Below are positions 1 to 64,000 of a DNA stretch of 64,000 nucleotides, in pieces (within the stretch, counting starts at the first letter, position 1; every line of letters starts with the position of its first letter). Source of the DNA: a virus (lineage: Duplodnaviria > Caudoviricetes). The notes beneath the pieces are model-generated. The model had not been told where the DNA came from. It saw nothing but the letters and a program-made list of their open reading frames with translations, and made no database searches. Made by a program: the position numbers and the translations under genes. The stretch spans positions 1-64,000 of the IMG/VR virus record IMGVR_UViG_2918987250_000001. One strand, written 5' to 3'.

Positions 1-20
1 GGCCGGGCAGGCATACGGGC

Positions 21-92
21 TTGGCGGAAAGGCGGACGGACGACATGGCGGCTTGGCTCCTTGGTGACTTAGCGGATTGCGGGATTGGCGTA
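21..92. repeat. Phased octamer array A (9 units, consensus WWGGCGSN)
   Basis: ttggcgga/aaggcgga/cggacgac/atggcggc/ttggctcc/ttggtgac/ttagcgga/ttgcggga/ttggcgta in exact 8-bp register. Confidence 0.75.
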
Positions 93-416
93 GACGAGAC
101 CGGGCACGACCCGGCCGTCTGGTCCGAATGCCTCCCAGATCCGGGTGCAGCTCTCGGGCTTGTGGCGCATCATGCGCTTGGTGAGTTCGAAGACGGCCGC
201 CTGCACCTCGGGCCGGACGATCTCAGCCTGGGTGACACCCAGCACCCGGATCGCTTCGCGCTCGACCCGGTAGTTCACTTCCATCCCGAGGCAGGCGACC
301 GTGGTCCGGGTCGCCGCCGTGATGACGGCTGCGGTGATCGCGGCGTCGTCGAGGGGAGGGTGCGGCACCGGGGCGCCGAGGAGGAGGGGAAGTAAGGCTT
401 GGCGCATTGGCGTCAT
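69..416 (-). CDS. Hypothetical phage protein
   Basis: 115-aa ORF with GGAG RBS, co-oriented with neighbours. Confidence 0.65.
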   Translation of the reverse strand: MTPMRQALLPLLLGAPVPHPPLDDAAITAAVITAATRTTVACLGMEVNYRVEREAIRVLGVTQAEIVRPEVQAAVFELTKRMMRHKPESCTRIWEAFGPDGRVVPGLVYANPAIR

Positions 417-446
417 GGCTCCTTGGCGCTAAGTCGGATTGGCGGA
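399..446. repeat. Phased octamer array B
   Basis: ttggcgca/ttggcgtc/atggctcc/ttggcgct/aagtcgga/ttggcgga. Confidence 0.75.
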
Positions 447-869
447 AGAGCTCCGCCGCTTGGCGATGGCCTCGCTTATGATCCGATCGACCACACCCCG
501 GAAGCGCTTCTCCTCGCGCACGTCGCGGAGCCGAGCCTGCTTCTCCCAGGGCTTCAGGTCGATGACGCGCTTGCCGACGTGCTGCGGCTGGTAGTGGTGC
601 CGCTCAAACGCCTTGTCGCAGAGCGTCAGGATGTTCCGAATGCGGACGATCCACGCCTGGCTGTCCTGCCAGTTCTGACGGATGCACTCGCCGAGGCCGA
701 GCTCGTTGGCGTCGGCGCGGGCCATCTCAGCGGCCTCCTTCTCCTTATGACCCTTCTCGGTGTCGTAGTGATGGAGCGACGCCGCGGTCAGGATGCTCTT
801 GAGGTCGCGAACGTGGATGCCGGACAGCGTGGCGCTACCGTCCGGGTGGATCTTGAGGCGCGGGTTCAT
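429..869 (-). CDS. Hypothetical phage protein
   Basis: 146-aa ORF, high GC3 codon pattern, RBS. Confidence 0.75.
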   Translation of the reverse strand: MNPRLKIHPDGSATLSGIHVRDLKSILTAASLHHYDTEKGHKEKEAAEMARADANELGLGECIRQNWQDSQAWIVRIRNILTLCDKAFERHHYQPQHVGKRVIDLKPWEKQARLRDVREEKRFRGVVDRIISEAIAKRRSSSANPT

Positions 870-923
870 GGCGTCACCGCTCCTTGGCGCTAAGCCGCTA
901 AGGCTGGCTGGCGGATTGGCGCC
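868..923. repeat. Phased octamer array C
   Basis: atggcgtc/accgctcc/ttggcgct/aagccgct/aaggctgg/ctggcgga/ttggcgcc. Confidence 0.7.
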
Positions 924-1210
924 ACGCAGAGGAAATCCCGAAGCACCTTCAGCTCGTTCAGGTCCTCGACCGCGTTGCGATACTCGTGGGCGCGCTTGCC
1001 GGTGCGGTAGCGGTAGAGCTTCGCCACCCGCTTCTGGGCGGCCGGCATGACCTCCTCGTCGAGGTAGCCGAGGCAGGCGGCGCGATGGGTCTCGTCCACC
1101 GGGCGGCCGTCACCCTGATGGAAGCTGTAGAAGCAAGCTCCCGGATCGCCGGCGCTCATGAACGAGCCCCACTGAGATGCGATGTTGTAGGCGGCCGACG
1201 GCGCGAGCAT
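890..1210 (-). CDS. Hypothetical phage protein (ends ALAA)
   Basis: ATG at 1210 preceded by AGGAG. Confidence 0.75.
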   Translation of the reverse strand: MLAPSAAYNIASQWGSFMSAGDPGACFYSFHQGDGRPVDETHRAACLGYLDEEVMPAAQKRVAKLYRYRTGKRAHEYRNAVEDLNELKVLRDFLCVAPIRQPALAA

Positions 1211-1224
1211 GGGGATAGGTCTCC

Positions 1225-1296
1225 TTTGCGGAATGGTGGAAGGAAGGGTTGGCGCCAAGTCACCTTGGCGCCTTGGAGGATTGTCGCTTAGGCAAC
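1225..1296. repeat. Phased octamer array D
   Basis: ...ttggcgcc/aagtcacc/ttggcgcc/ttggagga/ttgtcgct/taggcaac. Confidence 0.7.
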
Positions 1297-2100
1297 CTCT
1301 TCCTCGACCGGAGCGGTCGCCGGGTTCAGCAGACCCTTGAGGGCCTCGGCGAGCAGGCTGTCCGCGTTGAGCGTCAGCTTGTTGCCGTCGCGCGCCGCGA
1401 TCTTGAGCGCGGGGAAGAGCGCCATGATCTGACCGACCTGGCTGCGCGCGGTGCCCTCGGAGTAGGTCGAGGCGCCGTTCTTGAGGTTGGTGGAGCGCAG
1501 CGCCGCGACCAGGTCGAGGCTGGTGATCTCGCCGCCCTTCGCCACCAGGAACCGGAAGCAGTCCATGATGTAGGTCGAGGGCGCCTTGCCCTGGTGGATC
1601 GAGGTGAGGATGTTGTCGAACTTCTCCTTCACCTTCTTCTGCGCGGGGCAGGCGCGCAGCACGGCGATCTTGTTCGCCTCGAGGTCGTCGGGGATGTCGC
1701 TGGTGAGCACGAAGGCATCGACCGGCAGGGACTCGACGCTGATGCGCGCGGTCCGCTCCTTCTTCGGGGTGGCTGCCGCCTTCTTCTTCGCGGGCGCGGC
1801 CGGGGCGACGGCCTCGGGGTCCAGCTCGGTCTCGGTGGCTTCCGCCGAGCCGTAGATCTCGTCGCGGGTCTCCTGGAGATCCATCTCAGCCTCGATGGCG
1901 TTCACGGTCGCCTCGTCGAGGATGGTGTCGTCAGTGGCCTCAAGCTCGAGGGTCTCCTCGATCGGCTCTTCGACGATGGTCTCCTCGACATCGGAGACGG
2001 GTTGCGTGGCGACGATCTCGTCGTCGGGGATTTCGAGGCCGCCGAGCAGGGCGTCGAGTTCGGCGGCTTCGTTCGCGGCAATGCTGGTGTTGGCGTCCAC
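1288..2100 (-). CDS. Phage protein with acidic N-terminus and possible winged-helix C-terminus
   Basis: 270 aa, E/D-rich first 100 aa; lies downstream of the promoter motif at 2160. Confidence 0.8.
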   Translation of the reverse strand: MDANTSIAANEAAELDALLGGLEIPDDEIVATQPVSDVEETIVEEPIEETLELEATDDTILDEATVNAIEAEMDLQETRDEIYGSAEATETELDPEAVAPAAPAKKKAAATPKKERTARISVESLPVDAFVLTSDIPDDLEANKIAVLRACPAQKKVKEKFDNILTSIHQGKAPSTYIMDCFRFLVAKGGEITSLDLVAALRSTNLKNGASTYSEGTARSQVGQIMALFPALKIAARDGNKLTLNADSLLAEALKGLLNPATAPVEEEVA

Positions 2101-2159
2101 TTGAGTTCTCCTAGCTGGTGTCTGGTGTGTCGTTGCTCTCTCGCTTTCGACACTGTGTT

Positions 2160-2181
2160 TATAGCTGCGAGAACTCGGGTT
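2160..2181 (-). promoter_or_regulatory. Promoter-like motif AACCCG-N10-GCTATA
   Basis: Minus strand AACCCG AGTTCTCGCA GCTATA. Confidence 0.75.
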
Positions 2182-2205
2182 AACTACAGCAGCCTCTAGG
2201 AAGAC

Positions 2206-2472
2206 TTAGGAGGCTGACGGCTCTTCAGTCTCGGGCACGTTGGCGACCGACATTGCAGTGGGCGGGAAGCCGCCGACGGTGGACATGACGAGGTTGTGGC
2301 CGGCGGCGATGGCTGCGCGCTCCTCGTCGGTGAAGGTCCAGACGGTCGCGAAGGTGCCGCGCTCCTTGTCCCGCAGCCCGTAGATCGTCAGGCAGAGGCC
2401 GTTCTTCGCGGCGTCCCAGTCGGCCGGCGGCTTCAAGCGGACATTCGCGCCGTCGAAGTGGATGGTGCGCAT
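2206..2472 (-). CDS. Hypothetical phage protein
   Basis: MRTIHFDG... with GGAGAG RBS. Confidence 0.7.
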   Translation of the reverse strand: MRTIHFDGANVRLKPPADWDAAKNGLCLTIYGLRDKERGTFATVWTFTDEERAAIAAGHNLVMSTVGGFPPTAMSVANVPETEEPSAS

Positions 2473-2487
2473 CAGGCTCTCCATGAA

Positions 2488-2551
2488 AAGGCGCCAATCC
2501 CGCTTGGAGATTTGGCGCTAAGGTGACTTGTCGGATTGGCGGAATGGCTAG
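2488..2551. repeat. Phased octamer array E
   Basis: aaggcgcc/aatcccgc/ttggagat/ttggcgct/aaggtgac/ttgtcgga/ttggcgga/atggctag. Confidence 0.75.
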
Positions 2552-2808
2552 TGGAGCGTCTCGGGGCTCGCCCAGACCTGCGCCCGACCCTTGCGGGTGA
2601 GGACGATGTCGCCGCTCTTGCGGAGACGCTGGATCAGCCGGTCGGCGAGGCGGTGCGGCACCATCCGGTTGGTGTCGGTGATGTTGTGCCGGAGCAGCTC
2701 GCGGGTCGCGGCCGCCTCGAGCTGACAGGCGACGAAGGCGTGCGTCTTCGTCCAGTCGATGAGGGCATCGACGACGGCGTCGGGAATCTCGGTGTCGAGC
2801 ACGTTCAT
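2548..2808 (-). CDS. Hypothetical protein
   Basis: 86-aa ORF in operon. Confidence 0.7.
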   Translation of the reverse strand: MNVLDTEIPDAVVDALIDWTKTHAFVACQLEAAATRELLRHNITDTNRMVPHRLADRLIQRLRKSGDIVLTRKGRAQVWASPETLH

Positions 2809-2862
2809 GGCTGCTTGGCTCTTTGGCGCTATGGCGGATTGGAGGGGAGGCGCCTTAGCGAC
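2807..2862. repeat. Phased octamer array F
   Basis: atggctgc/ttggctct/ttggcgct/atggcgga/ttggaggg/gaggcgcc/ttagcgac. Confidence 0.75.
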
Positions 2863-3043
2863 CGGCGCTGGCGATAGCCTCGACGAAGATGCCGAGGGCG
2901 AAGGCGTTGACCGCCGAGTAGGCGAAGGTGCCGGCGAGGAAGATCCCGATCAGCACCTCGAACCACTTCCGCTGCGAGGCGGACGCGACCGTCGAGAGAC
3001 AGGCGGCGAGGGTGAGCACGAGCCACCCGAGACAAGAGGCCAT
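2855..3043 (-). CDS. Small two-TM membrane protein
   Basis: Hydrophobic ORF, TGATG-coupled to upstream gene. Confidence 0.6.
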   Translation of the reverse strand: MASCLGWLVLTLAACLSTVASASQRKWFEVLIGIFLAGTFAYSAVNAFALGIFVEAIASAGR

Positions 3044-3249
3044 CACCGGCGAAGCTCCAGACATTCGAGGCCGCGGCACAGCGCGACGATGGCTACGACG
3101 AAGGCAGCGAAGCCCGTGACGATGAGGAAGATCTCGAAGAGGTTCGCGTCGCGATCCCCACGGAGCCAGGTCGCGAGCGCTGCGAGCAGGCCGGCGACGA
3201 TCCAGGCCACGCCCGAGAGCGTCAGGTTGATGCGGGCGAGCCGGTTCAT
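3043..3249 (-). CDS. Small two-TM membrane protein
   Basis: MNRLARINL..., ATGA overlap with upstream gene. Confidence 0.6.
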   Translation of the reverse strand: MNRLARINLTLSGVAWIVAGLLAALATWLRGDRDANLFEIFLIVTGFAAFVVAIVALCRGLECLELRR

Positions 3250-3569
3250 GCGACCACCCGCAGGTAGCTCGGCAGCGCGCGCTTGGCCTTCGGTGCGGGC
3301 GCGCAGCGAACCATCCCGTTCGGCACCTGGCCGGCGAGCTGGTTCTCGGGGCACTCGGGGTGCGGCGCGGCGGCGAGCAGCTTGTGGGGCTCGTAGCGCA
3401 GGCCGAAGGCGCCGACCTTGAAGCCGAACTCCATGACCGCGACGTTCCCGTCGGCCGGCTTGAAGACGTGGACCATGCGCAGCCCGGCGCCGAGCGGTGC
3501 GGAGGAGGGGAGGGGCTCTTCCTTCGCCTTGAACTGCTCGAGGGTCTGGTTGTCGTTGACGCCGATCAC
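3246..3569 (-). CDS. Hypothetical protein
   Basis: 107 aa, GTGA overlap, GGAGG RBS. Confidence 0.7.
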   Translation of the reverse strand: MIGVNDNQTLEQFKAKEEPLPSSAPLGAGLRMVHVFKPADGNVAVMEFGFKVGAFGLRYEPHKLLAAAPHPECPENQLAGQVPNGMVRCAPAPKAKRALPSYLRVVA

Positions 3570-3907
3570 TGTCCTTCCTCCACAACCTGCTGAGTCAGCG
3601 CTGACTTATCGGGCCGGCCAGCCTTCTTCCGCAGCAGCCCGAGCACGCCGAGGGTGACGAAGTAGAGGCGGCAGACGAACCAGAGCACGATGCCGATGAG
3701 GAGGTAGGCGATCGACATCAGGACCGCGCAAACCGGCCAGCCGGCGAGCGTCAGCAGCGAGGTCGGGGCACGCCACACGCCGCGCTCGAGGCCGAGGAGC
3801 AGCGAGTCGAGGTAGCGCGGGTTCCGGCCGGGCTCGAGGTCGGAGAAGTCGGTGAAGGGGTTGGGCTTAGGCAGCGAGCGCAAGAGCGGTCTCCTCGGGA
3901 AGATCAC
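3566..3907 (-). CDS. Putative membrane protein
   Basis: 113 aa with a long hydrophobic stretch. Confidence 0.55.
   Translation of the reverse strand: MIFPRRPLLRSLPKPNPFTDFSDLEPGRNPRYLDSLLLGLERGVWRAPTSLLTLAGWPVCAVLMSIAYLLIGIVLWFVCRLYFVTLGVLGLLRKKAGRPDKSALTQQVVEEGQ
3591..3608. promoter_or_regulatory. 18-bp palindromic site
   Basis: TGAGTCAGCGCTGACTTA. Confidence 0.8.
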
Positions 3908-4436
3908 GGAAGGCGCCCCAGCGGCGCGCGTTGAAGAAGGCCCGCATCATCACGTCCACGTCGTATTCGGCGCGGTGAGCGAGCGCGGGGTCGTATTCGA
4001 TGCCGAGCGCCGAGCAGAACACCCGGAGGTTCGGGACGGCGCCGTTCGGCGTGGTGCCGCGGCCGTGGAGCATCGTGTCCACGAGCGGCTTCGTCAGCTC
4101 GGGAAGGCGCACGCGGCGCAGCTCGTAGTTCACGAAGGGCAGGTCGAAGCCCGCGCCGTTGTGCGCGACGGTGAAGGTCGCGGCCTCGAGGCGCTTGTGA
4201 GCCTCCGGCGCCACCTCCTCCCAGGTCGGGCAGCCCTCGACATCCTTCGGGCCGATGCCGTGGATGCGCTGCACGTCGGCCGGGATCGAGCGCTGCGGGT
4301 CGATCTTGGTGACGTAGCTGTCCACGAGCTTCTCGGTGAGGAGGTCGTAGGTGAGGATCGCGATCTCGACGAAGCGGTGATCGCCATACTGGAGACCCGT
4401 CGTCTCGGTGTCCCAACCGGCTACCAGGATGCTCAT
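3867..4436 (-). CDS. DEDDh 3'-5' exonuclease (DnaQ/epsilon-like)
   Basis: WDTETTG, VAHNGAGFD, HRAEYD motifs; start reassigned to ATG 4436. Confidence 0.92.
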   Translation of the reverse strand: MSILVAGWDTETTGLQYGDHRFVEIAILTYDLLTEKLVDSYVTKIDPQRSIPADVQRIHGIGPKDVEGCPTWEEVAPEAHKRLEAATFTVAHNGAGFDLPFVNYELRRVRLPELTKPLVDTMLHGRGTTPNGAVPNLRVFCSALGIEYDPALAHRAEYDVDVMMRAFFNARRWGAFRDLPEETALALAA

Positions 4437-4696
4437 GCCGCGACGGGCTCCTTGATCTGCTTGCCGTCCTCGAAGCGACCGATGACCTCGGAGTCGCCGG
4501 TGCCCCAGTTGGCTCCGTTGAGGCACTCCTCGATGAGCATCGCCTTCGTGAGGTTCGGCTTCACGCTGATCTTGATGACCTCGACGACGCCCTTGCACGA
4601 CTTCGACGCCTCGCGGGCCTCGTAGAAGGCGTTCATCTTGAGTGCCCGGTAGCGCAGCGGTGCGCCGGGCGCGGGGCGGTATGCGAAAATCCTCAC
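4433..4696 (-). CDS. Hypothetical protein
   Basis: GTG start overlapping upstream stop; ends VAA. Confidence 0.6.
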   Translation of the reverse strand: MRIFAYRPAPGAPLRYRALKMNAFYEAREASKSCKGVVEVIKISVKPNLTKAMLIEECLNGANWGTGDSEVIGRFEDGKQIKEPVAA

Positions 4697-5085
4697 TGGG
4701 GTGCGTGCTCCTTCAGCTCTTGGCGCGCGCCGTAGAGGATCGCGCTGGTGTCGGGGTCCACGAGACCGTGGGTGGTGTCGAAGAGGGCGTCGATCACGAG
4801 CCACAGCTCGCGCTCGGTGATGATGTGGCAGGCGTGCTTGTGGACCGCGTCCTGCACCGCCTGCATCGCCTTGCGGGCGATCTCCTCCTTCATCGTCGCC
4901 CACTCGCTCTGGGGCTCGCGCTTTGGAGGATTGGCGCCAAGGCTGCTTGGCGCTTTGGCTGGTTGGCGGAATTTCTCGCCGAGCTGCTTGAGCAGGGCGA
5001 CTGCCGGATGACCGGGTCGGAGCTTGTTGACGGCCAGCGCGCCGGCTTGGGCGGCTTGCGCGTAGCGCTCGCGGGTGTCGCTCAT
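4693..5085 (-). CDS. Hypothetical protein
   Basis: 130 aa, directly downstream of promoter at 5123. Confidence 0.7.
   Translation of the reverse strand: MSDTRERYAQAAQAGALAVNKLRPGHPAVALLKQLGEKFRQPAKAPSSLGANPPKREPQSEWATMKEEIARKAMQAVQDAVHKHACHIITERELWLVIDALFDTTHGLVDPDTSAILYGARQELKEHAPQ
4923..4970. repeat. Phased octamer array G (intragenic)
   Basis: ttggagga/ttggcgcc/aaggctgc/ttggcgct/ttggctgg/ttggcgga. Confidence 0.75.
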
Positions 5086-5122
5086 TCTGTGTGCCTCTCG
5101 CTGTGACGCTGCGCAGTCTCGT

Positions 5123-5144
5123 TATAGCTGCGCAGCGTCGGGTT
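5123..5144 (-). promoter_or_regulatory. Promoter-like motif AACCCG-N10-GCTATA
   Basis: Exact match. Confidence 0.75.
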
Positions 5145-5147
5145 GTC

Positions 5148-5165
5148 TAAGTCAGTGCTGACTTA
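5148..5165. promoter_or_regulatory. 18-bp palindromic site
   Basis: TAAGTCAGTGCTGACTTA. Confidence 0.85.
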
Positions 5166-5166
5166 C

Positions 5167-6843
5167 CTAGACGGCCTTGAGATTGCCGAGCGCGATGTGA
5201 CGAGCCAGGCTCTTGCGGCACATCTTAAGGGCCTTGTCGATCTGGCGCAGCGTGGCGCCGGCGTTGAGCATCTCCTGCGCCTTGTTGAGCTTGGCGCGAT
5301 ACTCGTCGGTGATCGTGGCGACCGGCGCTTCCGCCTTGCGGCCTTCCTTGATGCGCGGCGCGGCGGCGACGGTCGCCTTCTGCTTGGCAGGGGAGGGGGT
5401 TGCCGTCACGACAGCCGGGGCGTCGGCCGGGGCCTTCTTCACCAGCTCCTTGATGAGCGTGTTCGGAATGCCGAGCGTGCCGTAGGCCGGGCACTTCACC
5501 CGCACCCGCGAGGCGCGACCGTCGTTCGAGACCCGGTCCACCTCGTAGAGGCCGTCCGTGATCTTCTCCGAGCCGACGACGCGCACCAAGTCGCCCGGAC
5601 GGGCGAGCTGCCAGGGCTCGGTGCCTTCCGGCTCCGGCTCGACCGCGGGGGAGGGCGGTGCGACGACCGTCAGACGCCCAACCGAGACCCAGGCGCCGTT
5701 CACGAACGCGGTGCCGCCGTCCACCGACTTCACCGGCACGGGCTTGCCGGCGCCGTCGATCTTCACCATCGCGCCCGCGACCAGCTCGGGCACCGGCACC
5801 GTGCCGGTCTCCTGGACCGCGTCCACGACCTTGCGCGCGTCCTTGATCGCCTTCTTGACCGCCTTCGGGTCGATCGGCTTGGGCTTGCCCTTGATCGGAC
5901 GCACCTTGCCGCGCTTGGCCGTCACCTCGACCTTCTCCAGCACCTTGACGGTGTGCTCGCCCTGCTTGCCGACGAGGACCTCCTCGATCACGCCGATATG
6001 CTGGCCGGCGACGATCTCGGCGACGATCCCCTTGGTGCCCTTCGCCGACAGCGCCGAGCTCTTGGCCGACACCGCCTTGTGCGCGTCTTCGTCGAGCGCC
6101 GCGACGATGTGGTAGGCGAGCACGCGCATCTTGGACGACTCGTGATGCGGGATCGCGACCACGTCCTCGGGCCGCACCTTCACGAGCAGGATGCGGTTGC
6201 CATACTGGCCGTAATCCTTGGCGCAGACGTGCAGGCCGACGCCGCAGCTCGCGCGGCTATCCTGGTAGTCCTTCACGTCCATGTAGACCCGCGAACCGAT
6301 GCGCTGGCGCACCTTCCCGGTGTGGTGATCGACGTAGTAGCCCTCGTCCGCCGCGGCATCGAGGAACTTGTAGAGCACGAGGCAGCCGTCGTCGGCGAGC
6401 GGCAGATCGACCTTCTCCATGAACCGCAGCACCTCCTGGGCCGTGTCCTTGTGATCGACCTTGGCGAAGCGCTCGAGGAACGCAGCGAGGCCGGGCGAAC
6501 CCTCGTAGGCTGCGCGCTCGATGTGGACGGCGAGCGTCTGGGCGTTCTCCAGGCGAGCCCCGGCCGCGGTCGTCAGCGCCATCTTTGAGACGCCGTCCTC
6601 GACCTTCTCCTCGACCTTCATCGCGCCGCCGGTGGCCGCCTCGACCACCTTGGCGAGATTGAACTCCTCGAGATCCACCTCGATCGGCTCGCCGCCGGCC
6701 TGCGCCAGCGGCAGCAGCACCGCCTTGAGCAGATCGCCCGTGCGCCAGGAATCCTGGCCGTAGACCGCGCTCTGCCCGGTCGGGAAGAACAGGGTGATCC
6801 CGTTCTTCGACGCAATCGCGCCGGAAACCTTCGTCATGACCAT
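5167..6843 (-). CDS. rIIB: rIIB-like protein
   Basis: DGCLVLYK...D.HTGKV...CGVGLHVC...LVKVRPEDVVAIP signature; follows rIIA. Confidence 0.85.
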   Translation of the reverse strand: MVMTKVSGAIASKNGITLFFPTGQSAVYGQDSWRTGDLLKAVLLPLAQAGGEPIEVDLEEFNLAKVVEAATGGAMKVEEKVEDGVSKMALTTAAGARLENAQTLAVHIERAAYEGSPGLAAFLERFAKVDHKDTAQEVLRFMEKVDLPLADDGCLVLYKFLDAAADEGYYVDHHTGKVRQRIGSRVYMDVKDYQDSRASCGVGLHVCAKDYGQYGNRILLVKVRPEDVVAIPHHESSKMRVLAYHIVAALDEDAHKAVSAKSSALSAKGTKGIVAEIVAGQHIGVIEEVLVGKQGEHTVKVLEKVEVTAKRGKVRPIKGKPKPIDPKAVKKAIKDARKVVDAVQETGTVPVPELVAGAMVKIDGAGKPVPVKSVDGGTAFVNGAWVSVGRLTVVAPPSPAVEPEPEGTEPWQLARPGDLVRVVGSEKITDGLYEVDRVSNDGRASRVRVKCPAYGTLGIPNTLIKELVKKAPADAPAVVTATPSPAKQKATVAAAPRIKEGRKAEAPVATITDEYRAKLNKAQEMLNAGATLRQIDKALKMCRKSLARHIALGNLKAV

Positions 6844-9242
6844 TACTTAGCACCCTCCTTGATGCGGGCAGCGTGGCGCTTGGCCAGCTCCTCGGTGATG
6901 TGGATGAAGTCGTCGAGGTGGCTGCCGTGAAGCCCGTCCGGGTTCACGTTCAGGCTCGACAGGAGCTCGAGGTGATCGGTGCGAAGCCACCACTCGACCT
7001 CGCCGCCGGTGCGGGCCTCGAACGGCATCGCCAGCTCGCGGTATTCCTCGTAGAGGCGCTTCATCAGCTCGGCCTCGGTCTCGTCGATGTGCTGGGTCGA
7101 GACGTAGCGGCTGTAGAAAATGAGCTGAGCGAGGAGCCAGAGGTTGTAAGCCTCGTCGCGATCCGCGCTCGCCTTGTAGGGTTCACGCACCGCAGCGTGC
7201 GCGATCCGCCGGCCGGCCCGCAGCGACTTGCAGGCGAAGTCGTTCAAGCGCCCCGACGAGTGCGACACCGCCCTGAGAGCCATCTTGGCGTAGAAGCTCT
7301 CGTAGGGCTTCGGCCGCTTGGTGCGCGCCTTCAGCCGCTCGAGGACGATCTCCTCGATCCGCTTCGTTCCCTGACCCAGGTGCCAGTCCAGCGAGTCCCG
7401 CTTGGTCACGATCGCGCAGCGACCGATGAGCTGGCCGACGAGACGGGTGCCGAGCCAGGGGTGGATCTGGGCGTAGCTGACATAGGCCGGCTGGTAATCA
7501 ACCGTCGTGCCCTTCGCCGTGTAGATCGCGACCGGCGTGTAGAACTTGTCCGAGCGATGCACCCTCAGCACGTCGCAGCGCGGGTAGGTTGCCGTCTGCC
7601 GCTCCGAGCCGCCGCCGAGTGAGAAGCGCAGCGGGAACTCGGGCGTCGGAGGACCGAACTGCTCCGGCACCTTGACCCGCGGCTCCCGCTTGACCTTGGG
7701 CGGCGCCTGGAACTCGAGGATCTCGATCTTGTAGCGCTCGGCCCGCTTCTTCAGCGCCGCAATCTCGGCCGGGTCGATCTTGGCCGTGGAGAGCGCAAAG
7801 CCGTTGGTGAGGTCGTCGGCGATGACCTTCTGCGTCGGCCCGAGCGCGATCCGCGCCGACCAGGTGCGCTTGGCGTAGTTCATGAAGGCGTCGGGCGTCT
7901 TCATGGACTTCAGCTTCGACGTGCTGTGCTCGCGGGTGAGCAGCAGGCCGGCGAGCGGGCCAGCGACGCGCAGGACGCGCTTGCGCAGGCGGTGGTAGCG
8001 CTCGGCCTGGAGATCGCACGTCAGAGAGCTGCCGCGCCCATAGTGGTTGCGCGGATCGCCCGTGAGGCACCACAGAAGCGAACGCCGGTTTTCGGGAAAG
8101 CGCTTGGCCGCCTTCAGGACGAACTCGCGCCGGCTATAGGTGCCCTCGCGGATCGAGCGCCGGGCCATGCTGAGCGCGATGGCTTCGGGGCCGACGAAAT
8201 CCTCCTCGGTGGACCCGACGCGCCAGCGCGTCGCCTCGTGCAGATGCAGGGTGTCGCGGGTGAGCGTGTCCATCAGCTCGCCGAGCGCAATGTCCCGCTT
8301 GCCCGAAAGCGCCGCCCGGATCTGGTCGATGGCGCCGTTGAGGAGCTTGAGGATCACGGCGACGGTCTCGTCGTCGTAGGACAGGCTCTCACGGGACGGC
8401 GTGACACCGACGGTCGAGGGCTGGGCGTAGACGATGATCGGCGCGTGCGACTTGGAACCGCCGCAGAGCTCCGTGAGCTTCTGAATCGCCGGGTAGAGGG
8501 TCGGGTTGGTGTCGATCGGGTAGACGACGTTGGCGTAGAGCAGTCGCAGGCGGTTGTGGCTGGGGTTCACGATCGACCCGAAGACGCCGAAGCCGACCTC
8601 CTTGAGCTGCGTGAAGTCGGGCGCCTCGATCAGCGTGCCGTTGAGGCGCACCTTCATGCCGCCCTCGCGCGCGATCTCCTTGATGCAGCGCTCCATCTTC
8701 GAGCGCATCCCCGGCGCCAGCGGGATCGACACGCGAAGCCCGCGCTCGTCGGTCGGCATCTTCATCATGCGCTTGGCCGACGGGCAGTCGTCCTCCTCGG
8801 GGTCGGAGGCGACCATCGCGTAGAAGGATTTGGTGCCGGCGTGGCAGCTCGTGACGGTGAAGTGGTCGGTGATCGAGAACGGCGCCTTGCAGCCGAGACC
8901 GAAGCCGCCGGTGACGCGCTTGTCCTTGGCCTTCTGCGACCCGAACACCGTGAGGTAGATGTCGTCGATCTTGTCGTGCGGGATGCCGTTGCCGGAATCG
9001 GCGACGAGCATCTCGTCCTCGGTGAGCGTCACATCGACGGGCTCGTCGGGGAGCCCGGCCTCGATGTTCGCGTCGATGGCGTTGCAGATGACCTCGCGGG
9101 CGGTCGCACGCTCCTTGTCGCGGTAGAGCGTGTCGGACATGATCTTGAAGGCTTGAGCGTTGGCCGCAAATTTGAAGCGGGAAGCTTTCTCGCCTCCGAT
9201 CGCGACAAATGTGTCGCTTTCGGTGGTATGTGTGACCTGCAT
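6843..9242 (-). CDS. rIIA: rIIA-like protein (N-terminal GHKL ATPase)
   Basis: AFKIMSDTLY...REVICNAIDA, DSGNG, GGFGLGCKAPF. Confidence 0.88.
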   Translation of the reverse strand: MQVTHTTESDTFVAIGGEKASRFKFAANAQAFKIMSDTLYRDKERATAREVICNAIDANIEAGLPDEPVDVTLTEDEMLVADSGNGIPHDKIDDIYLTVFGSQKAKDKRVTGGFGLGCKAPFSITDHFTVTSCHAGTKSFYAMVASDPEEDDCPSAKRMMKMPTDERGLRVSIPLAPGMRSKMERCIKEIAREGGMKVRLNGTLIEAPDFTQLKEVGFGVFGSIVNPSHNRLRLLYANVVYPIDTNPTLYPAIQKLTELCGGSKSHAPIIVYAQPSTVGVTPSRESLSYDDETVAVILKLLNGAIDQIRAALSGKRDIALGELMDTLTRDTLHLHEATRWRVGSTEEDFVGPEAIALSMARRSIREGTYSRREFVLKAAKRFPENRRSLLWCLTGDPRNHYGRGSSLTCDLQAERYHRLRKRVLRVAGPLAGLLLTREHSTSKLKSMKTPDAFMNYAKRTWSARIALGPTQKVIADDLTNGFALSTAKIDPAEIAALKKRAERYKIEILEFQAPPKVKREPRVKVPEQFGPPTPEFPLRFSLGGGSERQTATYPRCDVLRVHRSDKFYTPVAIYTAKGTTVDYQPAYVSYAQIHPWLGTRLVGQLIGRCAIVTKRDSLDWHLGQGTKRIEEIVLERLKARTKRPKPYESFYAKMALRAVSHSSGRLNDFACKSLRAGRRIAHAAVREPYKASADRDEAYNLWLLAQLIFYSRYVSTQHIDETEAELMKRLYEEYRELAMPFEARTGGEVEWWLRTDHLELLSSLNVNPDGLHGSHLDDFIHITEELAKRHAARIKEGAK

Positions 9243-9281
9243 CTAAAGTCTTTCTGTGCGTTGTTGCGTTCGCACTACTGT

Positions 9282-9303
9282 TATAGCTGTGCGAACGCGG
9301 GTT
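9282..9303 (-). promoter_or_regulatory. Promoter-like motif AACCCG-N10-GCTATA
   Basis: Exact match upstream of rIIA. Confidence 0.75.
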
Positions 9304-9307
9304 GTAA

Positions 9308-9325
9308 CAAGTAAGTGCTGACTTA
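9308..9325. promoter_or_regulatory. 18-bp palindromic site
   Basis: CAAGTAAGTGCTGACTTA. Confidence 0.8.
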
Positions 9326-9928
9326 CTAATGGAGAGATGAGGACGCGCGCTTCTTGGCGTTCTCGGTCAACCAGTCGGCGATAACTTCGCAAACACCCTG
9401 GAGACGCTTGTCGGGGTCAGTCGTGGAGACCCGAATGGACATCGGACCCCTGAGCATCTGCATGGCGCCTTCCATGATCCAGTGGGTGTGCCACTGGTAG
9501 GCGCGGTTGGGCGGCGCCTTGCCTTCCGCCATCTCGTAGGTGGGGAGCGGGCAGGGGACGAAGATCATGGCGAAGTTCCGGTTCGCCATCGTCAGCGCCC
9601 GCTCGCAGTAGTCGCGGATGCGCTCGCCCTGCTCGGGCGTGGTCGCGTGCATGCCGACCTCGGCCATCATGTAGCCGATGAGGTCGATGGGCGTCCGGTC
9701 CACGATGGTCGGCCGGTCCAGGCTGCCGAGGATCTCGCCGTAGGCCTTGAGGTAGGCGTCCTGGGCGGCGAGCCGTTCCTCGATCGGCAGGTTGCCGATG
9801 TTCTCGTAGCCGGCCGCCTTCATGATCTCGGCCGTCTTCATCTCGAAGTAGGGGAGTCCGAGCGCCTCGCCGGCCGCGCGGGCGAGAGTGGACTTGCCGG
9901 TGCGCGATGCACCCGTGAACCCGATCAT
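9326..9928 (-). CDS. P-loop kinase (putative dNMP kinase, AAA_28-like)
   Basis: GASRTGKS Walker A, DRTPID motif; next to dut and thyX. Confidence 0.75.
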   Translation of the reverse strand: MIGFTGASRTGKSTLARAAGEALGLPYFEMKTAEIMKAAGYENIGNLPIEERLAAQDAYLKAYGEILGSLDRPTIVDRTPIDLIGYMMAEVGMHATTPEQGERIRDYCERALTMANRNFAMIFVPCPLPTYEMAEGKAPPNRAYQWHTHWIMEGAMQMLRGPMSIRVSTTDPDKRLQGVCEVIADWLTENAKKRASSSLH

Positions 9929-10179
9929 GTTGCGTCCTTGATGAGCCTGTAGGCGCGACCGAAGCGCTCGAGGCGGATGAAGCGGTTGGATCTGCGGAAC
10001 TCCGGCGCGCTCGCCGGCCGCGTCGAAACGCGAGCGACCGGGACGCGCCTGGTTCGGGTGAGGCCCAGCACCGGCTGGACCTCCTCGATCGTGTCGATGG
10101 CATCGACGCGCACGTAGCGCGCCTCGCCACCCTTCAGACGATCGGCCGCCATCCAGACCTGGCCGACCTGGACGCTCAA
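9925..10179 (-). CDS. Hypothetical protein
   Basis: 84 aa, coupled on both sides. Confidence 0.6.
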   Translation of the reverse strand: MSVQVGQVWMAADRLKGGEARYVRVDAIDTIEEVQPVLGLTRTRRVPVARVSTRPASAPEFRRSNRFIRLERFGRAYRLIKDAT

Positions 10180-10922
10180 TGCGCGCGTTCCTTCACGAGG
10201 CCCGCAGCCGCCTCCTCGGGCTCAGCGTCGAGCCACTTGGTGAGGGTTACGGGCAGGGATGCCTGCTCGGCGCGGGCACGGTCGAAGGCATCCTGGCGCA
10301 TCGCCCGGAAGCCGAGCTCGGCGATCGGCGAGAGGCGAACCGGCACCTCGTGGTGCTCAAGCGTGCGCACGATCGGAGCGCCGGTGACGAAGCCGCCCGA
10401 GTGGAAGCGCGGGGCGCTCGCCTTCTCTTCCTCAGTCCACGGCCGGATCTTGCCGCCCTCGATGACCGTGATCGCCGAGACACCCGTGGAGCCGAAGCCG
10501 CCGTCGCGATCGGTGGTGCCGAGATCCTCGACCTCATCGAAGATCGCCTGGAACACCGGCAAGATGACACCCTGCGCGATGCGGTCGCCGGGGTTCACCA
10601 CGAACTGCTGGTAGTGGGTGTTGTGGAGGATGATGCCGATGCCCTTGCGGTAGTCCGCATCGATCACGCCCGGCCCGTTGTGGACCGTGATCTTGGACTT
10701 GGCCGACAGGCCGGAGCGCGGGCAGATGAACAGCGCCAGGTGGGCCGGGATCGCCATCGCAATGCCGGTCGGGAACGTCACGGTCTCGCCGGGAGCGATG
10801 ATGACGGGCTCCTGGATGTCAGCATGGAAGTCCATGCCGGCAGAGCCCGGCGTGCCGTAGGTCGGGATGATCGCGGTCTCGGTGAGACGCTTGATGCGGA
10901 CGGGGACGGGGATCGGGTTCAC
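10176..10922 (-). CDS. dut: Trimeric dUTPase with C-terminal extension
   Basis: AGMD, PRSGL, GVIDADY, RIAQ, RDGGFGSTG motifs I-V. Confidence 0.95.
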   Translation of the reverse strand: MNPIPVPVRIKRLTETAIIPTYGTPGSAGMDFHADIQEPVIIAPGETVTFPTGIAMAIPAHLALFICPRSGLSAKSKITVHNGPGVIDADYRKGIGIILHNTHYQQFVVNPGDRIAQGVILPVFQAIFDEVEDLGTTDRDGGFGSTGVSAITVIEGGKIRPWTEEEKASAPRFHSGGFVTGAPIVRTLEHHEVPVRLSPIAELGFRAMRQDAFDRARAEQASLPVTLTKWLDAEPEEAAAGLVKERAH

Positions 10923-11188
10923 GCTGCGATGTCCTGGTTGCGCTCGGAGGCCTCGGCCTCGGCGGAATGAATGAGGAAGCTGCCGGCCGCATCGAGCGCG
11001 TCTTCGTGCGTCTCCTCGGGGCCGTGCAGAACGACTTCGGTCGAGGGCACCCCAGCGCGCGGGAAGGCGAAGTAGAAGCCGGGCGTCAGGCGCTCGTGCC
11101 CCTCGGGGATCTCGATGATGTTGACGGTGATCTTCGCGATCGGCTCGCCGGTCTCCTCGACGATCTCGACCATACCTGCTGCGCTCAT
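10919..11188 (-). CDS. Hypothetical protein
   Basis: 89 aa, GAGGA RBS. Confidence 0.7.
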   Translation of the reverse strand: MSAAGMVEIVEETGEPIAKITVNIIEIPEGHERLTPGFYFAFPRAGVPSTEVVLHGPEETHEDALDAAGSFLIHSAEAEASERNQDIAA

Positions 11189-11199
11189 GGGGTCCTCTG

Positions 11200-11217
11200 C
11201 AAGTCAGTGCTGACTTA
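11200..11217. promoter_or_regulatory. 18-bp palindromic site
   Basis: CAAGTCAGTGCTGACTTA. Confidence 0.85.
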
Positions 11218-11255
11218 ACTTTATGGCCGCCGGATGTCCAGCGGCCAGGTGACGC

Positions 11256-11471
11256 TTACGCCTGCTTCTTGGCGACGGACCCACCCTTGCGGCCGGCGGC
11301 GCGGGCGAGCTCGGGGTTCTTCGAGAACGCGCGGCTCTCGGCCGGGATCGAGCGACCACCCTTCGAGGCGATCTCCTTGCGGCGCTCGGGGGAGAGGCTC
11401 GCGAAGCCGCGCATGTGGATGCGGCTCTCCTTCTTCGGCTTCTCGGCGGTGTCGGTGTTCTGGTCGCTCAT
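11256..11471 (-). CDS. KGG-repeat general stress protein (GsiB/YciG-like)
   Basis: RGFASLSPERRKEIASKGG...FSKNPELARAAGRKGG. Confidence 0.88.
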   Translation of the reverse strand: MSDQNTDTAEKPKKESRIHMRGFASLSPERRKEIASKGGRSIPAESRAFSKNPELARAAGRKGGSVAKKQA

Positions 11472-11525
11472 GGCGGATGTCCTGCTTGTCGGTTTGGAGG
11501 ATTGGCGCCAACGATCCTTGGCGCC
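11470..11525. repeat. Phased octamer array H
   Basis: atggcgga/.../ttgtcggt/ttggagga/ttggcgcc/aacgatcc/ttggcgcc. Confidence 0.7.
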
Positions 11526-11531
11526 CGATTT

Positions 11532-12440
11532 TTACGCTGCCGCGGCCGGGGCCGAGGGGTCGTTTGCCGCTTCCGGGATCGTCACGTCGCCGTCGTAGGC
11601 GCCATCAAAGACGGCCTCGTTGGCGAGCAGCTTGCGGTGCTGGATCCAGCCGCGCAGGCTCCCGTGCAGATGCGCGGCCTTCCAGGGATTGCGGCTCAGA
11701 ATGCCGGGCACGTCGGGCGTGGCCTGGTGCTCGGCCGGCGAGGCGTGAACCGGCTGCGAGACGACGAGGCGATCGAAGCGGGCCTTCTCCGCGACCATGT
11801 CGCCGGCGCCGTCGAACGGCTCGATGGTGAGGCGCGCGCACCGGGCCGTGGACAGCACGAGCTGATCCTGGATCACGAGCGTGGCGCGCTCGTTCTCGGA
11901 GACGTAGGGCAGGTGCCACTGGCCGGGCTGGAGCAGGCGCGGCGTCGAGGCGTCCATCGCTTCGCGGATCTTCTGCGCGAGCACGCGGATCTCGGGCTGG
12001 GCGCCGTTGTCGAGGCGCAGGGCCAGGAAGTTCGCCCAGTCGGTCGCCGTCACCAGCACGTCGATCGAGCCGAACCACTCGAGCGGACGGTTGGCCCACT
12101 GCTTGTGCAGCCCGACCCAGTGCAGGGCACGCACGCCGAGCTTGTTCATGTGGGCCATGCCGACCCAGATCGCCTTGGCGAGGAACTTGCGCCAGGTGGG
12201 AAGCTCGTCGCCGGCCGACATGCCGGGCTTGTTCGAGCCCCAGAACAGCGGGAGGACGATGCTCTCCTTGAGCAGACGCAGCACCGGGACGGCGCGGCTG
12301 CTGCGGCCATTCCGGTTGAAGACGCGGTGCGTCATGAACTCGGCGTGGATGAAGCGCGGGTAGCGGAGCTGGATCGAGAGGAGCCGGATGCCGCTGGGCG
12401 ACAGGCTGTCCTCGATCACACGGGCGGAAATCTCGGTCAT
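11532..12440 (-). CDS. thyX: FAD-dependent thymidylate synthase (phage type)
   Basis: PRFIHAEFMTHRVFNRN..SSRAVP, AQPEI, STARCAR, HASPAEHQA. Confidence 0.9.
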   Translation of the reverse strand: MTEISARVIEDSLSPSGIRLLSIQLRYPRFIHAEFMTHRVFNRNGRSSRAVPVLRLLKESIVLPLFWGSNKPGMSAGDELPTWRKFLAKAIWVGMAHMNKLGVRALHWVGLHKQWANRPLEWFGSIDVLVTATDWANFLALRLDNGAQPEIRVLAQKIREAMDASTPRLLQPGQWHLPYVSENERATLVIQDQLVLSTARCARLTIEPFDGAGDMVAEKARFDRLVVSQPVHASPAEHQATPDVPGILSRNPWKAAHLHGSLRGWIQHRKLLANEAVFDGAYDGDVTIPEAANDPSAPAAAA

Positions 12441-12460
12441 GTGCTGCTCGGGGTGAGTGA

Positions 12461-12478
12461 TAAGTCAGTGCTTACTTA
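12461..12478. promoter_or_regulatory. 18-bp palindromic site just downstream of promoter
   Basis: TAAGTCAGTGCTTACTTA. Confidence 0.85.
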
Positions 12479-12483
12479 TCTGT

Positions 12484-12505
12484 TATAGCGAGCGCATCTC
12501 GGGTT
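12484..12505 (-). promoter_or_regulatory. Promoter-like motif AACCCG-N10-GCTATA
   Basis: Exact match upstream of thyX. Confidence 0.75.
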
Positions 12506-12524
12506 TTCGCAGGGTTCACGCACG

Positions 12525-12551
12525 AAAAAGCCCCGCATCTCTGCGGGGCTT
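12525..12551 (-). terminator. Intrinsic terminator
   Basis: AAGCCCCGCA-TCTC-TGCGGGGCTT with U-tract on minus strand. Confidence 0.75.
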
Positions 12552-12555
12552 CTGG

Positions 12556-12720
12556 TCACTCAGGCACGAGCTCGGCGCGCATGCCGTGCTCCACGATGAA
12601 GACGGCGAGGCGGTTCTCATCGAACCGCAGCCCGAGGGACGCGACGAACGCCGCGACCCCGAGCAGGGGACGGACCCACCAGCGACGGTGGACCTGGACC
12701 CGGTAGTAGGTCTGCGCCAC
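12556..12720 (-). CDS. Small hypothetical protein
   Basis: GTG start overlapping the RNR stop; about 54 aa. Confidence 0.5.
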   Translation of the reverse strand: MAQTYYRVQVHRRWWVRPLLGVAAFVASLGLRFDENRLAVFIVEHGMRAELVPE

Positions 12721-15254
12721 TAGGCGGCCTTCTCGTCGCTGTTGAAGTCGATCGGGCAGCCACCGCTCCCGCAATCGACGTGCTCGAAGCCGATCTCCTC
12801 CTTCACCGCGTTGTCGTTCGCGATGGCCGAGGCGATCTTCTCGAACTCCAGCTTCGTCACCGGCTGTTCGGGCTGATACTCGTAGGCCGTGGTGTCGGCC
12901 TGCGGCATCACCGAGCAGCAGCGGATCGAGAACTGGCCCTCGATCAGGGTCTCGAGGAAGTCACTGTAGGCGACCTTCTTCGGGTCATACTTCAGCGTGT
13001 AGGAGACCTGGTTGCCGGACTCCTCGAGCGGCGTGACGCCGTCCTCCTCGACACCGCGGATCCAATACTTCTCCAGGAGGCGCAGGAACTCATACTGCTC
13101 CTCCGGGGTCGCCTCGGCCGCGGTCACGACCCACTTGCCGTCACCCAGCTCACAGATCGCGGGCTTGGTCGGGAAGCCGACGATGGTGGTGCCGGAGTAG
13201 GTCTTGAGACGCTTCACCGGGTAGCCCTTCTCCTCGTAGACGGCCACGAGGGGATCGTCGTTGCGGAACTGCACCCAGCGCAGGAACTCACGCATGGACG
13301 GCAGATGCGCGCCCTCGGTGAGGCCGAACAGCTTCGAGGTGGTCCCGGCCGGCTTGAACGTGGTGTTCGTGTGCGGGACGGTCACGCCGAGCAGCTCGGA
13401 GAACTCGCGCGCCTCCTCCACGATGGCACGCTTGAAGCGCGACAGCGTGAGCCACATGGCCTTGGACTTCTCCTCGTCCACGATGTCGTGCCAGGTGAAG
13501 CCGAAGCGGTTGTAGGCCCACTCGTGGAAGCCGGTGATGCCGACGCCGATGCGGTTGGTGCGCTTCACCTCGCGACCGTAGAGGCAGTCCATCGTGTTCG
13601 TGCGGATCAGCGCACGGGTCGCGACGCGGAAGGCGTCCTCGGCATCGTCATCGTTGGCGGCGTGGAACGGCACCACGTCAGCGATGACGCAGTATGCGCC
13701 GAGCATCAGCAGGCAGATCTCCCCGCACGGGTTCGTAATCATCGGCCAGCCCAAGCGGGCGCAGGCCACGACCAGCGACTTCATCAGCGGCAGGGTCTCG
13801 GGGTCGAGCTTGAACTTGGCGCTCTCGGCGATGAGACCGTCGAGGTAGGCGTCGAGCCCGTCCGGCTTGTGCGTCAGGCGGTCCTGGTTGATGAAGCCCG
13901 GCTCGCCCGTGCCGTCGTGATAGGCGGCGTGAGCAGCAGCACGGAGCACCCGGTAGGCGTGCGCCTCGTCCTTGGTGACGCGAGCGAAGAACCCGAACAC
14001 CCGGCCCTTCGTCAGCGCTTCGAGCTTCGCCTCGAGGATCGGGCCGTCCTGGAGATGGCCGACCAGCGGATGCAGCTTGCGCACCGCGGCCCGGAACTCC
14101 TCGTCGATCGTCACCGAGTTGTTCGACGACCAGAGGAAGCCACCGCGCTTGATGCCGATGAAGTCCAGGACCGTGCGGTCCTTCCAGAACTTCGTCGCCA
14201 TGCGGGCAGCGCGACGAGCGCCACCCACGAGCACGCACTCGGCGGCGTAGTGGTCGGCGTAGAGGGCCGCGAGCCACGGCGCCATGCCGGCGTCACGGAT
14301 CTTGGCGATCGAGGCGATGGCGCCCATCAGCGGACCCGGACCCGAGGCCGGCCGGCCCTGCATCCCGGCGATCGGAGCACCGTTCGGGCGCACGTCGGTG
14401 AACTCGAGGATCAGGACTTCCTCGCGACGCTTCTCGAAGGCGAAGCGCTCGATGATCTCGACGGCCTTGGCCCAACCCTCGCGGGAATCCGGCACCCGGA
14501 ACGTCGTGATCTTGCGGCCCTGGTAGAGGTGGCGCGCGTCACGCTCCGTCAGGAAGCCGGTGATCTTGCCCGAGGCCACGTCGTCGTGGCTCCAGTCGAT
14601 GACCGGCACGACGATCGGCATGTCGTTGAGGTCGGCGCGGATCATCGCGTCGGAGTAGTCGCGACCGACGCCCGAGCCGTTGAGCAGCAGGTAGAACAGG
14701 AGGAAGGTCGTCGCGGACGTGGAGCAGTTCGTGAACACCTCCATGTTGCGGTCGCCCTGGGTGGCGTCGCCGTGCTGAAGGTGCCGACCCGACATCAGGA
14801 TCGAGGCCTGACGCAGGTGGTGATGCATCGCCGAGAACTCCTCGGTGAAGATGCGGTTGGTCTCGCCGTCGAACATCGCCTCGACCGGGTCCAGGTGAGC
14901 CGGCTTCAGACGCGGATCGAGCGAGGCGTTCCCCATCGCGACGCGATAGGCGACATCGGCCCATTCCTCGGTCACGACGACGTGGGGCGGGATGAACCAG
15001 CCGGAGACGGTTTCATCGTCGCCGTGGTCCACATGGTATTCGGACGGGTTGCCGTAGCCGGACGCCTTGGCGAAGGCCGCGACCTGGCTGTCGAGGCTCG
15101 TGGTGTCGTCGCGGGCGATCTTGAAGGTGACGACGGCCTCGGCCGTGTAGGGCTTGTTGATCTTGCGGTTGACGGTGCGGTCGGCGACCGCCTGCCCCAT
15201 GCCGGGGAAGTAGGAGCGAGCCGGCGTCAGCGACTCGGGGAAAAGACCAGCCAT
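12720..15254 (-). CDS. nrdJ: Class II (B12-dependent) ribonucleotide reductase
   Basis: FTNCS, GEPG, TNPCGEI, KPAGTTS and C-terminal CGSGGCP; no beta subunit nearby. Confidence 0.88.
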   Translation of the reverse strand: MAGLFPESLTPARSYFPGMGQAVADRTVNRKINKPYTAEAVVTFKIARDDTTSLDSQVAAFAKASGYGNPSEYHVDHGDDETVSGWFIPPHVVVTEEWADVAYRVAMGNASLDPRLKPAHLDPVEAMFDGETNRIFTEEFSAMHHHLRQASILMSGRHLQHGDATQGDRNMEVFTNCSTSATTFLLFYLLLNGSGVGRDYSDAMIRADLNDMPIVVPVIDWSHDDVASGKITGFLTERDARHLYQGRKITTFRVPDSREGWAKAVEIIERFAFEKRREEVLILEFTDVRPNGAPIAGMQGRPASGPGPLMGAIASIAKIRDAGMAPWLAALYADHYAAECVLVGGARRAARMATKFWKDRTVLDFIGIKRGGFLWSSNNSVTIDEEFRAAVRKLHPLVGHLQDGPILEAKLEALTKGRVFGFFARVTKDEAHAYRVLRAAAHAAYHDGTGEPGFINQDRLTHKPDGLDAYLDGLIAESAKFKLDPETLPLMKSLVVACARLGWPMITNPCGEICLLMLGAYCVIADVVPFHAANDDDAEDAFRVATRALIRTNTMDCLYGREVKRTNRIGVGITGFHEWAYNRFGFTWHDIVDEEKSKAMWLTLSRFKRAIVEEAREFSELLGVTVPHTNTTFKPAGTTSKLFGLTEGAHLPSMREFLRWVQFRNDDPLVAVYEEKGYPVKRLKTYSGTTIVGFPTKPAICELGDGKWVVTAAEATPEEQYEFLRLLEKYWIRGVEEDGVTPLEESGNQVSYTLKYDPKKVAYSDFLETLIEGQFSIRCCSVMPQADTTAYEYQPEQPVTKLEFEKIASAIANDNAVKEEIGFEHVDCGSGGCPIDFNSDEKAA

Positions 15255-15291
15255 TGTGCTTTCGTTTCGTTCGAGGGGAAGGAAGAGTAGA

Positions 15292-15309
15292 TAAGTCAGC
15301 GCTGACTTA
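15292..15309. promoter_or_regulatory. 18-bp perfect palindrome
   Basis: TAAGTCAGCGCTGACTTA. Confidence 0.9.
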
Positions 15310-15332
15310 CCAGACTGGACAAACGCAGACGG

Positions 15333-15902
15333 CTATGCCGCCAGCGCCCGCGGCCTCCAGACGGAGAGGAGACGGCGAAATTCGTCGGTGAGCACGCCGG
15401 CCTCGGCGACCGCGATGGCGTCGGCCAAGTGCTCGTTCTTGGCGATCAGCGCGCCGTTCGGGTTGTTGCGCGCCCGCAGCCAGGTCGGGTGCGGATACTT
15501 CTCGACCGCCCAGTCGATCATCTGCTGCTTCGAGGCGGACTTGCCGAGGCCGGTCACGTCCTTGGTCTCGAGCGGCATGACCTGCACGATGGGCGTGGGC
15601 GAGCCGCCGAGGATGCCGCAGACGATGCCGAAGGCGCGGGCCGCCTTGGCGTCCTGGGCGCCCGAGGGGATCTCGGAAAACACCAGGGTCCGGCCGACGG
15701 CCGCCTTGTGGAACGCCTTGTAGAGCTTGGTCGAGCGCACGAGGTCGTCGGAGGTGACGCGGGCCTGCTTGACCTTCGTCTTCTCGGTCTCGGTGAGGAT
15801 CAGCTCCTCCAGCTCGAGCTCGAGGGTGTCGGTGTCGAGCAGCATCTTCGCCATGCCCCAGGCGGTGAAGCTCGGGTCGCACGAAAGGATCGGGATCTTC
15901 AT
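15333..15902 (-). CDS. ruvC: RuvC-like Holliday junction resolvase
   Basis: ILSCDPS..WG, SE, ASKQQM, EHLADAIA; start reassigned. Confidence 0.8.
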   Translation of the reverse strand: MKIPILSCDPSFTAWGMAKMLLDTDTLELELEELILTETEKTKVKQARVTSDDLVRSTKLYKAFHKAAVGRTLVFSEIPSGAQDAKAARAFGIVCGILGGSPTPIVQVMPLETKDVTGLGKSASKQQMIDWAVEKYPHPTWLRARNNPNGALIAKNEHLADAIAVAEAGVLTDEFRRLLSVWRPRALAA

Positions 15903-16213
15903 GACCATGTGCCCCATTCGGGGCTCTCCAGTTCGGGCGCCTCGGGCGCCGTGGGTGAAAGGGTGATCGGCACGCCCATGTCCTCGCCGGCGTCGTGATG
16001 CTGGCGCCAGCCGGGTGTGGTCGTCGTGTCGGTGAGCTGGACGAAGGTGCGCCGCTCGGTGACGACGTAGGAAGACACGCCGCCGTAGGGTGAGGTGTGC
16101 TCCTGGGTGTCCGTCTCGATCGCGACCTCGACCACGGTGCCCTCGAGGAGCGTGCCGTCTTCGAGTTCGATGCGGGCGATGCCCGACGTGCGGAATCTGT
16201 CGCGCGTCACCAC
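15899..16213 (-). CDS. Hypothetical protein with C-terminal WGTW tag
   Basis: Ends ESPEWGTWS. Confidence 0.7.
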   Translation of the reverse strand: MVTRDRFRTSGIARIELEDGTLLEGTVVEVAIETDTQEHTSPYGGVSSYVVTERRTFVQLTDTTTTPGWRQHHDAGEDMGVPITLSPTAPEAPELESPEWGTWS

Positions 16214-16833
16214 GTCCCCCAGAGCGGGTTGGTGGCTGCGTCGAGCTCGTCCTCACGCGCCCGCGCCTCGGCTGCTTTCGCCCGACGCTCCTGCACGATG
16301 TGCTGGATGCGGTGAGCGTAGCGATCCTCGACCTCGTCCTGTCGCTTGCGCACCGCGTCCGTGTATTCGACGATCGCCAGGCTATCCCGGCCGTCGAGGC
16401 GCATCCACGGACGCTCCTCGTTGAGCGGGGAGGGGGTCCAGACGAACGCACCCTTGCGCATCACCATCGTCTGCTCGTTGCCGAAGGTGAAATGGCGATG
16501 CCGAACGACGGTGTCGTCGAAGGCGATGTTGCCGCCCTGGAGCTGGATCGGAGCGACGATCGCCGGCCGGGGCAGCTTCACCGCGCCGACCTCGGACGCG
16601 AACACGAAGTCGATCGACAGGATGCGGAAGCAATCCGTCGGCGCGGATTTCATCGTTCCCGGCTCAACGAGGCCGATGTCCTCGATGTAGCGCTCGATCC
16701 GCGCCTCGAACCAGAGCCCGTTCAGCTTGAACAGGCGCCGGGGATCGGGCGCTGAGCCGCGGATGCGCTGCGGCGTCCCGTAGAACACGCAGTCGTGCCC
16801 GAGGGCCGCTTGGAACTCCTCGCAGAGCCTCAC
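16207..16833 (-). CDS. Hypothetical protein with C-terminal WGTW tag
   Basis: Ends ATNPLWGTW; GTGA-coupled start. Confidence 0.75.
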   Translation of the reverse strand: MRLCEEFQAALGHDCVFYGTPQRIRGSAPDPRRLFKLNGLWFEARIERYIEDIGLVEPGTMKSAPTDCFRILSIDFVFASEVGAVKLPRPAIVAPIQLQGGNIAFDDTVVRHRHFTFGNEQTMVMRKGAFVWTPSPLNEERPWMRLDGRDSLAIVEYTDAVRKRQDEVEDRYAHRIQHIVQERRAKAAEARAREDELDAATNPLWGTW

Positions 16834-17357
16834 CAGGTTCCCCACATCGGGTTGTCGGCGTAGGCGTCGGCCTGCGAGCGCTTGGCGTCGGCTTCGCGCT
16901 TGAGCTCCAAGGCGGCGAGCAGCTCGGGCATCGCGGCCCGGAAGGTGCCAACGGCGCTCGCCAGCGAGGCGTTGGAGGCGATGAAGGGCGCGTCCAGGTC
17001 CTCGAGCTCGGCGTCTGCCTGCGCCTTCGCGAGGTAGGTCGCGAGCGCATTCACGAACGCGCTCTCGGTCTCGCCGAAGAGGTGCAGCTTGGCGCCGTCC
17101 AGCTCGGCGTGGAGATAATCGACCGTGTCCATCGCGGTCATCTGAGCGATGACCTGGCCGCGGCCGCCGAGGCGAACGCCGGTGAGGAGGAACTCCTCGA
17201 CGCCCTTGAACTTCATCGTCTTGAACGGCCGGTTCGGGTCGTTGTAGGCGACCGGCAAGCTCATCGGTCCGGGCAACTGCATCAGGCGGCTGTCGCAGAC
17301 CGGAGCCAGCGCCGCGATGATGTGGCCGTTGGTATCGAGTTCCTTCGTCATCCCCAT
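16830..17357 (-). CDS. Hypothetical protein with C-terminal WGTW tag
   Basis: Ends ADNPMWGTW. Confidence 0.8.
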   Translation of the reverse strand: MGMTKELDTNGHIIAALAPVCDSRLMQLPGPMSLPVAYNDPNRPFKTMKFKGVEEFLLTGVRLGGRGQVIAQMTAMDTVDYLHAELDGAKLHLFGETESAFVNALATYLAKAQADAELEDLDAPFIASNASLASAVGTFRAAMPELLAALELKREADAKRSQADAYADNPMWGTW

Positions 17358-17361
17358 CTCG

Positions 17362-17379
17362 TGAGTAAGCGCTGACTTA
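17362..17379. promoter_or_regulatory. 18-bp palindromic site
   Basis: TGAGTAAGCGCTGACTTA; a GCTATA -10-like element lies at 17385-17390. Confidence 0.8.
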
Positions 17380-17595
17380 TGCGTTATAGCGAGGTTCGAT
17401 CGCTCTTTCGCACCTTTTCAGGTCGGCCTTCGTGTTGAGGATCGAGCGATGATCGGATGGCGTGGTCGCCGAAATGACGACCGCGCCGGTGGCGATGAAG
17501 ATCCAGCGGAGGTGGCAGCCCTTGGTCTGCTCGACCTTCCAGCCCTCCTTCTTCTTCTGGCGCACGAGCGCCCTCATGTCCCCGCGCAGGCTCAT
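17377..17595 (-). CDS. HicA-like small basic protein
   Basis: GWKVEQTKGCHLRW...V..TPSD pattern; 72 aa. Confidence 0.55.
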   Translation of the reverse strand: MSLRGDMRALVRQKKKEGWKVEQTKGCHLRWIFIATGAVVISATTPSDHRSILNTKADLKRCERAIEPRYNA

Positions 17596-17867
17596 GACAC
17601 CCGGACCCCGAGCTCCGCGAGCTTGCCCGTGAGGGAGCAATCCTGCTCGTTGAGGTGCGTCTCGAAGGCGGCGAGCAAGTCACCCAGGAGACCGCCGCGG
17701 TCGCCCTGCTTCATCTCGAGGGTGCCGCCGTCGGCGTCGAAGCGGATATGGACGTGATCGAAGGAGGTGCGATTGCTCTTCAACACATCCAGCTTGTCGC
17801 GGATCCACTTACGCTGCTGGGTGAGGCTGCGGATTTCCTCAATCTGCTTTTCCGTTAACTCGATCAC
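17592..17867 (-). CDS. Hypothetical protein
   Basis: 91 aa, coupled. Confidence 0.7.
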   Translation of the reverse strand: MIELTEKQIEEIRSLTQQRKWIRDKLDVLKSNRTSFDHVHIRFDADGGTLEMKQGDRGGLLGDLLAAFETHLNEQDCSLTGKLAELGVRVS

Positions 17868-19804
17868 GCGAATACCTCCTCGATCTTGGACGCGCCGCGT
17901 CCGGTCTTCGTGACCTTCATGACCTGGGGCACCCAGTCCTTGAGGTCCGAATGGCTGATGATGAAGACGGTCCCGCGCTCGCGGGCCTTCTCCTGCAGGA
18001 TGGTGGTGAGCCGCTCGATGCCGGCGCTATCGAGGGCGTTGTCGATCTCGTCGCCGATGAAGAGCGGGATCGTCTTCGAGGCGCGGGAGGCCACGAGGTC
18101 CTGGAGCGCGAGCGCTGCCGCGACCCGCACCTTGCGCTTCTCGCCGCCGGAGATGGCCTTGAACTTGTCGCCGCCGAGCGCGTGCGTGACCTCGATGGAG
18201 AACTTCTCCTTCAGCTCGCCCTTCGCGCTGCGGGTGAGCGTGGACCAGCTCGCCCGGATGTTGCCGTCGGAGAGCGTGCCGAGATACTTCGCCGTCTGGG
18301 CGTTGAGGTAGGGCGTGACCTCGTCCAGCATCTCCGCCCGCGCGCCGGCCGGGGCGAACACCTCGCAGACCTCCCTGGCGATCTCGAGCTCGAGGGCCTG
18401 GGCGCGCTCGGCGGCCTGCGCCTCGATCATCACCTCGTTGGTCCGCTCCACGGCCTCGGAGCAGCGCGCCTGGATCGCCTCGTGCGGGTTGGGCTGCGCC
18501 TGGGACCTCTTGATCTGCTCACCCAACGTCCGCGCCCGCTCGACGATCTGGTCGATCTCCCGCTGCCGGCGATCCAGGTCCACCAGGGATGCTCTCAGAC
18601 GCGCGCACAGCGCGTGCGTCGCGCTTGCGTCAGTCATAGACGCACGATGCGTTTCGACCGCTGAGCGCGCGATTTCGAGCGCTGCAACAGCGTTCGCGTG
18701 ATCGCTCTTCACGTCGCGCAACGTGACGAGTTCAGCACGCAGCGCGCTTGCAGCGTTGGCCTTGGCAGGAGCGATGTCCGCGGCCGTGTAGGGCTTGTCG
18801 CACGAGGAGCACGGGCAGCCGACCTTGTGATCCAGGCCGTCGTGATCCGCCTTCAGACGCCGGGCGCGGGCGCTGATGGTGTCGATCGAGTGCTGATGCC
18901 CATCCACGAGGCGCTGGGCGAGGGTGAGCTCGTGGCTGAGCCGGCGCTCCTCCGTGACCTCACCCGCGAGGCCGGCGAGCTTGGCTTCCTCGGCGGCGAG
19001 CTGCGCCTCGACGGCCGGACGGTTCTCGGTGGCGAGCTCGCCCCGCTTCACCTTCACGACGCCGACGAGGTTGCGGACCTCGTCCGTGAGCCGCTCGATT
19101 TCTCCCTTGCGATCCCGCTCCCAGGCGTTCAGGTCCTCGCCGGCCTGGTCAAGGGCGCCGACGGCGTCATCGAACCGACCCACGGCGACATCCGCGGTCA
19201 TCTTCGCCTTGTCGAGCGCGGCCTTCGCCTCGTTGAGCTGCGTGAGGGCGACCCGGTGGCCCTTCTCCAGGACCGTCGTGCCGGCGGCCTCCTCGACGAT
19301 GACCTTGAGGTTCTTGTCCGTCATGCCCGGCAGGTCGGGCATCTGATCCTGGCCGGCGAGCACGGCGGCGATGAACACCTCGCGCGAGCAGCCGATGATC
19401 TCGTTGACGACGGTCTGGGTGAGCTTGTCGGTGCCGAGCGTGAGATCGTGGGTCTCGCCGTCCGGGTCCACCATCGTCACGAGGAGCCGGTTCTTAGCCG
19501 TCTTGTGCTTGCGGTGCCGGGCGATGGTGTAGGTGTTGCCGCCGTCCTCGACGCGGGTGGCGACACGGGTGCCCTTCTTGGCCGCCCAGTTGATGACATC
19601 GTCGCCCGAAACCTCGCGGCTCGTCTCGTCGTAGAGGCACCAGAACACGCCGTCGGCGAAGGTGCTCTTGCCGGCCCCGTTGGAGTCGGCCGAGCTGTCG
19701 CAGAGGTTCTCGCCCTGCACGAGCACGAGCCCGCGCTCATTCATCGTCACCTTCGCCTGCGCGATGGTGAGGAAGTTCTCGATCTCAACGTCGAGGATCT
19801 TCAC
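17864..19804 (-). CDS. sbcC: SbcC/Rad50/gp46-like ATPase
   Basis: SNGAGKST, coiled coil with CSSC zinc hook, ISGGE signature, DE, ISH. Confidence 0.92.
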   Translation of the reverse strand: MKILDVEIENFLTIAQAKVTMNERGLVLVQGENLCDSSADSNGAGKSTFADGVFWCLYDETSREVSGDDVINWAAKKGTRVATRVEDGGNTYTIARHRKHKTAKNRLLVTMVDPDGETHDLTLGTDKLTQTVVNEIIGCSREVFIAAVLAGQDQMPDLPGMTDKNLKVIVEEAAGTTVLEKGHRVALTQLNEAKAALDKAKMTADVAVGRFDDAVGALDQAGEDLNAWERDRKGEIERLTDEVRNLVGVVKVKRGELATENRPAVEAQLAAEEAKLAGLAGEVTEERRLSHELTLAQRLVDGHQHSIDTISARARRLKADHDGLDHKVGCPCSSCDKPYTAADIAPAKANAASALRAELVTLRDVKSDHANAVAALEIARSAVETHRASMTDASATHALCARLRASLVDLDRRQREIDQIVERARTLGEQIKRSQAQPNPHEAIQARCSEAVERTNEVMIEAQAAERAQALELEIAREVCEVFAPAGARAEMLDEVTPYLNAQTAKYLGTLSDGNIRASWSTLTRSAKGELKEKFSIEVTHALGGDKFKAISGGEKRKVRVAAALALQDLVASRASKTIPLFIGDEIDNALDSAGIERLTTILQEKARERGTVFIISHSDLKDWVPQVMKVTKTGRGASKIEEVFA

Positions 19805-20019
19805 AGCGCGGTCTCCTTGCCGTCAGCGGCCTTCACGAGAAAGTAGTCGGTCAGCAGTTGGCCGCCTTCCTGACGCAGAACGGTCTTGCCGATCAGAGTT
19901 CGCGCCATGTCGTTCTGAAGACGCCACTCGGATGTGTAGGGCCAGCCGGTCACGATATTCGGATGAACATTGAGAGGGCCGACGGCCTTGTAGAACTCGT
20001 CCTTGGAGACTTGCCTCAC
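19801..20019 (-). CDS. Hypothetical protein (atypical codon use)
   Basis: 72 aa, GTGA overlaps on both sides. Confidence 0.65.
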   Translation of the reverse strand: MRQVSKDEFYKAVGPLNVHPNIVTGWPYTSEWRLQNDMARTLIGKTVLRQEGGQLLTDYFLVKAADGKETAL

Positions 20020-20366
20020 GCTGCGCGCTCCTTCGCGGCGAGCTTCGTGATGAGGCCGGCGTAGGTGCTGCTGAGCGGATCGTCGGTCTCGGCAGCCGGG
20101 CCGATGACCTTGGTCGAGCCGTGCTCGCGACCCCTGCGGCGCACGGTGGTCTTGTGCGGATCGCGCAGCATCGTGCGGAAGCTCTCGTCTTCCTCGACCG
20201 ACACGATCTGGTCGCCGAGCACCTTGCGGTAGTTCGCCACCGTCATCGCCGGCAGGCCGGAGATGGTCTCGGTGATCCAGACCGTCGTCTCTTTGATGGC
20301 CGCTCCCGCAAGAAAGTCAGTGATGACTTGCTTTCGGCGGTATGTGATCTTGAAATACCCGGACAC
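20016..20366 (-). CDS. Hypothetical protein
   Basis: 116 aa, downstream of promoter at 20431. Confidence 0.7.
   Translation of the reverse strand: MSGYFKITYRRKQVITDFLAGAAIKETTVWITETISGLPAMTVANYRKVLGDQIVSVEEDESFRTMLRDPHKTTVRRRGREHGSTKVIGPAAETDDPLSSTYAGLITKLAAKERAA
20313..20330. promoter_or_regulatory. 18-bp palindromic site (intragenic)
   Basis: AAAGTCAGTGATGACTTG. Confidence 0.65.
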
Positions 20367-20430
20367 GCTCGTTCCTTATTCAATGCTGGTTTTAACAAGC
20401 GCTCGGGATTGAGCGCTTGTTATGCTTCAC

Positions 20431-20452
20431 TATAGCGATGCGAACTCGGGTT
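20431..20452 (-). promoter_or_regulatory. Promoter-like motif AACCCG-N10-GCTATA
   Basis: Exact match. Confidence 0.75.
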
Positions 20453-21550
20453 TCACTCGGCAGATGAGCGAACCAAGCTGATGATGTTCGCGGCGCGCGC
20501 CTTGATCGCCTCCTTGTGGACCGAGCCCTTGCGCTCGATGTGGTCGGCGACCGAGATTTCCAGCGTGCGCGCCTTGACCGAGACCGTCGTGCCGGTGCGC
20601 GTCACCGTGGTCGCCCGCTCGGTGTTCATGACGACGCCGGCCGCGCTCATCCCCTCGAGGCCCTCGCGGAAGGCCTTCTCCTCGGCGTCGGTGAACACGA
20701 AGCCGCGCACCCGGACGTAGTTGCCGTCCACGATGTTCTCGTAGTCGTCCGGGTCGGTCTCCTCGGTGATCTCGACGAAGGACGGGGCGCGGCTGGCGCG
20801 CCAGTTGATGTCGTCCGCGTCGCCGCCGACGATCATGAAGCCGGCCTTGGTGCCGATGTCCGAGGCCGTCTGGTGCGTCGTGGCGCCGATCGACCAGACC
20901 TTGCCACTCTCGAAACCGCAGGCGTGGTGGTAGTGGCCCGAGAACACGCGCTTGAAGCCGAGCTCTACCAAATAGGAAGGGGTAAGCCCGTGCGCCGGCA
21001 TGCCCGACAGAACGCCGTCGATGCCGGCGTGCATGATGAGGTCGGACTGGGCGTGGCTGCGGAGCCCGAAGTCGCGCCGGCCGGGCCAGCTCTCCAGCTC
21101 AGCCTTGAGGGCGTCGAGCTTCGGAATCCACGGCACCATCAGCAGCGAGTGCCCGCCGAACTCCACGATCTCCGGCCGGGTGACGACCTTGATGCCGTCG
21201 CGCTTGCCGAAGGACTGGAAGGCGTTGCCGAGCTCCGTGCTCTCGTTGGACTTCAGGTCGTGGTTGCCCGCGAGCGCCACGATCTTCATCCCGAGCTTGA
21301 GGATCTCGTCGAAGGCGTCGGAGATTGGGTTGAACACCTCCGGGTCGATCGAGCCGCGGGTATGGAAGATGTCGCCGGCGATGACCAGCGTGTCGCCGCC
21401 GGCCGCCTTCACCTCGTGAGCTGCGCGCAGCAGCTCGTCCACGATGATCTGGAGCCGCGAGTTGCGGCCATTGGGGAGCTTGGTCGAGAAGGCCGACCAG
21501 GCATGCGCGTGGATGTCGGAGAGCAGGCCGTAGGGCGCGGGCTTCATCAC
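20453..21550 (-). CDS. sbcD: SbcD/Mre11/gp47-like metallophosphoesterase nuclease
   Basis: SDIH, GDIFH, GNHD, GHYH motifs. Confidence 0.9.
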   Translation of the reverse strand: MMKPAPYGLLSDIHAHAWSAFSTKLPNGRNSRLQIIVDELLRAAHEVKAAGGDTLVIAGDIFHTRGSIDPEVFNPISDAFDEILKLGMKIVALAGNHDLKSNESTELGNAFQSFGKRDGIKVVTRPEIVEFGGHSLLMVPWIPKLDALKAELESWPGRRDFGLRSHAQSDLIMHAGIDGVLSGMPAHGLTPSYLVELGFKRVFSGHYHHACGFESGKVWSIGATTHQTASDIGTKAGFMIVGGDADDINWRASRAPSFVEITEETDPDDYENIVDGNYVRVRGFVFTDAEEKAFREGLEGMSAAGVVMNTERATTVTRTGTTVSVKARTLEISVADHIERKGSVHKEAIKARAANIISLVRSSAE

Positions 21551-22263
21551 AGCGCCCCGACCAGACGACGGCGCTCTTCCTGGCTCGCGCGGAACTCCTT
21601 GAGGAGGTCGGTCACGGCGGTGAGGAGCATCCCGTTTTCCGCCCGCAGCGCGGCGATCTCCTTCATCTGCTCGGCGTGCCGCTCCTCGAGGCGCTGACGG
21701 GTGCGCTCCAGGTCGCGCTCCGAGATCAGACGGTAGACCGGCGCAGCGGCCGGGGCCGGTGCCGAGGCCTTGAGCTCCTCGAACGGCGCCGTCGTCTTGA
21801 CGCCGTTCGCCAGACGGAACTGCTCGACCGCGAGCACGATCTCGGCGAGGAGCAGCTTGGCGGCGCCCTTGCCCTCCTTCACGCGGAGGAAGAGGCGGTC
21901 GAAGATGGCACGAGCCTGCGCCGCATCGACGAAAGAGGTGCCCTTGGCATTACGCGCGTCGCGGCGGACCTTGACCTCGCTCAGCGGCGTCCCGGCGAGC
22001 GTCATATACTTGCGCACGTCCGAGGCGCCGGAGACCGGGGCGATGTTCTCGGGGCGCATGAGGGCGACGAACCCAGAAATCGACACCCAAACCCGACCGT
22101 CGGCGTAGGCCGCGACGAGGGTCTTGCCTCCTTCGAGGCGAAACTCGACCACTGGACACTTCGCGAACTCGTTGGAGCCGGTGTTGTCCCAGCCGTCATA
22201 GGTGTCGGTCAGGTCGGTCCAGAGGGGCTTTGCGGAGCTGATGGAGGCGAGTGGCGCGGTCAC
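21547..22263 (-). CDS. Hypothetical protein (possible BRO/antirepressor-like N-terminus, coiled-coil C-terminus)
   Basis: 238 aa; domain resemblance is weak. Confidence 0.6.
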   Translation of the reverse strand: MTAPLASISSAKPLWTDLTDTYDGWDNTGSNEFAKCPVVEFRLEGGKTLVAAYADGRVWVSISGFVALMRPENIAPVSGASDVRKYMTLAGTPLSEVKVRRDARNAKGTSFVDAAQARAIFDRLFLRVKEGKGAAKLLLAEIVLAVEQFRLANGVKTTAPFEELKASAPAPAAAPVYRLISERDLERTRQRLEERHAEQMKEIAALRAENGMLLTAVTDLLKEFRASQEERRRLVGAL

Positions 22264-22284
22264 GGTTGTCTCTCTCTGTGTGGG

Positions 22285-22302
22285 TGAGTCATCACTGACT
22301 TA
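22285..22302. promoter_or_regulatory. 18-bp palindromic site just downstream of promoter
   Basis: TGAGTCATCACTGACTTA. Confidence 0.8.
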
Positions 22303-22307
22303 TCTGT

Positions 22308-22329
22308 TATAGCGAAGCGATCTCGGGTT
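22308..22329 (-). promoter_or_regulatory. Promoter-like motif AACCCG-N10-GCTATA
   Basis: Exact match. Confidence 0.75.
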
Positions 22330-22337
22330 TTCGCTGC

Positions 22338-22757
22338 TCAGCGCTTGGGAAGCTTCGGCGGCGCGCGGCGGAAGCGAAAGTGCTCCATCGGGAGGTAGCG
22401 CTGGAGCGCGCCGCCGCGGCCGGTGAAGTTCATGATCTTCGCCTTGTCGCGGTCGAAGAACAGCTCCGTGCGCGTGATCCACTTGTCGCCGGTGTCCTTC
22501 ATGAGGACGCCCGCGAACTCGATCTTGCGGGCGCGCAGCATCAGCAGCGTGGCGTCATCGAGCGCCCAGCTCGCCTTGCCTTCGCGCACCGCGTCCGAGA
22601 TGCACTGCTCGCCGCCGCGGTAGATCTCCTTGCGCTTGCGGTAGGCCAGGTAGACGCGCTGGCCGCCGGCCAGCTCGTAGATGCCGCCGTAGAGGCGACG
22701 GCCTTTCTTGACCTTCTCAAGCAGCTTCGGCTCGGGGGAAGGGGATGACGACAGCAT
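22338..22757 (-). CDS. Hypothetical basic phage protein
   Basis: 139-aa ORF. Confidence 0.7.
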   Translation of the reverse strand: MLSSSPSPEPKLLEKVKKGRRLYGGIYELAGGQRVYLAYRKRKEIYRGGEQCISDAVREGKASWALDDATLLMLRARKIEFAGVLMKDTGDKWITRTELFFDRDKAKIMNFTGRGGALQRYLPMEHFRFRRAPPKLPKR

Positions 22758-23187
22758 CAGGCAGGGTCCAAATTCCCTGCGCGCCCCTGACAGGCACCGG
22801 CTTGGCGAACGGCTCGGGCTTGCGGCAGCGCCAGGCGAACCGCCCAGGCTTCCACCAGCCGTAAAGCTTCTCCTCGTCCGTCACGTCCTCGAGGTCCTCT
22901 TCCGTGATCTCGCTGCACGAGTGCAGCAGGACCGTGCCGAGGAGGTAGCCGTTCGGCAGCGCCTCGATCTCGCGGGGGAGGTTGGTCTCGAAGTAGTAGC
23001 GGGCGAAGGCGGGGTCCTTCATCGCATCGCGCTGCTCGGGCTTGATGACCTTGGTCGAGGCGATCCCGATCCTCTGGCCGATCAGCGCCTTGGGCGCGGG
23101 GAAGCCCCTCGTTTCGACAAGCTTGAAGCCGTGCGCCAGGAGCGACGCATACGGGTTCCAAACGGAGATGACCTTCAACGCACCCAC
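22717..23187 (-). CDS. ASCH-domain protein
   Basis: ISVWNPYASLLAHGFKLVETR...G.LLGTV...VRGAQGIW. Confidence 0.85.
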   Translation of the reverse strand: MGALKVISVWNPYASLLAHGFKLVETRGFPAPKALIGQRIGIASTKVIKPEQRDAMKDPAFARYYFETNLPREIEALPNGYLLGTVLLHSCSEITEEDLEDVTDEEKLYGWWKPGRFAWRCRKPEPFAKPVPVRGAQGIWTLPDAVVIPFPRAEAA

Positions 23188-23254
23188 TGATCTGTTCCCT
23201 CTGTTGAGAGATTTATAGCGATCAGCGCTTGACAGTTGAAGCGCGGGAAGGGGT

Positions 23255-23286
23255 TTCGGCGCCGAACCCGAAGATCCGGCGCCGAA
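23255..23286. terminator. Hairpin after recA
   Basis: TTCGGCGCCG...CGGCGCCGAA; weak U-tract. Confidence 0.5.
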
Positions 23287-23290
23287 TGCG

Positions 23291-24397
23291 TCAGGCGGCT
23301 TCCTGGATCGGCTCGGCCTCGGACTCGCCGTTGAGCTCAGCCTCGGCGACGACCGGCGGCTCGTAGGCCTTCGGCAGCAGCGCGTGCAGCTCGGCGAGCG
23401 CCTTGTTGGCCTCGATGCGCCGGGCGAGCTGCTCCTTGTGGATCGCCTTGCCGTCCCAGAGCACGCGACCGGCGCCCTTGTCCTCGAGCAGCTTCTCGGC
23501 GACCAGGAACTCGATCAGCGAGCGCTCCACGTCGAACTTGCCGAAGCCGTCCTCCTGGAAGATGAAGCGCCAGGACGCGCGCAGGAACGGCCGCGAGACC
23601 TTGTTCTTGGCGACGACGCCCGAGACCTCGACGCCCAGGATCTCGGCGTTCTCGCCGGTGCCCTTCTGGATCTTCGAGGCCGCGCCGAGCATGAGCTTCT
23701 GCGTGTCGTAGAAGTAGGGGCTCTCGCCGCCCGGCGTCTTGCGCGGGTCGCCGTAGACCACGCCGATCTTCATGCGGATCTGGTTCGTGAAGATCGCCGA
23801 GATGCCGAACTCCTCGATGTAGAGGTTGAAGGTCGGAAGGTGAGCCGACGTGGCACGGGCGAGCGCCGTGTTGTCGTTCATGTTCCGGTCCGTCATGTCC
23901 CGGTCCTTCTTGGTCTTCATGTCCATCAGAGCGGACTGCGGGACCATCGAGGCGAGGGAGTCGAACACGAAGCAGATCGGCGCCTCGGGCGCGATGAGCT
24001 TCTGCTTGCGGATCAGCTCACCGGCGCGGACGGCCATCGTCAGGCTATCCTCGAAGGTGCGCGGCTTCTTGTAGATGAACTTGCCGGGCGTCACATCGAG
24101 GCCGATCCGCTTCGCCAGGGCGCCCGAGAACGAGCGCTCGTGATCGAAGAAGCCGGCGATGCCGCCCATCGCCTGCGCGGCGATCATGGCGCGGGTCGCG
24201 ATGGCCGTCTTACCGGACGTGGACGGGCCGGCGATCTCGACCTGACGCCCGACGGCGATGCCGCCATCCCAGCGCGAGGAGAGGGCGTAGTTGAGCGGGG
24301 CGTAGCCGGTGTCGAGGAACTGGCTGACGGTCGCCTCCTCGTCGTTGGCGCCGATCAGCCCTGCGAGGTGCTTCGCGATGTCAGATGCGCTTGCCAT
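23291..24397 (-). CDS. recA: RecA/UvsX-like recombinase
   Basis: GPSTSGKT, FDSLASM, FTNQIRMKIGVVYGDP.KTPGG, KNKV; start at ATG 24397. Confidence 0.93.
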   Translation of the reverse strand: MASASDIAKHLAGLIGANDEEATVSQFLDTGYAPLNYALSSRWDGGIAVGRQVEIAGPSTSGKTAIATRAMIAAQAMGGIAGFFDHERSFSGALAKRIGLDVTPGKFIYKKPRTFEDSLTMAVRAGELIRKQKLIAPEAPICFVFDSLASMVPQSALMDMKTKKDRDMTDRNMNDNTALARATSAHLPTFNLYIEEFGISAIFTNQIRMKIGVVYGDPRKTPGGESPYFYDTQKLMLGAASKIQKGTGENAEILGVEVSGVVAKNKVSRPFLRASWRFIFQEDGFGKFDVERSLIEFLVAEKLLEDKGAGRVLWDGKAIHKEQLARRIEANKALAELHALLPKAYEPPVVAEAELNGESEAEPIQEAA

Positions 24398-24900
24398 TAC
24401 TCGTCGTTCTCCACGTCGGTCGGGTTGTTGTCCTCGTCCTCGTCGAGGAAGAGGGCGTCGTCGTCGGCCGCGGGCTCGGCCGGGGTTTCGGGGCGCCGGC
24501 GAGCCTCGCTGACGAAGCGGCCGCCGAGGTCGTTCACGCTCGGGCCGCGCGGGGCGGCCGGGGCAGGGGAGCCGGGCAGGGCGATCAGCGGCACCACGGC
24601 CGGGGCTGCGATGCCGGCCAGCGCCGGCAGGTCCTTGGCGAGCGAGAAGTCCGAGAGACCGGCCGCCTGGACCGATGCGAGCGCCTTCTGCTGCGCGGCG
24701 CTGCCGGCGAGCGCGAGGAAGCTGAACGCCTTCTCGACCTCGGACGCCTTGAGCTTCACGCCCTCGCGCTCCACGAGCTTCACGAGCGCGGTGATGGAGC
24801 GACCGACGCCCGCGACGGCCGCCTCGAGCTTCTGCTGCGGGTTGCGTCCACGCACGCCGCGCGCGGGGACCTTCTTCTTCGTGGTTGCCTTCGTGGTCAT
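24397..24900 (-). CDS. Hypothetical protein (basic N-terminus, acidic C-terminus)
   Basis: 167 aa, coupled to both neighbours. Confidence 0.7.
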   Translation of the reverse strand: MTTKATTKKKVPARGVRGRNPQQKLEAAVAGVGRSITALVKLVEREGVKLKASEVEKAFSFLALAGSAAQQKALASVQAAGLSDFSLAKDLPALAGIAAPAVVPLIALPGSPAPAAPRGPSVNDLGGRFVSEARRRPETPAEPAADDDALFLDEDEDNNPTDVENDE

Positions 24901-25937
24901 GCTGCCTTCCGTAAGTCAGTGCTGACTTCACTCAGGGCGCGAAACGGCTCGAGCCAGCCATCCACGTCGCTGAGGATCTGGTTGAAGAGGAGATCGGAGC
25001 ACTGGTCGCGCACCGCCTCGGGGTTGAACTCGCCCGGCGTCAGGCGCGGCCGGAGCGGCGCCGGGATGTCGGGGTGGTGGAGATCCATCAGCCGCAGGTT
25101 GCGGTAGAAGATGTCCCGCTTCTCCGGCGAGGAGCAGAAGTCGGCGAGCTTCTTCGGCACCTTGGCCTTGTGGATCTCGACCGCGTCGAAGAAGCCCTTC
25201 ACCGTGCCGAAGGCCCGGACCAGGTCGAACGCGCCCTTGTCTCCGATGCCGCCGACACCGCAGATCTCGTCGGAGCCGTCGCCCATCAGCGCCTTGACCT
25301 CGAGATAGGCCTGCGGCGAGGGGCAGCCGCGCCACTCGATGTCCTCGATGAGGGTCGAGCCGTCCGCCTGCTTGGTCTTCTTCTGCTTCATGTAGCCGAC
25401 CTCCTTCTCGAAGGTCTGCGCCGTGATGCGCTTCTTCTGCACGGGCGCGTGCCAGGCCACGCCGGGCTGCACGAGCTGGAGCCAGTCCTTGTCGCCCGAG
25501 ATCAGGAGGATCTTGTGCCCCTTGGCCGCCAGGTCCGGCTGGTAGCGGCGCACGAGGATGCCGGCCCAGTCGTCGGCCTCGAGGTTGGCAGCCGAGAGCT
25601 GGTGGACGCCGCAGGCCTTGAGGAGCTGGAAGGCGAGGGGCTTCTGCGTGCGCCAGCTTTCGCGGATGCGCGCCTGCTCGATTTCGTAGGGCTTGGGCGC
25701 TTCCTTCACGGCGTCGCGCGAGCCCTTGTAGCCGTCGATCTCCTTCTTGCGCCACGAGTCGCCGTCCCAGAGGATCAGCGGCCGGAGCTGCGGGTAGGTC
25801 TCCACCATCTTCTTGATGGCGCGGATGACGCCGAGCGCGCCCTGCGTCTCCTGCTCGCCCACCTTGAGCACCCGCGTGCTCGTGGCGGCGAAGCCGATGT
25901 TATTAATATCAATCAAGAGGTGTCCGCGGTGCGTCAC
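24897..25937 (-). CDS. 5'-3' exonuclease/flap endonuclease (Pol I N-terminal / T4 RNase H-like)
   Basis: LLID, YKGSR, EADD, SGDKD, GDGSD..GVGGIG. Confidence 0.92.
   Translation of the reverse strand: MTHRGHLLIDINNIGFAATSTRVLKVGEQETQGALGVIRAIKKMVETYPQLRPLILWDGDSWRKKEIDGYKGSRDAVKEAPKPYEIEQARIRESWRTQKPLAFQLLKACGVHQLSAANLEADDWAGILVRRYQPDLAAKGHKILLISGDKDWLQLVQPGVAWHAPVQKKRITAQTFEKEVGYMKQKKTKQADGSTLIEDIEWRGCPSPQAYLEVKALMGDGSDEICGVGGIGDKGAFDLVRAFGTVKGFFDAVEIHKAKVPKKLADFCSSPEKRDIFYRNLRLMDLHHPDIPAPLRPRLTPGEFNPEAVRDQCSDLLFNQILSDVDGWLEPFRALSEVSTDLRKAA
24912..24929. promoter_or_regulatory. 18-bp palindromic site (gene 3' end)
   Basis: TAAGTCAGTGCTGACTTC. Confidence 0.8.
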
Positions 25938-26458
25938 TTCACATGCCTCCACGTCTTGTTGTTCCAGATGCCGTAAATCATCTCCTTCGTAACCTTGTAG
26001 TTGCGGGCGACATCAGCGCCCTTCTCTTTGCCGGCCAGCGCGCGGATCGCGCGGACATCATTCTCGGTGAGCTTCCCACCTCCACCATTCCGCTCCCCGC
26101 GCGCCTGACGCCCGCGAGCGTCACGATCTGCGAGGTTCTGCTGGCGCGTGCCCCAGGACAGGTTGTCGAGGCTCGGGTCGGCCCGGTCGTCGTTGTCGTG
26201 CAAGCACTCCATGCCGGGAGGGCACGAGCCGACGAAGGTGTTGAGGACGATGGTATGAACGGCGACACGCTTGCGCTTGCCGTCCTTGCAGAGCGTGACC
26301 ATCGGGTAGCCCGTGACCTGAGCGATGGGCGCCCGAAGGATGATGCCGCCGCGCGGCACCTTCCTGATATCGACACGAGGGAGACTGCGAACGCGCCCGA
26401 GATCGGACACCTCGTAGAAGCCCTCGTAACCGGCAATCGGGAGCCAGCGCTCACTCAT
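25934..26458 (-). CDS. NUMOD4-HNH homing endonuclease with C-terminal HTH
   Basis: WLPIAGYEGFYEVSDLGRVRS (NUMOD4); H.NDD..D...NL.WGT..QN. Confidence 0.9.
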   Translation of the reverse strand: MSERWLPIAGYEGFYEVSDLGRVRSLPRVDIRKVPRGGIILRAPIAQVTGYPMVTLCKDGKRKRVAVHTIVLNTFVGSCPPGMECLHDNDDRADPSLDNLSWGTRQQNLADRDARGRQARGERNGGGGKLTENDVRAIRALAGKEKGADVARNYKVTKEMIYGIWNNKTWRHVK

Positions 26459-26648
26459 CGACCCGAGTGACCTTCACGTCGAAATAGTCGGGCTTCTCCT
26501 CGCCGATGATGCCCAGGTAGTCCTGCCGGATCTCCTCGGCCGACCGCTCGCCGATCTCGTCGAAGGGCGGGTGGCTCCGGTAGCCGACCTGACCGTTCGT
26601 CCACTTGCACGGCTTCTTCTGTTCGATCTCGATGATGTGTCGGGCCAT
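26451..26648 (-). CDS. Hypothetical protein
   Basis: 65 aa, AGGAG RBS. Confidence 0.7.
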   Translation of the reverse strand: MARHIIEIEQKKPCKWTNGQVGYRSHPPFDEIGERSAEEIRQDYLGIIGEEKPDYFDVKVTRVDE

Positions 26649-26678
26649 AGATCGTCTCCTTGCCTCGCTGACGGGGAA

Positions 26679-26707
26679 AGGGCGGCAGCCGAGAAGACTG
26701 CCGCCCT
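26679..26707 (-). terminator. Intrinsic terminator after SSB gene
   Basis: AGGGCGGCAG...CTGCCGCCCT with short U-tract. Confidence 0.65.
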
Positions 26708-26744
26708 GTGAAGGGGAGGGCGCGTGCGCCCGTCCCAGCGAGGC

Positions 26745-27695
26745 TTAGATGCCGTCCAGACCGTCGAGCAGGCTGTCGAGCTCCGAGTCCTCGACCGCGG
26801 CGCCGAACTCAGCACCGGCCGTGGAAGCGACCGTGGTGCCGGCCTTCGAGGGAGCAGCGGTCTTCACCTCCGTCACCTCGGCCTCGATCGGCTCCTCGAC
26901 GATGGTGCGCGGGGCAGTCGTCGCGGCAGCGCGGCGCGGGGCCGGGTCCTCGGGGATGTCGTCCTCCGTCGCGACGGTCGAGGTCAGCAGACCAGCGGCG
27001 CGCTTCGGGGGAGCGATGGCGAGGGTGATGCCGGAGGCCGCACCGATCGCGTTCAGCGCCTTGGTCTCCTCGCCCTTGAAGAACTCCTTCTCGATCGCCT
27101 CGAGGAGGTTGATCTCCTTGGCCTTGGCGACCTGGTCCTTCGTCAGCGGGTCGGACTTCAGGGCCGGGATGACGCCATATTCGGTGTCGAGGCCCTTGCC
27201 GGAGCGGGTGATGACGAAGTCGATGCCCGTGGTCGGGGACAGCGGGTCGGTCTCGTTGCCGTATTCCTCGATCATCGACACGATCGAACCGAAGGTCGAG
27301 GGCGTGATCTCGAGGATCTGCGGATCGGGCGAGGCGTCGGCGCCATCACGGATGATCGCCTTCACGAGGACCGACTTCTTGGTCTTCCACTCCTTGACCA
27401 GCTTCACCTGGTCGTCGTCCACCGCGGCCTTCATCGCCTTCTCGATCGCGGTGCAGATCGGGCAGGGCTCGTCCTTCACCAGGTCGGAGCAGCCGACCAC
27501 AGCGACGGGCTTGCCGCCGAGCTCGGTCTTGATCCAGTGGACGCCGAGGTCCTGCCAGAACTTGCCGTCGGCCTCGGTCGAGATGATGCGGACGCGGGTG
27601 CGGCCTTCCTTGATCTTGACGAACTTGGAGTTGCCGCGGGTGTAACGGTTGCGGGCGTTCTTGACGAGCGCCATCATTGCGGGGCTGAGAGCCAT
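26745..27695 (-). CDS. gp32-like single-stranded DNA-binding protein
   Basis: RVRII..FW....HW...C...CPIC zinc motif; acidic tail ELDSLLDGLDGI; replication context. Confidence 0.78.
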   Translation of the reverse strand: MALSPAMMALVKNARNRYTRGNSKFVKIKEGRTRVRIISTEADGKFWQDLGVHWIKTELGGKPVAVVGCSDLVKDEPCPICTAIEKAMKAAVDDDQVKLVKEWKTKKSVLVKAIIRDGADASPDPQILEITPSTFGSIVSMIEEYGNETDPLSPTTGIDFVITRSGKGLDTEYGVIPALKSDPLTKDQVAKAKEINLLEAIEKEFFKGEETKALNAIGAASGITLAIAPPKRAAGLLTSTVATEDDIPEDPAPRRAAATTAPRTIVEEPIEAEVTEVKTAAPSKAGTTVASTAGAEFGAAVEDSELDSLLDGLDGI

Positions 27696-27789
27696 GTGCT
27701 TTTGTGCTTTCGTGTTGGCAAAGTGCGCGGTGCGCTGCTGCCGTTGCTTCGGTGCTTTGCAGTTAGACTTAGCGTCGCTGCATCTAGTC

Positions 27790-27811
27790 TATAGCGAGAA
27801 GAGCTCGGTCT
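27790..27811 (-). promoter_or_regulatory. Promoter-like variant AGACCG-N10-GCTATA
   Basis: Same spacing, upstream of SSB gene. Confidence 0.6.
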
Positions 27812-27856
27812 TTTCGCTATTTCATCGTCCCCGATCGAACTTTCTGATGGGGGCGA

Positions 27857-27898
27857 TTGGAGGCTTGGCGGATCGGCTGCTTGGCGCCATTCCGCCAA
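27857..27898. repeat. Phased octamer array I
   Basis: ttggaggc/ttggcgga/tcggctgc/ttggcgcc/attccgcc. Confidence 0.65.
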
Positions 27899-28004
27899 GA
27901 AGCTCAGAAGGCCCGGCGCCGGCCGGCGATGAGCCGGGGCTTCGTGGTGCGGAGGCGCGCGACCATGAGGGAGCCGTAGAGGAAGAGGGCGGCGATCACG
28001 TCCA

Positions 28005-28616
28005 TCAGGGCGTCGCCATCGTCTCGGCAGCTTCCGCCGCGGCCGAGCGGCCGAACCGGGCCGCGACGCGATCACGGGCAGACATGCCGGCCTGCTCCTG
28101 CTCGCGCTTGACCGCCATCGACAGCTCGCCGGCCCGCTCCTGACGGTCGGTGGCGCCGGCCTGGACGAGCATGTCCTTGCGGTGCCGGAACGCCTCGAGG
28201 GTGGTCTTGGCGACGGCCTCGATCTGCTTGGCCTCGTTCAGGGCACGCTTGAAGGCGACGACCTGCGGGTGCCGGGTGATGCGGCGCTCTACGATGCCTT
28301 CCGTGACCTTCTCGCCGAGCAGCGCCATGCGGGTGCGGATCTCGCGATCCACCTTCGCCTCGGTGTTCTCGATGAGGATCTTGATGTCATCGACCTGCTT
28401 CGAGGCCTTGGCCGCGAGCACGCCGTAGTAGGAGAACAGACCCGCCTGCTCAGCCATCGCCTCGGAGAGGCCGTTGGGCGAGTAGTTGAGCTTCGCCTTG
28501 AGGTCCTCCTCGGCGAGGAAGTCCTTCACCTTGAACTTGCGCACGATCACCGGCGGCTCGGGCGGCACGGTCGGAGGCGCGCTCGGCGCCTCCTCCGTCG
28601 TGGTGTCCTTCGCCAC
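28005..28616 (-). CDS. UvsY-like recombination mediator (helical)
   Basis: Helical pattern ...KVTEGIVE...LEAFRHRKDML; near SSB and RecA. Confidence 0.55.
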   Translation of the reverse strand: MAKDTTTEEAPSAPPTVPPEPPVIVRKFKVKDFLAEEDLKAKLNYSPNGLSEAMAEQAGLFSYYGVLAAKASKQVDDIKILIENTEAKVDREIRTRMALLGEKVTEGIVERRITRHPQVVAFKRALNEAKQIEAVAKTTLEAFRHRKDMLVQAGATDRQERAGELSMAVKREQEQAGMSARDRVAARFGRSAAAEAAETMATP

Positions 28617-28621
28617 CGAGA

Positions 28622-29317
28622 TCAGGCCTTCGCGGGCCAGAACCAGGTGCCCGGCTGCTCGGCCGAACCCTCGACGCGGCACTCGTCGATCACGATGGGG
28701 CCGCGACCGGGCGGGAAGGCGAGGAGCGAGACGATGTCGTGACCGTCGCCGGCCTCGAACACGGCGCAGACCAGAGCCGCCCAGTGCTTCACGCCCTTCG
28801 AGCCGTGATGGAAGTTCTCGGCCTCGGTCGGCACGTAGTGGACGATGCGGCCGGCGCTCGGGCGCGGCGCCGGCGGCGCGGGCGGGGCCTTCGGCTTCAG
28901 GCTGTCGAAGAACTCCTTGAGCGTCTCCTCAATCACCGCGTCGAAGGCGACGTTGAACGCCTGCGCGGCCCGGCGCTCGAAGATGTCGTCGAGCTGGGTG
29001 CGGTAGAGGTCGTTGAACTGGGTGCAGGGGTTGGAGTCGAACTCGAACACCTGGACGAAGCCGCCGAGCACCGCGTCACCGTTCGAGGCGACGTAGAAGA
29101 CGTTCGGGTCGGTGGTGAGGGTCCAGAGCGACTCCGGCAGGGTGCCGAGGATGGTCTCGACATCCGCCTCGATCTCGGCGTCGCGCTGGGCCTCGTTGAC
29201 CACGTCGCCGAGGTGAACGTCGCCGTTGATGGTGAGATTGATCGTCACCGGCTGGGCCGGTTCGCCGAGCGGCTGGATCATGCCGGAGAGGAAGGAGAGC
29301 GGGTTGTGGGCGTTCAC
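28622..29317 (-). CDS. Hypothetical protein
   Basis: 231 aa downstream of promoter at 29354. Confidence 0.7.
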   Translation of the reverse strand: MNAHNPLSFLSGMIQPLGEPAQPVTINLTINGDVHLGDVVNEAQRDAEIEADVETILGTLPESLWTLTTDPNVFYVASNGDAVLGGFVQVFEFDSNPCTQFNDLYRTQLDDIFERRAAQAFNVAFDAVIEETLKEFFDSLKPKAPPAPPAPRPSAGRIVHYVPTEAENFHHGSKGVKHWAALVCAVFEAGDGHDIVSLLAFPPGRGPIVIDECRVEGSAEQPGTWFWPAKA

Positions 29318-29330
29318 TCTGGTCTCGCTG

Positions 29331-29348
29331 TGAGTAAGTGCTGACTTA
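29331..29348. promoter_or_regulatory. 18-bp palindromic site just downstream of promoter
   Basis: TGAGTAAGTGCTGACTTA. Confidence 0.8.
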
Positions 29349-29353
29349 TCTTT

Positions 29354-29375
29354 TATAGCGACAGCACGTCGGGTT
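29354..29375 (-). promoter_or_regulatory. Promoter-like motif AACCCG-N10-GCTATA
   Basis: Exact match. Confidence 0.75.
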
Positions 29376-29399
29376 TCAGAGAAAAATCTCGCGGATGCG

Positions 29400-32300
29400 T
29401 CAGGCGTTCGCGAGGGTGGAGGCGACCTCGAAGACCTCGTTCAGCTTCGCCTGCTTCGAGGAGTCGTGGAAGATCTCGCCCGGCGAGAAGCCGATCACGA
29501 GGTTGGCGTCGAGCTCCTTGTGGTAGACGACCTCGCCGGCCGCCTCCGACGCCTTCCCCTTGAAGTCGGGGATGAACTGCCGGAGCACGGTCGAGCCGAG
29601 CAGCACGATCACGGGCGGCTTGAGGAGCTCGATCTCGCGCTGGAGGTAGGGCGCGTAGGTCGCGATCTCGGCAGCCGTGATCTGCTTGCCGGCCTTGGGC
29701 CGCTTCAGCAGGCCGGTCCAGTAGGCGTCAGCCCGGCCGAGGTCGTTGGCGTCGAGCGCCTCCTGGACCCACTCGTTGATGCAGACCGCACCGCGCTTCG
29801 GGTCGTAGGTGAAGCGGCCCTCGGCATCCTCACCCCGCGACGGCGCGTCGGCGATGACCATGAAGCGCATGTCGCGCCCCGTGACCATCTTCACCGGCAT
29901 GCCGTCATCCGCGCAGCCCTCGGCATAGTCGGCGAAGACCGAGAGGATCTCGATCTTGGTGTCGCGGTCGCGGTGCATCTGCCGGTGGATCGGCACGTAG
30001 GCCGTCACCAGGCCGGGGATCAGCTCGCGCTGGTCCTTGATCCGGTCGGGGTGCTTGCGCACCAACTGCCCCGGCTCGATGTCCGCAAACGCGCCGACCG
30101 TGTCGAGCAGCCCGACGTGCTTGACGTTGCAGCGCCGCCGCTCGACCCGCTCCACGAGATCGGCCTTCGACTTGAACGGGCCGGCCTCGCGCGCCTTGAG
30201 GATCGCGGACGTGGTGAGCGCCGAGATACCCTTGATGCGGTTGAACGGCATGACGAGCCGCGCATCCGTCACGATCTCGAAGCGATCGGACGAGTGGTTG
30301 ATGTCGGGCATGTCCACCTCGATCCCCATGCGGTCCGCGTCCTTCATCAGGCCGGGCAGCTTGTCCTGGGGCATCAGCGTCAGCGCCGCGGCGAAGAACT
30401 CCACCGGGTAGTGGGTCTTGAGATACATCGCCTGATAGGAAATCAGGGTGTATTCGACCGAGTGGCTCTTGTTGAAGCCGTAGCCGGCGAAGCCTTCGAT
30501 CTTGTCGAAGAGCGCACCCGCCCATTCCGGCGTGCATTCCACCGTCTTGAGGCAGCCGGCGACGAAGCCGGCGCGCTCCTTCGCCATCTCCTCGGGCAGC
30601 TTCTTACCCATGATCTTGCGCAGCTTGTCGGCCTGCGCGCCCGAGTAGCCGGCGATCACCTGGGAGGCCTTCATGACCTGCTCCTGGTAGACGAACACGC
30701 CGTAGGTCGGGCTCAGCACGGGCTCCAAGAGCGGGTGGTCGTAGTCCACGCTCTCGTGCCCCTGCTTGCGCTTCCAGTAGGAGTCCATCATCCCGGATTC
30801 CATCGGACCCGGACGGTAGAGCGCGGTCGCGGCCGTGATGTCGTCGAAGCTGATGTTGCCGTCCCGTCCGAGCTCCTTCAGCAGGCGCCGCATGCCGCCG
30901 CCCTCGAACTGGAAGATGCCGGTGGAGATCGCGCGAGCGAAGTTGTCGAGCACCTTCGGATCGTCGAGCGGAATGCGCAGGAGATCCACGCGCTTCGAGC
31001 GACGCTTGCGGATGTAGTCGAGGGCCAGCGCGATCAGGTCGAGCGTGTTGAGGCCGAGGATGTCCATCTTCACGAGGCCCTGGTCCTCGACGATGCGCTT
31101 GTCCCAGCAGACGACGGGCAGGTCGGGCACCGGCTCCTCGCCTTCCTTCGGCTTGGCCGGCGCCTTGCGCCGCTCGATCACCGCCCGCTCGACCAGATCG
31201 ACACCGCCGACGACCACGCCGGCCGCGTGCTGCGAGAGGTTGCGCAGACAGCCCTCGAGGTTCGTCGCCGTCTCCCAAATGATCGGGTTCGCCTTGCGGA
31301 AGTCGCCGATCTCCGAGACCTGCTCGGCCGCCGCGTTGAGCTTCACCGGCTGGCCGTGGACCTTCGGCACGAACTTCGAGCAGCGATAGGTGTCCTCGGG
31401 CAGGCCGAACACGCGGCTCACGTCACGGATGGCGGATGCCGAGCCGAGACGCCCGTAGTTCGAGACGCCGGCGACGCGCGCGGTGCCATACTTGCGGATG
31501 AGATACTGGAACACCTCGTGCCGGCGCTCGGACATGAAGTCGAGGTCGGCGTCGGGAAGGTCGATACGCTCGGGGTTGATGAAGCGTTCGAACAGCAGGC
31601 CGAAGCGAAGCGGATCGCAGTCGGTGATCCCCATGAGGTAGGCGACGAGCGAGCCGCCGACCGAACCGCGGCCCGGCCCGACCAGGATGCCCTGGCTCTT
31701 GGCCCACACCACCACGTCCTGCACGAGCAGGAAGTAGCCCGAGAAGTTGAGGTTGCGCAGGACCGTCAGCTCGTAGTGGAGCCGCGGCTTGTAGACCTCG
31801 GTGAGCTCCGCGGCCGACGGCCGGTGCCCGAACACATCCTTCGTGAAGCGCTCGTGCCAGCCGCGCCGGCACGCCTCGGCGACCGCCTTGAACTCGTCAG
31901 GCGCCATCACGGGCAGCGAGGGCGCGGACTTCTTCCAGGCGAACGTGACCATGTCCACGAGCCGGGCCGTGTTCTTGAGCCCCTCGGAGAACCGGCCGTT
32001 GGTCTTGACCCCGCGGTGCCGCTCCAGCCGGTCGGCTGCGGCCTTCACGTCGCGCACGAGCTCGCCGATGGTCTTCGGGTGCAGGTCGCGTGCCGCGTTG
32101 AACCACGCCCACGGCTCGGAGAGCTTCACGTTGCGGGTGACGGCGTTCATGATGTCGGCCGCATCCGCGCCGCCTTCCTCGTAGAGGGTCGGCGTCACCA
32201 CGAGCGTCGGCAGGCTGAGCTCGTCCGCGAGCTTCAGCGCCTTGACGTTCTGCGTGTCCCAGTAGGGCGTGTCGATCGGCACCAGCGAGACGAACGTATT

Positions 32301-32804
32301 AGAAGCGCTCAGAGCGTCGGCGCAGCGCTGCATGATCTGCGGTGCGTTCGCGTGATGCACGACGCTATGCGAGCAGCTAGACGCAATCGCAGCGTCAGCC
32401 GAAGTCACATTCGCAAGCTCAGCGAACAAGTCTTCGAACGAGAGCTTGGGGACGTTGTAGAAGCGGTCCTCGGAGTTGGCCTTCGAGAGCAGCCGGTAGA
32501 GCGCCATGAGCCCGGCCTGGCTCAGCACGTAGTAGGTGAGGAAGAACTCGGGCGGCGCCTTCTTGTCCTCCTTGGTCTTGCGCCAGGAGGGGTCGTCCAC
32601 GAGCCGCAGCCGGCAGCCGATGACGGGCTTCAATCCCGCCTTGCCGGCCTTCTGGGAGAGCTCGATGAGGGCCGTGACCGACATCGTGTCGGTCACGCCC
32701 ACAGCCTTCGCGCCGGCCCCGGCCGCGCGGTCAACGAGCTTGTCGATGGCGAGGATGCTCTCACCGATGGAGAAGTTTGACCGTGCGGCCAGGATCGCGT
32801 GCAT
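29400..32804 (-). CDS. dnaE: DNA polymerase III alpha with C-terminal UDG-like domain
   Basis: PHP domain, GPGRGS, PDADLDF, KMDILGL, YGFNKSH; C-terminal ADAPS...YLQREIELLKPPVIVLLG. Confidence 0.95.
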   Translation of the reverse strand: MHAILAARSNFSIGESILAIDKLVDRAAGAGAKAVGVTDTMSVTALIELSQKAGKAGLKPVIGCRLRLVDDPSWRKTKEDKKAPPEFFLTYYVLSQAGLMALYRLLSKANSEDRFYNVPKLSFEDLFAELANVTSADAAIASSCSHSVVHHANAPQIMQRCADALSASNTFVSLVPIDTPYWDTQNVKALKLADELSLPTLVVTPTLYEEGGADAADIMNAVTRNVKLSEPWAWFNAARDLHPKTIGELVRDVKAAADRLERHRGVKTNGRFSEGLKNTARLVDMVTFAWKKSAPSLPVMAPDEFKAVAEACRRGWHERFTKDVFGHRPSAAELTEVYKPRLHYELTVLRNLNFSGYFLLVQDVVVWAKSQGILVGPGRGSVGGSLVAYLMGITDCDPLRFGLLFERFINPERIDLPDADLDFMSERRHEVFQYLIRKYGTARVAGVSNYGRLGSASAIRDVSRVFGLPEDTYRCSKFVPKVHGQPVKLNAAAEQVSEIGDFRKANPIIWETATNLEGCLRNLSQHAAGVVVGGVDLVERAVIERRKAPAKPKEGEEPVPDLPVVCWDKRIVEDQGLVKMDILGLNTLDLIALALDYIRKRRSKRVDLLRIPLDDPKVLDNFARAISTGIFQFEGGGMRRLLKELGRDGNISFDDITAATALYRPGPMESGMMDSYWKRKQGHESVDYDHPLLEPVLSPTYGVFVYQEQVMKASQVIAGYSGAQADKLRKIMGKKLPEEMAKERAGFVAGCLKTVECTPEWAGALFDKIEGFAGYGFNKSHSVEYTLISYQAMYLKTHYPVEFFAAALTLMPQDKLPGLMKDADRMGIEVDMPDINHSSDRFEIVTDARLVMPFNRIKGISALTTSAILKAREAGPFKSKADLVERVERRRCNVKHVGLLDTVGAFADIEPGQLVRKHPDRIKDQRELIPGLVTAYVPIHRQMHRDRDTKIEILSVFADYAEGCADDGMPVKMVTGRDMRFMVIADAPSRGEDAEGRFTYDPKRGAVCINEWVQEALDANDLGRADAYWTGLLKRPKAGKQITAAEIATYAPYLQREIELLKPPVIVLLGSTVLRQFIPDFKGKASEAAGEVVYHKELDANLVIGFSPGEIFHDSSKQAKLNEVFEVASTLANA

Positions 32805-33103
32805 TAGCCTTCCAGCGCCTTCCAGTTGATGATGCGGACGTTCGTCAGCTTGCGGGTCTCGGCGAGCACCTGCTCGATGCTGAGCGCCTGCTCGGTGGTG
32901 CGGATGTCGGGCACATCGACCCACGCCCGGTCATGGCGCTCGAAGCCCTCGGCGTCGTCGTGGACGAAGACGACCCAGGTGCGCCGCGGCTGGATCTCGG
33001 GCTTCTCGTTCGCCTTCTTCGCCGCCGCGGCCGCAGCGCGCCGCTCCTTGCGATTGCCCGGCTCGGGCTTGGGGGAGGCCGGAGGCGTGGTCTCGGTGGT
33101 CAT
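32804..33103 (-). CDS. Hypothetical protein
   Basis: 99 aa, coupled. Confidence 0.7.
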   Translation of the reverse strand: MTTETTPPASPKPEPGNRKERRAAAAAAKKANEKPEIQPRRTWVVFVHDDAEGFERHDRAWVDVPDIRTTEQALSIEQVLAETRKLTNVRIINWKALEG

Positions 33104-33639
33104 GCTGCTTCCTTCAAAACGAGGCGGCCATTCTGCTCAGTGGCAGCGCCCAGGGCGGTGAGTGCCTGGAACGCCTGGGTTGCGTGGGCGGCCGCCGTGC
33201 CCTCGCTCCATCCCAGCTTCTTCTCGAACGCCACCTTCAGCGTCTTCCGGTCGATGCCCGCCTGCATGTTGAGCAGCAGGTGGCAGGTGACGCGGAGGAA
33301 CTGAGGGGACGCCGTGAACGGGTTCTCGCGCTTTGCCAGCGCTTCGGTCACGCGGATGCCGGCGCGCTCGATGCGGGTGAGGAGCTCCTCGACCTTCTTC
33401 GGCAGGCCGTCCGTCAGGACCGCGGTTGCGTGGCCGTCGGCCGGCGCGACGCGAGGCGCGCGCATGACCTTCGGCTTCTTCTCCTTGACCACGATGCCGA
33501 GCTCGGCCCGTCGCCGCGCGAGCTGCTCGGCGCCGGCCTGCTCGCAGTCGGCCGCGAACGGGCAGGCGATGCATTCGGGAGCTTCGGCGCGAAAGCTCAG
33601 GGCGAAGCCGTAGCAGCCGGGTCGCAGAGAAGTCAGCAC
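33100..33639 (-). CDS. Hypothetical protein with N-terminal Cys cluster
   Basis: PGCYG...ECIACPF...C. Confidence 0.75.
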   Translation of the reverse strand: MLTSLRPGCYGFALSFRAEAPECIACPFAADCEQAGAEQLARRRAELGIVVKEKKPKVMRAPRVAPADGHATAVLTDGLPKKVEELLTRIERAGIRVTEALAKRENPFTASPQFLRVTCHLLLNMQAGIDRKTLKVAFEKKLGWSEGTAAAHATQAFQALTALGAATEQNGRLVLKEAA

Positions 33640-33646
33640 TTACTTA
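33629..33646. promoter_or_regulatory. 18-bp palindromic site over start codon
   Basis: GAAGTCAGCACTTACTTA. Confidence 0.75.
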
Positions 33647-33651
33647 CTTCC

Positions 33652-34293
33652 TTAGCCAAGAATTTGACGCGCGAGGCCCTTGACCTCGCCGTAGATGCGA
33701 TTGCGGTCCGTGCGTTCGCACCCCATCAGGTCGAACACGAGGGAGCCGGTGATGTGACCGGGAACGCCCGAGCGGATGCCCTGCGCGTTCGCGTGGTCGG
33801 AGCGGGCCTGGATCGCCGTCATCTCCTCGTAGAGGGCGAGCGGCGGATCAGCGAGCAGGCGCACGAAGGTCTGGGCGTCGGGCGAGAGCCGGGCCACGTT
33901 GTGCTCGAACTCCTGCCGGTCGCCGAAGGTCTCGTCCTGGAGCGGGGCGCCGTCGGCGATGATGTCGTGGAACGACGCGCCGTCCTCGCCAAGATCGTCG
34001 TCGATGTCCATGCCGACATGCCCGATCTGCTTGTCGATCCAGGCGTTGATGTGGTTCTGCATCCCGCGCTGAAGGTAGGCCCCGAAGGGCACGCCGAGGC
34101 TCGGGTCGAACTTGTCGCGGGCGATGCACCAGGCCACCGCCAGCTCGGAGCGCACGTCCTCGAGGAGCACGCTGCGCGCGCCGGCCGCGTGAGCACGGCG
34201 CAGGTAGCGGGGCGCGGCCTTCGCCACGACCTTCTCCCAGTCCTTCCAGCGGATCGGGTGCTGGTTGACGATCTGCGTGGTCATGGCGCTCAC
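33652..34293 (-). CDS. Sigma-70 family region-2-like phage sigma factor
   Basis: EDVRSELAVAWCIARDKFDPSLGVPFGAYL...NHI resembles region 2.2-2.4. Confidence 0.7.
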   Translation of the reverse strand: MSAMTTQIVNQHPIRWKDWEKVVAKAAPRYLRRAHAAGARSVLLEDVRSELAVAWCIARDKFDPSLGVPFGAYLQRGMQNHINAWIDKQIGHVGMDIDDDLGEDGASFHDIIADGAPLQDETFGDRQEFEHNVARLSPDAQTFVRLLADPPLALYEEMTAIQARSDHANAQGIRSGVPGHITGSLVFDLMGCERTDRNRIYGEVKGLARQILG

Positions 34294-35504
34294 CCGAAAT
34301 AGCGCTGCGCGAGCTGGGAGGCCGCCTCGCGGTCGATGCGGCTCATGCGGTTCATGTAGCCCTGGCGCAGCCCGGCCTCGTAGTCGGAGCCGCGCACCGC
34401 AGCCAGGCGGCCGGCGGTGATGAGCTCGCGGGTCGAGATCGTCATGCCGATCCGGCCGCCCTTGAACGCCTCGCGGATGTCGTTGGCGAACTTGACCAGC
34501 TTCTCCGCGTCCGCCTTCTTCAGGCTCGCCTGCGACTGCACGATCGCCGTCTCGATCGAGGCTTCCATGTAGGGGACCTCCTCGACGATGTGCATGCGGG
34601 AGTAGTTCGCGGCGTTCTGGATCTGCGTGCCCTGGTAGAGGCCCGTCTCGTCGCCGCCGCCGTTGGTGTTGCCGGTCGCCACGAACCGGAAGTCGGGGTG
34701 CGGCTTAATCATCCGCATCTCGGGCGGCGCATCCTTGATGTAGAGCGGCTTGCCCTCGAGGATCGGCTGGTAGAGCGCGAGCACGGAGGGGAGGGCGAAG
34801 TCATACTCGTCGGCGCAGTAGACGTAGCCGTTGAGCATGGCGATGGTGAGCGGGCCGGGCTGGAACACCGTCTCGGTCGAGAGGACCTCGATGTCGTTGC
34901 CGGCCGCGTCCTTCGAGGCGCGCTTGACCGCCTGCACGACATACTGGCCGATGATGTGCGCCTCTTCGGTGTTCGCCGTGTGCTGGACGCGCATGAAGGG
35001 CCGCTTGGTGCGGGCGCAGGCCTGCTCGAAGAGGGTCGTCTTGCCGGAGCCGTGGTAGCCCCAGAAGTAGACGTTCATCCGCATCTCGAGGCCCATGAGG
35101 GCCGTCTTCACGAGCTCGAGGTTGAACACGTAGTTCCGGTCGATCTCGGGCACGAGCGCCAACGCCTCGGGCTGATGGCCCTTGTAGACGGCGATGAGGA
35201 TCGGCTCGTTGCGCTTGTTCTTGGTCGCGGGCACGTCGCCGGTCTCGAAGACCTTGGCGAGCGGCAGGCGTTCGATGTGGCCGGTCACAGCGGCTTCCTC
35301 GGCTTGAGCCTTCTTCTCGGCCAGGCGCTTGGCGGCAGCGGGCGAGAGGAGCGGGGCATCAGGGTAGGCGGCGCGGTAGCGCTCCACCGTCCACTCGGGG
35401 TGGCTCTCCTTCAGGTAGGCCTGGATGACGTGGACGCGGGCGCCGTCGAGCTCGCAGGTGATCTTGCCATCGTCTTTCGCGACGGGGGCGGCGGCAGTGC
35501 TCAT
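34290..35504 (-). CDS. cobS: CobS-like MoxR-family AAA+ ATPase
   Basis: GYHGSGKT, ADEYD, HPDFRFVATGNTNG, STRELI. Confidence 0.88.
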   Translation of the reverse strand: MSTAAAPVAKDDGKITCELDGARVHVIQAYLKESHPEWTVERYRAAYPDAPLLSPAAAKRLAEKKAQAEEAAVTGHIERLPLAKVFETGDVPATKNKRNEPILIAVYKGHQPEALALVPEIDRNYVFNLELVKTALMGLEMRMNVYFWGYHGSGKTTLFEQACARTKRPFMRVQHTANTEEAHIIGQYVVQAVKRASKDAAGNDIEVLSTETVFQPGPLTIAMLNGYVYCADEYDFALPSVLALYQPILEGKPLYIKDAPPEMRMIKPHPDFRFVATGNTNGGGDETGLYQGTQIQNAANYSRMHIVEEVPYMEASIETAIVQSQASLKKADAEKLVKFANDIREAFKGGRIGMTISTRELITAGRLAAVRGSDYEAGLRQGYMNRMSRIDREAASQLAQRYFG

Positions 35505-35584
35505 GCGTTGGGATCTCCGTTCCTGTGAGCGCGTCGCGCTCTCTCTGTGTGCATTGCTGTTATCGCTGATCGCGTCGCGGGAAG

Positions 35585-35602
35585 CAAGTCAGTCCTGACT
35601 TA
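35585..35602. promoter_or_regulatory. 18-bp palindromic site
   Basis: CAAGTCAGTCCTGACTTA; degenerate promoter at about 35561-35583. Confidence 0.8.
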
Positions 35603-35641
35603 TCCCGCGACGCCCCGCAGCGATGCGGATGTGGTGAGCGC

Positions 35642-38059
35642 TTACGCCAGGAGGATCTTGCGCAGCTCGCCCATGACCGCCTTCGGCAGCGAGGCGGCAT
35701 CCTCCAGGAGGACGAACTTCTTGTAGTAGTGGCGCGGCGCGTCGTCCTCGATGCCGATGCCGATCGTCTCGATGCCCTTCTTCTCGACCGCATCGACGGT
35801 GAGCTTGAGATGCGCCCGCAGCGCGCGCATGTCGCCGTCAGCGGCCGGGTTGCCGTCGGAGAGCACGAGGAGCACCTTGCGCTTCTCCGGCCGCTGCAAG
35901 AGCCTCCAGGCTGCCCGCTCGACGCACTCGCCATCGACGTTGTTCGCCAGGAAGTCCTGGAACGGCGCGGCGGCGAACCGGCGCTTGACCTCGGAGGTCA
36001 TCCGCTCGTCGAACCCCTTGTAGATCGGCATGTAGAGCGGCTCGTAGCGGGTGAAGGGCACGCCTTCCTTGCGCGCCGCCTCCTGCGCCTCGCGGATCTC
36101 CGGCCCGTAGGGGTTCCACTTCGTCGTGAAGCCGAGCACCTCGTGCTTGATCGCGACCCGCTCGAGGGTCGAGGACAGCGCGTAGCCCGACTGCATCGCC
36201 GTGCGCATCTTGCTCCCGTCCATCGAGCCGGAGTTGTCGATCAGCAGCCCGACGGCCACATCCTTCGACTTGTTCTCGTGGAGCCGGCGGAACACGCGGT
36301 CGTCGCCGGCAACGAGGCGGTGCAGCCCGGCCTGGTGCAGGCGGCCCGTGCGGAAGCCCGGCACCTTCTGGACCTGGGAGCGTGCCTGCATCATCCGCTC
36401 GATGTCACGCTGCATCACGCCGACCGACTGCCGGGTGCGGTCGTCGAGCTCGGTGAGCCACGCATCGCGATAGACCCGCATGTCGGTCGGGAACGGCTCG
36501 ACCACGTCGAAATCGGTCGTGTAGATGCGGTAGGGCGAGGCGAGCGCCGCTTCCTTGGCCTCCTTGCCGATCTGCGCAGCCAACGCCTCCTCGAAGTCGC
36601 TCTCGCGGCAGGTGACGAGCACGACCGGGCCGCCCTGGTCCGGGTCCTCGTTGCCGTGTGCGCCCTCGACCTCTTCGTCGTTGGGCGTGCTCAGCGGGGC
36701 TTCTTCGGCCTCGTCCGCATCCGCACCGTCAGCCGCGCCCGGAGCGCCTGCCTCGCCGTCGCTACCCTCACCCTCATCGCTCTCTGAGCCACCAGCGCTC
36801 TCGCCGTCGGCGTCGTCGCCCGGCTCATCTGCCTCGCGATCTCCCTCCCCAGGCTCGTCCTCACCATCATCGTCGTCAGCACCGGCAGCGCCAACTTCGC
36901 CCGACTCGTCGTCCGCCTGGTCTCCTTCCTGATCGTCGCCATCGCCCTCGGGCGCACCGGCACCAGCATCCTCACCGTCAGCGTTCGGGTCCGCATCCGC
37001 TTCGTCGCCAGCAGCGGAGGCGCCATCCCCCGGCTCGCCGGAATCTTCGGGCTCACCCTCTTCGTCGTCGCCGCTCGCGCCTTCGCCCGGCTCGTCGTCC
37101 TCGGCTGCCGGCTCTCCACCAGCCTCATCGCCTTCAGCGTCAGCATCGTCGGCATCTTCCTCCTGCTCGTCGCCCAACGCGCTCTCGTCGCCAGCCTCAT
37201 CGCCGGCCGACGGCTCGTCGTCCTCGCCTTCCTTGTCCTCGGGCTCGGCGTCCTCGTTGCCGGCGCCCTTGCCCTCGTCTTCCGGGGTCTCACCCTCGCC
37301 GCCGTTGGCGCCCGACGGCTCGTTCTCGGGCTCCTCTTCGGGCGGCTCGGGCGGTGCAGGCGGGGGAGGGGGCGGCGGCGGCGCGGCCTTCTTCGGCGCC
37401 TTGAGCGCGTCGTCGATCTCGATCGCCAGGTCGTAGCAGTCGGCCGTGGACGCGAGCTTCGGCAGCCGGGGCTCGAACGGCTTCAGGCGGTTCCAGGCGT
37501 TCGCGAGCTCGGGGTGCTCGAAGTAGCCCGTCTCCTTGAAGAACTCGATGAAGGGGCGCTGTCCGGCCCAGGCGCGGAAGGCCGGCACCAGCAGGATCGC
37601 GAAGGCGCTGTTCCAGTCACCGGCGGCGACCGCCTTGTCGAGCGCGGGCTTGGTGATCTCGGCGATGAAGAACTTGTGGAGCTGCTCGAGGTTGTAGCCG
37701 GAGCCGGAGAAGCGCTTGCTCATGGCGCGCTCGATGAAGGTGTCCTCCAGAGCATTCCACATGATGCGCAGATGAGGCCGGCCCTTCTTCTCCTCGATGT
37801 CGATGCGACCATGCACCGAGAAGTCGGTCTCGAGGATGTGGGCGACCTCGTGGTCGATGAAGCCTTGGATCGCGAGGATCAGCTCCTTCGACGCATTGTC
37901 GGGCAGGTAGGGGATGTTGACGCTGAACGGCTTGTGCGTGACGCGGTCCGTCAGCACCTTCGCTTGCGTGCCGCGCTGCGTCACTTTCAGGCCCATGCCC
38001 GCGAGGAGCTGCGTGACCTTAACGACAACCTCTCGCAGGATCAGGATCTCGGTGTTCAC
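35642..38059 (-). CDS. cobT: CobT-like protein (HExxH N-domain, acidic linker, vWA C-domain)
   Basis: DHEVAH, NALED, DNSGSM MIDAS, LSDG.P. Confidence 0.88.
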   Translation of the reverse strand: MNTEILILREVVVKVTQLLAGMGLKVTQRGTQAKVLTDRVTHKPFSVNIPYLPDNASKELILAIQGFIDHEVAHILETDFSVHGRIDIEEKKGRPHLRIMWNALEDTFIERAMSKRFSGSGYNLEQLHKFFIAEITKPALDKAVAAGDWNSAFAILLVPAFRAWAGQRPFIEFFKETGYFEHPELANAWNRLKPFEPRLPKLASTADCYDLAIEIDDALKAPKKAAPPPPPPPPAPPEPPEEEPENEPSGANGGEGETPEDEGKGAGNEDAEPEDKEGEDDEPSAGDEAGDESALGDEQEEDADDADAEGDEAGGEPAAEDDEPGEGASGDDEEGEPEDSGEPGDGASAAGDEADADPNADGEDAGAGAPEGDGDDQEGDQADDESGEVGAAGADDDDGEDEPGEGDREADEPGDDADGESAGGSESDEGEGSDGEAGAPGAADGADADEAEEAPLSTPNDEEVEGAHGNEDPDQGGPVVLVTCRESDFEEALAAQIGKEAKEAALASPYRIYTTDFDVVEPFPTDMRVYRDAWLTELDDRTRQSVGVMQRDIERMMQARSQVQKVPGFRTGRLHQAGLHRLVAGDDRVFRRLHENKSKDVAVGLLIDNSGSMDGSKMRTAMQSGYALSSTLERVAIKHEVLGFTTKWNPYGPEIREAQEAARKEGVPFTRYEPLYMPIYKGFDERMTSEVKRRFAAAPFQDFLANNVDGECVERAAWRLLQRPEKRKVLLVLSDGNPAADGDMRALRAHLKLTVDAVEKKGIETIGIGIEDDAPRHYYKKFVLLEDAASLPKAVMGELRKILLA

Positions 38060-38072
38060 TTGCTATTCCTTC

Positions 38073-38090
38073 TAAGTCAGTGCTGAGCTA
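38073..38090. promoter_or_regulatory. 18-bp palindromic site (degenerate)
   Basis: TAAGTCAGTGCTGAGCTA. Confidence 0.7.
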
Positions 38091-38136
38091 TTCTGTATAT
38101 CTCAAATAAATCGGCGATGCTAATAGGTTATCGCAC

Positions 38137-38388
38137 TCACTTCATGGGAATAAGCGAAGCCGAGTCACCCGAGATCGAGATTATGCAATCGCCGTGAACG
38201 GGGTGAATACCGGAGTAATGCTCCATGATGCCGATTGTGACGTGACGCATCTGGTCGAGGACGTAGGTCTGTTCGATCGCTTCGGCCTGATCCATGCGAA
38301 TGATGGTCGGATTGAACTGCTTCATGGGGGTCGAGATGGCCGGAGGAGCGGGATTGATCGTGGGGATCGAGGACGAAACCAGGGTCAT
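38137..38388 (-). CDS. Small hypothetical protein
   Basis: MTLVSS..., 83 aa. Confidence 0.6.
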   Translation of the reverse strand: MTLVSSSIPTINPAPPAISTPMKQFNPTIIRMDQAEAIEQTYVLDQMRHVTIGIMEHYSGIHPVHGDCIISISGDSASLIPMK

Positions 38389-38409
38389 TTCTTGCTGCCT
38401 ATTGTTAAG

Positions 38410-38427
38410 TAAGTCACTACTGACTTG
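38410..38427. promoter_or_regulatory. 18-bp palindromic site
   Basis: TAAGTCACTACTGACTTG. Confidence 0.75.
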
Positions 38428-38510
38428 ATTGATGTTCCAACGCGAACCACCCCTATTGTGGGGTGGTGACTTTCGAGCAGTCCTCAGCGCCCATTGTGGG
38501 CGCTGTGATC

Positions 38511-38960
38511 TCAAAGAGACTTGGGGACGGCACTCACACCGGTCTTGGGCCGGGCGATCTCCCGCAGCGCGTCCATCTGGCGCTCGTCGAACCGAACGGG
38601 TCCGCCGCCGAAGCTCTCGCGGAGCGTCTTGACGATCTCCATTTCGTCCCCGCTCACGGTGTTGCCGAAGGTCTTGTCGATGTCGTCGAGGGACACCGGC
38701 ATGTCTGGCTGCTGCACTGCGAGGCGGAAGAAGAACTGCGGATCAACACGCAGCGCCTTGGAGAGTGGCAGAACCTTGTTTAGTGGCACCTTCGTCTCAC
38801 CACGCTTGAACATGGAGAGGATGTTCGGCTTATCGTAGCCAGCCTGGAGAGCAATGTCGCGCTGACTAATGCCAAGATCGGATAAGGTGTCGATTTGCTT
38901 TTGCAAGAACCGCGACATGGTCGTGTTCTCGTAGGGCCGTTGTGTTATCTTCGTGACCAA
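38511..38960 (-). CDS. XRE-type HTH regulator (candidate repressor or Cro)
   Basis: ISQRDIALQAGYDKPNILSMFKRGETKVPL..V..L..AL.VDP. Confidence 0.82.
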   Translation of the reverse strand: MVTKITQRPYENTTMSRFLQKQIDTLSDLGISQRDIALQAGYDKPNILSMFKRGETKVPLNKVLPLSKALRVDPQFFFRLAVQQPDMPVSLDDIDKTFGNTVSGDEMEIVKTLRESFGGGPVRFDERQMDALREIARPKTGVSAVPKSL

Positions 38961-39049
38961 TGTAATTCTCCTGAGCTGCTATGGGGTGCTCGGGGCTGTT
39001 GCATGTTCTGGCTCTGCATTCGATTTCTCTTCATTCGATGCAGAGACGA

Positions 39050-39071
39050 TATAGCAGCTAGAGCGCGGGTT
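39050..39071 (-). promoter_or_regulatory. Promoter-like motif AACCCG-N10-GCTATA
   Basis: Exact match upstream of HTH gene. Confidence 0.75.
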
Positions 39072-39117
39072 TCGTCGGTGCCGTGCGATATGGCAGAGAA
39101 AACCCGTGTTTGTCGGA

Positions 39118-39135
39118 TAAGTCAACGCTGACTTG
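39118..39135. promoter_or_regulatory. 18-bp palindromic site
   Basis: TAAGTCAACGCTGACTTG, overlapping a plus-strand TTGACA. Confidence 0.75.
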
Positions 39136-39329
39136 ACAGGTTCCCTCAAAATTTCCGACGCGAAGGTGTGGCGCTGACACAACCTAAGATGCCTCATCGA
39201 ATTTTTCCATCGAATCCGCATCCGATTCTCGATTGGTTCCCTCGACCAACTCGTAACGCCTGTGCTCTAAGCCGAATCGCTCAGCGGCCAGCCGTGGAGA
39301 CAACACTTGTTCCAATCGGAGTGTGAGGA

Positions 39330-39629
39330 TTGCTGACAGCCTGCCAGGTGCGAATGGCCCGTGCCGCGCTGGGGCTTTCCCTTCACCAGCTCGCAGCTCT
39401 CTCCCATGTGTCCGAGAAGACCATCCGCCGCACGGAGGCCGCGATCGGCATTCCGCCGGTGAGCCGCGAGACGATGGTGCGCCTGCGTAAGGTGTTCGAG
39501 GACAACGGCTGCTCCTTCGACAGGGACCAAAGCCTCGACTGGGTGCTCGTAAAAGTCGATCGCGGCGCAGCCGGCCTGATGCGGCAGAATTTCCCCGACG
39601 GTGACGACCAGCCCGACGCGGGTGAGTAG
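39330..39629 (+). CDS. XRE-family HTH protein
   Basis: QVRMARAALGLSLHQLAALSHVSEKTIRRTE; typical alphaproteobacterial XRE. Confidence 0.8.
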   Translation: MLTACQVRMARAALGLSLHQLAALSHVSEKTIRRTEAAIGIPPVSRETMVRLRKVFEDNGCSFDRDQSLDWVLVKVDRGAAGLMRQNFPDGDDQPDAGE

Positions 39630-39642
39630 GATCGCCGTCCTA

Positions 39643-39672
39643 AAGATCCGCTTTTGCCATGTTATGGAACTA
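39643..39672 (+). other. Second dif-like site (good XerD-type arm, degenerate XerC arm)
   Basis: AAGATCCGCTT-TTGCCATG-TTATGGAACTA. Confidence 0.45.
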
Positions 39673-39735
39673 AATGACGGGGCGCTTGCGGCCCGTTTTG
39701 CGTTGTGGCACCGTTACTTAGGGGATAGAGGCGCC

Positions 39736-39763
39736 AAGTTCCATAATCAAACTTATGCGAATG
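39736..39763 (-). other. dif-like XerC/XerD recombination site
   Basis: Minus strand CATTCGCATAA-GTTTGA-TTATGGAACTT, 11-6-11 architecture. Confidence 0.72.
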
Positions 39764-39780
39764 GCTCAGCCTGAAACGCG

Positions 39781-39815
39781 GAAGGCCCGGCAGCGGGTGA
39801 GCTGACCGGGCCTTC
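39781..39815. terminator. Hairpin between convergent HTH genes
   Basis: GAAGGCCCGG...CCGGGCCTTC. Confidence 0.55.
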
Positions 39816-39869
39816 CAGGCGCTTAACGAGGGGCGTTGCGCGCCCTGGCGCCATCTAGCAGGCGATTGG

Positions 39870-40379
39870 TTAAGCGTCCATTACCGGACGCGGCAGGTCG
39901 AGCTTGAGCTTCAGACGAACGGTCGAGGCCGGCAGCCGGAGCCGTGTTGCGATGTCCGCTTCGGCCGCGGCGATGATCGCGTTGATCTCGTCTTCCTGCG
40001 TCGGCTCATCCTCGTCGGCCGGATCTTCGTCGTCATGATCCGCGACCGGCGCGGCCTCGTCTTCGTCCGGGCTCTCGGTGGTGAAGCTGGGCTTGACGCC
40101 GAAGGTCGGCGTGCCGTGCAGAAGGTGATGGGTCGTCGTCTTCAGTGCGTCGGCGAGCGCGGTGAGGTTATCCTGGACGGGCATGCCGTCTCCACGCTCC
40201 CATCGACTCACGGCAGCGCTGGTGATCTTCAGCGTTGTCGCCAGTTCACCCTGCGTCATCCTCAGCTTTCTGCGCCGCTCTTTGACACGCAGACCGAATT
40301 GCTTTCTCGAAACCACGGGAGACACCCTTGCTGGCGTTGTTGACCCGCCTTGAATTACACGGGAGTCAACGACATTCAA
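39870..40379 (-). CDS. XRE-family HTH protein with acidic linker
   Basis: RVKERRRKLRMTQGELA...AAVSRWERG; start uncertain. Confidence 0.8.
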   Translation of the reverse strand: MNVVDSRVIQGGSTTPARVSPVVSRKQFGLRVKERRRKLRMTQGELATTLKITSAAVSRWERGDGMPVQDNLTALADALKTTTHHLLHGTPTFGVKPSFTTESPDEDEAAPVADHDDEDPADEDEPTQEDEINAIIAAAEADIATRLRLPASTVRLKLKLDLPRPVMDA

Positions 40380-40521
40380 GGGGCATCTCGGTTTATTTCA
40401 ACGGAATGAAACGGCAAGGCGCAACGCCATTGCGTCAACTGTCCGTTTTCCGGTAGGGCTTCCTGACTCGCCTAGAATCGTGCCACCACTCGTAACGCTA
40501 CGAGTCGCGGAGCTTGAAGGA

Positions 40522-40716
40522 ATGCCTGACACCCAGTCTCACGCCCGCGTGAAGCGGTTGCGCGAAGCCCGCAAAGCCTCCGGCCAGCGGGAGATGAACG
40601 TATGGGTGCCGGCGCATGTCCAGAAGGCGATCGAGAAGGCCGTCGAGGAGGGACGCTTCCCGAGCCGGCGCCTGGCAATCGTGGACGCGCTCGAGCGGCA
40701 GTTCGTGGAGAAGTGA
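40522..40716 (+). CDS. Ribbon-helix-helix (CopG-like) protein
   Basis: REMNVWVPAHVQKAIEKAVEEGRFPSRRLAIVDAL; directly upstream of repC. Confidence 0.7.
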   Translation: MPDTQSHARVKRLREARKASGQREMNVWVPAHVQKAIEKAVEEGRFPSRRLAIVDALERQFVEK

Positions 40717-40731
40717 CGTGATGTAACCGGG

Positions 40732-40812
40732 CAAAGCAAAGGCCCCGGAGCTGGTAACTCCGAGGCCTTGGACCTTCATCGCTGGTTGGTGCCAGGGAAG
40801 AAAGTGATTCGC
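40732..40812 (-). ncRNA. Putative counter-transcribed RNA controlling repC
   Basis: Minus-strand TTGACG(40847)-N17-TTAGAA promoter; hairpin 40739-40769 followed by TTTGCTTT; canonical position upstream of repC. Confidence 0.6.
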
Positions 40813-40895
40813 ACCTCTTTCTAACCTCCCTGGACTCCTCTCGTCAATGACGCCCTCGCGGGCGAACGGTCCCGCTTTGCCTCCGCACAGGAGGT

Positions 40896-42032
40896 TTGAA
40901 GGTGGAGATGGTTCACTCGGGGAGCCGGCCGCTCACGCGCGCCGCGCTCGCCGGTCGGAGACGTGTGCTCGATGCCGAGCGGACGATCTCCCGCAAGGAG
41001 CTCCAGGCCGCCGGCCGGGAAGCTGCCAAGGCTCTACGCCTGCGCCCTGCCCTACGCTCAATGCTCTCGGCGCTCTGCGCGGTTTGGGGTGAGCAGCCCT
41101 GGAGCCGGCTGATCGTCTGGCCGTCCAATGAGCATCTCAGCTCGATGACCGGGTTGTCGGAGCGGGCGATCCGCTACGCTCTGCGCGACCTCGTGGCCCT
41201 GGAGCTCGTGACGCCGAAGGACTCGGCCAACGGCAAGCGCTACGCGATCCGGGCTCCCGACGGCACGATCGTGGACGCTTTCGGACTCGACCTGACGCCA
41301 CTCGTGGCAGGAATGGCGTCTTGGCGCCAAATCACCATGGAGGCGGCCGCCCAGGATGACCGCAGGCGGCGTTCGTTCGAGCTTTTGACCTGTCACCGCC
41401 GCGCGGTGTCGGAGGCGCTCACGGCCCTCCTGACGCGATTTCCCGAGATCGAGGTTTCGGACCTGGTCGCGGCCCACGAATCTCTTGAGAAAGCGTCACC
41501 GAAACGCCGCGGCGCCGGCGATCCCGAGGCTGTGCTCGAGGCATGGGGAGAACTGCGCCAGATGGCAGAGGAACGCTTCTATCAGGCCGCCTCTGCCGGC
41601 AATTCGTGCCGCCATATAGAACAAGACCCCGGATCTCCTGGTGAGACCTGTGCAAGGGCTCCGCGAGAGGAGCCTGGGACGACCCCTCCCCTTCTCCCCG
41701 ATCTCGTCGCGGCTGCCTGCCCGGTCGGCGCCGAGCTGCTCGGTGCGAATCTCACGGCGGAAGCCGACGTGCTCGACGCCGGCCGGCTGGCGCGGGCGGC
41801 GATCGGCGCGCACCCGTCGGCCTGGCAGGAGGCGTGCGAATCTCTCGGGGCGCTGCGCGCGGCCTGCCTGGCGCTGATCGTCGCCCAGAGGCTCGATGAC
41901 GGCGCCGGCGGCGCTGAGATTCGCATTCAGAAGCCCGGCGGCTACTTCCGGCAGCTCGTGCGCCTATATGGCGAGGGCCGCTACGCGCTCGAGGCCGAGC
42001 TCATGGCGATGCGCCGCCGCAAGATGACGTGA
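40896..42032 (+). CDS. repC: RepC plasmid replication initiator (repABC family)
   Basis: IVWPSN..L, KDSANGKRY, AFGLDLTPL, I.KPGGYFR motifs; start may be ATG 40908. Confidence 0.92.
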   Translation: MKVEMVHSGSRPLTRAALAGRRRVLDAERTISRKELQAAGREAAKALRLRPALRSMLSALCAVWGEQPWSRLIVWPSNEHLSSMTGLSERAIRYALRDLVALELVTPKDSANGKRYAIRAPDGTIVDAFGLDLTPLVAGMASWRQITMEAAAQDDRRRRSFELLTCHRRAVSEALTALLTRFPEIEVSDLVAAHESLEKASPKRRGAGDPEAVLEAWGELRQMAEERFYQAASAGNSCRHIEQDPGSPGETCARAPREEPGTTPPLLPDLVAAACPVGAELLGANLTAEADVLDAGRLARAAIGAHPSAWQEACESLGALRAACLALIVAQRLDDGAGGAEIRIQKPGGYFRQLVRLYGEGRYALEAELMAMRRRKMT

Positions 42033-42036
42033 GAGC

Positions 42037-42255
42037 TTGATGACCAGGGAACAGAAAGAAGATCTGAAAAACCAGATCACCATCCAACTACTCGCCACGT
42101 ATCTGCGGGATAAAGATCCCGAGGCCTACGAGGAGTTCTTTCGCCCTCAGATCGAAAACGTGAAGAGGCAGATGCCTAACACCCCGGATGGGAAAGAGAT
42201 CGCGGGGCATGTCGAGACTTGCCTGACGCAGCACCCAATGAAGCATATGCCGTAG
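42037..42255 (+). CDS. Small hypothetical protein (lower GC)
   Basis: 72 aa directly after repC. Confidence 0.6.
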   Translation: MMTREQKEDLKNQITIQLLATYLRDKDPEAYEEFFRPQIENVKRQMPNTPDGKEIAGHVETCLTQHPMKHMP

Positions 42256-42320
42256 GCCACTTGAAACAAAAGGGCGGTCCCGAGAGGTGCCGCCCACCCA
42301 ATGCGCAGAAGGAAGATAAC

Positions 42321-42551
42321 GTGACCGATAAAGAACGCCTCGATGCCCAGGAGCGTGCGATCCAAATACTCGCGAACTTCAATTCACTCGCGGACGTGAG
42401 TTTCCGGGGCTATGTTGAGCAGCAGTTAAGGAAATGGCATGACGCCAGCGAAAACAATATGAACACTAGCGAGGCAGAGAAGGCAAAGACTGCCGCATTC
42501 CACGATGAAATTAACAGATTACTTACGCCTCGGAAGTCGGATTTCGTATGA
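42321..42551 (+). CDS. Small hypothetical protein (lower GC)
   Basis: GTG start after AGGAAG, 76 aa. Confidence 0.55.
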   Translation: MTDKERLDAQERAIQILANFNSLADVSFRGYVEQQLRKWHDASENNMNTSEAEKAKTAAFHDEINRLLTPRKSDFV

Positions 42552-42553
42552 GT

Positions 42554-42628
42554 TGGTCGCGGTGACAGGAATTGAACCTGTGACCTGGGGCGTATGAGGC
42601 CCTCGCTCTACCGCTGAGCTACACCGCA
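42554..42628 (-). tRNA. tRNA with CAT anticodon (Met or Ile2)
   Basis: Cloverleaf: GCTC/GAGC D-stem, CT-CAT-AC loop, ACAGG-TTCAATT-CCTGT, encoded CCA. Confidence 0.9.
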
Positions 42629-42631
42629 ACA

Positions 42632-42708
42632 TGGTGGCGACAGATGGAATCGAACCATCGCGGGCGCAGATTTTCAGTCTGCCGCTCTACCGACTGAGCT
42701 ACATCGCC
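42632..42708 (-). tRNA. tRNA-Phe(GAA)
   Basis: Cloverleaf: GCAGA-CT-GAA-AA-TCTGC, GATGG-TTCGATT-CCATC, encoded CCA. Confidence 0.92.
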
Positions 42709-42714
42709 TCTCAT

Positions 42715-42742
42715 AAAAAAGGGCGGCCCCGAAGGACCGCCC
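42715..42742 (-). terminator. Intrinsic terminator
   Basis: GGGCGGTCC-TTCG-GGGCCGCCC-TTTTTT. Confidence 0.8.
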
Positions 42743-42807
42743 ACACACAGAAAGGAACCCAACCATCAGTCGGCTTCGCAAGAAGAGGGATAAGAGCCCC
42801 TCAGAGA

Positions 42808-42825
42808 TAAGTCAACACTGACTTA
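42808..42825. promoter_or_regulatory. 18-bp palindromic site overlapping ligase stop
   Basis: TAAGTCAACACTGACTTA. Confidence 0.85.
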
Positions 42826-44241
42826 CGCAGCCACGCGCAAATTTTCGTCCTTGTCGTCGCGGAAGCGGACGAAGCGCGGGTGCCGGAGCGAGCCGTCGGG
42901 CGTCACCTCGTGGAACTCGACCTCGCACAGCCGGAACGGGGTGAGGAAGCGGCGCCGGACCTTGCCGTTGACCGTCCAGGGTTCGCCGGCCGGCATCTTG
43001 CGGACCTCGGCATCCCAGAACGCCAGCTCGTCGTGCTTGTAGCCGCCGCCGACGGCGACCACGACCATCTCGCCGTTGTGCTCGCGCTCGACCAGGAAGC
43101 CCGCGAACTTGTCCTCGAGCGCACGGCCGGGCTCGCCGGTCTGCCAGCCGATGATGCGCAGGTCCTCGGTCTCCTCGGCCTTGATCTTCTGCCAGATGTG
43201 ACCCTTCTTCCGCACGTAGTGACCCTCGAGAGGCTTCACCATCGCGCCCTCGAGCTTGTTGCTCCGGTGCTCGTTGTAGACCTCGATGATCTCCTCGTGG
43301 CTGTTGATCTCGCGGAAGTCGGTGAGCCGGATCGGGGCGCCCTCGGGGGCGTGGGCGACGATGAACTTGAGGAACTTGCGCCGCACGCGCAGCGGCACCT
43401 TCCACTCGATCTGCGTCGGGTCGCGCATGAAGGCGTAGGGCACGGCGTCGAAAAGGTAGAGCAGCGCGTCCTTCGCCTCGTTGCCCTTGCGGCGCAGCTC
43501 GCCCGAGGTCTCGGCGTAGGAGCGCGTCATCATCTCGCCGTCGAGCGCGCAGCTCGGGCCGTCCTCGCCGCCGAGCCAGCGGTAGAAGTGCTCGGCCGGG
43601 CCGGAGCCGGCCACGAACAGGTTGTAGGCCTTGTCGTGCGCAGCCGCGACCATGTCGGCGAGGTAGGGGCCGGCCCAGTCGAGCTGCGGGAAGTGGTTGC
43701 CGACCCGCGAGAACGCCTTCGACACGCCGCCGGTGACGAGGCTCATGCCGCGGAATCCATCGAGCTTGGGCTCGACCGCGACCGGGAAGACCTTGATGCG
43801 CTTCTCCTCGTAGGCCCTGGAGAGCATCAGGTCGAAGGTCGGCACCGTGTTCGGCAGGACGCCGTTGATCGTCTTCTCGGAGATGCCGCAGCGCAGGTCC
43901 TTTGCCAGGATGCGCCAGAGCACCTGGGCGGCCGGGCCGTTGAACTCGGCGAAGAGCTTGTCCACTGCGGCCTTGGCCGCGTTGCCCGTCAGCTCGCGCG
44001 CCTTGAGCTTGTGCAGCGTGATCCAGGGCTCGGCCGTCTCCAGGTCGAAGGCCAGCTCGCCGGCGACCTTGGGCGGCTTGGGCGGCGTGATGCCGAAGGT
44101 GACGAACGGGTCGTAGGCGAGCCGCACGGTCTCCTTCACGAGCGGGTCGTCGATGTGCTGCCGGAGCAGATCCTCCTTGGCGTTGCGCGAGCTCGTCGCC
44201 GCGATCTGCTCGAGGAGGGTGAAAACGTCGAACGAGTTCAC
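42823..44241 (-). CDS. lig: ATP-dependent DNA ligase
   Basis: EPKLDGFR, LDGE, EGAMVK, SLRHPRFVRFR. Confidence 0.93.
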   Translation of the reverse strand: MNSFDVFTLLEQIAATSSRNAKEDLLRQHIDDPLVKETVRLAYDPFVTFGITPPKPPKVAGELAFDLETAEPWITLHKLKARELTGNAAKAAVDKLFAEFNGPAAQVLWRILAKDLRCGISEKTINGVLPNTVPTFDLMLSRAYEEKRIKVFPVAVEPKLDGFRGMSLVTGGVSKAFSRVGNHFPQLDWAGPYLADMVAAAHDKAYNLFVAGSGPAEHFYRWLGGEDGPSCALDGEMMTRSYAETSGELRRKGNEAKDALLYLFDAVPYAFMRDPTQIEWKVPLRVRRKFLKFIVAHAPEGAPIRLTDFREINSHEEIIEVYNEHRSNKLEGAMVKPLEGHYVRKKGHIWQKIKAEETEDLRIIGWQTGEPGRALEDKFAGFLVEREHNGEMVVVAVGGGYKHDELAFWDAEVRKMPAGEPWTVNGKVRRRFLTPFRLCEVEFHEVTPDGSLRHPRFVRFRDDKDENLRVAA

Positions 44242-44251
44242 GATTGGTTCC

Positions 44252-44371
44252 TTAGATGAGGACGAAAGCGATTAAGAGGAGCCAGCCCCAGCCGTCGTGC
44301 CCGGTCAGCATGACGACGGCAGCCAGGACGAGGCTGATGAGGACAAGGAACGAGCGATCGGCGCGGCTCAT
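44252..44371 (-). CDS. 39-aa hydrophobic membrane peptide
   Basis: Read manually: MSRADRSFLVLISLVLAAVVMLTGHDGWGWLLLIAFVLI; fills the gap between ligase and upstream gene. Confidence 0.55.
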   Translation of the reverse strand: MSRADRSFLVLISLVLAAVVMLTGHDGWGWLLLIAFVLI

Positions 44372-45069
44372 CACGCAGCCGCCTTTGCGGCCTGCCGGGC
44401 GCGAGCCATCTCGAGGAGCGACATTCCCTTGCCGGCCGGTGCCGGTTCGGGAGCGGGCTTGGGGGCGGCCGGCGCGGGCGCAGGCGGCTTCGGAGCGGGT
44501 GCCGGCGTCTTGGGTGCCGGCGCGGGCTTCACGGGCTCAGCGGCCTTCGCAGCAGCCTTCGTGACCGCGGCCGACAGGTCGCCGCTGATCGCTGCCTTGG
44601 TGAGCTCGTCGTCCTCGGCCGGCTTGGGTGCGCTGGCCGGCTTCACGGGCGCGAGCGTGACCGAGGCCGCCTTGCGCGCCGACTTGCGGGCAGAGCCGGT
44701 GCCGGCCGCGTCGTTCATCGCGGCGATGGCCTGAGCCTCCGCGCCGCCGACGCCGAGTTCGTTCATCGTCTGTTCCCGAACGATGATCGGCCCGATCTGG
44801 TCGAGGATCTCCGGCCGCAGCGCGACCACCTTGGGCTCGCTCGCGTGGTAGTGGTCGTTGCCGGTGCGCTGGATGTCGCGGTTGATCCAGTAGATCGGAC
44901 ACTTGGAGCCGCGGATGCAGGCCTGGCAGCCGCGCCGCTCGTCCTGGATCTTGCCGCGCGCGAGCTGCTGCTCGAGGGCGAAGCAGTCGGCGATCTTGGT
45001 CTCGGCCCCGAAGATCGGGCAGACGATCAGCGCCTCGTTCTTGGGCGAGTAGGTCTTGATGAGCGTCAT
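44371..45069 (-). CDS. Cys-rich (Zn-binding) protein with Pro/Ala-rich tail
   Basis: CPIF..C...CQAC....CP. Confidence 0.75.
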   Translation of the reverse strand: MTLIKTYSPKNEALIVCPIFGAETKIADCFALEQQLARGKIQDERRGCQACIRGSKCPIYWINRDIQRTGNDHYHASEPKVVALRPEILDQIGPIIVREQTMNELGVGGAEAQAIAAMNDAAGTGSARKSARKAASVTLAPVKPASAPKPAEDDELTKAAISGDLSAAVTKAAAKAAEPVKPAPAPKTPAPAPKPPAPAPAAPKPAPEPAPAGKGMSLLEMARARQAAKAAA

Positions 45070-45071
45070 GG

Positions 45072-45296
45072 CTACCAGGATCCCCAGGTATCATTGACCG
45101 CGAGCTCGGCGTTCAGGGCGGCCTCTTCGGCCTCCTGCTGAGCGAGCACGGCGGATCGGTTGTGAAGGAGGGTGACGAGCTGACGCTGCGGCTCGCGCAG
45201 CGCGACGATGACTTCGGCGCGCGCCATCGAGGTTAGCGCCTCGAGAAGAGGCGGCATCCAGCGGCGCGTGTTGGGAACGGTGATCGCCTCCCTCAC
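45072..45296 (-). CDS. Small protein with C-terminal WGSW tag
   Basis: GTGA-coupled start; ends AVNDTWGSW. Confidence 0.65.
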   Translation of the reverse strand: MREAITVPNTRRWMPPLLEALTSMARAEVIVALREPQRQLVTLLHNRSAVLAQQEAEEAALNAELAVNDTWGSW

Positions 45297-45820
45297 CACG
45301 ATCCCCAGTTCGGGTTGGCTGCGACTTCTTCCTCGACCGTCGGCGCGGCCGGATCGACGAAATCCTTGAAGACGTGCTTGGGCTGGTAGCCCTTGCGGAC
45401 GACCTTGCCGTCGCGATCGAACTCGGGGACCGGGTCGGGCTCCTTGACGCCGGACACGTCGAGATCGGGGGCGACGTGCAGCAGGTTCGCGGCGCCCATG
45501 TTGAAGCGCAGGTGAGGCCCGAGCGCCTTGGCGAACTCGGCCGCGTTGGCGCACTCGATGAGGTTGTCGCGGCCCGCGTCGTGCTCGTAGCCGCCGCGGT
45601 GGCTGCGCTTCTCGCTGTCCTTCATCTCGAAGGAGGTGACAGCCATTTCCGAGCGCTCGAAGGTCTCGACCTTCATTTGCCCGGTGGTGTTCTTCTTGCC
45701 CCAGCGCTGGACGAGAACGGCCCGGCCCTCGCCGTTCACGATGAGGACCTGGTGGTATTCCTTGGTGCCCTGTCGATGCAGCATCGACTTCTTGCGGATC
45801 GCGATCGGGTAGACCGTCAT
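45293..45820 (-). CDS. WGR-domain protein with C-terminal WGSW tag
   Basis: KEY...VLVQRWGK...GQ....F....A...F.....K....GY; ends AANPNWGSW. Confidence 0.75.
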   Translation of the reverse strand: MTVYPIAIRKKSMLHRQGTKEYHQVLIVNGEGRAVLVQRWGKKNTTGQMKVETFERSEMAVTSFEMKDSEKRSHRGGYEHDAGRDNLIECANAAEFAKALGPHLRFNMGAANLLHVAPDLDVSGVKEPDPVPEFDRDGKVVRKGYQPKHVFKDFVDPAAPTVEEEVAANPNWGSW

Positions 45821-45865
45821 GGCTCCTCTCTGTGTCTGTGTGCGCGTCAGTCGCTACAACGTGAC

Positions 45866-45887
45866 TATAGCGAACGCTTCTCGGGAT
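45866..45887 (-). promoter_or_regulatory. Promoter-like variant ATCCCG-N10-GCTATA
   Basis: One mismatch to consensus. Confidence 0.7.
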
Positions 45888-45888
45888 G

Positions 45889-45906
45889 TGAGTCAGTCCT
45901 GACTTA
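45889..45906. promoter_or_regulatory. 18-bp palindromic site
   Basis: TGAGTCAGTCCTGACTTA. Confidence 0.8.
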
Positions 45907-45911
45907 TTCGT

Positions 45912-47045
45912 CTAGGCAGCTTCGAGGGTCTTCTGCCGGCGCAGCGCGGTGTAGGGGTTGCGCAGGCGCCATTCGACGGCGAGGCGCGAAGAGAACTCCT
46001 GCGCCTCCCAGATCGCGCGGCGCACGACCGCGGGCTTGGCATCGTTCGGGTCCTGGTCGAGCGGCAGCAGGGCGACGCGCGCCTTGAGGCCGATCTTGCG
46101 AATGGACTCGGCCGTCTTCGTCGCGGCGACCAGCGCGTCGGGCGTTCCGTCCCAGCAGATGATGACCTCCTCGAGCCCGTAGCTCTTGAGGATGAGGAGC
46201 TGGCCGAGCTGGTCCTTACCCTCGAGGTCGCCGGTGGAGAGGTGCTTGCCGAAGGACCCGACCGGCACGATGTCGCGCAGGTCGCTCTCCTCGTCGAGCG
46301 CCGCCTTGAGCGAGAACACGTCGAAGGCGCCCTCCCCCATCACGATCCGGCGCGCCCGCACCGCGTTCTGGCCGTTGAAGAGGAAGCGCCCGGTGCCCGG
46401 CAGCGCGGGTGGGAAGAGGTATTTCGGCTCCTGCGTGCCGATCACGTCGCGGCCCTGGAAGGTCACGAGCGTCCCGTCGAGGTCGTAGACCGGGATGATG
46501 AGACGCTGCTCCCACTTCTGGCCGCCGCGCTTGCCGTCGTCCTTGGTCCAGTTCCACCAGCCGTCATCGCAGTAGCGCAGGTGGAAATAGGCCGCGAGCT
46601 CGGGGCTGATGCCGCGATCGGCCAGATACTTGAGCGTCTGACCCTCGGGCGTCGGCAGCGCGAAGCTGTCGGGCAGCTTGATCTCGCCCGGCTCCACGAT
46701 CGCGGCCGTCGTGGTTCGTTTCGGGCGCCAGCCCTGGTCCACGCAAGCCTGCTTGACGTGCTTGAGGGTGTCGCCCCACTTCGCCGCGTTCTTGTCGCCG
46801 TGCAGATAGGCGTTGATGAAGTTGAGCTTGGTGAAGGTCGTGTCGCACACGAAGCACTTCCCCAGGCCGGAATCCGCGTTGAGGTAGACGCGGTAGCGGC
46901 TGTCCCGGCAGTGGTCCTGCGGGCAGTCGCGGCAGTTGATCTGCATGCCGCTCGAGCCTCGTGTGGGGCCGCGGTAGGCAAGCCCCTCGCGGTCGAACCA
47001 CTGTTCGAGGTCGAGCTCCTCGGCGAGCTCCTGGAAGTCGCTCAT
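45912..47045 (-). CDS. dnaG: DNA primase (Zn ribbon + TOPRIM)
   Basis: CPQDHC...CFVC, YL..RGI, EGAFD, WD, DPND; start at ATG 47045. Confidence 0.9.
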   Translation of the reverse strand: MSDFQELAEELDLEQWFDREGLAYRGPTRGSSGMQINCRDCPQDHCRDSRYRVYLNADSGLGKCFVCDTTFTKLNFINAYLHGDKNAAKWGDTLKHVKQACVDQGWRPKRTTTAAIVEPGEIKLPDSFALPTPEGQTLKYLADRGISPELAAYFHLRYCDDGWWNWTKDDGKRGGQKWEQRLIIPVYDLDGTLVTFQGRDVIGTQEPKYLFPPALPGTGRFLFNGQNAVRARRIVMGEGAFDVFSLKAALDEESDLRDIVPVGSFGKHLSTGDLEGKDQLGQLLILKSYGLEEVIICWDGTPDALVAATKTAESIRKIGLKARVALLPLDQDPNDAKPAVVRRAIWEAQEFSSRLAVEWRLRNPYTALRRQKTLEAA

Positions 47046-47314
47046 ACGAGGCTCGCGATGTCGAGGACGCTCTCGAGGCGGGTTTCGAGCGTCTTGATCC
47101 GATCCTTCGCCAAGTCCAGCTCGATCTGGCGCCGGCACTGAAGCTCCTGGTATTCATTGAGATCGACCGAGTTCGCCTCGCGCCAGGCAAGCCCGAGCTG
47201 GTTCTGGTCGATCGGCACCTCGTGCTCGACCATGAGCGCCATCACCGGCCGCGGCGGCGTGAACCACCGGCGCTGGGTGTAGCGAATCTCGAAACGGTAG
47301 CGTCCGGTCTTCAC
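47042..47314 (-). CDS. Hypothetical protein
   Basis: GTG start coupled to upstream stop; about 90 aa. Confidence 0.6.
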   Translation of the reverse strand: MKTGRYRFEIRYTQRRWFTPPRPVMALMVEHEVPIDQNQLGLAWREANSVDLNEYQELQCRRQIELDLAKDRIKTLETRLESVLDIASLV

Positions 47315-47610
47315 GCGGCCTCCTCCAGTTCGGTCGCCTCGCAGGCGATCTCCATGACGACAGAGACCGCGTAGCGGCCGGCGAGACTGTCCGGCGCCAG
47401 GATCTCGATGATGTAGTCGAAGGCGGTCCAGCTCTCGGGCTCGGCCTCGATCTGCGCCTGAAGGATGGAGGCCGCGGCCTCCTCCCCGGTGAGCATGAAC
47501 GGGAACTCGCACTCGATCCCGCTGTCGTAGGGCTCGGCCGGCAGGTAGGCCGGGTTGAGCTTGATCTGCTGGCGCGGGCACTCGCGCCAGGTCACATCGA
47601 CGGTCGTCAT
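47311..47610 (-). CDS. Acidic hypothetical protein
   Basis: 99 aa, coupled. Confidence 0.7.
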   Translation of the reverse strand: MTTVDVTWRECPRQQIKLNPAYLPAEPYDSGIECEFPFMLTGEEAAASILQAQIEAEPESWTAFDYIIEILAPDSLAGRYAVSVVMEIACEATELEEAA

Positions 47611-48971
47611 GAACGGGTCACTCCCAGGACCTTGGACAGGAACTTCATGCGGGCGCGATCCTGCTGGATGCGCAGCACGACGCCCTCTTCGCCGTTACGG
47701 TGAGCCACGAACTCGATGCGGGCCTCGGAGACGGCCTTCTCTTCGCTCGTGGCGCTGATCGCGATCACCACGTCGGCGATGCGGATCTTGTTGAAGTCTT
47801 CGGCCACGTCGGTGGCCTTCACGGAGGTCGCCTTGGCGCCCTCGCGGTTCGTCTGCGTCGCAGTGAGAACCGCGGCGTTCTGCTCGAAGGCGATGGCGCG
47901 CAGATCGACCCAGATCGACTTCGAGTTGGAGATCTCGTTGTCCGAGCGGTGCTCGGGCTGCATGATGTCCGCGTAGTCCACGCAGATCAGATCGAAGACG
48001 ATCCCGCGCGCCCGGTAGCGCTCGATCAGACGCCGAAGCTGCGACGGCTTGAGCGTGCCCGTCGGGAACTCGTGGATGATGAGCTTGCCGGCCGTCTTCG
48101 CGGCCTTCTCGACAGCCTCCTCGACCTTGTAGGGGTTGTCGTTGAGCCCCTTCATCAGCACGTCGGAGAGGTTCGCGTCGATGCGGTCGGCGATGATGCG
48201 GCCGGCGACTTCGAGCGAGACGTAGAGGACGTTGTAGCCCGCGAGACTGGCGAACTTGCCGAACTCGCCGAGACCCATCGACTTGCCGCCCTTGGCCGGT
48301 GCCATCAGCGCCGAGAGCTCCTTGCGGCCCCAGCCCTTGTGGTAGAGGAGGTCGTCGATCTCCTTGATGCCGGTGCTGATGCCGTCGGGCTTGTAGAGCC
48401 CGGCCAGGATCGCCTTGCGGCGCTCGGTGCGGCTCGGCACGTCGGCGTAGTAGTCGATGCCGCCGTCGTCATCAGCGAGACCAACGAGCTTGGCCGCCTC
48501 GATGCGCTTGAAGACCTTCTCGTAGTCGCCCCGGTCCATGTCACCGACGGAGGCCAGGATCGCCTCTTCCATCGCCCGGTGCTTGGCGAAGGTGGAGATC
48601 TCGTCGAGGACGAAGTCGCGGTCGGAGATGTCGGCGGTCAGGATCTCCTTGATCTTGAGCTTGACATCCGCGACCTGGTCCTTGCGGATCTGCTTCAACG
48701 CAATGGCGTTCTGCACAAGACGGATGAGCGTCGTCTTGTCGGGCAGCATCTTATACTTGGCGAAATACTCCGTGGTGAGCCGGACGAGCGACGCCTCGGC
48801 CTCGTTCACGAAATACATCGGCATGATGAGGCCGTCGGCCCGCTGCGCGAACAGCGGGTCGCGGACCTGGAGCGCCGCGACCTTCGTCTGGAACTCCATG
48901 TCGAAGGTGAAGCCGGCCGGCGATGCGACCGGCTCGGCGTCCTCTTCCTCGATCGTGACGTGCGCGGTCAT
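47607..48971 (-). CDS. dnaB: SF4 replicative helicase (DnaB/gp41-like)
   Basis: APAKGGKS, SLE, VDYADIM, TATQTNR. Confidence 0.92.
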   Translation of the reverse strand: MTAHVTIEEEDAEPVASPAGFTFDMEFQTKVAALQVRDPLFAQRADGLIMPMYFVNEAEASLVRLTTEYFAKYKMLPDKTTLIRLVQNAIALKQIRKDQVADVKLKIKEILTADISDRDFVLDEISTFAKHRAMEEAILASVGDMDRGDYEKVFKRIEAAKLVGLADDDGGIDYYADVPSRTERRKAILAGLYKPDGISTGIKEIDDLLYHKGWGRKELSALMAPAKGGKSMGLGEFGKFASLAGYNVLYVSLEVAGRIIADRIDANLSDVLMKGLNDNPYKVEEAVEKAAKTAGKLIIHEFPTGTLKPSQLRRLIERYRARGIVFDLICVDYADIMQPEHRSDNEISNSKSIWVDLRAIAFEQNAAVLTATQTNREGAKATSVKATDVAEDFNKIRIADVVIAISATSEEKAVSEARIEFVAHRNGEEGVVLRIQQDRARMKFLSKVLGVTRS

Positions 48972-48974
48972 GGC

Positions 48975-49262
48975 TTAGGCCCCGATCAGGCCATAGGCGA
49001 TGAACCCGCTCCCCTTCAGGAAAGTCAGCGCTGACTTACCCTTACCGTCAGACCCAGGCAGCTCGACCTTCACGGCGAACTGATCCGCAGCCACGAGCAC
49101 GCCGGTCTTGGTGGCGCCGTCGGGCAGCAGCAGGGCGATGCCCTTGCCGTAGTGCGCCTTCAGCTCGTCCTGGTGGTTCCAGGCCTTCGGGCGGTTCGGG
49201 CTGCGGGGAGCGGTCGGACCACGGCGTTCGAACTGCACGGGGCCGCGTGAGGGGTGCTTCAT
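48975..49262 (-). CDS. Sm/Hfq-like protein
   Basis: IALLLPDG....G.LVAADQFAVKV...TFLK resembles Hfq VSIYLVNG..LQG.I..FDQF....VYK. Confidence 0.55.
   Translation of the reverse strand: MKHPSRGPVQFERRGPTAPRSPNRPKAWNHQDELKAHYGKGIALLLPDGATKTGVLVAADQFAVKVELPGSDGKGKSALTFLKGSGFIAYGLIGA
49021..49038. promoter_or_regulatory. 18-bp palindromic site (intragenic)
   Basis: AAAGTCAGCGCTGACTTA. Confidence 0.8.
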
Positions 49263-49294
49263 CGTCTCTCTCGTGATTGCTGCTCGCGAATGAC

Positions 49295-49316
49295 TATAGC
49301 GAGCGCGTTTCGGGGT
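49295..49316 (-). promoter_or_regulatory. Promoter-like variant ACCCCG-N10-GCTATA
   Basis: One mismatch to consensus. Confidence 0.7.
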
Positions 49317-49319
49317 TTC

Positions 49320-50045
49320 TCAGCGAACGTCGTCAATCCGCGACATCACCACGTCGCCCCAGCGCGCACGCGCCTTGGACTCGGGGAGGACCTGGTCGTC
49401 GTAGATCAGGCCCTTGAGCGCGTAGACGATGTTGGAGCGCTTCCCGACCTGCTCGAGGATCCACTCGTGATGCGCATCCTGGATCGGGGAGCCGGCGTAG
49501 CGCTGGTTCTTGAAGCGCTCGTCCTTGCCGACGTAGAGGATGCCGGACTGCCGATCCTTCCAGGTGTCGGACACGGCCGTCAGCAGGTCGAAATTGTAGA
49601 GGTGCGTCGGCCGCGGGAGATACTCCTTGCGGCACTTGCGCAGGGACCAGTGCATCGCGATCCCGATGTAGAGATCGTAGGGCATGCACAGGCCGTCGGC
49701 CATCTGCCGGGCCTTCCAGAGGCCGGCGCGGTCGGTGTTGCGCTTGGACAGGTCGAAGGGGTCCTCGGCCTTCACGCCCTTCACGTAGTCGGCCTTCGCG
49801 CGGTCGAAGGTCGAGGCATACATCTGCTTGTAGACGCGCCGGTAGGCGTCGGTGAACAGGTAGGTCGCGTGGACCGGGTGCATGAAGCGGTAGTCGAACC
49901 ACTTCGCGCCCATGAGCCAGAGCTCGGGCTCGACCCACTCCTTCGGGAGCGCGTGCATGATGTCGTGGCAGGTCTCGAGGGGCAGGTCGATCCCGAAGAC
50001 CGCCTGCTCCTCTCCCGTTGCCGCTTCCTGTGTGTCGGTGGTCAT
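49320..50045 (-). CDS. Hypothetical phage protein upstream of helicase
   Basis: 241 aa, strong coding pattern. Confidence 0.75.
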   Translation of the reverse strand: MTTDTQEAATGEEQAVFGIDLPLETCHDIMHALPKEWVEPELWLMGAKWFDYRFMHPVHATYLFTDAYRRVYKQMYASTFDRAKADYVKGVKAEDPFDLSKRNTDRAGLWKARQMADGLCMPYDLYIGIAMHWSLRKCRKEYLPRPTHLYNFDLLTAVSDTWKDRQSGILYVGKDERFKNQRYAGSPIQDAHHEWILEQVGKRSNIVYALKGLIYDDQVLPESKARARWGDVVMSRIDDVR

Positions 50046-50046
50046 T

Positions 50047-50925
50047 CTACGCCTTGATGAAGCGCTTCAGCCCGTCGTCGCTGATCGCGTTGTCGTTGCT
50101 CTCGTCATAGCGAGCGACGCTCGGATCTTCGTCGTTCTCGTAGGCCTCGAGCACGTCCTGGCAGAAGCCGGAGCGGACCACGTCGGCGCGCGTGAAGCGC
50201 ATCACCCCGACCGAGCGGACCTGCTTCTTGCGCAGGCGATCGACGGCATCGAGCAGCCCGGACGGGCCGGGGATGTCCTTCTGAGCGGCGTCGCCGTTGA
50301 CGACCACGCGGCAGCCCTCGCCGATGCGGGTGAGGAACATCTTCATCTGACCGGGCGTGGTGTTCTGCGCCTCGTCGAGCAGCACGTCGGCATGCTTGAA
50401 GGTGGAGCCGCGCAGCAGGGCCAGCGGCCGAGCCTCGATCGTGCCGTTCTTGATGTGGCACTCGACGGCGCCGGCGCCCAGGACCTCGACCAGCGCCTCG
50501 CGCACGGGCCGGAAGTAGGGCTCATACTTCTCGTCCAGCTCGCCCGGCAGGAAGCCGAGGCTCTCGCCGGCCTCAACCGCAGGCCGAGTGATGATGATGC
50601 GCTCGATCTCGCGGTCGCGCAGACGCTCGGCCATGCGGGCGGCAGCGAACCAGGTCTTGCCGGTGCCTGCCGGGCCGAGGGCGAAGGTGAGCGTGTTGGC
50701 GACCATCAGGGCGTCGAACTGGCGCTGAGCGTCGTTGAGCGGCTCCACGCGGGTCTCACGGGGACGGGTGGGCGTCCGGGGCCGGCGGCGCTCGTCCTCG
50801 ATCACGAGCTTGAGGAGAGGCCCGTGGTCCCCGCGCTTCCCCTGGGAGCGGGCATTACGGGCGTTACGGTTGAGGGCCTTCTTGGCGTTGCTCACGGGTT
50901 CGACTCCAAGGTCGGTGGGGATCAA
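50047..50925 (-). CDS. phoH: PhoH-like ATPase
   Basis: GPAGTGKT, RPAVEAGESLGFLPG, RGSTF, DEAQN, FLTRIG; start may be GTG 50895. Confidence 0.95.
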   Translation of the reverse strand: MIPTDLGVEPVSNAKKALNRNARNARSQGKRGDHGPLLKLVIEDERRRPRTPTRPRETRVEPLNDAQRQFDALMVANTLTFALGPAGTGKTWFAAARMAERLRDREIERIIITRPAVEAGESLGFLPGELDEKYEPYFRPVREALVEVLGAGAVECHIKNGTIEARPLALLRGSTFKHADVLLDEAQNTTPGQMKMFLTRIGEGCRVVVNGDAAQKDIPGPSGLLDAVDRLRKKQVRSVGVMRFTRADVVRSGFCQDVLEAYENDEDPSVARYDESNDNAISDDGLKRFIKA

Positions 50926-50937
50926 GAGCGTGCTAGA

Positions 50938-50955
50938 TAAGTAAGCACTGACTTA
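50938..50955. promoter_or_regulatory. 18-bp palindromic site
   Basis: TAAGTAAGCACTGACTTA. Confidence 0.85.
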
Positions 50956-50970
50956 TCATAGCACGCAAGC

Positions 50971-51561
50971 TCAGAGCTTTGATGCGGCGTCGAAAAGAGC
51001 CTGGAGCTGCGTGGCGTTCAGGTTGAGCTCCTCGGAGATCGCCTGGACGTAGGGGTTGGTGATCTCCCAGAAGGTCGCCGAGTCCCAGTAGATCTCCACC
51101 GGCGGATAGGGGTGGCCCTTCACGGCGGCGAGCGCGTGGTCGATCAGGCCGGCGTTGAACAGCGCCGTCTTCGCCTGCGCGGCCGAGACCTGGCGCACCT
51201 TGGGCGCGGGCCGGTCGTAGAAGGTGCCGGTGCCGATCTCGCAAAGCTTCTGCTCGAAGGGCTTGTGCGGCCGGTCCTCGTCGCCCTCGTAGCCGAGAAT
51301 CTCGATCAGCGTGTGCCCGGCCTGCGGGAACAGGAGCGAGGGGTCGCGCACGATGGACTGGACGAGAAGACCGTCCTCGGTCGGCATCAGCACGCCCTTG
51401 AGGCTGCCCTCAGTCCAGCTCTCGGGGTTGCGGGCGAAGACATACCAGTCGAGGCCGTCGGAGACGCGCCGCGCGAACATGGCCGAGGGCGGTGCGCCGG
51501 CCGGAGGCTCGTCCGGCACGTAGCGCTCCCAGATGCCGTGATCGATGATCTCGTAGCCCAT
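50971..51561 (-). CDS. Tail fibre assembly/chaperone protein
   Basis: Follows tail fibre; DG.DWY, S.LFP, QLQALF..A motifs. Confidence 0.7.
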   Translation of the reverse strand: MGYEIIDHGIWERYVPDEPPAGAPPSAMFARRVSDGLDWYVFARNPESWTEGSLKGVLMPTEDGLLVQSIVRDPSLLFPQAGHTLIEILGYEGDEDRPHKPFEQKLCEIGTGTFYDRPAPKVRQVSAAQAKTALFNAGLIDHALAAVKGHPYPPVEIYWDSATFWEITNPYVQAISEELNLNATQLQALFDAASKL

Positions 51562-51580
51562 GTGATCCTCTGCTCTCGTG

Positions 51581-51606
51581 AAAAGGGCGGCCCCTGCGGA
51601 CCGCCC
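51581..51606 (-). terminator. Intrinsic terminator-like hairpin
   Basis: GGGCGGTCC-GCAG-GGGCCGCCC-TTTT. Confidence 0.7.
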
Positions 51607-51607
51607 G

Positions 51608-51625
51608 TAAGTCAGTGGTGACTTA
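51608..51625. promoter_or_regulatory. 18-bp palindromic site
   Basis: TAAGTCAGTGGTGACTTA. Confidence 0.85.
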
Positions 51626-51634
51626 TGCCGCGGC

Positions 51635-54600
51635 TCAGACGTAGCCGCAAGTATACCAGTTGCCCCAGGCGTCGCTCATCTGGAGATAGCGCCAGCGGCC
51701 ACCCTTCCACGAGTCCACGATGAACTGGTTCGAGGTCGTGTAGCGGCTGGTAAGCACGCCGCCGCCGTAGGGCTCGGCGAAGCTCTGGTTGATGTTCCAC
51801 TCGTTCGTCAGGTCGCCCGCGTAGGCCAGGCGGATCGACTTGTTGTTGACCACGGCGCGGATGTGTTCGTGGATGTCGCCCATCTGCTGCGACCACAGCG
51901 AGCCGTTCGGCCGGACCGCGAGTGCCACGCTGTCGTTGTCCGAGTTGCGGAACTGGAGCTCCGCGTTGTTGCGGACCAGCATGCCCCAGCGGTAGATGCC
52001 GCCCCACACGAGCTGGACCTCGGGGTGCTCCTTGCCGATGACGAGGTTGCCCGACATCTGGTCACCGGTCTTGGCGACGCGGTTGTTGGCGTTGTTGGTG
52101 ATCGAACCGAGACGGTCCGAAAGCCACCCGCCCCACATCGCGCCGTGGACGTTGCCGTCGGTGGCGAGAATAGCGCTGCCGTCGCCAGCGTAGACGTTGC
52201 CACGCGCGACGACGCCGCCGCCGAGATCGACCCGCATCAGCCAGTTGCCGCCGGTGTAATCCCAAAGGTAGGCGTTCGCGTTCTCGCGAACCTGCCAGCC
52301 GAGCTCCCGCACGCCGGGGTAGAGCATATGGACGGTCGGATACGCCTTCTGAATGGTGAGATCGCCCGTCATCGTGTCGCCGGTCTTCACCAGACGGTTG
52401 GCGAACTCGTTGCGCGCGACAGTCAGGCGATCGTTTGCCCAGTCGCGACCGCGCGCGTCGGCCCACGCATAGGCCCGATCCTCGATGCGGTTGTTCAGAT
52501 CGCCGAACTGCTTGGTCCACAGCGAGCCGTCGGTGCCGAACGAGAAGCGCACGTCGCCGTCATCGCCGTTGCGCAGGACGAGGTAGGCGTCGTTGCGGGC
52601 GGTCATCTGCCAGTGCTGAACGCCGCCATACCAGAGGGAGAGCGACGGCCAGGTGCCAGCCCCGCCCACGCCGCCGTTGCCCTCGATGCGCACGGTGTGA
52701 CCGACGGTCGGGTTGATGCGCGCGGCCTTGGCCCCGAACTGGTCCGACAGGTAGCCGAACATCGGCGTCCAGATGTTGCCGTCGTCGTAGGAGCGCAGAC
52801 TCCAGCCGGCTCCGCTATTCAGGAAGCCGATCGTCCCGCCGTTGTTGTGGACGTAGCGCGTGCCCTCGTCGGTGTCGCGCATCTCGATGTAGGAGTTGGT
52901 CTGCCCCTCGCCCACGACGACGCGGCCTGCGGTGCGCAGGTTGCCCTCGACGTAGATCTGGCCGCCGCTGTGGCTGCGGAACAGCCCATCCGCCTCAAAG
53001 CCCCAATACTTGAACGGATCGGCCGTCGTGCCTGCGCCGACGCGGAACCGCATGTTGTGGGTGTTGAGGTCGGAGTAGACGTAGCCCTGCCCGTTCCCGA
53101 GCAGCACGCCGTTGACGCGCGGCGTGGTGCCCTCGCGCACGACCTTCGTGCCGTTCGCGACAATCTCGGCGCCGGGCATGATGTAGTTGGCGCCGTCGAA
53201 GTAGACGTAGCGGTCGCTACGGCCGGCGAAATAGAGCACACCGGTGCCGTCCCCGCGGTTCGCGCCCAGGTCGCGGAACGTCACGGTGGCGCCGACGGAC
53301 GCCTTGGTGTTCGGGTCGAAGTTGCCCGGATACCAGACGTTCTGCCCGTTGACGCGCGGCACGCCCTTGGTGTCCCAGACGCCGGCGCGGCTGTCGTAGA
53401 AGCCGTTGACCGTGCCGTCGTAGGTCGCGAGCCCGAGGCCATACCAGAGCTGCATCTTGACGTTATGCGCGGTGTAGCTCGCGCCGTCGGCGTTGCCGAT
53501 CATGAACCGATTGGTTCCGTGAGCGCTGGCAAGCCCGATGTCACCCGACGAGCTGATCCCCGGCGCCGAGATGGCGCCCGTGAAGGCCTGGCCGGCGACG
53601 TTCGCCTTGGTGCCGGGGTTGAAGTTGGCCGACGTGTGAATGGTCGCGCCCCCGATGGTCGGGGCGACGTTGAAGTCGTAGCGGTAGCCGTTCTCGGCTG
53701 CGATCGTGACGACGCCGGCCGTGCCCCAGCCGATGTAGCCGTGACGCGTGCCGTCCGCGTGACGGAACTCGACATAGCCGGAGCGCTCCGCGTTGCCCTC
53801 GTTGAGACGCGACAAGCCGGTGCCGGAGTTCTGCGCCGTGAAGCTGCCGATGGCCGAAACCGCGCCCGTGAAGGCCTGACCGGCGACGTTGGCCTTGGTG
53901 TTCGGGTCGAAGTTGCCCCGCGTGAAGACCTCCTGGCCGCGTGCGAAAAACTTGCCCGAGACCGTGGAATATTCCCAGATCGAGCCGGCTAGGCTGTCAT
54001 AGGTGCCGATGCTGCCCGCGTTGGCATACTGGTAGACGTTGCGGTCGGCCAGGACATAACGCCAAGACTGCCTCTCGGCCACCGAGGCGTCCTGCACGAG
54101 AGTCGTGTTGGCGTTGTGCTTCGCGCTCGGGTTGAAGTTCAGGCTCGTCCAGACGCGATACCAGGCACCCCAGACGGCACCCGACTGGTTGCGGACATAG
54201 ATTTCCGGGGTGCCGGCGTTGAGGCGCGTGGCGCGCTGCTGGACGTAACCGTTGTCGCTCTGGTGCCGCTGGACCTCGATGTAATACCAGCTCGCGTCCG
54301 GCGCGTTCACGAGCCCGTTGCCGTCATAGAAGCCGGCCACCTTGACGGTGTCGAGGTCGGTGCCGACCGCGAGGTTCGTCGCGCGGGTGTAGGTGAGCCG
54401 GTCCGAGCGCACCATGCCCGTCGCCGTCACGTCGCCCGAGACCGTGCCGCCCGCCTTGTCGAACTTGGTCGAGAGCGCCGCGTTCACGTCCGAGCGCAGG
54501 CCATCGAGCGCGCCCTGGAGCCCGGCCACGTCGCCGATGGCGATGCCGAGCGCCGCCTTCAGGCCGGCAGCCGTGATCGCGCCGGTGAGGCCCGCGACCG

Positions 54601-55420
54601 AGAGAACGGCGTCGGTCGGCGTCAGCAGCTCCTTCCAGTTGGCGAGCGTCGTCGCCGGCTCGCGCTGGAGGATGAAGCAGCGGTTGAGGTCCGAACGGAT
54701 CGCGATGTCGCCGCGCTCGGCGTCGAGCGCCAGCATTGCGGCCTGGGTCGCGACCGGGAAGGTGTCGGTGATCGCCACAGCCGGGATCGTCGAGGCGTCG
54801 AGCTTGCCGTCGGCGCCGAGCACCGGGAGCTGGCCTGCGGCGTTGCCGGCGTTGCGGGCCGCGGCCGTGCCGAGCTGCGCCTTCGTGGCGCGCGTGTCGA
54901 TGTCGGCCTGGAGCGCGCTGCGGGCGCCGGAGAGGTCGCTCGCCAGCTTGTCGGTCGCGGTCTTCATGTCGGCGCGCACCTGCGCGTCGGCCGCGGCGAA
55001 GTCGGTGCGAACAGCGGTGTCCTTGGCCGCTTCCTCGGTCTTCGTGGCGCGGGTCGCCACATCGGCCGCGAGCGCGTCGATCTGGGTCTTCACCGAGCCA
55101 TCGAGGCCGCCCAGCGCGTCAGCCAGCTCGGTCTTGGTCGCGCGCGTGTTCACGTCGTCCTGGAGCTCGGCCAGGCTCTCGGAGACGGAGCCGCCCATCG
55201 CGCCCAGCGCGTCCTGGAGCTCCTGGTGCGCCGTCGCGCCGATGGCATCGAGCGCCGCCTGGAGCTCGTTCACGTCCTCGATCTGGAGGACCGTGCGCAG
55301 CCACACGAGGATGTCGCCGACGCTGATGCGCACGTCGCCGTCGTTCTGGACCGCAGCCCAGAAGTCCTCCGACCCGAGCGCAACGACCGGGTTCTCTTCA
55401 CTCGCCTTGCGATATGCCAC
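51635..55420 (-). CDS. Tail fibre / receptor-binding protein
   Basis: 1261 aa; coiled-coil N-terminus, repeated NF(D/N)P..KA and KTGD.M.G.L modules, WG.W knob motifs. Confidence 0.88.
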   Translation of the reverse strand: MAYRKASEENPVVALGSEDFWAAVQNDGDVRISVGDILVWLRTVLQIEDVNELQAALDAIGATAHQELQDALGAMGGSVSESLAELQDDVNTRATKTELADALGGLDGSVKTQIDALAADVATRATKTEEAAKDTAVRTDFAAADAQVRADMKTATDKLASDLSGARSALQADIDTRATKAQLGTAAARNAGNAAGQLPVLGADGKLDASTIPAVAITDTFPVATQAAMLALDAERGDIAIRSDLNRCFILQREPATTLANWKELLTPTDAVLSVAGLTGAITAAGLKAALGIAIGDVAGLQGALDGLRSDVNAALSTKFDKAGGTVSGDVTATGMVRSDRLTYTRATNLAVGTDLDTVKVAGFYDGNGLVNAPDASWYYIEVQRHQSDNGYVQQRATRLNAGTPEIYVRNQSGAVWGAWYRVWTSLNFNPSAKHNANTTLVQDASVAERQSWRYVLADRNVYQYANAGSIGTYDSLAGSIWEYSTVSGKFFARGQEVFTRGNFDPNTKANVAGQAFTGAVSAIGSFTAQNSGTGLSRLNEGNAERSGYVEFRHADGTRHGYIGWGTAGVVTIAAENGYRYDFNVAPTIGGATIHTSANFNPGTKANVAGQAFTGAISAPGISSSGDIGLASAHGTNRFMIGNADGASYTAHNVKMQLWYGLGLATYDGTVNGFYDSRAGVWDTKGVPRVNGQNVWYPGNFDPNTKASVGATVTFRDLGANRGDGTGVLYFAGRSDRYVYFDGANYIMPGAEIVANGTKVVREGTTPRVNGVLLGNGQGYVYSDLNTHNMRFRVGAGTTADPFKYWGFEADGLFRSHSGGQIYVEGNLRTAGRVVVGEGQTNSYIEMRDTDEGTRYVHNNGGTIGFLNSGAGWSLRSYDDGNIWTPMFGYLSDQFGAKAARINPTVGHTVRIEGNGGVGGAGTWPSLSLWYGGVQHWQMTARNDAYLVLRNGDDGDVRFSFGTDGSLWTKQFGDLNNRIEDRAYAWADARGRDWANDRLTVARNEFANRLVKTGDTMTGDLTIQKAYPTVHMLYPGVRELGWQVRENANAYLWDYTGGNWLMRVDLGGGVVARGNVYAGDGSAILATDGNVHGAMWGGWLSDRLGSITNNANNRVAKTGDQMSGNLVIGKEHPEVQLVWGGIYRWGMLVRNNAELQFRNSDNDSVALAVRPNGSLWSQQMGDIHEHIRAVVNNKSIRLAYAGDLTNEWNINQSFAEPYGGGVLTSRYTTSNQFIVDSWKGGRWRYLQMSDAWGNWYTCGYV

Positions 55421-55445
55421 CGCTCTTGTTCCTTTGTGTCGGGGT

Positions 55446-56318
55446 CTAGTTCACGTCGCGTTCGGTCTGCCGAACGTCGCCGCTCTGGGTCTCGCGGATG
55501 TCATCGGACTGGGTGCGCCGGTAGGTGATCGGCGGCTCCATGGTCGCGCTCACGATGGCGAGGCTCGAGGCCGTGCCGGTGAGCTGCTTGCGGATGCGCT
55601 CGTCGCCGGTCATGAGGCCCTGGCCGCTCGTCGCGGCGACCAGGAGCTTCGCGACGGTGAGTGCCCCGGCCGGTGCGCTCAGAGCGTGCGCAGAGCCCGT
55701 GAGCTGCTTTTCGGTGAGCAGGGTCGCGAGCGTGTGCGCGGACCCGTCTGAGAGCGCTCCCAGCAGCTTCTCGGTGCGCATCGTCGCGACAGCAGCAGCA
55801 TGCCCGGCAGCGCGCGTCACGAACAGCTTCTCGATCAGCGGGTTCGCCGCGACCGATGCGTAGCCATGCACGGTCGGAGCGCCGAGGATCTTCTCGACGG
55901 TGAGACGCACGTCGGCCGACGGGATACCGCGGGCGGTCGCCGTCAGCTCCTTGGCGATGTGAATGGTTGCGGCGCCCTCGGCCTGGCCTGCCGCCCAAGT
56001 GCGCAGGTTCTTGCGCACGAGGAGCTGGCTCGCGACCGTGGACTTGCCCGTCATCACGCCGTCGAAGACGCGCGGGCTCATCTCGGCGTAGACGTGCGCG
56101 GAGCCGCGCGCCGTCTCGCCCTTGAGGATCTTCTCGACCCGCAGGCGCAGGTCGAAGCGAGGGGCGCCACCGGCGCGGCCCTCGAGCATGTCGAAGCGCT
56201 TCTCGACGAGAAGGCGCCCCCTCGCCTCGCAGTAGCCCAGGGCGGCGCCGGACAGCGCAAAGCGACTGCCGTTGAACCGGCGCGCCGCAATTCCCTGGAA
56301 GCTGGAGGCGAGCATCAT
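55446..56318 (-). CDS. Virion protein with about 25-aa repeats
   Basis: Repeated (V/T/I)EK.L...A.G units; tail module context. Confidence 0.6.
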   Translation of the reverse strand: MMLASSFQGIAARRFNGSRFALSGAALGYCEARGRLLVEKRFDMLEGRAGGAPRFDLRLRVEKILKGETARGSAHVYAEMSPRVFDGVMTGKSTVASQLLVRKNLRTWAAGQAEGAATIHIAKELTATARGIPSADVRLTVEKILGAPTVHGYASVAANPLIEKLFVTRAAGHAAAVATMRTEKLLGALSDGSAHTLATLLTEKQLTGSAHALSAPAGALTVAKLLVAATSGQGLMTGDERIRKQLTGTASSLAIVSATMEPPITYRRTQSDDIRETQSGDVRQTERDVN

Positions 56319-56330
56319 CAGGCCGAAGGC

Positions 56331-56738
56331 TTAGTCTTCGGTGATCGAGAGGGAGCCGACCGGGAAGCTCACCGGGTTCGTGGTGTTGATGGTCTGCGTG
56401 CCACCCGTGAGCGGGCTCGTGTAGAGCAGGTTGCCGCCGTCCTGCTGCGAGAACAGGGCGAAGTGGGTGACGTTGGTGCCGCCCTTCGAGTTGCCGAAGT
56501 CCACGATCGCCGAGTTGGAGATCGTCTTGTTGGCGATGGCGCCGAAGGTGGCCTGCACGCGGCCGGCGTCGCGGATCGACTTCGTGACCTCAGTGCCGCC
56601 CGAGGCGTCGTCCAGCGGGTCGCCGTTCCAGAGGGCGACAAAGACGCCGCCGGGCGCGGCCGGGAAGGCGACGCCCTTGACGTAGTTCAGCAGTGCATTT
56701 TCGAGAAAGGCGCTCTTGCCGGCCATCGAGTTCTCCAT
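56331..56738 (-). CDS. Tail-associated structural protein
   Basis: SAFLENALLN, VALW.GDP, THFAL....GGNLL, FPVGSLSITED. Confidence 0.7.
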   Translation of the reverse strand: MENSMAGKSAFLENALLNYVKGVAFPAAPGGVFVALWNGDPLDDASGGTEVTKSIRDAGRVQATFGAIANKTISNSAIVDFGNSKGGTNVTHFALFSQQDGGNLLYTSPLTGGTQTINTTNPVSFPVGSLSITED

Positions 56739-56793
56739 TGAGCCGGCGATGGCCGGCGATGCGCAGGGTTGGACTGCGCACCAGGATACTCGC

Positions 56794-57147
56794 TCAGGCG
56801 AGATAAGTCAGCACTGACTTACCGAAGGGGCGATAAAGAAACCACCACGCGGCCAGGTAGACGAGCACCGAGGCAATCGTGGGCGTGATCCACTGCCAGC
56901 GGTTCGAGCCGGACCAGGCGAAGAAGAGCGCGGTGCCGAGCCAGGCCAGGAAGGGGTTCCAGCCCCGGCGCTTCAGGTCGTGCTCCCGCTGCCCGGCCTC
57001 CCGGCCGTAGAAGAAGGCGGAGACGATGACGGCGCCGACCAGCGTGCCGTTGAGCTCGAACAGCGGGTAGAGACCGAGTCCGAGGAGCGCGGTGTAGAGG
57101 GCCGCGAGCAGAAAGTGGGTGATGAGAGGGAACTTCAGAAGAAACAT
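56794..57147 (-). CDS. Membrane protein
   Basis: Four hydrophobic segments, FFYGRE motif. Confidence 0.7.
   Translation of the reverse strand: MFLLKFPLITHFLLAALYTALLGLGLYPLFELNGTLVGAVIVSAFFYGREAGQREHDLKRRGWNPFLAWLGTALFFAWSGSNRWQWITPTIASVLVYLAAWWFLYRPFGKSVLTYLA
56804..56821. promoter_or_regulatory. 18-bp palindromic site (gene 3' end)
   Basis: TAAGTCAGCACTGACTTA. Confidence 0.85.
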
Positions 57148-57252
57148 GGTTTAGCTCCGGGAGTGAAATCCAAGTCCATCGCGCTGTATATAGAATATAT
57201 CTTATAGATATACTTACTACATACAGGCCGATGGCGTTCTACGTCCGGCTCC

Positions 57253-57570
57253 TCACTGAGGCGTCCGGGCGAAATTTGCGCGCACATCTTCGATCCAGGA
57301 CACGGCCCGGTCCCCGCACTGGGTCTTCGCCCGGTCCAGGATCTTGGCCTCCCCGATGATCCGCTTCACGTCGGCGCGGGTGAGCGCCCGGTCGGGGATC
57401 TCGGGGAAGGCCCGGTGCAGGCATTCGGCGACGCCCTCGGGCGCGGCCGGCAGCGTGACGCGGAAGGTGGGGCCGAACGGATCGACCGCGGCCGGTCCGT
57501 TAGAGGTTACGCAGGCGGCGAGCGTCGTCGCCATCAAGGCACTCGCGAGCGCCATCCTTACCCTGTTCAT
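57253..57570 (-). CDS. o-spanin-like lipoprotein
   Basis: Lipobox TLAAC; overlaps end of i-spanin gene. Confidence 0.75.
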   Translation of the reverse strand: MNRVRMALASALMATTLAACVTSNGPAAVDPFGPTFRVTLPAAPEGVAECLHRAFPEIPDRALTRADVKRIIGEAKILDRAKTQCGDRAVSWIEDVRANFARTPQ

Positions 57571-57940
57571 CGAGCATCCTCTTCAGCTTGGCGTTGTCGG
57601 CACGCTCACGCGCGAGGTCGCGGGTGAGGCGATCGGCCTGGGAGCGGTCGATCTTGTCGGAGCGGGCCTGGCGCTGATCCTCGGCGCTCTGAGCCCGGCT
57701 TGCGGCGAGCTCGGTGGCTTCGCGCGCACCCTGGATGTGCCCGGACCCAAAGGAAGCGCCGGCCACGATGAGCAAGGAGCCGAGCGCGATCAGACCGCGC
57801 CTGGCGAAGTTCGGGAGGAAGGCGAGGCCACCGAAGGCCAGCGCGATGAAGCCGAGCCCGGTGAGCACGGCGAGCATGGCCGGCGGCGAGAACGCCGCCC
57901 AGGCGTTGACCAGGCCGGGGAGACCGAAGCGATCGAGCAT
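57500..57940 (-). CDS. i-spanin-like protein
   Basis: N-terminal TM plus coiled coil; directly after lysozyme. Confidence 0.7.
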   Translation of the reverse strand: MLDRFGLPGLVNAWAAFSPPAMLAVLTGLGFIALAFGGLAFLPNFARRGLIALGSLLIVAGASFGSGHIQGAREATELAASRAQSAEDQRQARSDKIDRSQADRLTRDLARERADNAKLKRMLDEQGKDGARECLDGDDARRLRNL

Positions 57941-58443
57941 CACTTCAGGCCCTCGAGGCACTTGGCCCGCTCACGCTCGCGACGCAGCGTCAGGCCGCGG
58001 ACCGGCTGCATCTTGCCGTTCACGCGGGCCTTGTTCCACATCAGGATCGCGTCGCAGGCGCCCTTGTAGTCGCCCGCGTTGTAGCGGCGCACGATGGTGG
58101 AGCCGCAGAACCCGCCCGAGCCGATGTTGTAGGCGGTGCCGGTGAAGGCCACGAGCGTCAGATCGCTCATGGGCTTCTTCACGCACTGCTCGACCTTGCC
58201 TGCGAACTCGTCGAGGCGCTTGAGAAGCAGCTCGTCGCACTGGGCCTTGGTGTAGGTCTGACCCATCTTGGCGTTCTGGGTCTCGCCGTAGCAGTAGGTC
58301 GGGACGCCGACGATGTCCTTGTAGGTCTTCAGGCGAAGGCCCTCGTCCTGCCCGACATCCTTGACGGCCATGGTGCCGGCGACGGTGGCCGCGAGAACGA
58401 CCGCGCCGAAGAAGCCCCGCTTCTTGGTGACGAGGCGGCTCAC
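57940..58443 (-). CDS. GH24 lysozyme endolysin (SAR-like N-terminus)
   Basis: EGLRL..YKDIVGVPT.CYG catalytic E-D-T; GL..RRE.E. Confidence 0.92.
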   Translation of the reverse strand: MSRLVTKKRGFFGAVVLAATVAGTMAVKDVGQDEGLRLKTYKDIVGVPTYCYGETQNAKMGQTYTKAQCDELLLKRLDEFAGKVEQCVKKPMSDLTLVAFTGTAYNIGSGGFCGSTIVRRYNAGDYKGACDAILMWNKARVNGKMQPVRGLTLRRERERAKCLEGLK

Positions 58444-58685
58444 GACTGGGCCTCCTCATCCTTGGCCGGGATGCCGTCCAGCTCGTGCTGCTTCACGAGG
58501 CGAACCCACATCGACAGGGCCGTGAGCACGACGCCGATGACGGCGAAGTGGACGGGGTCGATCGGCGGCTTGCCGGCCAGCGTGTTGAAACCGACCTCGA
58601 GGCCGGCGAGCGCGACGCTCAGCGCATCGATGCGGATCGACCAAGCCCGCTTGAGGATCTTCTTCCAGTCGGGGTGCAGCTTCAT
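58440..58685 (-). CDS. Putative holin
   Basis: W....K.AWS, two TMs, RLVKQ; immediately before endolysin. Confidence 0.7.
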   Translation of the reverse strand: MKLHPDWKKILKRAWSIRIDALSVALAGLEVGFNTLAGKPPIDPVHFAVIGVVLTALSMWVRLVKQHELDGIPAKDEEAQS

Positions 58686-58700
58686 CGTGTTCTCTCCTGA

Positions 58701-58718
58701 TGAGTCAGCGCTGACTTA
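58701..58718. promoter_or_regulatory. 18-bp palindromic site
   Basis: TGAGTCAGCGCTGACTTA. Confidence 0.85.
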
Positions 58719-59066
58719 CTACGGCACCCAGAACTTGAAGATGCCGATGGCCGTGGAGACCATTCCGAGGACGCCGCCGATCAGGGCGCCGAGGCCGGCG
58801 ATGGCCGTCCAGCCGCCGCGGTAGCGGACGACCAGACCCTTAAGCTCGGCGATCTCGTTCTTGGCCGTGGTGAGTTCGGTCTTGGTCTTCTCGAGTTCGC
58901 CCTGCGTGCTGGCGAGCTTGAAGGAGGTCTCGACGAGCTGGAGCTTCACATCGACAAGCTCGCCGTTGACGGCCTTGATTTCATTGCGCGCCTCGGTGAC
59001 GGAGGCGACGAGGATTTCCATCCGGGCGATCAGGCCGGCGAGATGGGCGTTGGGGTCGGCCGGCAT
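58719..59066 (-). CDS. Coiled-coil + C-terminal TM lysis-module protein (holin/antiholin-like)
   Basis: Heptad region then one TM. Confidence 0.6.
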   Translation of the reverse strand: MPADPNAHLAGLIARMEILVASVTEARNEIKAVNGELVDVKLQLVETSFKLASTQGELEKTKTELTTAKNEIAELKGLVVRYRGGWTAIAGLGALIGGVLGMVSTAIGIFKFWVP

Positions 59067-59084
59067 GGTTGTCTCCCGAGGAGA

Positions 59085-59102
59085 TAAGTCAGTGATGACT
59101 TA
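59085..59102. promoter_or_regulatory. 18-bp palindromic site
   Basis: TAAGTCAGTGATGACTTA. Confidence 0.85.
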
Positions 59103-59135
59103 TTATTGCACGGGAACCACGAGCGGCGAAACCCG

Positions 59136-59495
59136 TTACGCGGGCCACGGCACTCCGTGATGTTCGAGGATCTGCTTCATCTCGACATGGCTCTTGGCGC
59201 CGTCGATGGCGAGATTGACCCGCTGGCGCTCGAGTTCGATCGTCAGGGCGAGCGCGTCCGAGGCCTCGACGATGGTCCGCGCCAGCCAGTAGGGCGCCAC
59301 ACCCCGCAGATCGGCCTCGGCGACGATGTAGGCCGACTCCTCCTCACGCAGCACCTTGTGCGCCTCGACCAGCTTCAGGGCGTCGGTGCGCGCGAGCGCG
59401 CTGTGCCGGGCCGCGTCCTGCTGGCCGGCGAAGTGCTCGATCGCGCTGGCGCGGGCGGCGAGCTTCAGGGCGTTGAGCGAGCGTCCGAAAATCAT
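59136..59495 (-). CDS. Tail-module hypothetical protein
   Basis: 119 aa, coupled. Confidence 0.65.
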   Translation of the reverse strand: MIFGRSLNALKLAARASAIEHFAGQQDAARHSALARTDALKLVEAHKVLREEESAYIVAEADLRGVAPYWLARTIVEASDALALTIELERQRVNLAIDGAKSHVEMKQILEHHGVPWPA

Positions 59496-59929
59496 GCCGT
59501 CACCGTGAGCGTGAGCGTTGCGGGCAGGTAGGGGAAGGGCTCGCAGGTGAGCGTGTAGTCGCCCGGCGAGGTGAACCCGACGACGAGATCCCCGCCCTCG
59601 TGCTCGTGGGAGCCGCTCTCAGGCCCCTCGTAGGTGATCGTGCAAGCCGGGAGCCCCGGAAGGGTCGCTTCGGTCTCCACGGGCACGCTGGCCGGCCCGA
59701 AGACCCCGTCGAACACAGGACGCTTCGTGACGATGGGCTCGCCCGAGCTCGTGTCCACGTAGTCGAGCATGCGGTCGGCGTCGGCGAAGAGGACGGACTG
59801 CCCCTTCGGGCAGTTCTCCTCGCTCGCCTTCCAGCCCTGAATGCCGGTGCCGTGGATCCGACCCTGCGCGTCGTAGAACGCGAAGGGCCGGAGTTCGAGG
59901 TAGCCGGGGTGGATGTCGTGCTTAGTCAT
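59492..59929 (-). CDS. Tail-module hypothetical protein
   Basis: 145 aa directly after tail-tip gene. Confidence 0.65.
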   Translation of the reverse strand: MTKHDIHPGYLELRPFAFYDAQGRIHGTGIQGWKASEENCPKGQSVLFADADRMLDYVDTSSGEPIVTKRPVFDGVFGPASVPVETEATLPGLPACTITYEGPESGSHEHEGGDLVVGFTSPGDYTLTCEPFPYLPATLTLTVTA

Positions 59930-59944
59930 GTCAGCGCTGACTTA
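59927..59944. promoter_or_regulatory. 18-bp palindromic site spanning a stop-to-start gap
   Basis: CATGTCAGCGCTGACTTA. Confidence 0.75.
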
Positions 59945-62900
59945 CTTCGTAAGCTCGATAATGGAAAGGTTCATCCCCTCGGCGTAACCGGTCGAGGATT
60001 CGATCGTGTAGGAGTGGTAGCCCGGCCCCGGCTGGTGGACCACCTCGATCGGCGTGGTGCCCCAGTAGTAGTTCAGGAACCGGTCCATCCAGAAGTTCTG
60101 GGCGACCGTGGCGATGATCCAACGCCGGCTGCCGTCGTTGTCCGGGTTGAAGTAGATGTGCAGGTAGCCGGCGGACCGCGAGCCCCAGTTGGTGTTCGGG
60201 TTGTTCTGAGCGATGCCCCGGATCTGGAGCTTGGCCTCGTGCGAGCGCACGCCAACGCCGAGCACCTGCGCGCCGCCCGCACCCCAAGAGCCGGCAAGGG
60301 CCTGCGAGACCGCGCCGTTCTTGATGTTCGCCATATCGACTTCGAGGTAGCCGATCTTGGCCGAGGTGATGGCGCCGTTCTCGATCTTGGCGTTGTTGAT
60401 ACTGGCGTCGTCGATCATCGCGCGGGTGACGCGCAGGTCGCGGATGTAGGCGGCCGCAATCGAGGCGCCGTGCTGATCGACCTGCATGACGTGGTTGCCG
60501 TCGGGCGCGCGGATGATGAGGCCGTGCCGGCCGTCGTCACCCTCGCCCCAGAAGCGGCCGATGTTGCCGATCGACACCATCTCCGTGCCGGACGGTGCGA
60601 AGACGCGCATCATCCGGGTCGGCACGTCGAGCGAGAACCGCGGCGAGCCGATGTAGATCGCGCTGGAAACCGTGATGGTGCCCGCACCGATCTTGTCGGC
60701 CGTGACCTGATGGGCGCCGATGTGCTCAGCCTTGATGGCGCCGGCGGCGATCTTGTCGGCCTGGATGGCGCCGGCCGAGATCTCGTTGGCCGTGATCGTG
60801 CCCGTCTGAATGCGCGTGCCATCGATGATGGTCGAGCCCTTCAGGACGTTCAGCCCGAGGTAGCCGGAGTAGAACGCCATCGGCACAGCGTCCGGGTGCG
60901 CGTAGTCCCGGTTCCAGCCGCCGTTGCCGTCGTTCGACCAGTCGAGGTAGCCCCGACCCTTGAACCAGGTGACACCGAGCCAGCCGTTCCAGCCGACGGA
61001 GCCGGCGGCGATGGCCGTGTGCTGCTGGTTGCCGTTGTCATCGACCCAGGCGATGTGGCCCGAGGTCCAGGACAGCAGGCTGTCGGACTTGCGCGCCGTG
61101 AACTCGATGCCGAGGATCGTGAGCCCGCGGGCGCCGACCTTCAGCGAGTTGGCGGCGATCGAGTTGGCGGCGATGTAGCCGCCGTTCATCTGCGTGTTGT
61201 TGGGGCCGCCCAGCCAGGTCGTGAGCGAGTTTCCGCCCCCGATCTGGATGCGGTCGGCATAGATCGAGTTCGCGGCGATGTAGTCGCCCGTCAGGGTGTA
61301 GAAGGCGATCTGGTTGGCCGTGATCGTGTGCGCGGCGATCTTGTCGGCCGTGATGGTGCCGGCGATGACCTTTTCGGCATGCAGCGAGTTGGTCGCGACG
61401 ATGCCGCCGTCGATCACCGTCGAGGAGTTCGGGCTCCACGGCGAGAAAGCGCTCTGGTTGGCGTGCGCGTTGCCGAGGTAGAGGCCGGTCCAGAAGGTGT
61501 AGGGATCGACGCCACCATTCCAGGTGGTCCGGCAGATCGGCACCATCGTGACAGCGGTCGCCGGCGCGACGCCGAACACGGCCGAGCGCGGCCAGTTCGA
61601 GAGCACGCCGTTGGCGCCATTGGTCTCGAGCGTGTTGCCCCAGGCGATGCCGACTTCCTGGCCGGCCGCGTTGAGGAACTGGATCGCGACGGTCGCCTGG
61701 CAGCGGTGGACCGAGACGTAGGCCGAGAGCTCGTAGCGCCGGCCCGGCACGCACGGATAGTTGTTGACCCAGTCCGTCTGCGTGCGACGGCGCAGCACGT
61801 AGTCCGCGACCGAGCCGAAGCCCGGCGTGCCCGGACGGTGGACCATCGCCGAGCCCATGCCGGTCGGCGCCCAGTCACCGTTCCGGGAGACCGTCGGGGC
61901 GACACCGTCGCTCCACCAGTTCGCGACCCAGCCGCCGAGATTGTTCGTGAAGTCGGAGCCGAACAGCAGGTTGCCGTTACCGAGGCCCACGCCGATCTTG
62001 TCGGCCGTGATGGCGCCGGCCGCGATCTGCGCCGCCTGGATGGCGCCGGCCATGATCTGAGCGGACGTGATCGAATTGGCGACGATCCGGTCGGCCTGGA
62101 TCGAGTTCGCGCGGATCTCGTTGCCGGTGAGCGTGCCGAAGGCGATGTTCTCGGCAGCGATCGTCCGGGCGGCGATCTGGCCCGCGGTGATCGAGTAGGC
62201 GACGATATGCCGGGCCTCGATCGCGCTCGCGCTGACATGGATGGCGCGGATCGCGTTCGCGCCGATCTGGTCGGCCGTGATCGAGTTGGCGATCAGACGG
62301 TCGGCGTGAACCGAGCCAGCCTGGATCTGGGCGGACGTGATCGTGCCGGCGACGATGTGCCAGGCCGCGATCTGGTTGGCGGCGATGTTGGTCGCCGTCA
62401 GCGAGTAGGCCGCGACCTCGTAGGCGGTGATCGCGCCAGCGGCGATGTTGCCGGCCTGGATCGAGCGGAACGCGAGGTTCTCACCCGTGATGGTGCGAGC
62501 GGCGATCTCGCCGGCCGTGATCGTCCCCGCGATCAGGTTCGACGCGGAGATCGTGCGGCCCGCGATGCGGTCGCCCGTGATCGCACCGGCCATGATCTCG
62601 CCGGCGGTGATGGTGCCGGCCACGAGGTTGGCAGCCGTGATGGACCGGGCCGCGATGTTGGTGCCGGTGATGGTGTTGGCGGCGATGAGGTTGCCCGTCA
62701 GCGTGCCGACGGCGATCTGGTCGGCCGTGATGGCGCGCGCGGCGATCTGCTGAGCGGTGATCGAGTAGGCGATCAGGCGATCGGCATGGACCGAGCCGGC
62801 CTGGATCTGCGGCGACGCGATGGCGCCGTCGGTGATCTGGACGCGGGTGATCTTGCCGGCGAGCTTGCCGACGCCGACGGACGCGATCTGTCCATCGACC

Positions 62901-64000
62901 ACCTGGCCGATGAGCTTCGAGGCCTCGATGCCGGCGAGCTGGGCGGCCGTGAGCTGGCCCGCGAGCTGCGCGGCGTTGATGCTCTCGATCTGCGCAGCCG
63001 TCAGCTTGCCGATCAGCTTCGTGGCTTCGATCGCCTCGAGCTGGGCGGCCGTCAGCCTGCCGATCAGCTTCGTTGCCTCGATGGCCTCGAGCTGGCTCGC
63101 CTTGAGCTGACCGATGAGCTGGTTGACGCCCAGGCTCTCGATCTGGTCGGCGACGACCTTGCCGATGAGCTTGTTGGTCGAGATCGCCTCGAGCTGCTCG
63201 TCGGAGAGCTGGCCGGCGACCTTCGCGGCGTCGATCGCCGCGATCATCTCGTCGGTGATGAGGCCCTTGATGTCATCGACCGACACCTCGGCGATGACGA
63301 GCTCCCACTTGCCGTTCGTCAGCCGGTAGAGCTTGCCGTCTTCCTCGTTGGCGATGATCGTCGGGCCGTCGTAGCCGGCGACCGGCGGCAGACCCTTGGA
63401 CGTGCCGATGAGCGTCAGCCCGCGAGCAAAGCTCGTCTGGTCGAGAATGCCGGCCGCGATCTCCTGCTTGGTGATCTGCGGGGCGACGGCGCGGGCCGGG
63501 CCGACGAAGACCTTGCTCTCGGCATCCGACGTGTTGACCGTGCGGGCGAAGTAGAAGCGCTCGCCCGAGACCTGGAGCGTCGTGTCCCAGAAGGACTGCT
63601 GCCCCTTGCCGGCGCGGCCGATCAGCCGGCGCTCGCCGGCCACGGTGTCGGCCGCCCACAGTTCGACGTAGGCGAGATCGACCTGCTTCGGGTCCACCCA
63701 CGACAGGGAGACGGCGCCGAAGGTAGCCTCGGCCTCGAACTTCGTGACCGGGTCGGGCGGGACCTCGTTCTTGGCGAGGACGATCTCCTCGATCTCGGAC
63801 CAGCCGCTCGGGTAGCCCGAGGTGTTGAGCGCGCGCACGCGCACCTGGAGGATCTCGCCGGCCGGCAGGCGCGAGCGCTCCCACTTGGCGTCCAGCACCG
63901 GGTCGCGCGCCCAGGAGAGGTCCTGCTTGCGCTTGAACTCGATCTCGTAGCTCGCGAAGTTCGGGCTCGGGTTCGCATCCCACTCGGCGATCACGCGGGC
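59942..64000 (-). CDS. Tail tip / host-specificity protein (J-like), 5'-partial
   Basis: Fibronectin III domains, 13-aa QL..IEA.KLIG repeats, 10-aa ITA..I.A.. repeats; open to the window edge. Confidence 0.85.
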   Translation of the reverse strand, partial: ARVIAEWDANPSPNFASYEIEFKRKQDLSWARDPVLDAKWERSRLPAGEILQVRVRALNTSGYPSGWSEIEEIVLAKNEVPPDPVTKFEAEATFGAVSLSWVDPKQVDLAYVELWAADTVAGERRLIGRAGKGQQSFWDTTLQVSGERFYFARTVNTSDAESKVFVGPARAVAPQITKQEIAAGILDQTSFARGLTLIGTSKGLPPVAGYDGPTIIANEEDGKLYRLTNGKWELVIAEVSVDDIKGLITDEMIAAIDAAKVAGQLSDEQLEAISTNKLIGKVVADQIESLGVNQLIGQLKASQLEAIEATKLIGRLTAAQLEAIEATKLIGKLTAAQIESINAAQLAGQLTAAQLAGIEASKLIGQVVDGQIASVGVGKLAGKITRVQITDGAIASPQIQAGSVHADRLIAYSITAQQIAARAITADQIAVGTLTGNLIAANTITGTNIAARSITAANLVAGTITAGEIMAGAITGDRIAGRTISASNLIAGTITAGEIAARTITGENLAFRSIQAGNIAAGAITAYEVAAYSLTATNIAANQIAAWHIVAGTITSAQIQAGSVHADRLIANSITADQIGANAIRAIHVSASAIEARHIVAYSITAGQIAARTIAAENIAFGTLTGNEIRANSIQADRIVANSITSAQIMAGAIQAAQIAAGAITADKIGVGLGNGNLLFGSDFTNNLGGWVANWWSDGVAPTVSRNGDWAPTGMGSAMVHRPGTPGFGSVADYVLRRRTQTDWVNNYPCVPGRRYELSAYVSVHRCQATVAIQFLNAAGQEVGIAWGNTLETNGANGVLSNWPRSAVFGVAPATAVTMVPICRTTWNGGVDPYTFWTGLYLGNAHANQSAFSPWSPNSSTVIDGGIVATNSLHAEKVIAGTITADKIAAHTITANQIAFYTLTGDYIAANSIYADRIQIGGGNSLTTWLGGPNNTQMNGGYIAANSIAANSLKVGARGLTILGIEFTARKSDSLLSWTSGHIAWVDDNGNQQHTAIAAGSVGWNGWLGVTWFKGRGYLDWSNDGNGGWNRDYAHPDAVPMAFYSGYLGLNVLKGSTIIDGTRIQTGTITANEISAGAIQADKIAAGAIKAEHIGAHQVTADKIGAGTITVSSAIYIGSPRFSLDVPTRMMRVFAPSGTEMVSIGNIGRFWGEGDDGRHGLIIRAPDGNHVMQVDQHGASIAAAYIRDLRVTRAMIDDASINNAKIENGAITSAKIGYLEVDMANIKNGAVSQALAGSWGAGGAQVLGVGVRSHEAKLQIRGIAQNNPNTNWGSRSAGYLHIYFNPDNDGSRRWIIATVAQNFWMDRFLNYYWGTTPIEVVHQPGPGYHSYTIESSTGYAEGMNLSIIELTK

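What the first reader, a model, noticed from the sequence alone, without database searches (positions are those of the whole stretch)
15899..17357. Shared C-terminal NPxWG[ST]W tag on unrelated proteins (cluster 1): candidate new targeting system
Seen: three consecutive genes with no visible similarity elsewhere end in ADNPMWGTW* (16830), ATNPLWGTW* (16207) and ESPEWGTWS* (15899). Two more genes 28 kb away end in AANPNWGSW* and AVNDTWGSW*. The tag usually follows an Ala/Glu-rich, probably helical spacer. The Gly and Ser/Thr codons differ between copies (GGA-ACC, GGG-ACG, GGC-ACA, GGA-TCG, GGA-TCC), which favours selection on the peptide rather than on DNA. Inference: a docking signal read by one common partner. 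Candidates are the CobS/CobT-like AAA+/vWA machine in this window, a capsid-loading factor for injected proteins, or a replisome or host hub. Each cluster begins just after an 18-bp site and a GCTATA element.
Basis: partly seen in the sequence, partly recalled or inferred. Interest (0 to 1): 0.9.

Follow-up and report, generated by a model that had tools for sequence, protein, structure and literature searches.

The report
Private aromatic end-tag of SSU5-like phages
A whole group of ~110-kb phages related to Salmonella phage SSU5 ends 2 to 10 unrelated early and DNA-replication proteins per genome with the same short peptide (two aromatic residues around a glycine at the very C-terminus). Its wording changes in step within each phage lineage, so it looks like an undescribed docking label read by one partner that is still unidentified.

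Summary
The window belongs to a 117.5-kb phage. WG[ST]W occurs 7 times in its six reading frames, and 6 of these end minus-strand genes. The sixth tagged gene has no co-directional gene downstream, so the tag is not a Shine-Dalgarno or start-overlap by-product.

The same tag, consensus Y-x-x-N-P-x-aromatic-G-x-aromatic-COOH, ends 130 ORFs in 26 related genomes. These include the cultured phages SSU5, Cyrano, pJN2-26, RHEph10, V1VFA-S and nickie. In all 26 genomes a tagged gene follows SbcC, and in 22 one follows the primase. Only one tagged ORF lies in a structural block.

Each lineage has its own wording (WG[ST]W, WATW, WG[MLI]F, FGRF, FGAF, FGxWA). Orthologs change wording with the lineage. 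In the family of the 16830-17357 gene, 145 of 149 cluster representatives keep the tag.

My reading is a docking peptide read by one co-evolving receptor, probably phage-encoded. I found no support for CobS/CobT. The scan has noted analogous but different private tags in other phage groups, not this one.

The parts
16830..17357 (-). T1, 175 aa, ends DAYADNPMWGTW*. Founding member of the 'post-SbcC' family: small beta barrel, helices, then a long helix and a free tail.
   Evidence: ORF. AF2 model pLDDT 94, helix 132-167 then tail. Family of 41 in IMG/VR loci. 756 cluster representatives, and 145 of the best 149 keep the tag. No PDB fold match.
16833..16853 (-). Tag of T1 (NPMWGTW).
16207..16845 (-). 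T2, 212 aa, ends ATNPLWGTW*. GTG start overlaps the T1 stop. Beta-rich domain with a conserved HRH motif, then a 48-residue helix and tail.
   Evidence: Six homologs of 41-53% identity all end NPLWGSW. AF2 pLDDT 77. No PDB match.
16210..16230 (-). Tag of T2 (NPLWGTW).
15899..16213 (-). T3, 104 aa, ends ESPEWGTWS* with one extra residue after the tag. Small beta domain plus a Pro/Glu-rich linker. Its stop overlaps the start of the RuvC-like gene.
15902..15925 (-). Tag of T3 (SPEWGTWS).
45293..45820 (-). T4, 175 aa, WGR-domain protein directly after the primase, ends AANPNWGSW*.
   Evidence: Pfam WGR E=3.8e-7, 30.6 bits against a cut-off of 22. Ten homologs, including one from Methylobacterium oryzae, keep W-G-x-[WF]. 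Orthologs in G002, RHEph10 and V1VFA-S carry those lineages' wordings.
45296..45316 (-). Tag of T4 (NPNWGSW).
45072..45296 (-). T5, 74 aa, helical, ends AVNDTWGSW*. Stop is TAG and the next gene starts 2 nt later, with no GTGA overlap.
45075..45095 (-). Tag of T5 (NDTWGSW).
17864..19804 (-). Context: SbcC-like ATPase. A tagged gene lies within 3.5 kb downstream in 26 of 26 related genomes.
15307..15903 (-). Context: RuvC-like nuclease that closes the SbcC-[tagged genes]-RuvC-RNR slot.
   Evidence: synteny with the SSU5 and Cyrano annotation
45912..47138 (-). Context: DnaG-like primase. A tagged gene lies within 1.5 kb downstream in 22 of 26 genomes.
42823..44241 (-). Context: ATP-dependent DNA ligase that closes the primase-[tagged genes]-ligase slot.

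Best explanation
The peptide (Y-x-x)-N-P-x-aromatic-G-x-aromatic-COOH is a portable docking label (a short linear motif). Each carrier has three parts: an unrelated globular payload, a helical or acidic spacer that Asn-Pro terminates, and a short exposed tail. In that tail two aromatic side chains sit three residues apart around an invariant glycine, within one residue of the free C-terminus. I propose that the two aromatics plug into a double hydrophobic pocket of one common receptor, and that this gathers 2-10 accessory proteins per phage on it. The wording is uniform within a genome but differs between lineages, even between phages of the same host genus, so the receptor most likely co-evolves with the tags and is phage-encoded. 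Tagged genes always sit behind SbcC and the primase and almost never in the late operon. The hub is therefore most likely part of the replication/recombination machinery of these phages, which have a DnaE polymerase but no recognisable sliding clamp. Shown: the motif, its terminal position, its conservation, the concerted change of wording, the gene positions, and the exposed tail in models. Inferred: that it binds a protein, that there is one receptor, that the receptor is phage-encoded, and which machine it belongs to.
For: (1) Specificity. Six of 7 WG[ST]W in all six frames of the genome are ORF ends. 130 tagged ORFs occur in 26 genomes. (2) Selection on the peptide. The tag is kept from 46% to 66% GC with free third codon positions. 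(3) The tag outlasts its carrier. In the T1 family (mean identity 18%) the tag Gly is the only invariant column. Of 149 representatives that are under 50% identical to each other, 145 end in aromatic-G-x-aromatic, with Gly in 145 of 145, Pro at -6 in 112 and Tyr at -10 in 101. T2 and T4 homologs keep it too. (4) About 40 BLAST-unrelated carrier families exist. (5) Concerted wording per genome: G000 6x WG[ST]W, G010 7x WG[IMLV]F, RHEph10 6x [FY]GRF plus 1x FGMF, SSU5 and pJN2-26 2x WATW each. Wordings are clade-specific on the SbcC tree. Orthologs of the WGR protein read ANPNWGSW, INRNWGTW, GNPRFGMF and VNELYGRF in four lineages. (6) Two Rhizobium phages differ (FG[AGT]F against FGRF), as do the enterobacterial Cyrano (WG[ST]W) and SSU5 (WATW). 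This argues against a conserved host receptor. (7) Position: after SbcC in 26/26 genomes, after the primase in 22/26, and 1 of 130 in a structural block. (8) AF2 models put the tag after a long helix as a non-helical tail. (9) No beta clamp or gp45 clamp was found in the genome.
Against: Covariation between tag wording and 33 core proteins singled out no receptor. Only 4 independent W/F switches exist, so the test cannot reach significance. The tail of T1 has moderately high pLDDT (about 81), so it might fold back on its own domain. A degradation signal would leave the same sequence signature.
Confidence: 0.6

Rival explanations
1. It is a docking label, but the reader is a host protein such as the beta sliding clamp, SSB, RNA polymerase or a chaperone, which the phage hijacks.
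For: The phage has a DnaE-type polymerase and no clamp of its own, so it must use host factors. C-terminal hydrophobic tails are the usual way to bind clamps (review PMC9690074).
Against: Wordings differ between phages of one host genus (V1VFA-S against RHEph10 on Rhizobium) and between close enterobacterial relatives (WATW against WGTW), while the candidate host hubs are nearly identical there. The motif does not resemble the QL[SD]LF clamp motif or the DDDIPF SSB tail. That comparison rests on my own knowledge of those motifs.
Confidence: 0.12
2. It is a degradation or remodelling tag: a C-terminal degron read by a host AAA+ protease (ClpXP, Lon, FtsH), or by the phage CobS/CobT MoxR-VWA pair, to time the life of early proteins.
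For: It is strictly C-terminal, exposed and aromatic, sits on early and middle proteins, and follows a flexible or helical spacer, as with ssrA-type tags. CobS/CobT are hallmark genes of the same phage group.
Against: Known degrons are looser. Here Gly is invariant and N-P and Tyr(-10) are conserved over 12 residues, which is more typical of a fitted pocket. The lineage-specific wording argues against conserved host proteases. Phage CRP-810 has CobS/CobT but no tags. Nothing links the tag to CobS/CobT beyond co-occurrence in one phage group.
Confidence: 0.1
3. It is a capsid-targeting (cargo-loading) signal that packs these proteins into the head for injection into the next host.
For: C-terminal loading peptides after flexible linkers are how encapsulins, which share the HK97 fold, load cargo. 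T4 loads internal proteins by a terminal signal. Both points are from my own knowledge. Many carriers are small accessory proteins.
Against: Tagged genes lie in the early and replication regions, fixed behind SbcC and the primase, and only 1 of 130 lies in a structural block. One carrier has a WGR (nucleic-acid-binding) domain.
Confidence: 0.06
4. There is no dedicated receptor. The aromatic tails act as mutual 'stickers', or bind the carriers' own beta domains or the membrane, and so cluster the proteins in a replication compartment.
For: The tail has two aromatic residues on an acidic, flexible tail. The T1 tail has fairly high pLDDT. There is a weak, non-significant resemblance of the T1 barrel to CAP-Gly/SH3-like barrels, some of which read C-terminal aromatic tails (Z 4.4).
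Against: The invariant Gly, the N-P and the concerted lineage-specific wording are hard to explain without a fitted pocket. The payload domains are unrelated.
Confidence: 0.05
5. It is a by-product of translational coupling: a TGGGG Shine-Dalgarno sequence plus a GTGA or ATGA stop-start overlap for the next gene.
For: In the window, 3 of 5 tags overlap the next start codon, and TGGGG lies 5-8 nt upstream.
Against: The sixth tag ends 4 nt from a convergent gene. T5 ends in TAG with a separate ATG. Enterobacterial copies are followed by their own AGGAG. F-type tags (TTYGGN...TTY) contain no GGGG, and many have no adjacent gene. The tag is kept at 46-66% GC.
Confidence: 0.01

Closest known systems
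Clamp-binding tails: bacterial beta-clamp motif QL[SD]LF, and the hydrophobic C-terminal tails by which T4 polymerase, gp33 and gp55 bind the gp45 clamp (review PMC9690074 for clamps as a 'tool-belt'; T4 details from my own knowledge)
   Same: A short hydrophobic or aromatic peptide, usually at the extreme C-terminus after a flexible spacer, is shared by many unrelated DNA-metabolism proteins and read by one hub.
   Different: The sequence differs: N-P-x-aromatic-G-x-aromatic with an invariant Gly and no Gln. No clamp gene is detectable in the phage. The wording is private to each phage lineage.
SSB C-terminal tail (acidic, ends ...DDDIPF) and the acidic Phe-ended tails of T7 gp2.5 and gp4 (my own knowledge)
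   Same: An acidic spacer plus a terminal aromatic residue whose position at the chain end matters. It is used in replication and recombination.
   Different: There, one hub protein carries the tail and many partners have pockets. Here many proteins carry the tail. The phage's own gp32-like SSB ends in a different conserved tail, D-x-L-L-x-x-L-D.
BRC-type FxxA motifs that dock several proteins on Rad51 (my own knowledge)
   Same: One aromatic-anchored short motif on several otherwise unrelated proteins, read by a recombinase. A RecA-like gene lies in the same module. One RecA column (F321 against W) tracks the tag's last residue in 4 lineage switches, with 3 exceptions.
   Different: The motif and its position differ (internal against C-terminal). 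The RecA lead is not significant, and the residue sits in the Walker B strand, probably buried.
Encapsulin cargo-loading peptides and the T4 capsid-targeting sequence (my own knowledge)
   Same: A terminal address peptide after a linker on unrelated cargo proteins of an HK97-fold shell.
   Different: The genes here are early or replication genes, not late ones. No processing site or shell contact is known.
ssrA-type C-terminal degrons (my own knowledge)
   Same: A strictly C-terminal, exposed signal read by one machine.
   Different: The 12-residue conservation and the lineage-specific wording are much stricter than known degrons. No protease link is known.
Other 'private' terminal tags noted by this scan in unrelated phage groups (e1-5679764, e1-5644078, e1-5748696, e1-5339708; AI notes, unchecked)
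   Different: The peptides and phage groups differ. This one occurs in cultured, genetically tractable phages of E. coli, Salmonella, Klebsiella, Pseudomonas and Rhizobium.

Membership tests
SSU5-like phage / phage-plasmid group (for the genome) | ~100-120 kb genome with the conserved block SbcD-SbcC-x-RuvC-RNR, plus DnaE, CobS/CobT, gp32-like SSB, RecA, DnaB, primase and ligase | tested here: met
   Synteny with SSU5 and Cyrano. 31 core proteins are shared with at least 20 of 25 relatives.
Bacterial beta-clamp-binding motif | Consensus Q-L-[SD]-L-F or Q-x-x-L-x-[LF] | tested here: not met
   Position table of 106 unique tails: N at -7, P at -6, aromatic at -4, G at -3, aromatic at -1, and no conserved Gln or Leu. 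The same holds in 145 representatives.
Bacterial beta-clamp-binding motif | Binds the clamp's hydrophobic cleft | not testable with these tools
T4-type gp45 clamp-binding tails | The phage encodes a gp45-like trimeric clamp that reads the tails | tested here: not met
   PF02916 gives no match in the genome at E<=1, and PF02768 (beta clamp) gives none either. A very divergent clamp cannot be excluded.
SSB C-terminal tail | An acidic tip ending in ...IPF, carried by the SSB itself | tested here: not met
   The tag is on non-SSB proteins. The gp32-like SSB (26745-27695) ends in D-x-L-L-x-x-L-D-type tails in all relatives.
Translational-coupling artefact | The tag is present only where a downstream gene is coupled | tested here: not met
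Capsid-targeting / cargo-loading peptide | Carriers are found in virions or are co-expressed with head genes | tested here: inconclusive
   Gene position argues against it, with 1 of 130 in a structural block. No virion proteome or expression data were examined.
C-terminal degron | The tag shortens protein half-life through a protease or unfoldase | not testable with these tools
   This needs an experiment.
WGR domain (for T4, 45293-45820) | Pfam PF05406 above the gathering score | tested here: met
   30.6 bits against a cut-off of 22, E=3.8e-7. Homologs carry PF05406 and the source name 'WGR domain-containing protein'.
Short linear docking motif (general kind) | Short, in an exposed or disordered terminal segment, conserved beyond its flanks, and found on unrelated proteins | tested here: met
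Short linear docking motif (general kind) | Demonstrated binding to a defined partner domain | not testable with these tools
Covariation was underpowered.

The most novel reading that the evidence does not exclude
These phages, which have no recognisable clamp, run a private 'tool-belt'. One phage-encoded hub of the replication/recombination factory (candidates: RecA-like recombinase, gp32-like SSB, SbcCD, DnaE or the CobS/CobT MoxR-VWA pair) reads the aromatic-G-x-aromatic tails and so recruits a changeable set of accessory proteins. The lineage-specific wording would work as an orthogonality code that keeps related co-resident phages or phage-plasmids from using each other's hub.
Probability: 0.3. 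Interest if true: 0.85.

Novelty: new variant of a known kind. Interest (0 to 1): 0.75.

Why it matters
The tag gives a handle on dozens of protein families of unknown function in a widespread phage and phage-plasmid group. SbcC relatives occur on at least 327 IMG/VR stretches, and the T1 family alone has 756 sequence clusters. The group includes elements of E. coli, Salmonella, Klebsiella, Pseudomonas syringae and Rhizobium. It could also assign a role to the puzzling phage CobS/CobT genes, or rule one out. The natural wordings offer ready-made specificity variants for testing co-evolution of a peptide and its pocket, and possibly orthogonal tag/receptor pairs as tools. Cultured members exist, so the question is directly testable.

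Tried and rejected
1. Complex prediction. The job held RecA-like, SSB and the CobT VWA domain against the T1 tail, with alignments A3 and A4 prepared.

2. Covariation of tag wording with receptor candidates. I tested 7 neighbouring proteins in 46 lineages and 33 core proteins in 26 whole genomes. Only 4 independent W/F switches and 2 for the first aromatic exist, so no sign test can reach 0.05. Top columns are scattered over many proteins. Leads only: RecA F321 against W, SbcC K337 against R, RuvC residue 70 (Ala in the Arg-type lineages), and position 261 of the 89357-90223 product.

3. Presence/absence profile. No G000 gene is present in W-type phages and absent from the F-type V1VFA-S.

4. 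CobS/CobT link. Outside the group, CobT occurs in Roseobacter phage CRP-810, which has no tags. This gives no support, and the relative is too distant to be evidence against.

5. Clamp search with PF02768 and PF02916 found nothing.

6. Fold searches of T1 and T2 gave no match: Foldseek E>0.05 and best VIA Z of 4.9. Pfam and PHROGs gave nothing for T1, T2, T3 and T5. PDB sequence searches and the Atlas, run on the unknown core proteins 49320-50045, 28005-28682 and 1288-2100, gave only a weak UvsY lead for 28005-28682.

7. RecA N-terminus. I checked it for a tag-like oligomerisation motif that the tags might mimic and saw none.

8. Literature. I found no paper on this tag.

9. The broad regex [WFY]G.[WF] over six frames is too loose to show enrichment by itself. 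The lineage-specific wordings are what carry the statistics.

10. The Shine-Dalgarno/overlap by-product reading was rejected.
Full report
WHAT IS THERE. The window is the first 64 kb of a 117,522-bp virus record of 66% GC. On the minus strand, three consecutive genes end in ...DNPMWGTW*...TNPLWGTW* and ...SPEWGTWS*. I call them T1 (16830-17357), T2 (16207-16845) and T3 (15899-16213). Two genes 28 kb away, T4 (45293-45820) and T5 (45072-45296), end in ...NPNWGSW* and ...NDTWGSW*. In the six-frame translation of the window, WG[ST]W occurs five times, each time at an ORF end. In the whole genome it occurs seven times, six of them at ORF ends. The sixth carrier, T6 (~114459-114785...DRWRWGSW*, stop TAG), ends 4 nt from a convergent gene. 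Codons for Gly and Ser/Thr differ between copies. With the tails removed, the carriers share no BLAST similarity. T4 has a WGR domain. The others match nothing in Pfam or PHROGs.

NOT A CODING ARTEFACT. That test fails for four reasons. T6 has no co-directional neighbour. T5 ends in TAG with a separate ATG. Enterobacterial copies are followed by their own AGGAG. The Phe-type tags of relatives contain no GGGG at all and often have no adjacent gene.

THE TAG IS A PROPERTY OF A WHOLE PHAGE GROUP. The phage is a relative of Rhizobium phages RHEph10 and V1VFA-S. It is more distantly related to Pseudomonas phage nickie and to the SSU5-type phage-plasmids of enterobacteria. A DNA pattern for NPxWG[ST]W-stop found 68 places in IMG/VR. 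Most lie on 46-50% GC contigs of about 100-115 kb, at the ends of three further unrelated protein families (...ENPIWGTW*...ANPIWGTW*...ENPLWGSW*). Whole-genome scans of 26 related genomes found 130 ORFs that end in aromatic-[GA]-x-aromatic with at most one further residue. The cultured members are SSU5, Cyrano, pJN2-26, RHEph10, V1VFA-S and nickie.

Every genome has its own wording:
- G000, G002, G003, G004 and Cyrano: WG[ST]W
- SSU5 and pJN2-26: WATW, on both carriers
- G005 and G010: WG[MLIV]F
- G016 and V1VFA-S: FG[AGT]F
- RHEph10, G018 and G019: [FY]GRF
- nickie, G012 and G013: FGx[WF] plus one small residue

A few genomes are mixed (G001, G014, G015). On a tree of SbcC the wordings are clade-specific.

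Over 106 unique tails the consensus is Y(-10)-x-x-N(-7)-P(-6)-x-aromatic(-4)-G(-3)-x-aromatic(-1).

By contrast, I examined a sample of 120 matches to the same DNA pattern in the bacterial and archaeal genome collection. It contained 61 with a stop and 11 with an open frame of at least 80 codons. Only one was a real protein end, on a 112,764-bp contig of Magnetospirillum molischianum DSM 120, which is relative G002 itself.

THE TAG OUTLASTS ITS CARRIERS.
- Six T2 homologs of 41-53% identity, one from Methylobacterium sp. B34, all end in NPLWGSW, while the spacer before the tag varies.
- T4 homologs, one from a 116.8-kb Methylobacterium oryzae contig, keep W-G-x-[WF].
- T1 belongs to a very divergent family (mean identity 18% over 41 members) whose only invariant column is the tag glycine.
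- A profile search of 1.84 billion cluster representatives found 756 members of the T1 family. Of the best 149, 145 end in aromatic-G-x-aromatic. Gly is present in 145 of 145, Pro at -6 in 112, Asn at -7 in 96 and Tyr at -10 in 101.
- Orthologs change wording with the lineage. The WGR protein ends ANPNWGSW (G000), INRNWGTW (G002), GNPRFGMF (RHEph10) and VNELYGRF (V1VFA-S).

So the wording is set by the phage lineage, not by the protein family. This is what a shared, co-evolving reader predicts.

WHERE THE CARRIERS SIT AND WHAT THEY LOOK LIKE. Two slots are conserved across the group: SbcD-SbcC-[tagged gene(s)]-RuvC-RNR and primase-[tagged gene(s)]-ligase. A tagged ORF lies within 3.5 kb downstream of SbcC in 26 of 26 genomes, and in 74 of 81 SbcC-centred stretches (80 IMG/VR loci plus this genome). 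One lies within 1.5 kb downstream of the primase in 22 of 26. Only one of 130 lies inside a structural-gene block. The slot proteins of different lineages are often unrelated in sequence, for example SSU5_076 against the G004 protein against T1, yet they keep the tag.

AlphaFold2 models show a small beta barrel plus helices for T1 (pLDDT 94) and a beta-rich domain for T2 (pLDDT 77). Each is followed by a 36-48-residue helix that stops at Asn-Pro and leaves the last 7-8 residues non-helical. Neither fold matches a solved structure.

WHO READS IT? This is not resolved. The genome encodes:
- a DnaE-type polymerase with a fused UDG-like domain
- a RecA-like recombinase (true start probably at 24397)
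- a FEN nuclease
- a gp32-like SSB
- a possible UvsY-like mediator
- SbcCD and a RuvC-like nuclease
- a DnaB-like helicase, a primase and a ligase
- the CobS/CobT (MoxR AAA+/VWA) pair

It has no recognisable sliding clamp.

No gene is present in Trp-type phages and absent from a Phe-type phage. Covariation between wording and protein columns was tried on 7 neighbouring proteins in 46 lineages and on 33 core proteins in 26 genomes. There are only four independent W/F switches, so nothing can reach significance, and the best columns are scattered.

The only column of 2,251 consistent with all four switches is RecA F321, which is F/I/L/V where the tag ends in Trp and Trp where it ends in Phe. It has three exceptions, lies in the Walker B strand, and one such column is about what chance would give. 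CobS/CobT occur without tags in Roseobacter phage CRP-810.

Phages of the same host genus (Rhizobium: FG[AGT]F against FGRF) and close enterobacterial relatives (WATW against WGTW) use different wordings, whereas host hubs would be nearly identical.

MOST LIKELY MECHANISM. The tag is a docking peptide. The spacer holds the tail away from the payload. Asn-Pro ends the helix. The two aromatic side chains, with the glycine allowing a tight turn and the nearby chain end, fit a two-pocket site on one receptor. I put about 0.6 on 'docking label for one co-evolving, phage-encoded reader', most likely in the replication/recombination factory. I put about 0.12 on a host reader, about 0.1 on a degradation or remodelling tag, about 0.06 on capsid loading, about 0.05 on receptor-less clustering, and about 0.01 on an artefact.

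COMPARISON AND NOVELTY. The logic is that of clamp-binding tails (PMC9690074), SSB tails, FxxA motifs, encapsulin loading peptides or ssrA. The sequence matches none of them, the defining partner of each is absent or untested, and I found no description of this tag. Earlier notes of this scan describe analogous private Trp tags in other phage groups, but not this one and not in cultured phages. I class it as a new variant of a known kind (a shared terminal docking motif) with an unknown reader. It is unusually well supported by comparative data and directly testable in E. coli, Salmonella, Pseudomonas and Rhizobium phages.

Noticed in passing
whole genome G000 (window examples: 12720-15254, 15307-15903, 42823-44241, 45912-47138, 23291-24397): 51 of 142 called ORFs end in Ala and 28 end in Ala-Ala, although Ala is 12.1% of residues. 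RecA homologs of many related phages also end in AA. V1VFA-S (42/135) and G002 (41/153) show the same bias. This is a second, commoner C-terminal bias of unknown cause.
   Followed up: partly
window 26745-27695 and homologs: The gp32-like SSB ends in a conserved acidic amphipathic tail (D-x-L-L-x-x-L-D) in all relatives. It is probably the SSB's own partner-docking tail and is distinct from the aromatic tag.
   Followed up: no
window 34290-35504 and homologs: CobS-like AAA+ proteins of the group end in R-[IVY]-F-G, sometimes with a few extra residues.
   Followed up: no
window 29400-32924: The DnaE-type polymerase carries a C-terminal UDG-superfamily domain (residues ~1018-1151). No beta clamp or gp45-like clamp is detectable in the genome.
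   Followed up: partly
window 23291-24931: The longest RecA ORF (546 aa) is probably too long. Homologs align from the Met at 24397 (368 aa).
   Followed up: yes
window 28005-28682: This conserved core protein of unknown function next to the SSB has language-model and structure look-alikes in clusters where 17-32% of members carry Pfam UvsY. It is a possible recombination mediator.
   Followed up: partly
L416 / G002; P0003; P0010: Host hints. Relative G002 is identical in length (112,764 bp) to a contig of Magnetospirillum molischianum DSM 120. Homologs of T2 and T4 come from Methylobacterium sp. B34 and from a 116.8-kb contig of Methylobacterium oryzae, which suggests a Methylobacterium host for this phage.
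   Followed up: partly
window 17362-17400 and 45862-45910: Both tag clusters start behind a GCTATA element and an 18-bp near-palindrome (TAAGTCAG..CT.ACT.A), in opposite order. These belong to the promoter and palindrome classes noted by other readers of this genome.
   Followed up: partly
G015:C1:56017-56343: Eight copies of GGATCGTTTTGA within 330 bp in a related phage, which is a short tandem-like array.
   Followed up: no
window 17377-17595: A small ORF between SbcC and T1 matches PHROG 2089/2053 (unknown function). It and 17592-17867 separate SbcC from the tagged genes only in this lineage.
   Followed up: no

Follow-up and report, generated by a model that had tools for sequence, protein, structure and literature searches.

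A stand-alone WGR protein with a conserved aromatic C-terminal tag, encoded between primase and ligase in an SSU5/RHEph10-type phage-plasmid: a candidate tethered nick sensor

The WGR domain is the part of PARP1, PARP2 and PARP3 that binds DNA breaks and nicks, where it contacts the 5' end at the break. To our knowledge, no role has been established for stand-alone prokaryotic WGR proteins. Docking peptides read by a single hub organise replication and repair in cells, as in PCNA and beta-clamp motifs, the SSB tip, and the motifs that bind Ku. In delta-proteobacteria, Planctomycetes and P. marinus, WGR domains are fused to ATP-dependent DNA ligases (PMC7470946). We read these fusions as suggesting that WGR may serve as an accessory DNA-binding module for nick sealing. 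The Ku-binding motifs of XLF, PAXX and APLF dock on the vWA domains of Ku70 and Ku80 (PMC10413649), the sequence QLPLWG is the proven clamp motif of mycobacterial ImuB (PMC10421592), and the FGDF or FGxF motifs of alphavirus nsP3 and of USP10 bind the NTF2-like domain of G3BP (PMC4450067, PMC12077208). The locus described here shares features with each of these systems: a PARP-type WGR domain, a nearby ATP-dependent ligase gene, and a short C-terminal peptide that recurs on unrelated proteins.

The DNA analysed, referred to below as the window, is the first 64,000 nucleotides of the 117.5-kb virus record IMGVR_UViG_2918987250_000001, with a GC content of 66%. Relatives of this phage include Rhizobium phage RHEph10, the Pseudomonas Nickievirus phages and Salmonella phage SSU5, and the closest WGR homologue that bears a source name comes from Methylobacterium oryzae; a search of species-representative genomes with one pattern found no relative. 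The replication and recombination set is T4-like, with a gp32-like SSB, RecA/UvsX-like and UvsY-like proteins, SbcCD, RuvC and a FEN-like exonuclease, joined by DnaB, primase, ligase and a DnaE polymerase fused to a UDG-like domain. The phage also encodes CobS/CobT-like MoxR and vWA proteins.

The open reading frame at 45293-45820 on the minus strand encodes a protein of 175 residues that ends NPNWGSW-TGA, and its product is a true WGR domain protein. A reading made from the DNA letters alone had called the domain WGR-like and had proposed an HMM search as the check; PF05406 matches residues 20-79 at 30.6 bits (E=3.8e-7), above the curated gathering threshold of 22, and precomputed annotation places the same model on ten close homologues. 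A profile of the family matches the WGR domains of PARP3 (E=4e-6) and PARP2 (E=0.015) in the PDB, and the profile alignment sets RWGKxGxxGQ of the phage family against RWGRVGxxGQ of PARP3 and PARP2. In the 175-residue protein the signature is R39-W40-G41-K42 and G47-Q48. Across the family, R39 is kept in 134 of 136 sequences, W40 in 101 (the rest have Tyr or Phe), G41 in 124, and Lys or Arg at position 42 in 130. Predicted structure agrees as well, the WGR fold being a curved beta-sheet that packs against a helix. With the AlphaFold2 model as query, every one of the best Foldseek matches is a PARP WGR domain (probability 1.00, E 4e-4 to 1e-2), and the nearest solved folds are those of PARP3, PARP2 and PARP1 (2eoc, 6f1k, 6f5f, 6x0m), DNA-bound PARP2 included.

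The same model (mean pLDDT 78.8) predicts an ordered WGR head with two extra helices, followed by a disordered tail of about 50 residues and then the terminal tag. The ordered part, residues 1-120, is encoded at 45461-45820 on the minus strand and has pLDDT values of 84-93. The linker of about 48 residues (45317-45460, minus strand) is rich in Val, Asp, Pro, Lys and Glu, has a short predicted helix at residues 162-167, and falls in the region of low confidence (50-58 for residues 131-175). The tag NPNWGSW itself occupies 45296-45316 on the minus strand. Relative to PARP1, PARP2 and PARP3, therefore, the phage protein has the same fold and the same R-W-G-[RK]-x-G-x-x-G-Q signature, but it is phage-encoded, stands alone with no catalytic, zinc-finger or BRCT domain, and adds two helices, a disordered linker and a putative C-terminal docking peptide. 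A profile search of 1.84 billion cluster representatives returned 437 relatives at E<=1e-3, nearly all of them 160-190 residues in length and matching from end to end. No fused form, such as a fusion to ligase, was found among the longer proteins, a weak negative.

The tag is a property of the whole family. Among the 150 best of the 437 representatives, which share less than 50% pairwise identity, 141 end in [WFY]-G-x-[WFY] followed by at most one small residue, and the nine exceptions are truncated or carry near variants such as WGMI, FARF and FRRF. The linker, meanwhile, varies between lineages and is not alignable; the tag is thus conserved independently of the linker, as the homologue alignment proposed at the outset was meant to find out. 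The family consensus is [ND]-P-x-[WFY]-G-x-[FW]-COOH. In a profile of 136 tails anchored at the right on the last aromatic residue (position -1), -10 is hydrophobic (Tyr, Val, Ile or Leu); -8 is mostly Ala, Ser or Asn, with some Gln, Lys and Asp; -7 is Asn in 95 tails and Asp in 18; -6 is Pro in 102; -5 is Leu or Asn; -4 is Trp (74), Phe (43) or Tyr (19); -3 is Gly in all 136, this residue being part of the motif by which tails were selected; -2 is Met, Leu, Arg, Ala, Thr or Ser; and -1 is Phe (117) or Trp (19). The Asn-Pro pair at -7 and -6 occurs in 70-75% of tails. The information content of the tag Gly (4.3 bits, with the same selection on Gly) and of the terminal Phe or Trp (3.7 bits) is on a par with that of the WGR signature residues, and the tail of the WGR protein appears on these grounds to be under selection. 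Within the family, WGSW, the form used by this phage, is a minority wording. The tag differs from the SSB tip, an acidic D-D-D-[IL]-P-F-COOH sequence, in having no acidic run at -2 to -6, and the polarity of the arrangement is reversed, with the tag borne here by many clients and not by the hub. We found no description of such a tag in the literature.

Tags of this kind recur on other proteins of the phage. The pattern WG.W occurs nine times in the 62,832 residues of coding-like ORFs of the 117.5-kb genome, and six of the nine occurrences lie at the extreme C-terminus. Across the genome WG[ST]W closes six ORFs, in one case followed by a further Ser, and these ends are not a product of chance. 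They include a 74-residue protein encoded next to the WGR gene, described below, and three genes of a first cluster between SbcC and RuvC (15899-17357, minus strand), which end in WGTWS, WGTW and WGTW. We then counted strict tags in a set of seven genomes made up of this phage, with six, and six assembled relatives, with four to seven each. In each genome several unrelated non-structural proteins end in aromatic-Gly-x-aromatic, followed by no more than one small residue. Compared without their tags, the 42 tagged ORFs sort into 26 BLAST families, and the tagged genes all belong to replication or early modules, with none among the structural genes. Only two families, the WGR family and that of the cluster 1 gene at 16830-17357, are tagged in all six alpha-type genomes. 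A DNA-pattern search of IMG/VR for NPxWGxW-TGA found real tags on four contigs (three of about 110-116 kb, one of 63 kb). Two of these, L026 and L040, carry homologues of the SbcC-RuvC region of cluster 1, and a third, L025, matches late genes of this phage; none of the IMG/VR matches to this pattern was a smaller tag-bearing element. The tag had been proposed from the letters of the window to be a portable module attached to different functional domains, and that proposal held: the 26 families are unrelated, and the tagged 74-residue gene is itself an optional insert.

The wording of the tag is shared within a genome. For tags of different families in the same genome, agreement was 76% at position -4 against 42% in shuffled data, 39% against 16% at -2, 76% against 53% at -1, and 75% against 59% at +1, each with p<=5e-4 in a test that counts the genomes as independent. 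The resulting dialects are [FY]G[RM]F in RHEph10, WG[ST]W in the phage studied here, FGAF in another relative (G005), and G-x-[WF]-[AGS] in nickie. Agreement in wording among unrelated families within a genome points to one partner that reads them all and drifts with the phage or its host; the pattern fits a single co-evolving reader and argues for the same interactor behind the WGR cluster and cluster 1. Mutational bias could account for part of the dialect. Trp and Phe also occur together at -1 within one phage in two cases, L010 and L046, so that the dialect is a tendency rather than a strict code.

The gene order around the WGR gene is equally conserved. All of the following genes lie on the minus strand. 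Directly upstream of the WGR unit is a DnaG-type primase (45912-47138; PHROG 47, E=3e-50; Pfam DNAG_N and Toprim). The WGR gene is followed by that of a 74-residue helical protein (45072-45296), which has a GTG start, a GC3 of 0.82 in frame, and the end NDTWGSW-TAG, with tag codons at 45075-45095. Both ORFs and their two ends had been placed correctly by the sequence-only reading, which had also remarked on the absence of a GTGA overlap. This is right for the junction of the 74-residue gene with the next gene, which reads TAG-cc-ATG; at the junction of the WGR gene with the 74-residue gene, the WGR stop does overlap the GTG start in just such a GTGA (cgTGGTGAgg). The next gene (44371-45069) encodes a Cys-rich protein of 232 residues that has four invariant Cys by alignment and carries no aromatic tag. 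Between it and the ligase gene lies a possible, uncertain ORF for a hydrophobic protein of 40 residues (44252-44374), with a weak match (E=0.016) to a YgaP-like transmembrane family. The last gene of the unit is an ATP-dependent DNA ligase (42823-44241; Pfam DNA_ligase_A_M and A_C; PHROG 114, E=4e-100).

In 19 related loci from IMG/VR and GenBank, whose WGR proteins are 28-64% identical, the order is fixed: PhoH, phrog_2500, DnaB, primase, the tagged WGR protein, an optional small tagged protein, the Cys-rich protein, ligase, RepC on the other strand, CobT, CobS and a sigma-like protein. The position between primase and ligase, first noted in this one genome, recurs in these loci, and the ligase lies two genes downstream of WGR in every relative. 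The WGR gene belongs to the core of the alpha-proteobacterial branch of the SSU5/RHEph10 phage-plasmids. Five of the 19 loci contain the small tagged protein. Orthologues of the 74-residue protein occur in L010 (61% identity) and L046 (37%), both ending WGMF; the same slot in L012 and RHEph10 holds a different small helical protein ending WGLF or FGRF; and the slot is empty in the M. oryzae-type relatives and in B1VFA, the 74-residue gene being absent from L007-L009, L011 and B1VFA. The tag thus recurs on whichever small protein fills the slot, as expected of a portable module. A longer tagged protein takes the slot in the gamma-proteobacterial branch: nickie gp108 ends GWGAFG, and SSU5_042 ends GWATW. 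Neither has a significant WGR match (none by Pfam; hhalign E=0.096), although gp108 retains the sequence WWGKDDQVKGQ. Slot and tag, by this evidence, are more conserved than the WGR fold.

The Cys-rich protein always adjoins the unit directly downstream. Its motif GD[LM]xAAI lies at or near the C-terminus in relatives and is internal here (residues 163-169). AlphaFold2 predicts an N-terminal domain at residues 1-125 with pLDDT above 90. The predicted fold has no match in the PDB (best Foldseek E about 1; best VIA-align Z 3.0, to helical hairpins only), and neither Pfam nor PHROG has a family for the protein. It probably acts in one machine with the WGR protein and the ligase.

The operon is headed by a phage-specific promoter motif, CCCG-N10-GCTATA, at 45866-45885 on the minus strand. 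The window contains eleven copies against 1.5 expected, all eleven on the minus strand, and a sigma-70-like scan places a TATAGT -10 element at the same site, so the promoter first recognised at 45866 is real as a member of a class. Just upstream of it, at 45889-45906, is a copy of the 18-bp palindrome TAAGTCAGNNCTGACTTA. This copy had been taken as the cluster's own. The copy is indeed there, but the palindrome occurs at 25 sites in the window against 0.02 expected, the other copies lying upstream or downstream of promoters of the same class and adjoining many of them, and it is therefore not specific to the WGR cluster.

The most economical reading of these results would be a tethered sensor of nicks and 5' ends that serves sealing and repair at the phage replisome. 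In outline, the WGR head would bind 5' ends or nicks, for instance at Okazaki-fragment junctions and in intermediates of recombination or repair; a disordered stretch of about 50 residues would link this head to a seven-residue docking peptide, N-P-x-aromatic-G-x-aromatic-COOH; and the tail would anchor the protein to a single common hub within the phage's replication and recombination machinery, where breaks could be presented to ligase and to other tools. At least five other unrelated phage proteins bear this tail and would be recruited by it to that hub, as on a toolbelt, with the neighbouring 74-residue helical protein as a putative optional adaptor there. The unit of primase, WGR protein, optional small tagged protein, Cys-rich protein and ATP-dependent ligase would be transcribed from the phage-specific promoter. 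Taken jointly, a stand-alone nick or 5'-end sensor that docks on a shared replication and repair hub is in our judgement rather probable.

Because WGR is fused to ATP-dependent ligases elsewhere, and because the ligase gene lies two genes downstream here, the two proteins are candidate partners, and they probably work together. An ATP-dependent ligase accompanies WGR in both arrangements; the phage differs from the fusions in that the two are separate genes of one operon, with the Cys-rich gene between them. Some observations weigh against a tethered sensor of this kind. The ligase has its own N-terminal DNA-binding domain, so that a separate sensor is not obviously needed; the tagged slot protein of the gamma branch has no significant WGR match; and the co-occurrence of Trp and Phe at the last position in L010 and L046 weakens the dialect as a code.

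If the reader is encoded by the phage, it should be found among the 31 ORFs (by rough calling; about 18 non-structural) that have homologues in all seven genomes. The non-structural ones comprise DnaE-UDG, DnaB, primase, ligase, the gp32-like SSB, the RecA/UvsX-like and UvsY-like proteins, SbcC, SbcD, RuvC, the FEN-like exonuclease, CobS, CobT, PhoH, phrog_2500, phrog_3616 and the products of 1288-2100 and 9326-9928, whereas conservation of the Cys-rich protein is confined to the alpha-type genomes. The motif-level analogue in the literature that comes closest is the FGDF or FGxF of G3BP ligands, which has the same aromatic-Gly-x-aromatic core and one hub reader; those motifs, however, are eukaryotic and internal, and no NTF2/SnoaL-like domain was detected in the phage. 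A six-frame Pfam search of the 117.5-kb genome at E<=10 found, at the sequence level, no NTF2, SnoaL_2, DnaN (PF00712), gp45 clamp, PDZ_2 or Ku domain. A protein with an SH3/Tudor/S1-like C-terminal barrel in the ESM Atlas (P0014, 28622-29317) is a poor candidate for a universal reader, as it is not conserved in all relatives. Columns of PhoH, phrog_2500, DnaB, primase, the Cys-rich protein, ligase, CobT, CobS and RepC were also scanned across the 19 loci for covariation with tag wording. Of about 3,200 columns, 134 separate the loci with Arg at -2 from those without; among the differences is a charge swap in primase near residue 235 of the ORF (trimmed-alignment position 203), by a WWNW loop, with Asp in one set and Lys, Arg or Asn in the other and one nested exception, L053. 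Chance and phylogeny would be expected to yield this many columns and such a swap, and they carry no weight as evidence; the scan found nothing beyond these two causes.

The reader might instead come from the host, the tail being a divergent beta-clamp-binding motif by which tagged proteins ride the host DnaN that the phage DnaE also uses. The phage has a DnaE-type polymerase and, by the six-frame PF00712 search, no DnaN of its own. At the place of the internal clamp-binding motif, residues 964-972 of the DnaE-UDG polymerase (30009-30035, minus strand), alignment shows D-Q-x-E-L-[IL]-P-G-[LI], and Q-x-E-L-[IL]-PGL is kept at the same position in all seven phages aligned, which makes it probable that the host clamp is in the replisome. 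E. coli Pol IV ends QLVLGL and Pol II QLGLF, a pattern of polar amide, two residues, a hydrophobic residue, Gly, an optional residue and a terminal hydrophobic residue. Like the bacterial motifs QL[SD]LF and QLxLxL, the ImuB motif and the T4 C-termini that bind gp45, the tag is a short hydrophobic or aromatic C-terminal peptide with a toolbelt logic. It shares P-L-W-G with ImuB QLPLWG (PMC10421592), every tag has the two aromatic residues expected (Trp, Phe or Tyr at -4; Phe or Trp at -1), and its core is the same in alpha- and gamma-proteobacterial phages, as expected of a conserved host target. The tag nonetheless departs from clamp motifs in lacking Gln, in its obligatory Gly followed by x-aromatic, in its upstream Asn-Pro, and in the lack of a detected phage clamp. 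The Gln that is nearly universal in clamp motifs appears at -8 in only 12 of 136 tails, with Asn (95) or Asp (18) at -7; the spacing is off by one residue; the motif in the phage's own polymerase is canonical, unlike the tags; and genome-specific wording is unexpected for a highly conserved pocket. We consider clamp binding unlikely.

A phage-encoded alternative is the CobT-like protein (35642-38059), whose vWA domain at residues 589-804 is the only one in the phage, with the CobS-like MoxR ATPase docking or remodelling the tagged proteins. CobT and CobS belong to the core shared by all seven genomes and lie in the same module as the tagged WGR gene. There is a precedent in the C-terminal motifs of XLF and PAXX, which dock on the vWA domains of Ku80 and Ku70 (PMC10413649); the Ku-binding factors are unrelated repair proteins with a globular head, a disordered linker and a short C-terminal motif, all served by one hub, an arrangement like that proposed for the tagged phage proteins. 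The phage differs in having no detected Ku, its one vWA domain being that of the CobT-like protein. The Nickievirus dialect G-x-[WF]-[SAG]-COOH presumably resembles the C-terminus of XLF. With phylogeny considered, however, CobT covaries with tag wording no more strongly than neighbouring proteins do, and Roseobacter phage CRP-810 has both CobS and CobT but lacks C-terminal tags of this kind in its first 50 kb, which rules out this gene pair as a sufficient marker of tags. That CobT is the reader seems to us quite doubtful.

That the tail serves as a signal for degradation or for an adaptor, setting the time at which early and middle proteins are cleared rather than recruiting them, we regard as improbable. 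Such a role would suit an exposed C-terminal peptide on a disordered linker that is common to many small non-structural proteins, and the stretch A-A-N-P-N-W in the WGR protein bears a loose likeness to the part of alpha-proteobacterial ssrA tags that binds the adaptor. Gly at -3, an aromatic residue at -1 and Asn-Pro, however, do not characterise the known degrons of ClpX, ClpA or Lon, and both universal carriers of the tag are core genes of replication and recombination, each with its own promoter. Loading into the capsid for co-injection, or an action on DNA or membrane with no protein reader, is more improbable than any of these: head, flexible linker and short C-terminal peptide are the layout of encapsulin cargo-loading peptides, with an HK97-type shell, and a DNA-end binder delivered with the genome could protect genome ends, but the tagged genes, none of them structural, all stand behind the early/middle promoter class.

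What is new here is that the WGR family is the most conserved carrier of the tag, that the tag is found family-wide, that WGR is linked to ligase in these loci, that the dialect has been quantified, and that several candidate readers have been put to the test. With the tethered nick sensor as the preferred reading, the operon gives a stand-alone prokaryotic WGR protein a directly testable role. A broader proposal, which we advance tentatively and at a little under an even chance, is that SSU5/RHEph10 elements possess a toolbelt in which one co-evolving reader would recognise N-P-x-aromatic-G-x-aromatic-COOH on dozens of unrelated small proteins, the most conserved client being a split PARP-like sensor with its Cys-rich and ligase partners. 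The group, of phage-plasmids of about 110 kb with relatives from Salmonella, Klebsiella, E. coli, Pseudomonas and Rhizobium, appears to own such a code, with a PARP-type sensor placed near a ligase as its most conserved client. Once the reader is identified, many phage genes now listed as "hypothetical" would gain a function together, the way in which these elements build a replisome on a DnaE polymerase would become clear, and a compact peptide-and-reader pair could become available as a tool. If the proposal is true, these phage-plasmids would have a minimal viral hub for DNA-break signalling and repair, built on a logic so far known mainly from the Ku, PCNA and PARP networks of eukaryotes.

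Ala-Ala C-termini occur in 23 of the 94 confident genes of G000, the whole 117.5-kb genome of this phage-plasmid, against about 1.4 expected, and a final Ala is found in 39 of the 94; example sites for this gene-end pattern lie at window positions 42823, 44371, 45912 and 47311. Because most Ala-terminal genes end in GC[AG]-TGA, forming ATGA or GTGA start-stop overlaps with GGAG upstream, much of the excess of Ala and Ala-Ala endings is a by-product of translational coupling. The tags that end in Trp (TGG-TGA), C-terminal aromatic-Gly-x-aromatic peptides carried by several unrelated proteins, produce a GTGA overlap just as the Ala-ending genes do.

Stop codons are sometimes provided by an 18-bp palindrome, TAAGTCAGNNCTGACTTA, as for the ligase (stop at 42823-42825). 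This palindrome is present at 25 sites across window positions 3591-59944, including 45889-45906, where 0.02 would be expected, and its copies frequently lie directly upstream or downstream of promoters with the phage-specific motif CCCG-N10-GCTATA. The sites resemble a network of operators serving a global regulator.

The primase (ORF 45912-47138, minus strand; region YCDDGWWNWTKDDG at approximately residues 222-235) has in its catalytic core an aromatic WWNW loop conserved across the phage group. In this phage the loop is directly followed by K235 in ORF numbering, which is residue 203 in the trimmed sequence used for alignment. Residue 235 is Asp in all lineages with Arg at tag position -2, the residue before the last aromatic, and Lys, Arg or Asn in the other lineages; statistically, the pairing cannot be told apart from an effect of phylogeny.

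Directly 3' of the tagged WGR-domain gene, and conserved there, is a gene for a Cys-rich protein (44371-45069, minus strand) with four invariant cysteines, C17, C29, C48 and C57. Its N-terminal domain, residues 1-125, is predicted by AF2 with pLDDT above 90, and neither Foldseek nor VIA-align found a PDB match to that model. Relatives have a further short conserved motif, GD[LM]xAAI(N)AA, at or near the C-terminus; in the Methylobacterium clade it is followed by an Ala/Pro/Lys-rich extension.

Roseobacter phage CRP-810 (OR671924.1; 57.7 kb, podovirus-like) encodes CobS/CobT homologs at 1827-5645, yet its initial 50 kb contains no aromatic-Gly-x-aromatic C-terminal tag. The gp27 of this phage has the C-terminus DDIPF, which is like that of a bacterial SSB.

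The RecA/UvsX-like recombinase (23291-24931, minus strand; 546 aa, RecA domain at residues 200-460) is extended at its N-terminus by about 180 residues, which are missing from its 372-aa homolog in the Pseudomonas phage nickie. Between DnaE and the gp32-like SSB lie two ORFs of 231 and 225 aa (28005-29317, minus strand). The C-terminal 85 residues of the 231-aa protein are predicted (ESM Atlas) to form an SH3/Tudor/S1-like barrel; the helical 225-aa protein resembles the T4 mediator UvsY, by eye only. At the matching position nickie has a single 426-aa gene, gp100, which may be a fused form.

In the DnaE-UDG polymerase, the motif D-Q-x-E-L-[IL]-P-G-[LI] (residues 964-972; 30009-30035, minus strand) coincides in position with the internal beta-clamp-binding motif and is conserved in seven of seven aligned SSU5-like phage DnaE sequences, while a six-frame Pfam search of the 117.5-kb genome found no DnaN. 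Retention of this motif by a phage with no DnaN of its own suggests that the host sliding clamp is probably the partner of the phage replicase.
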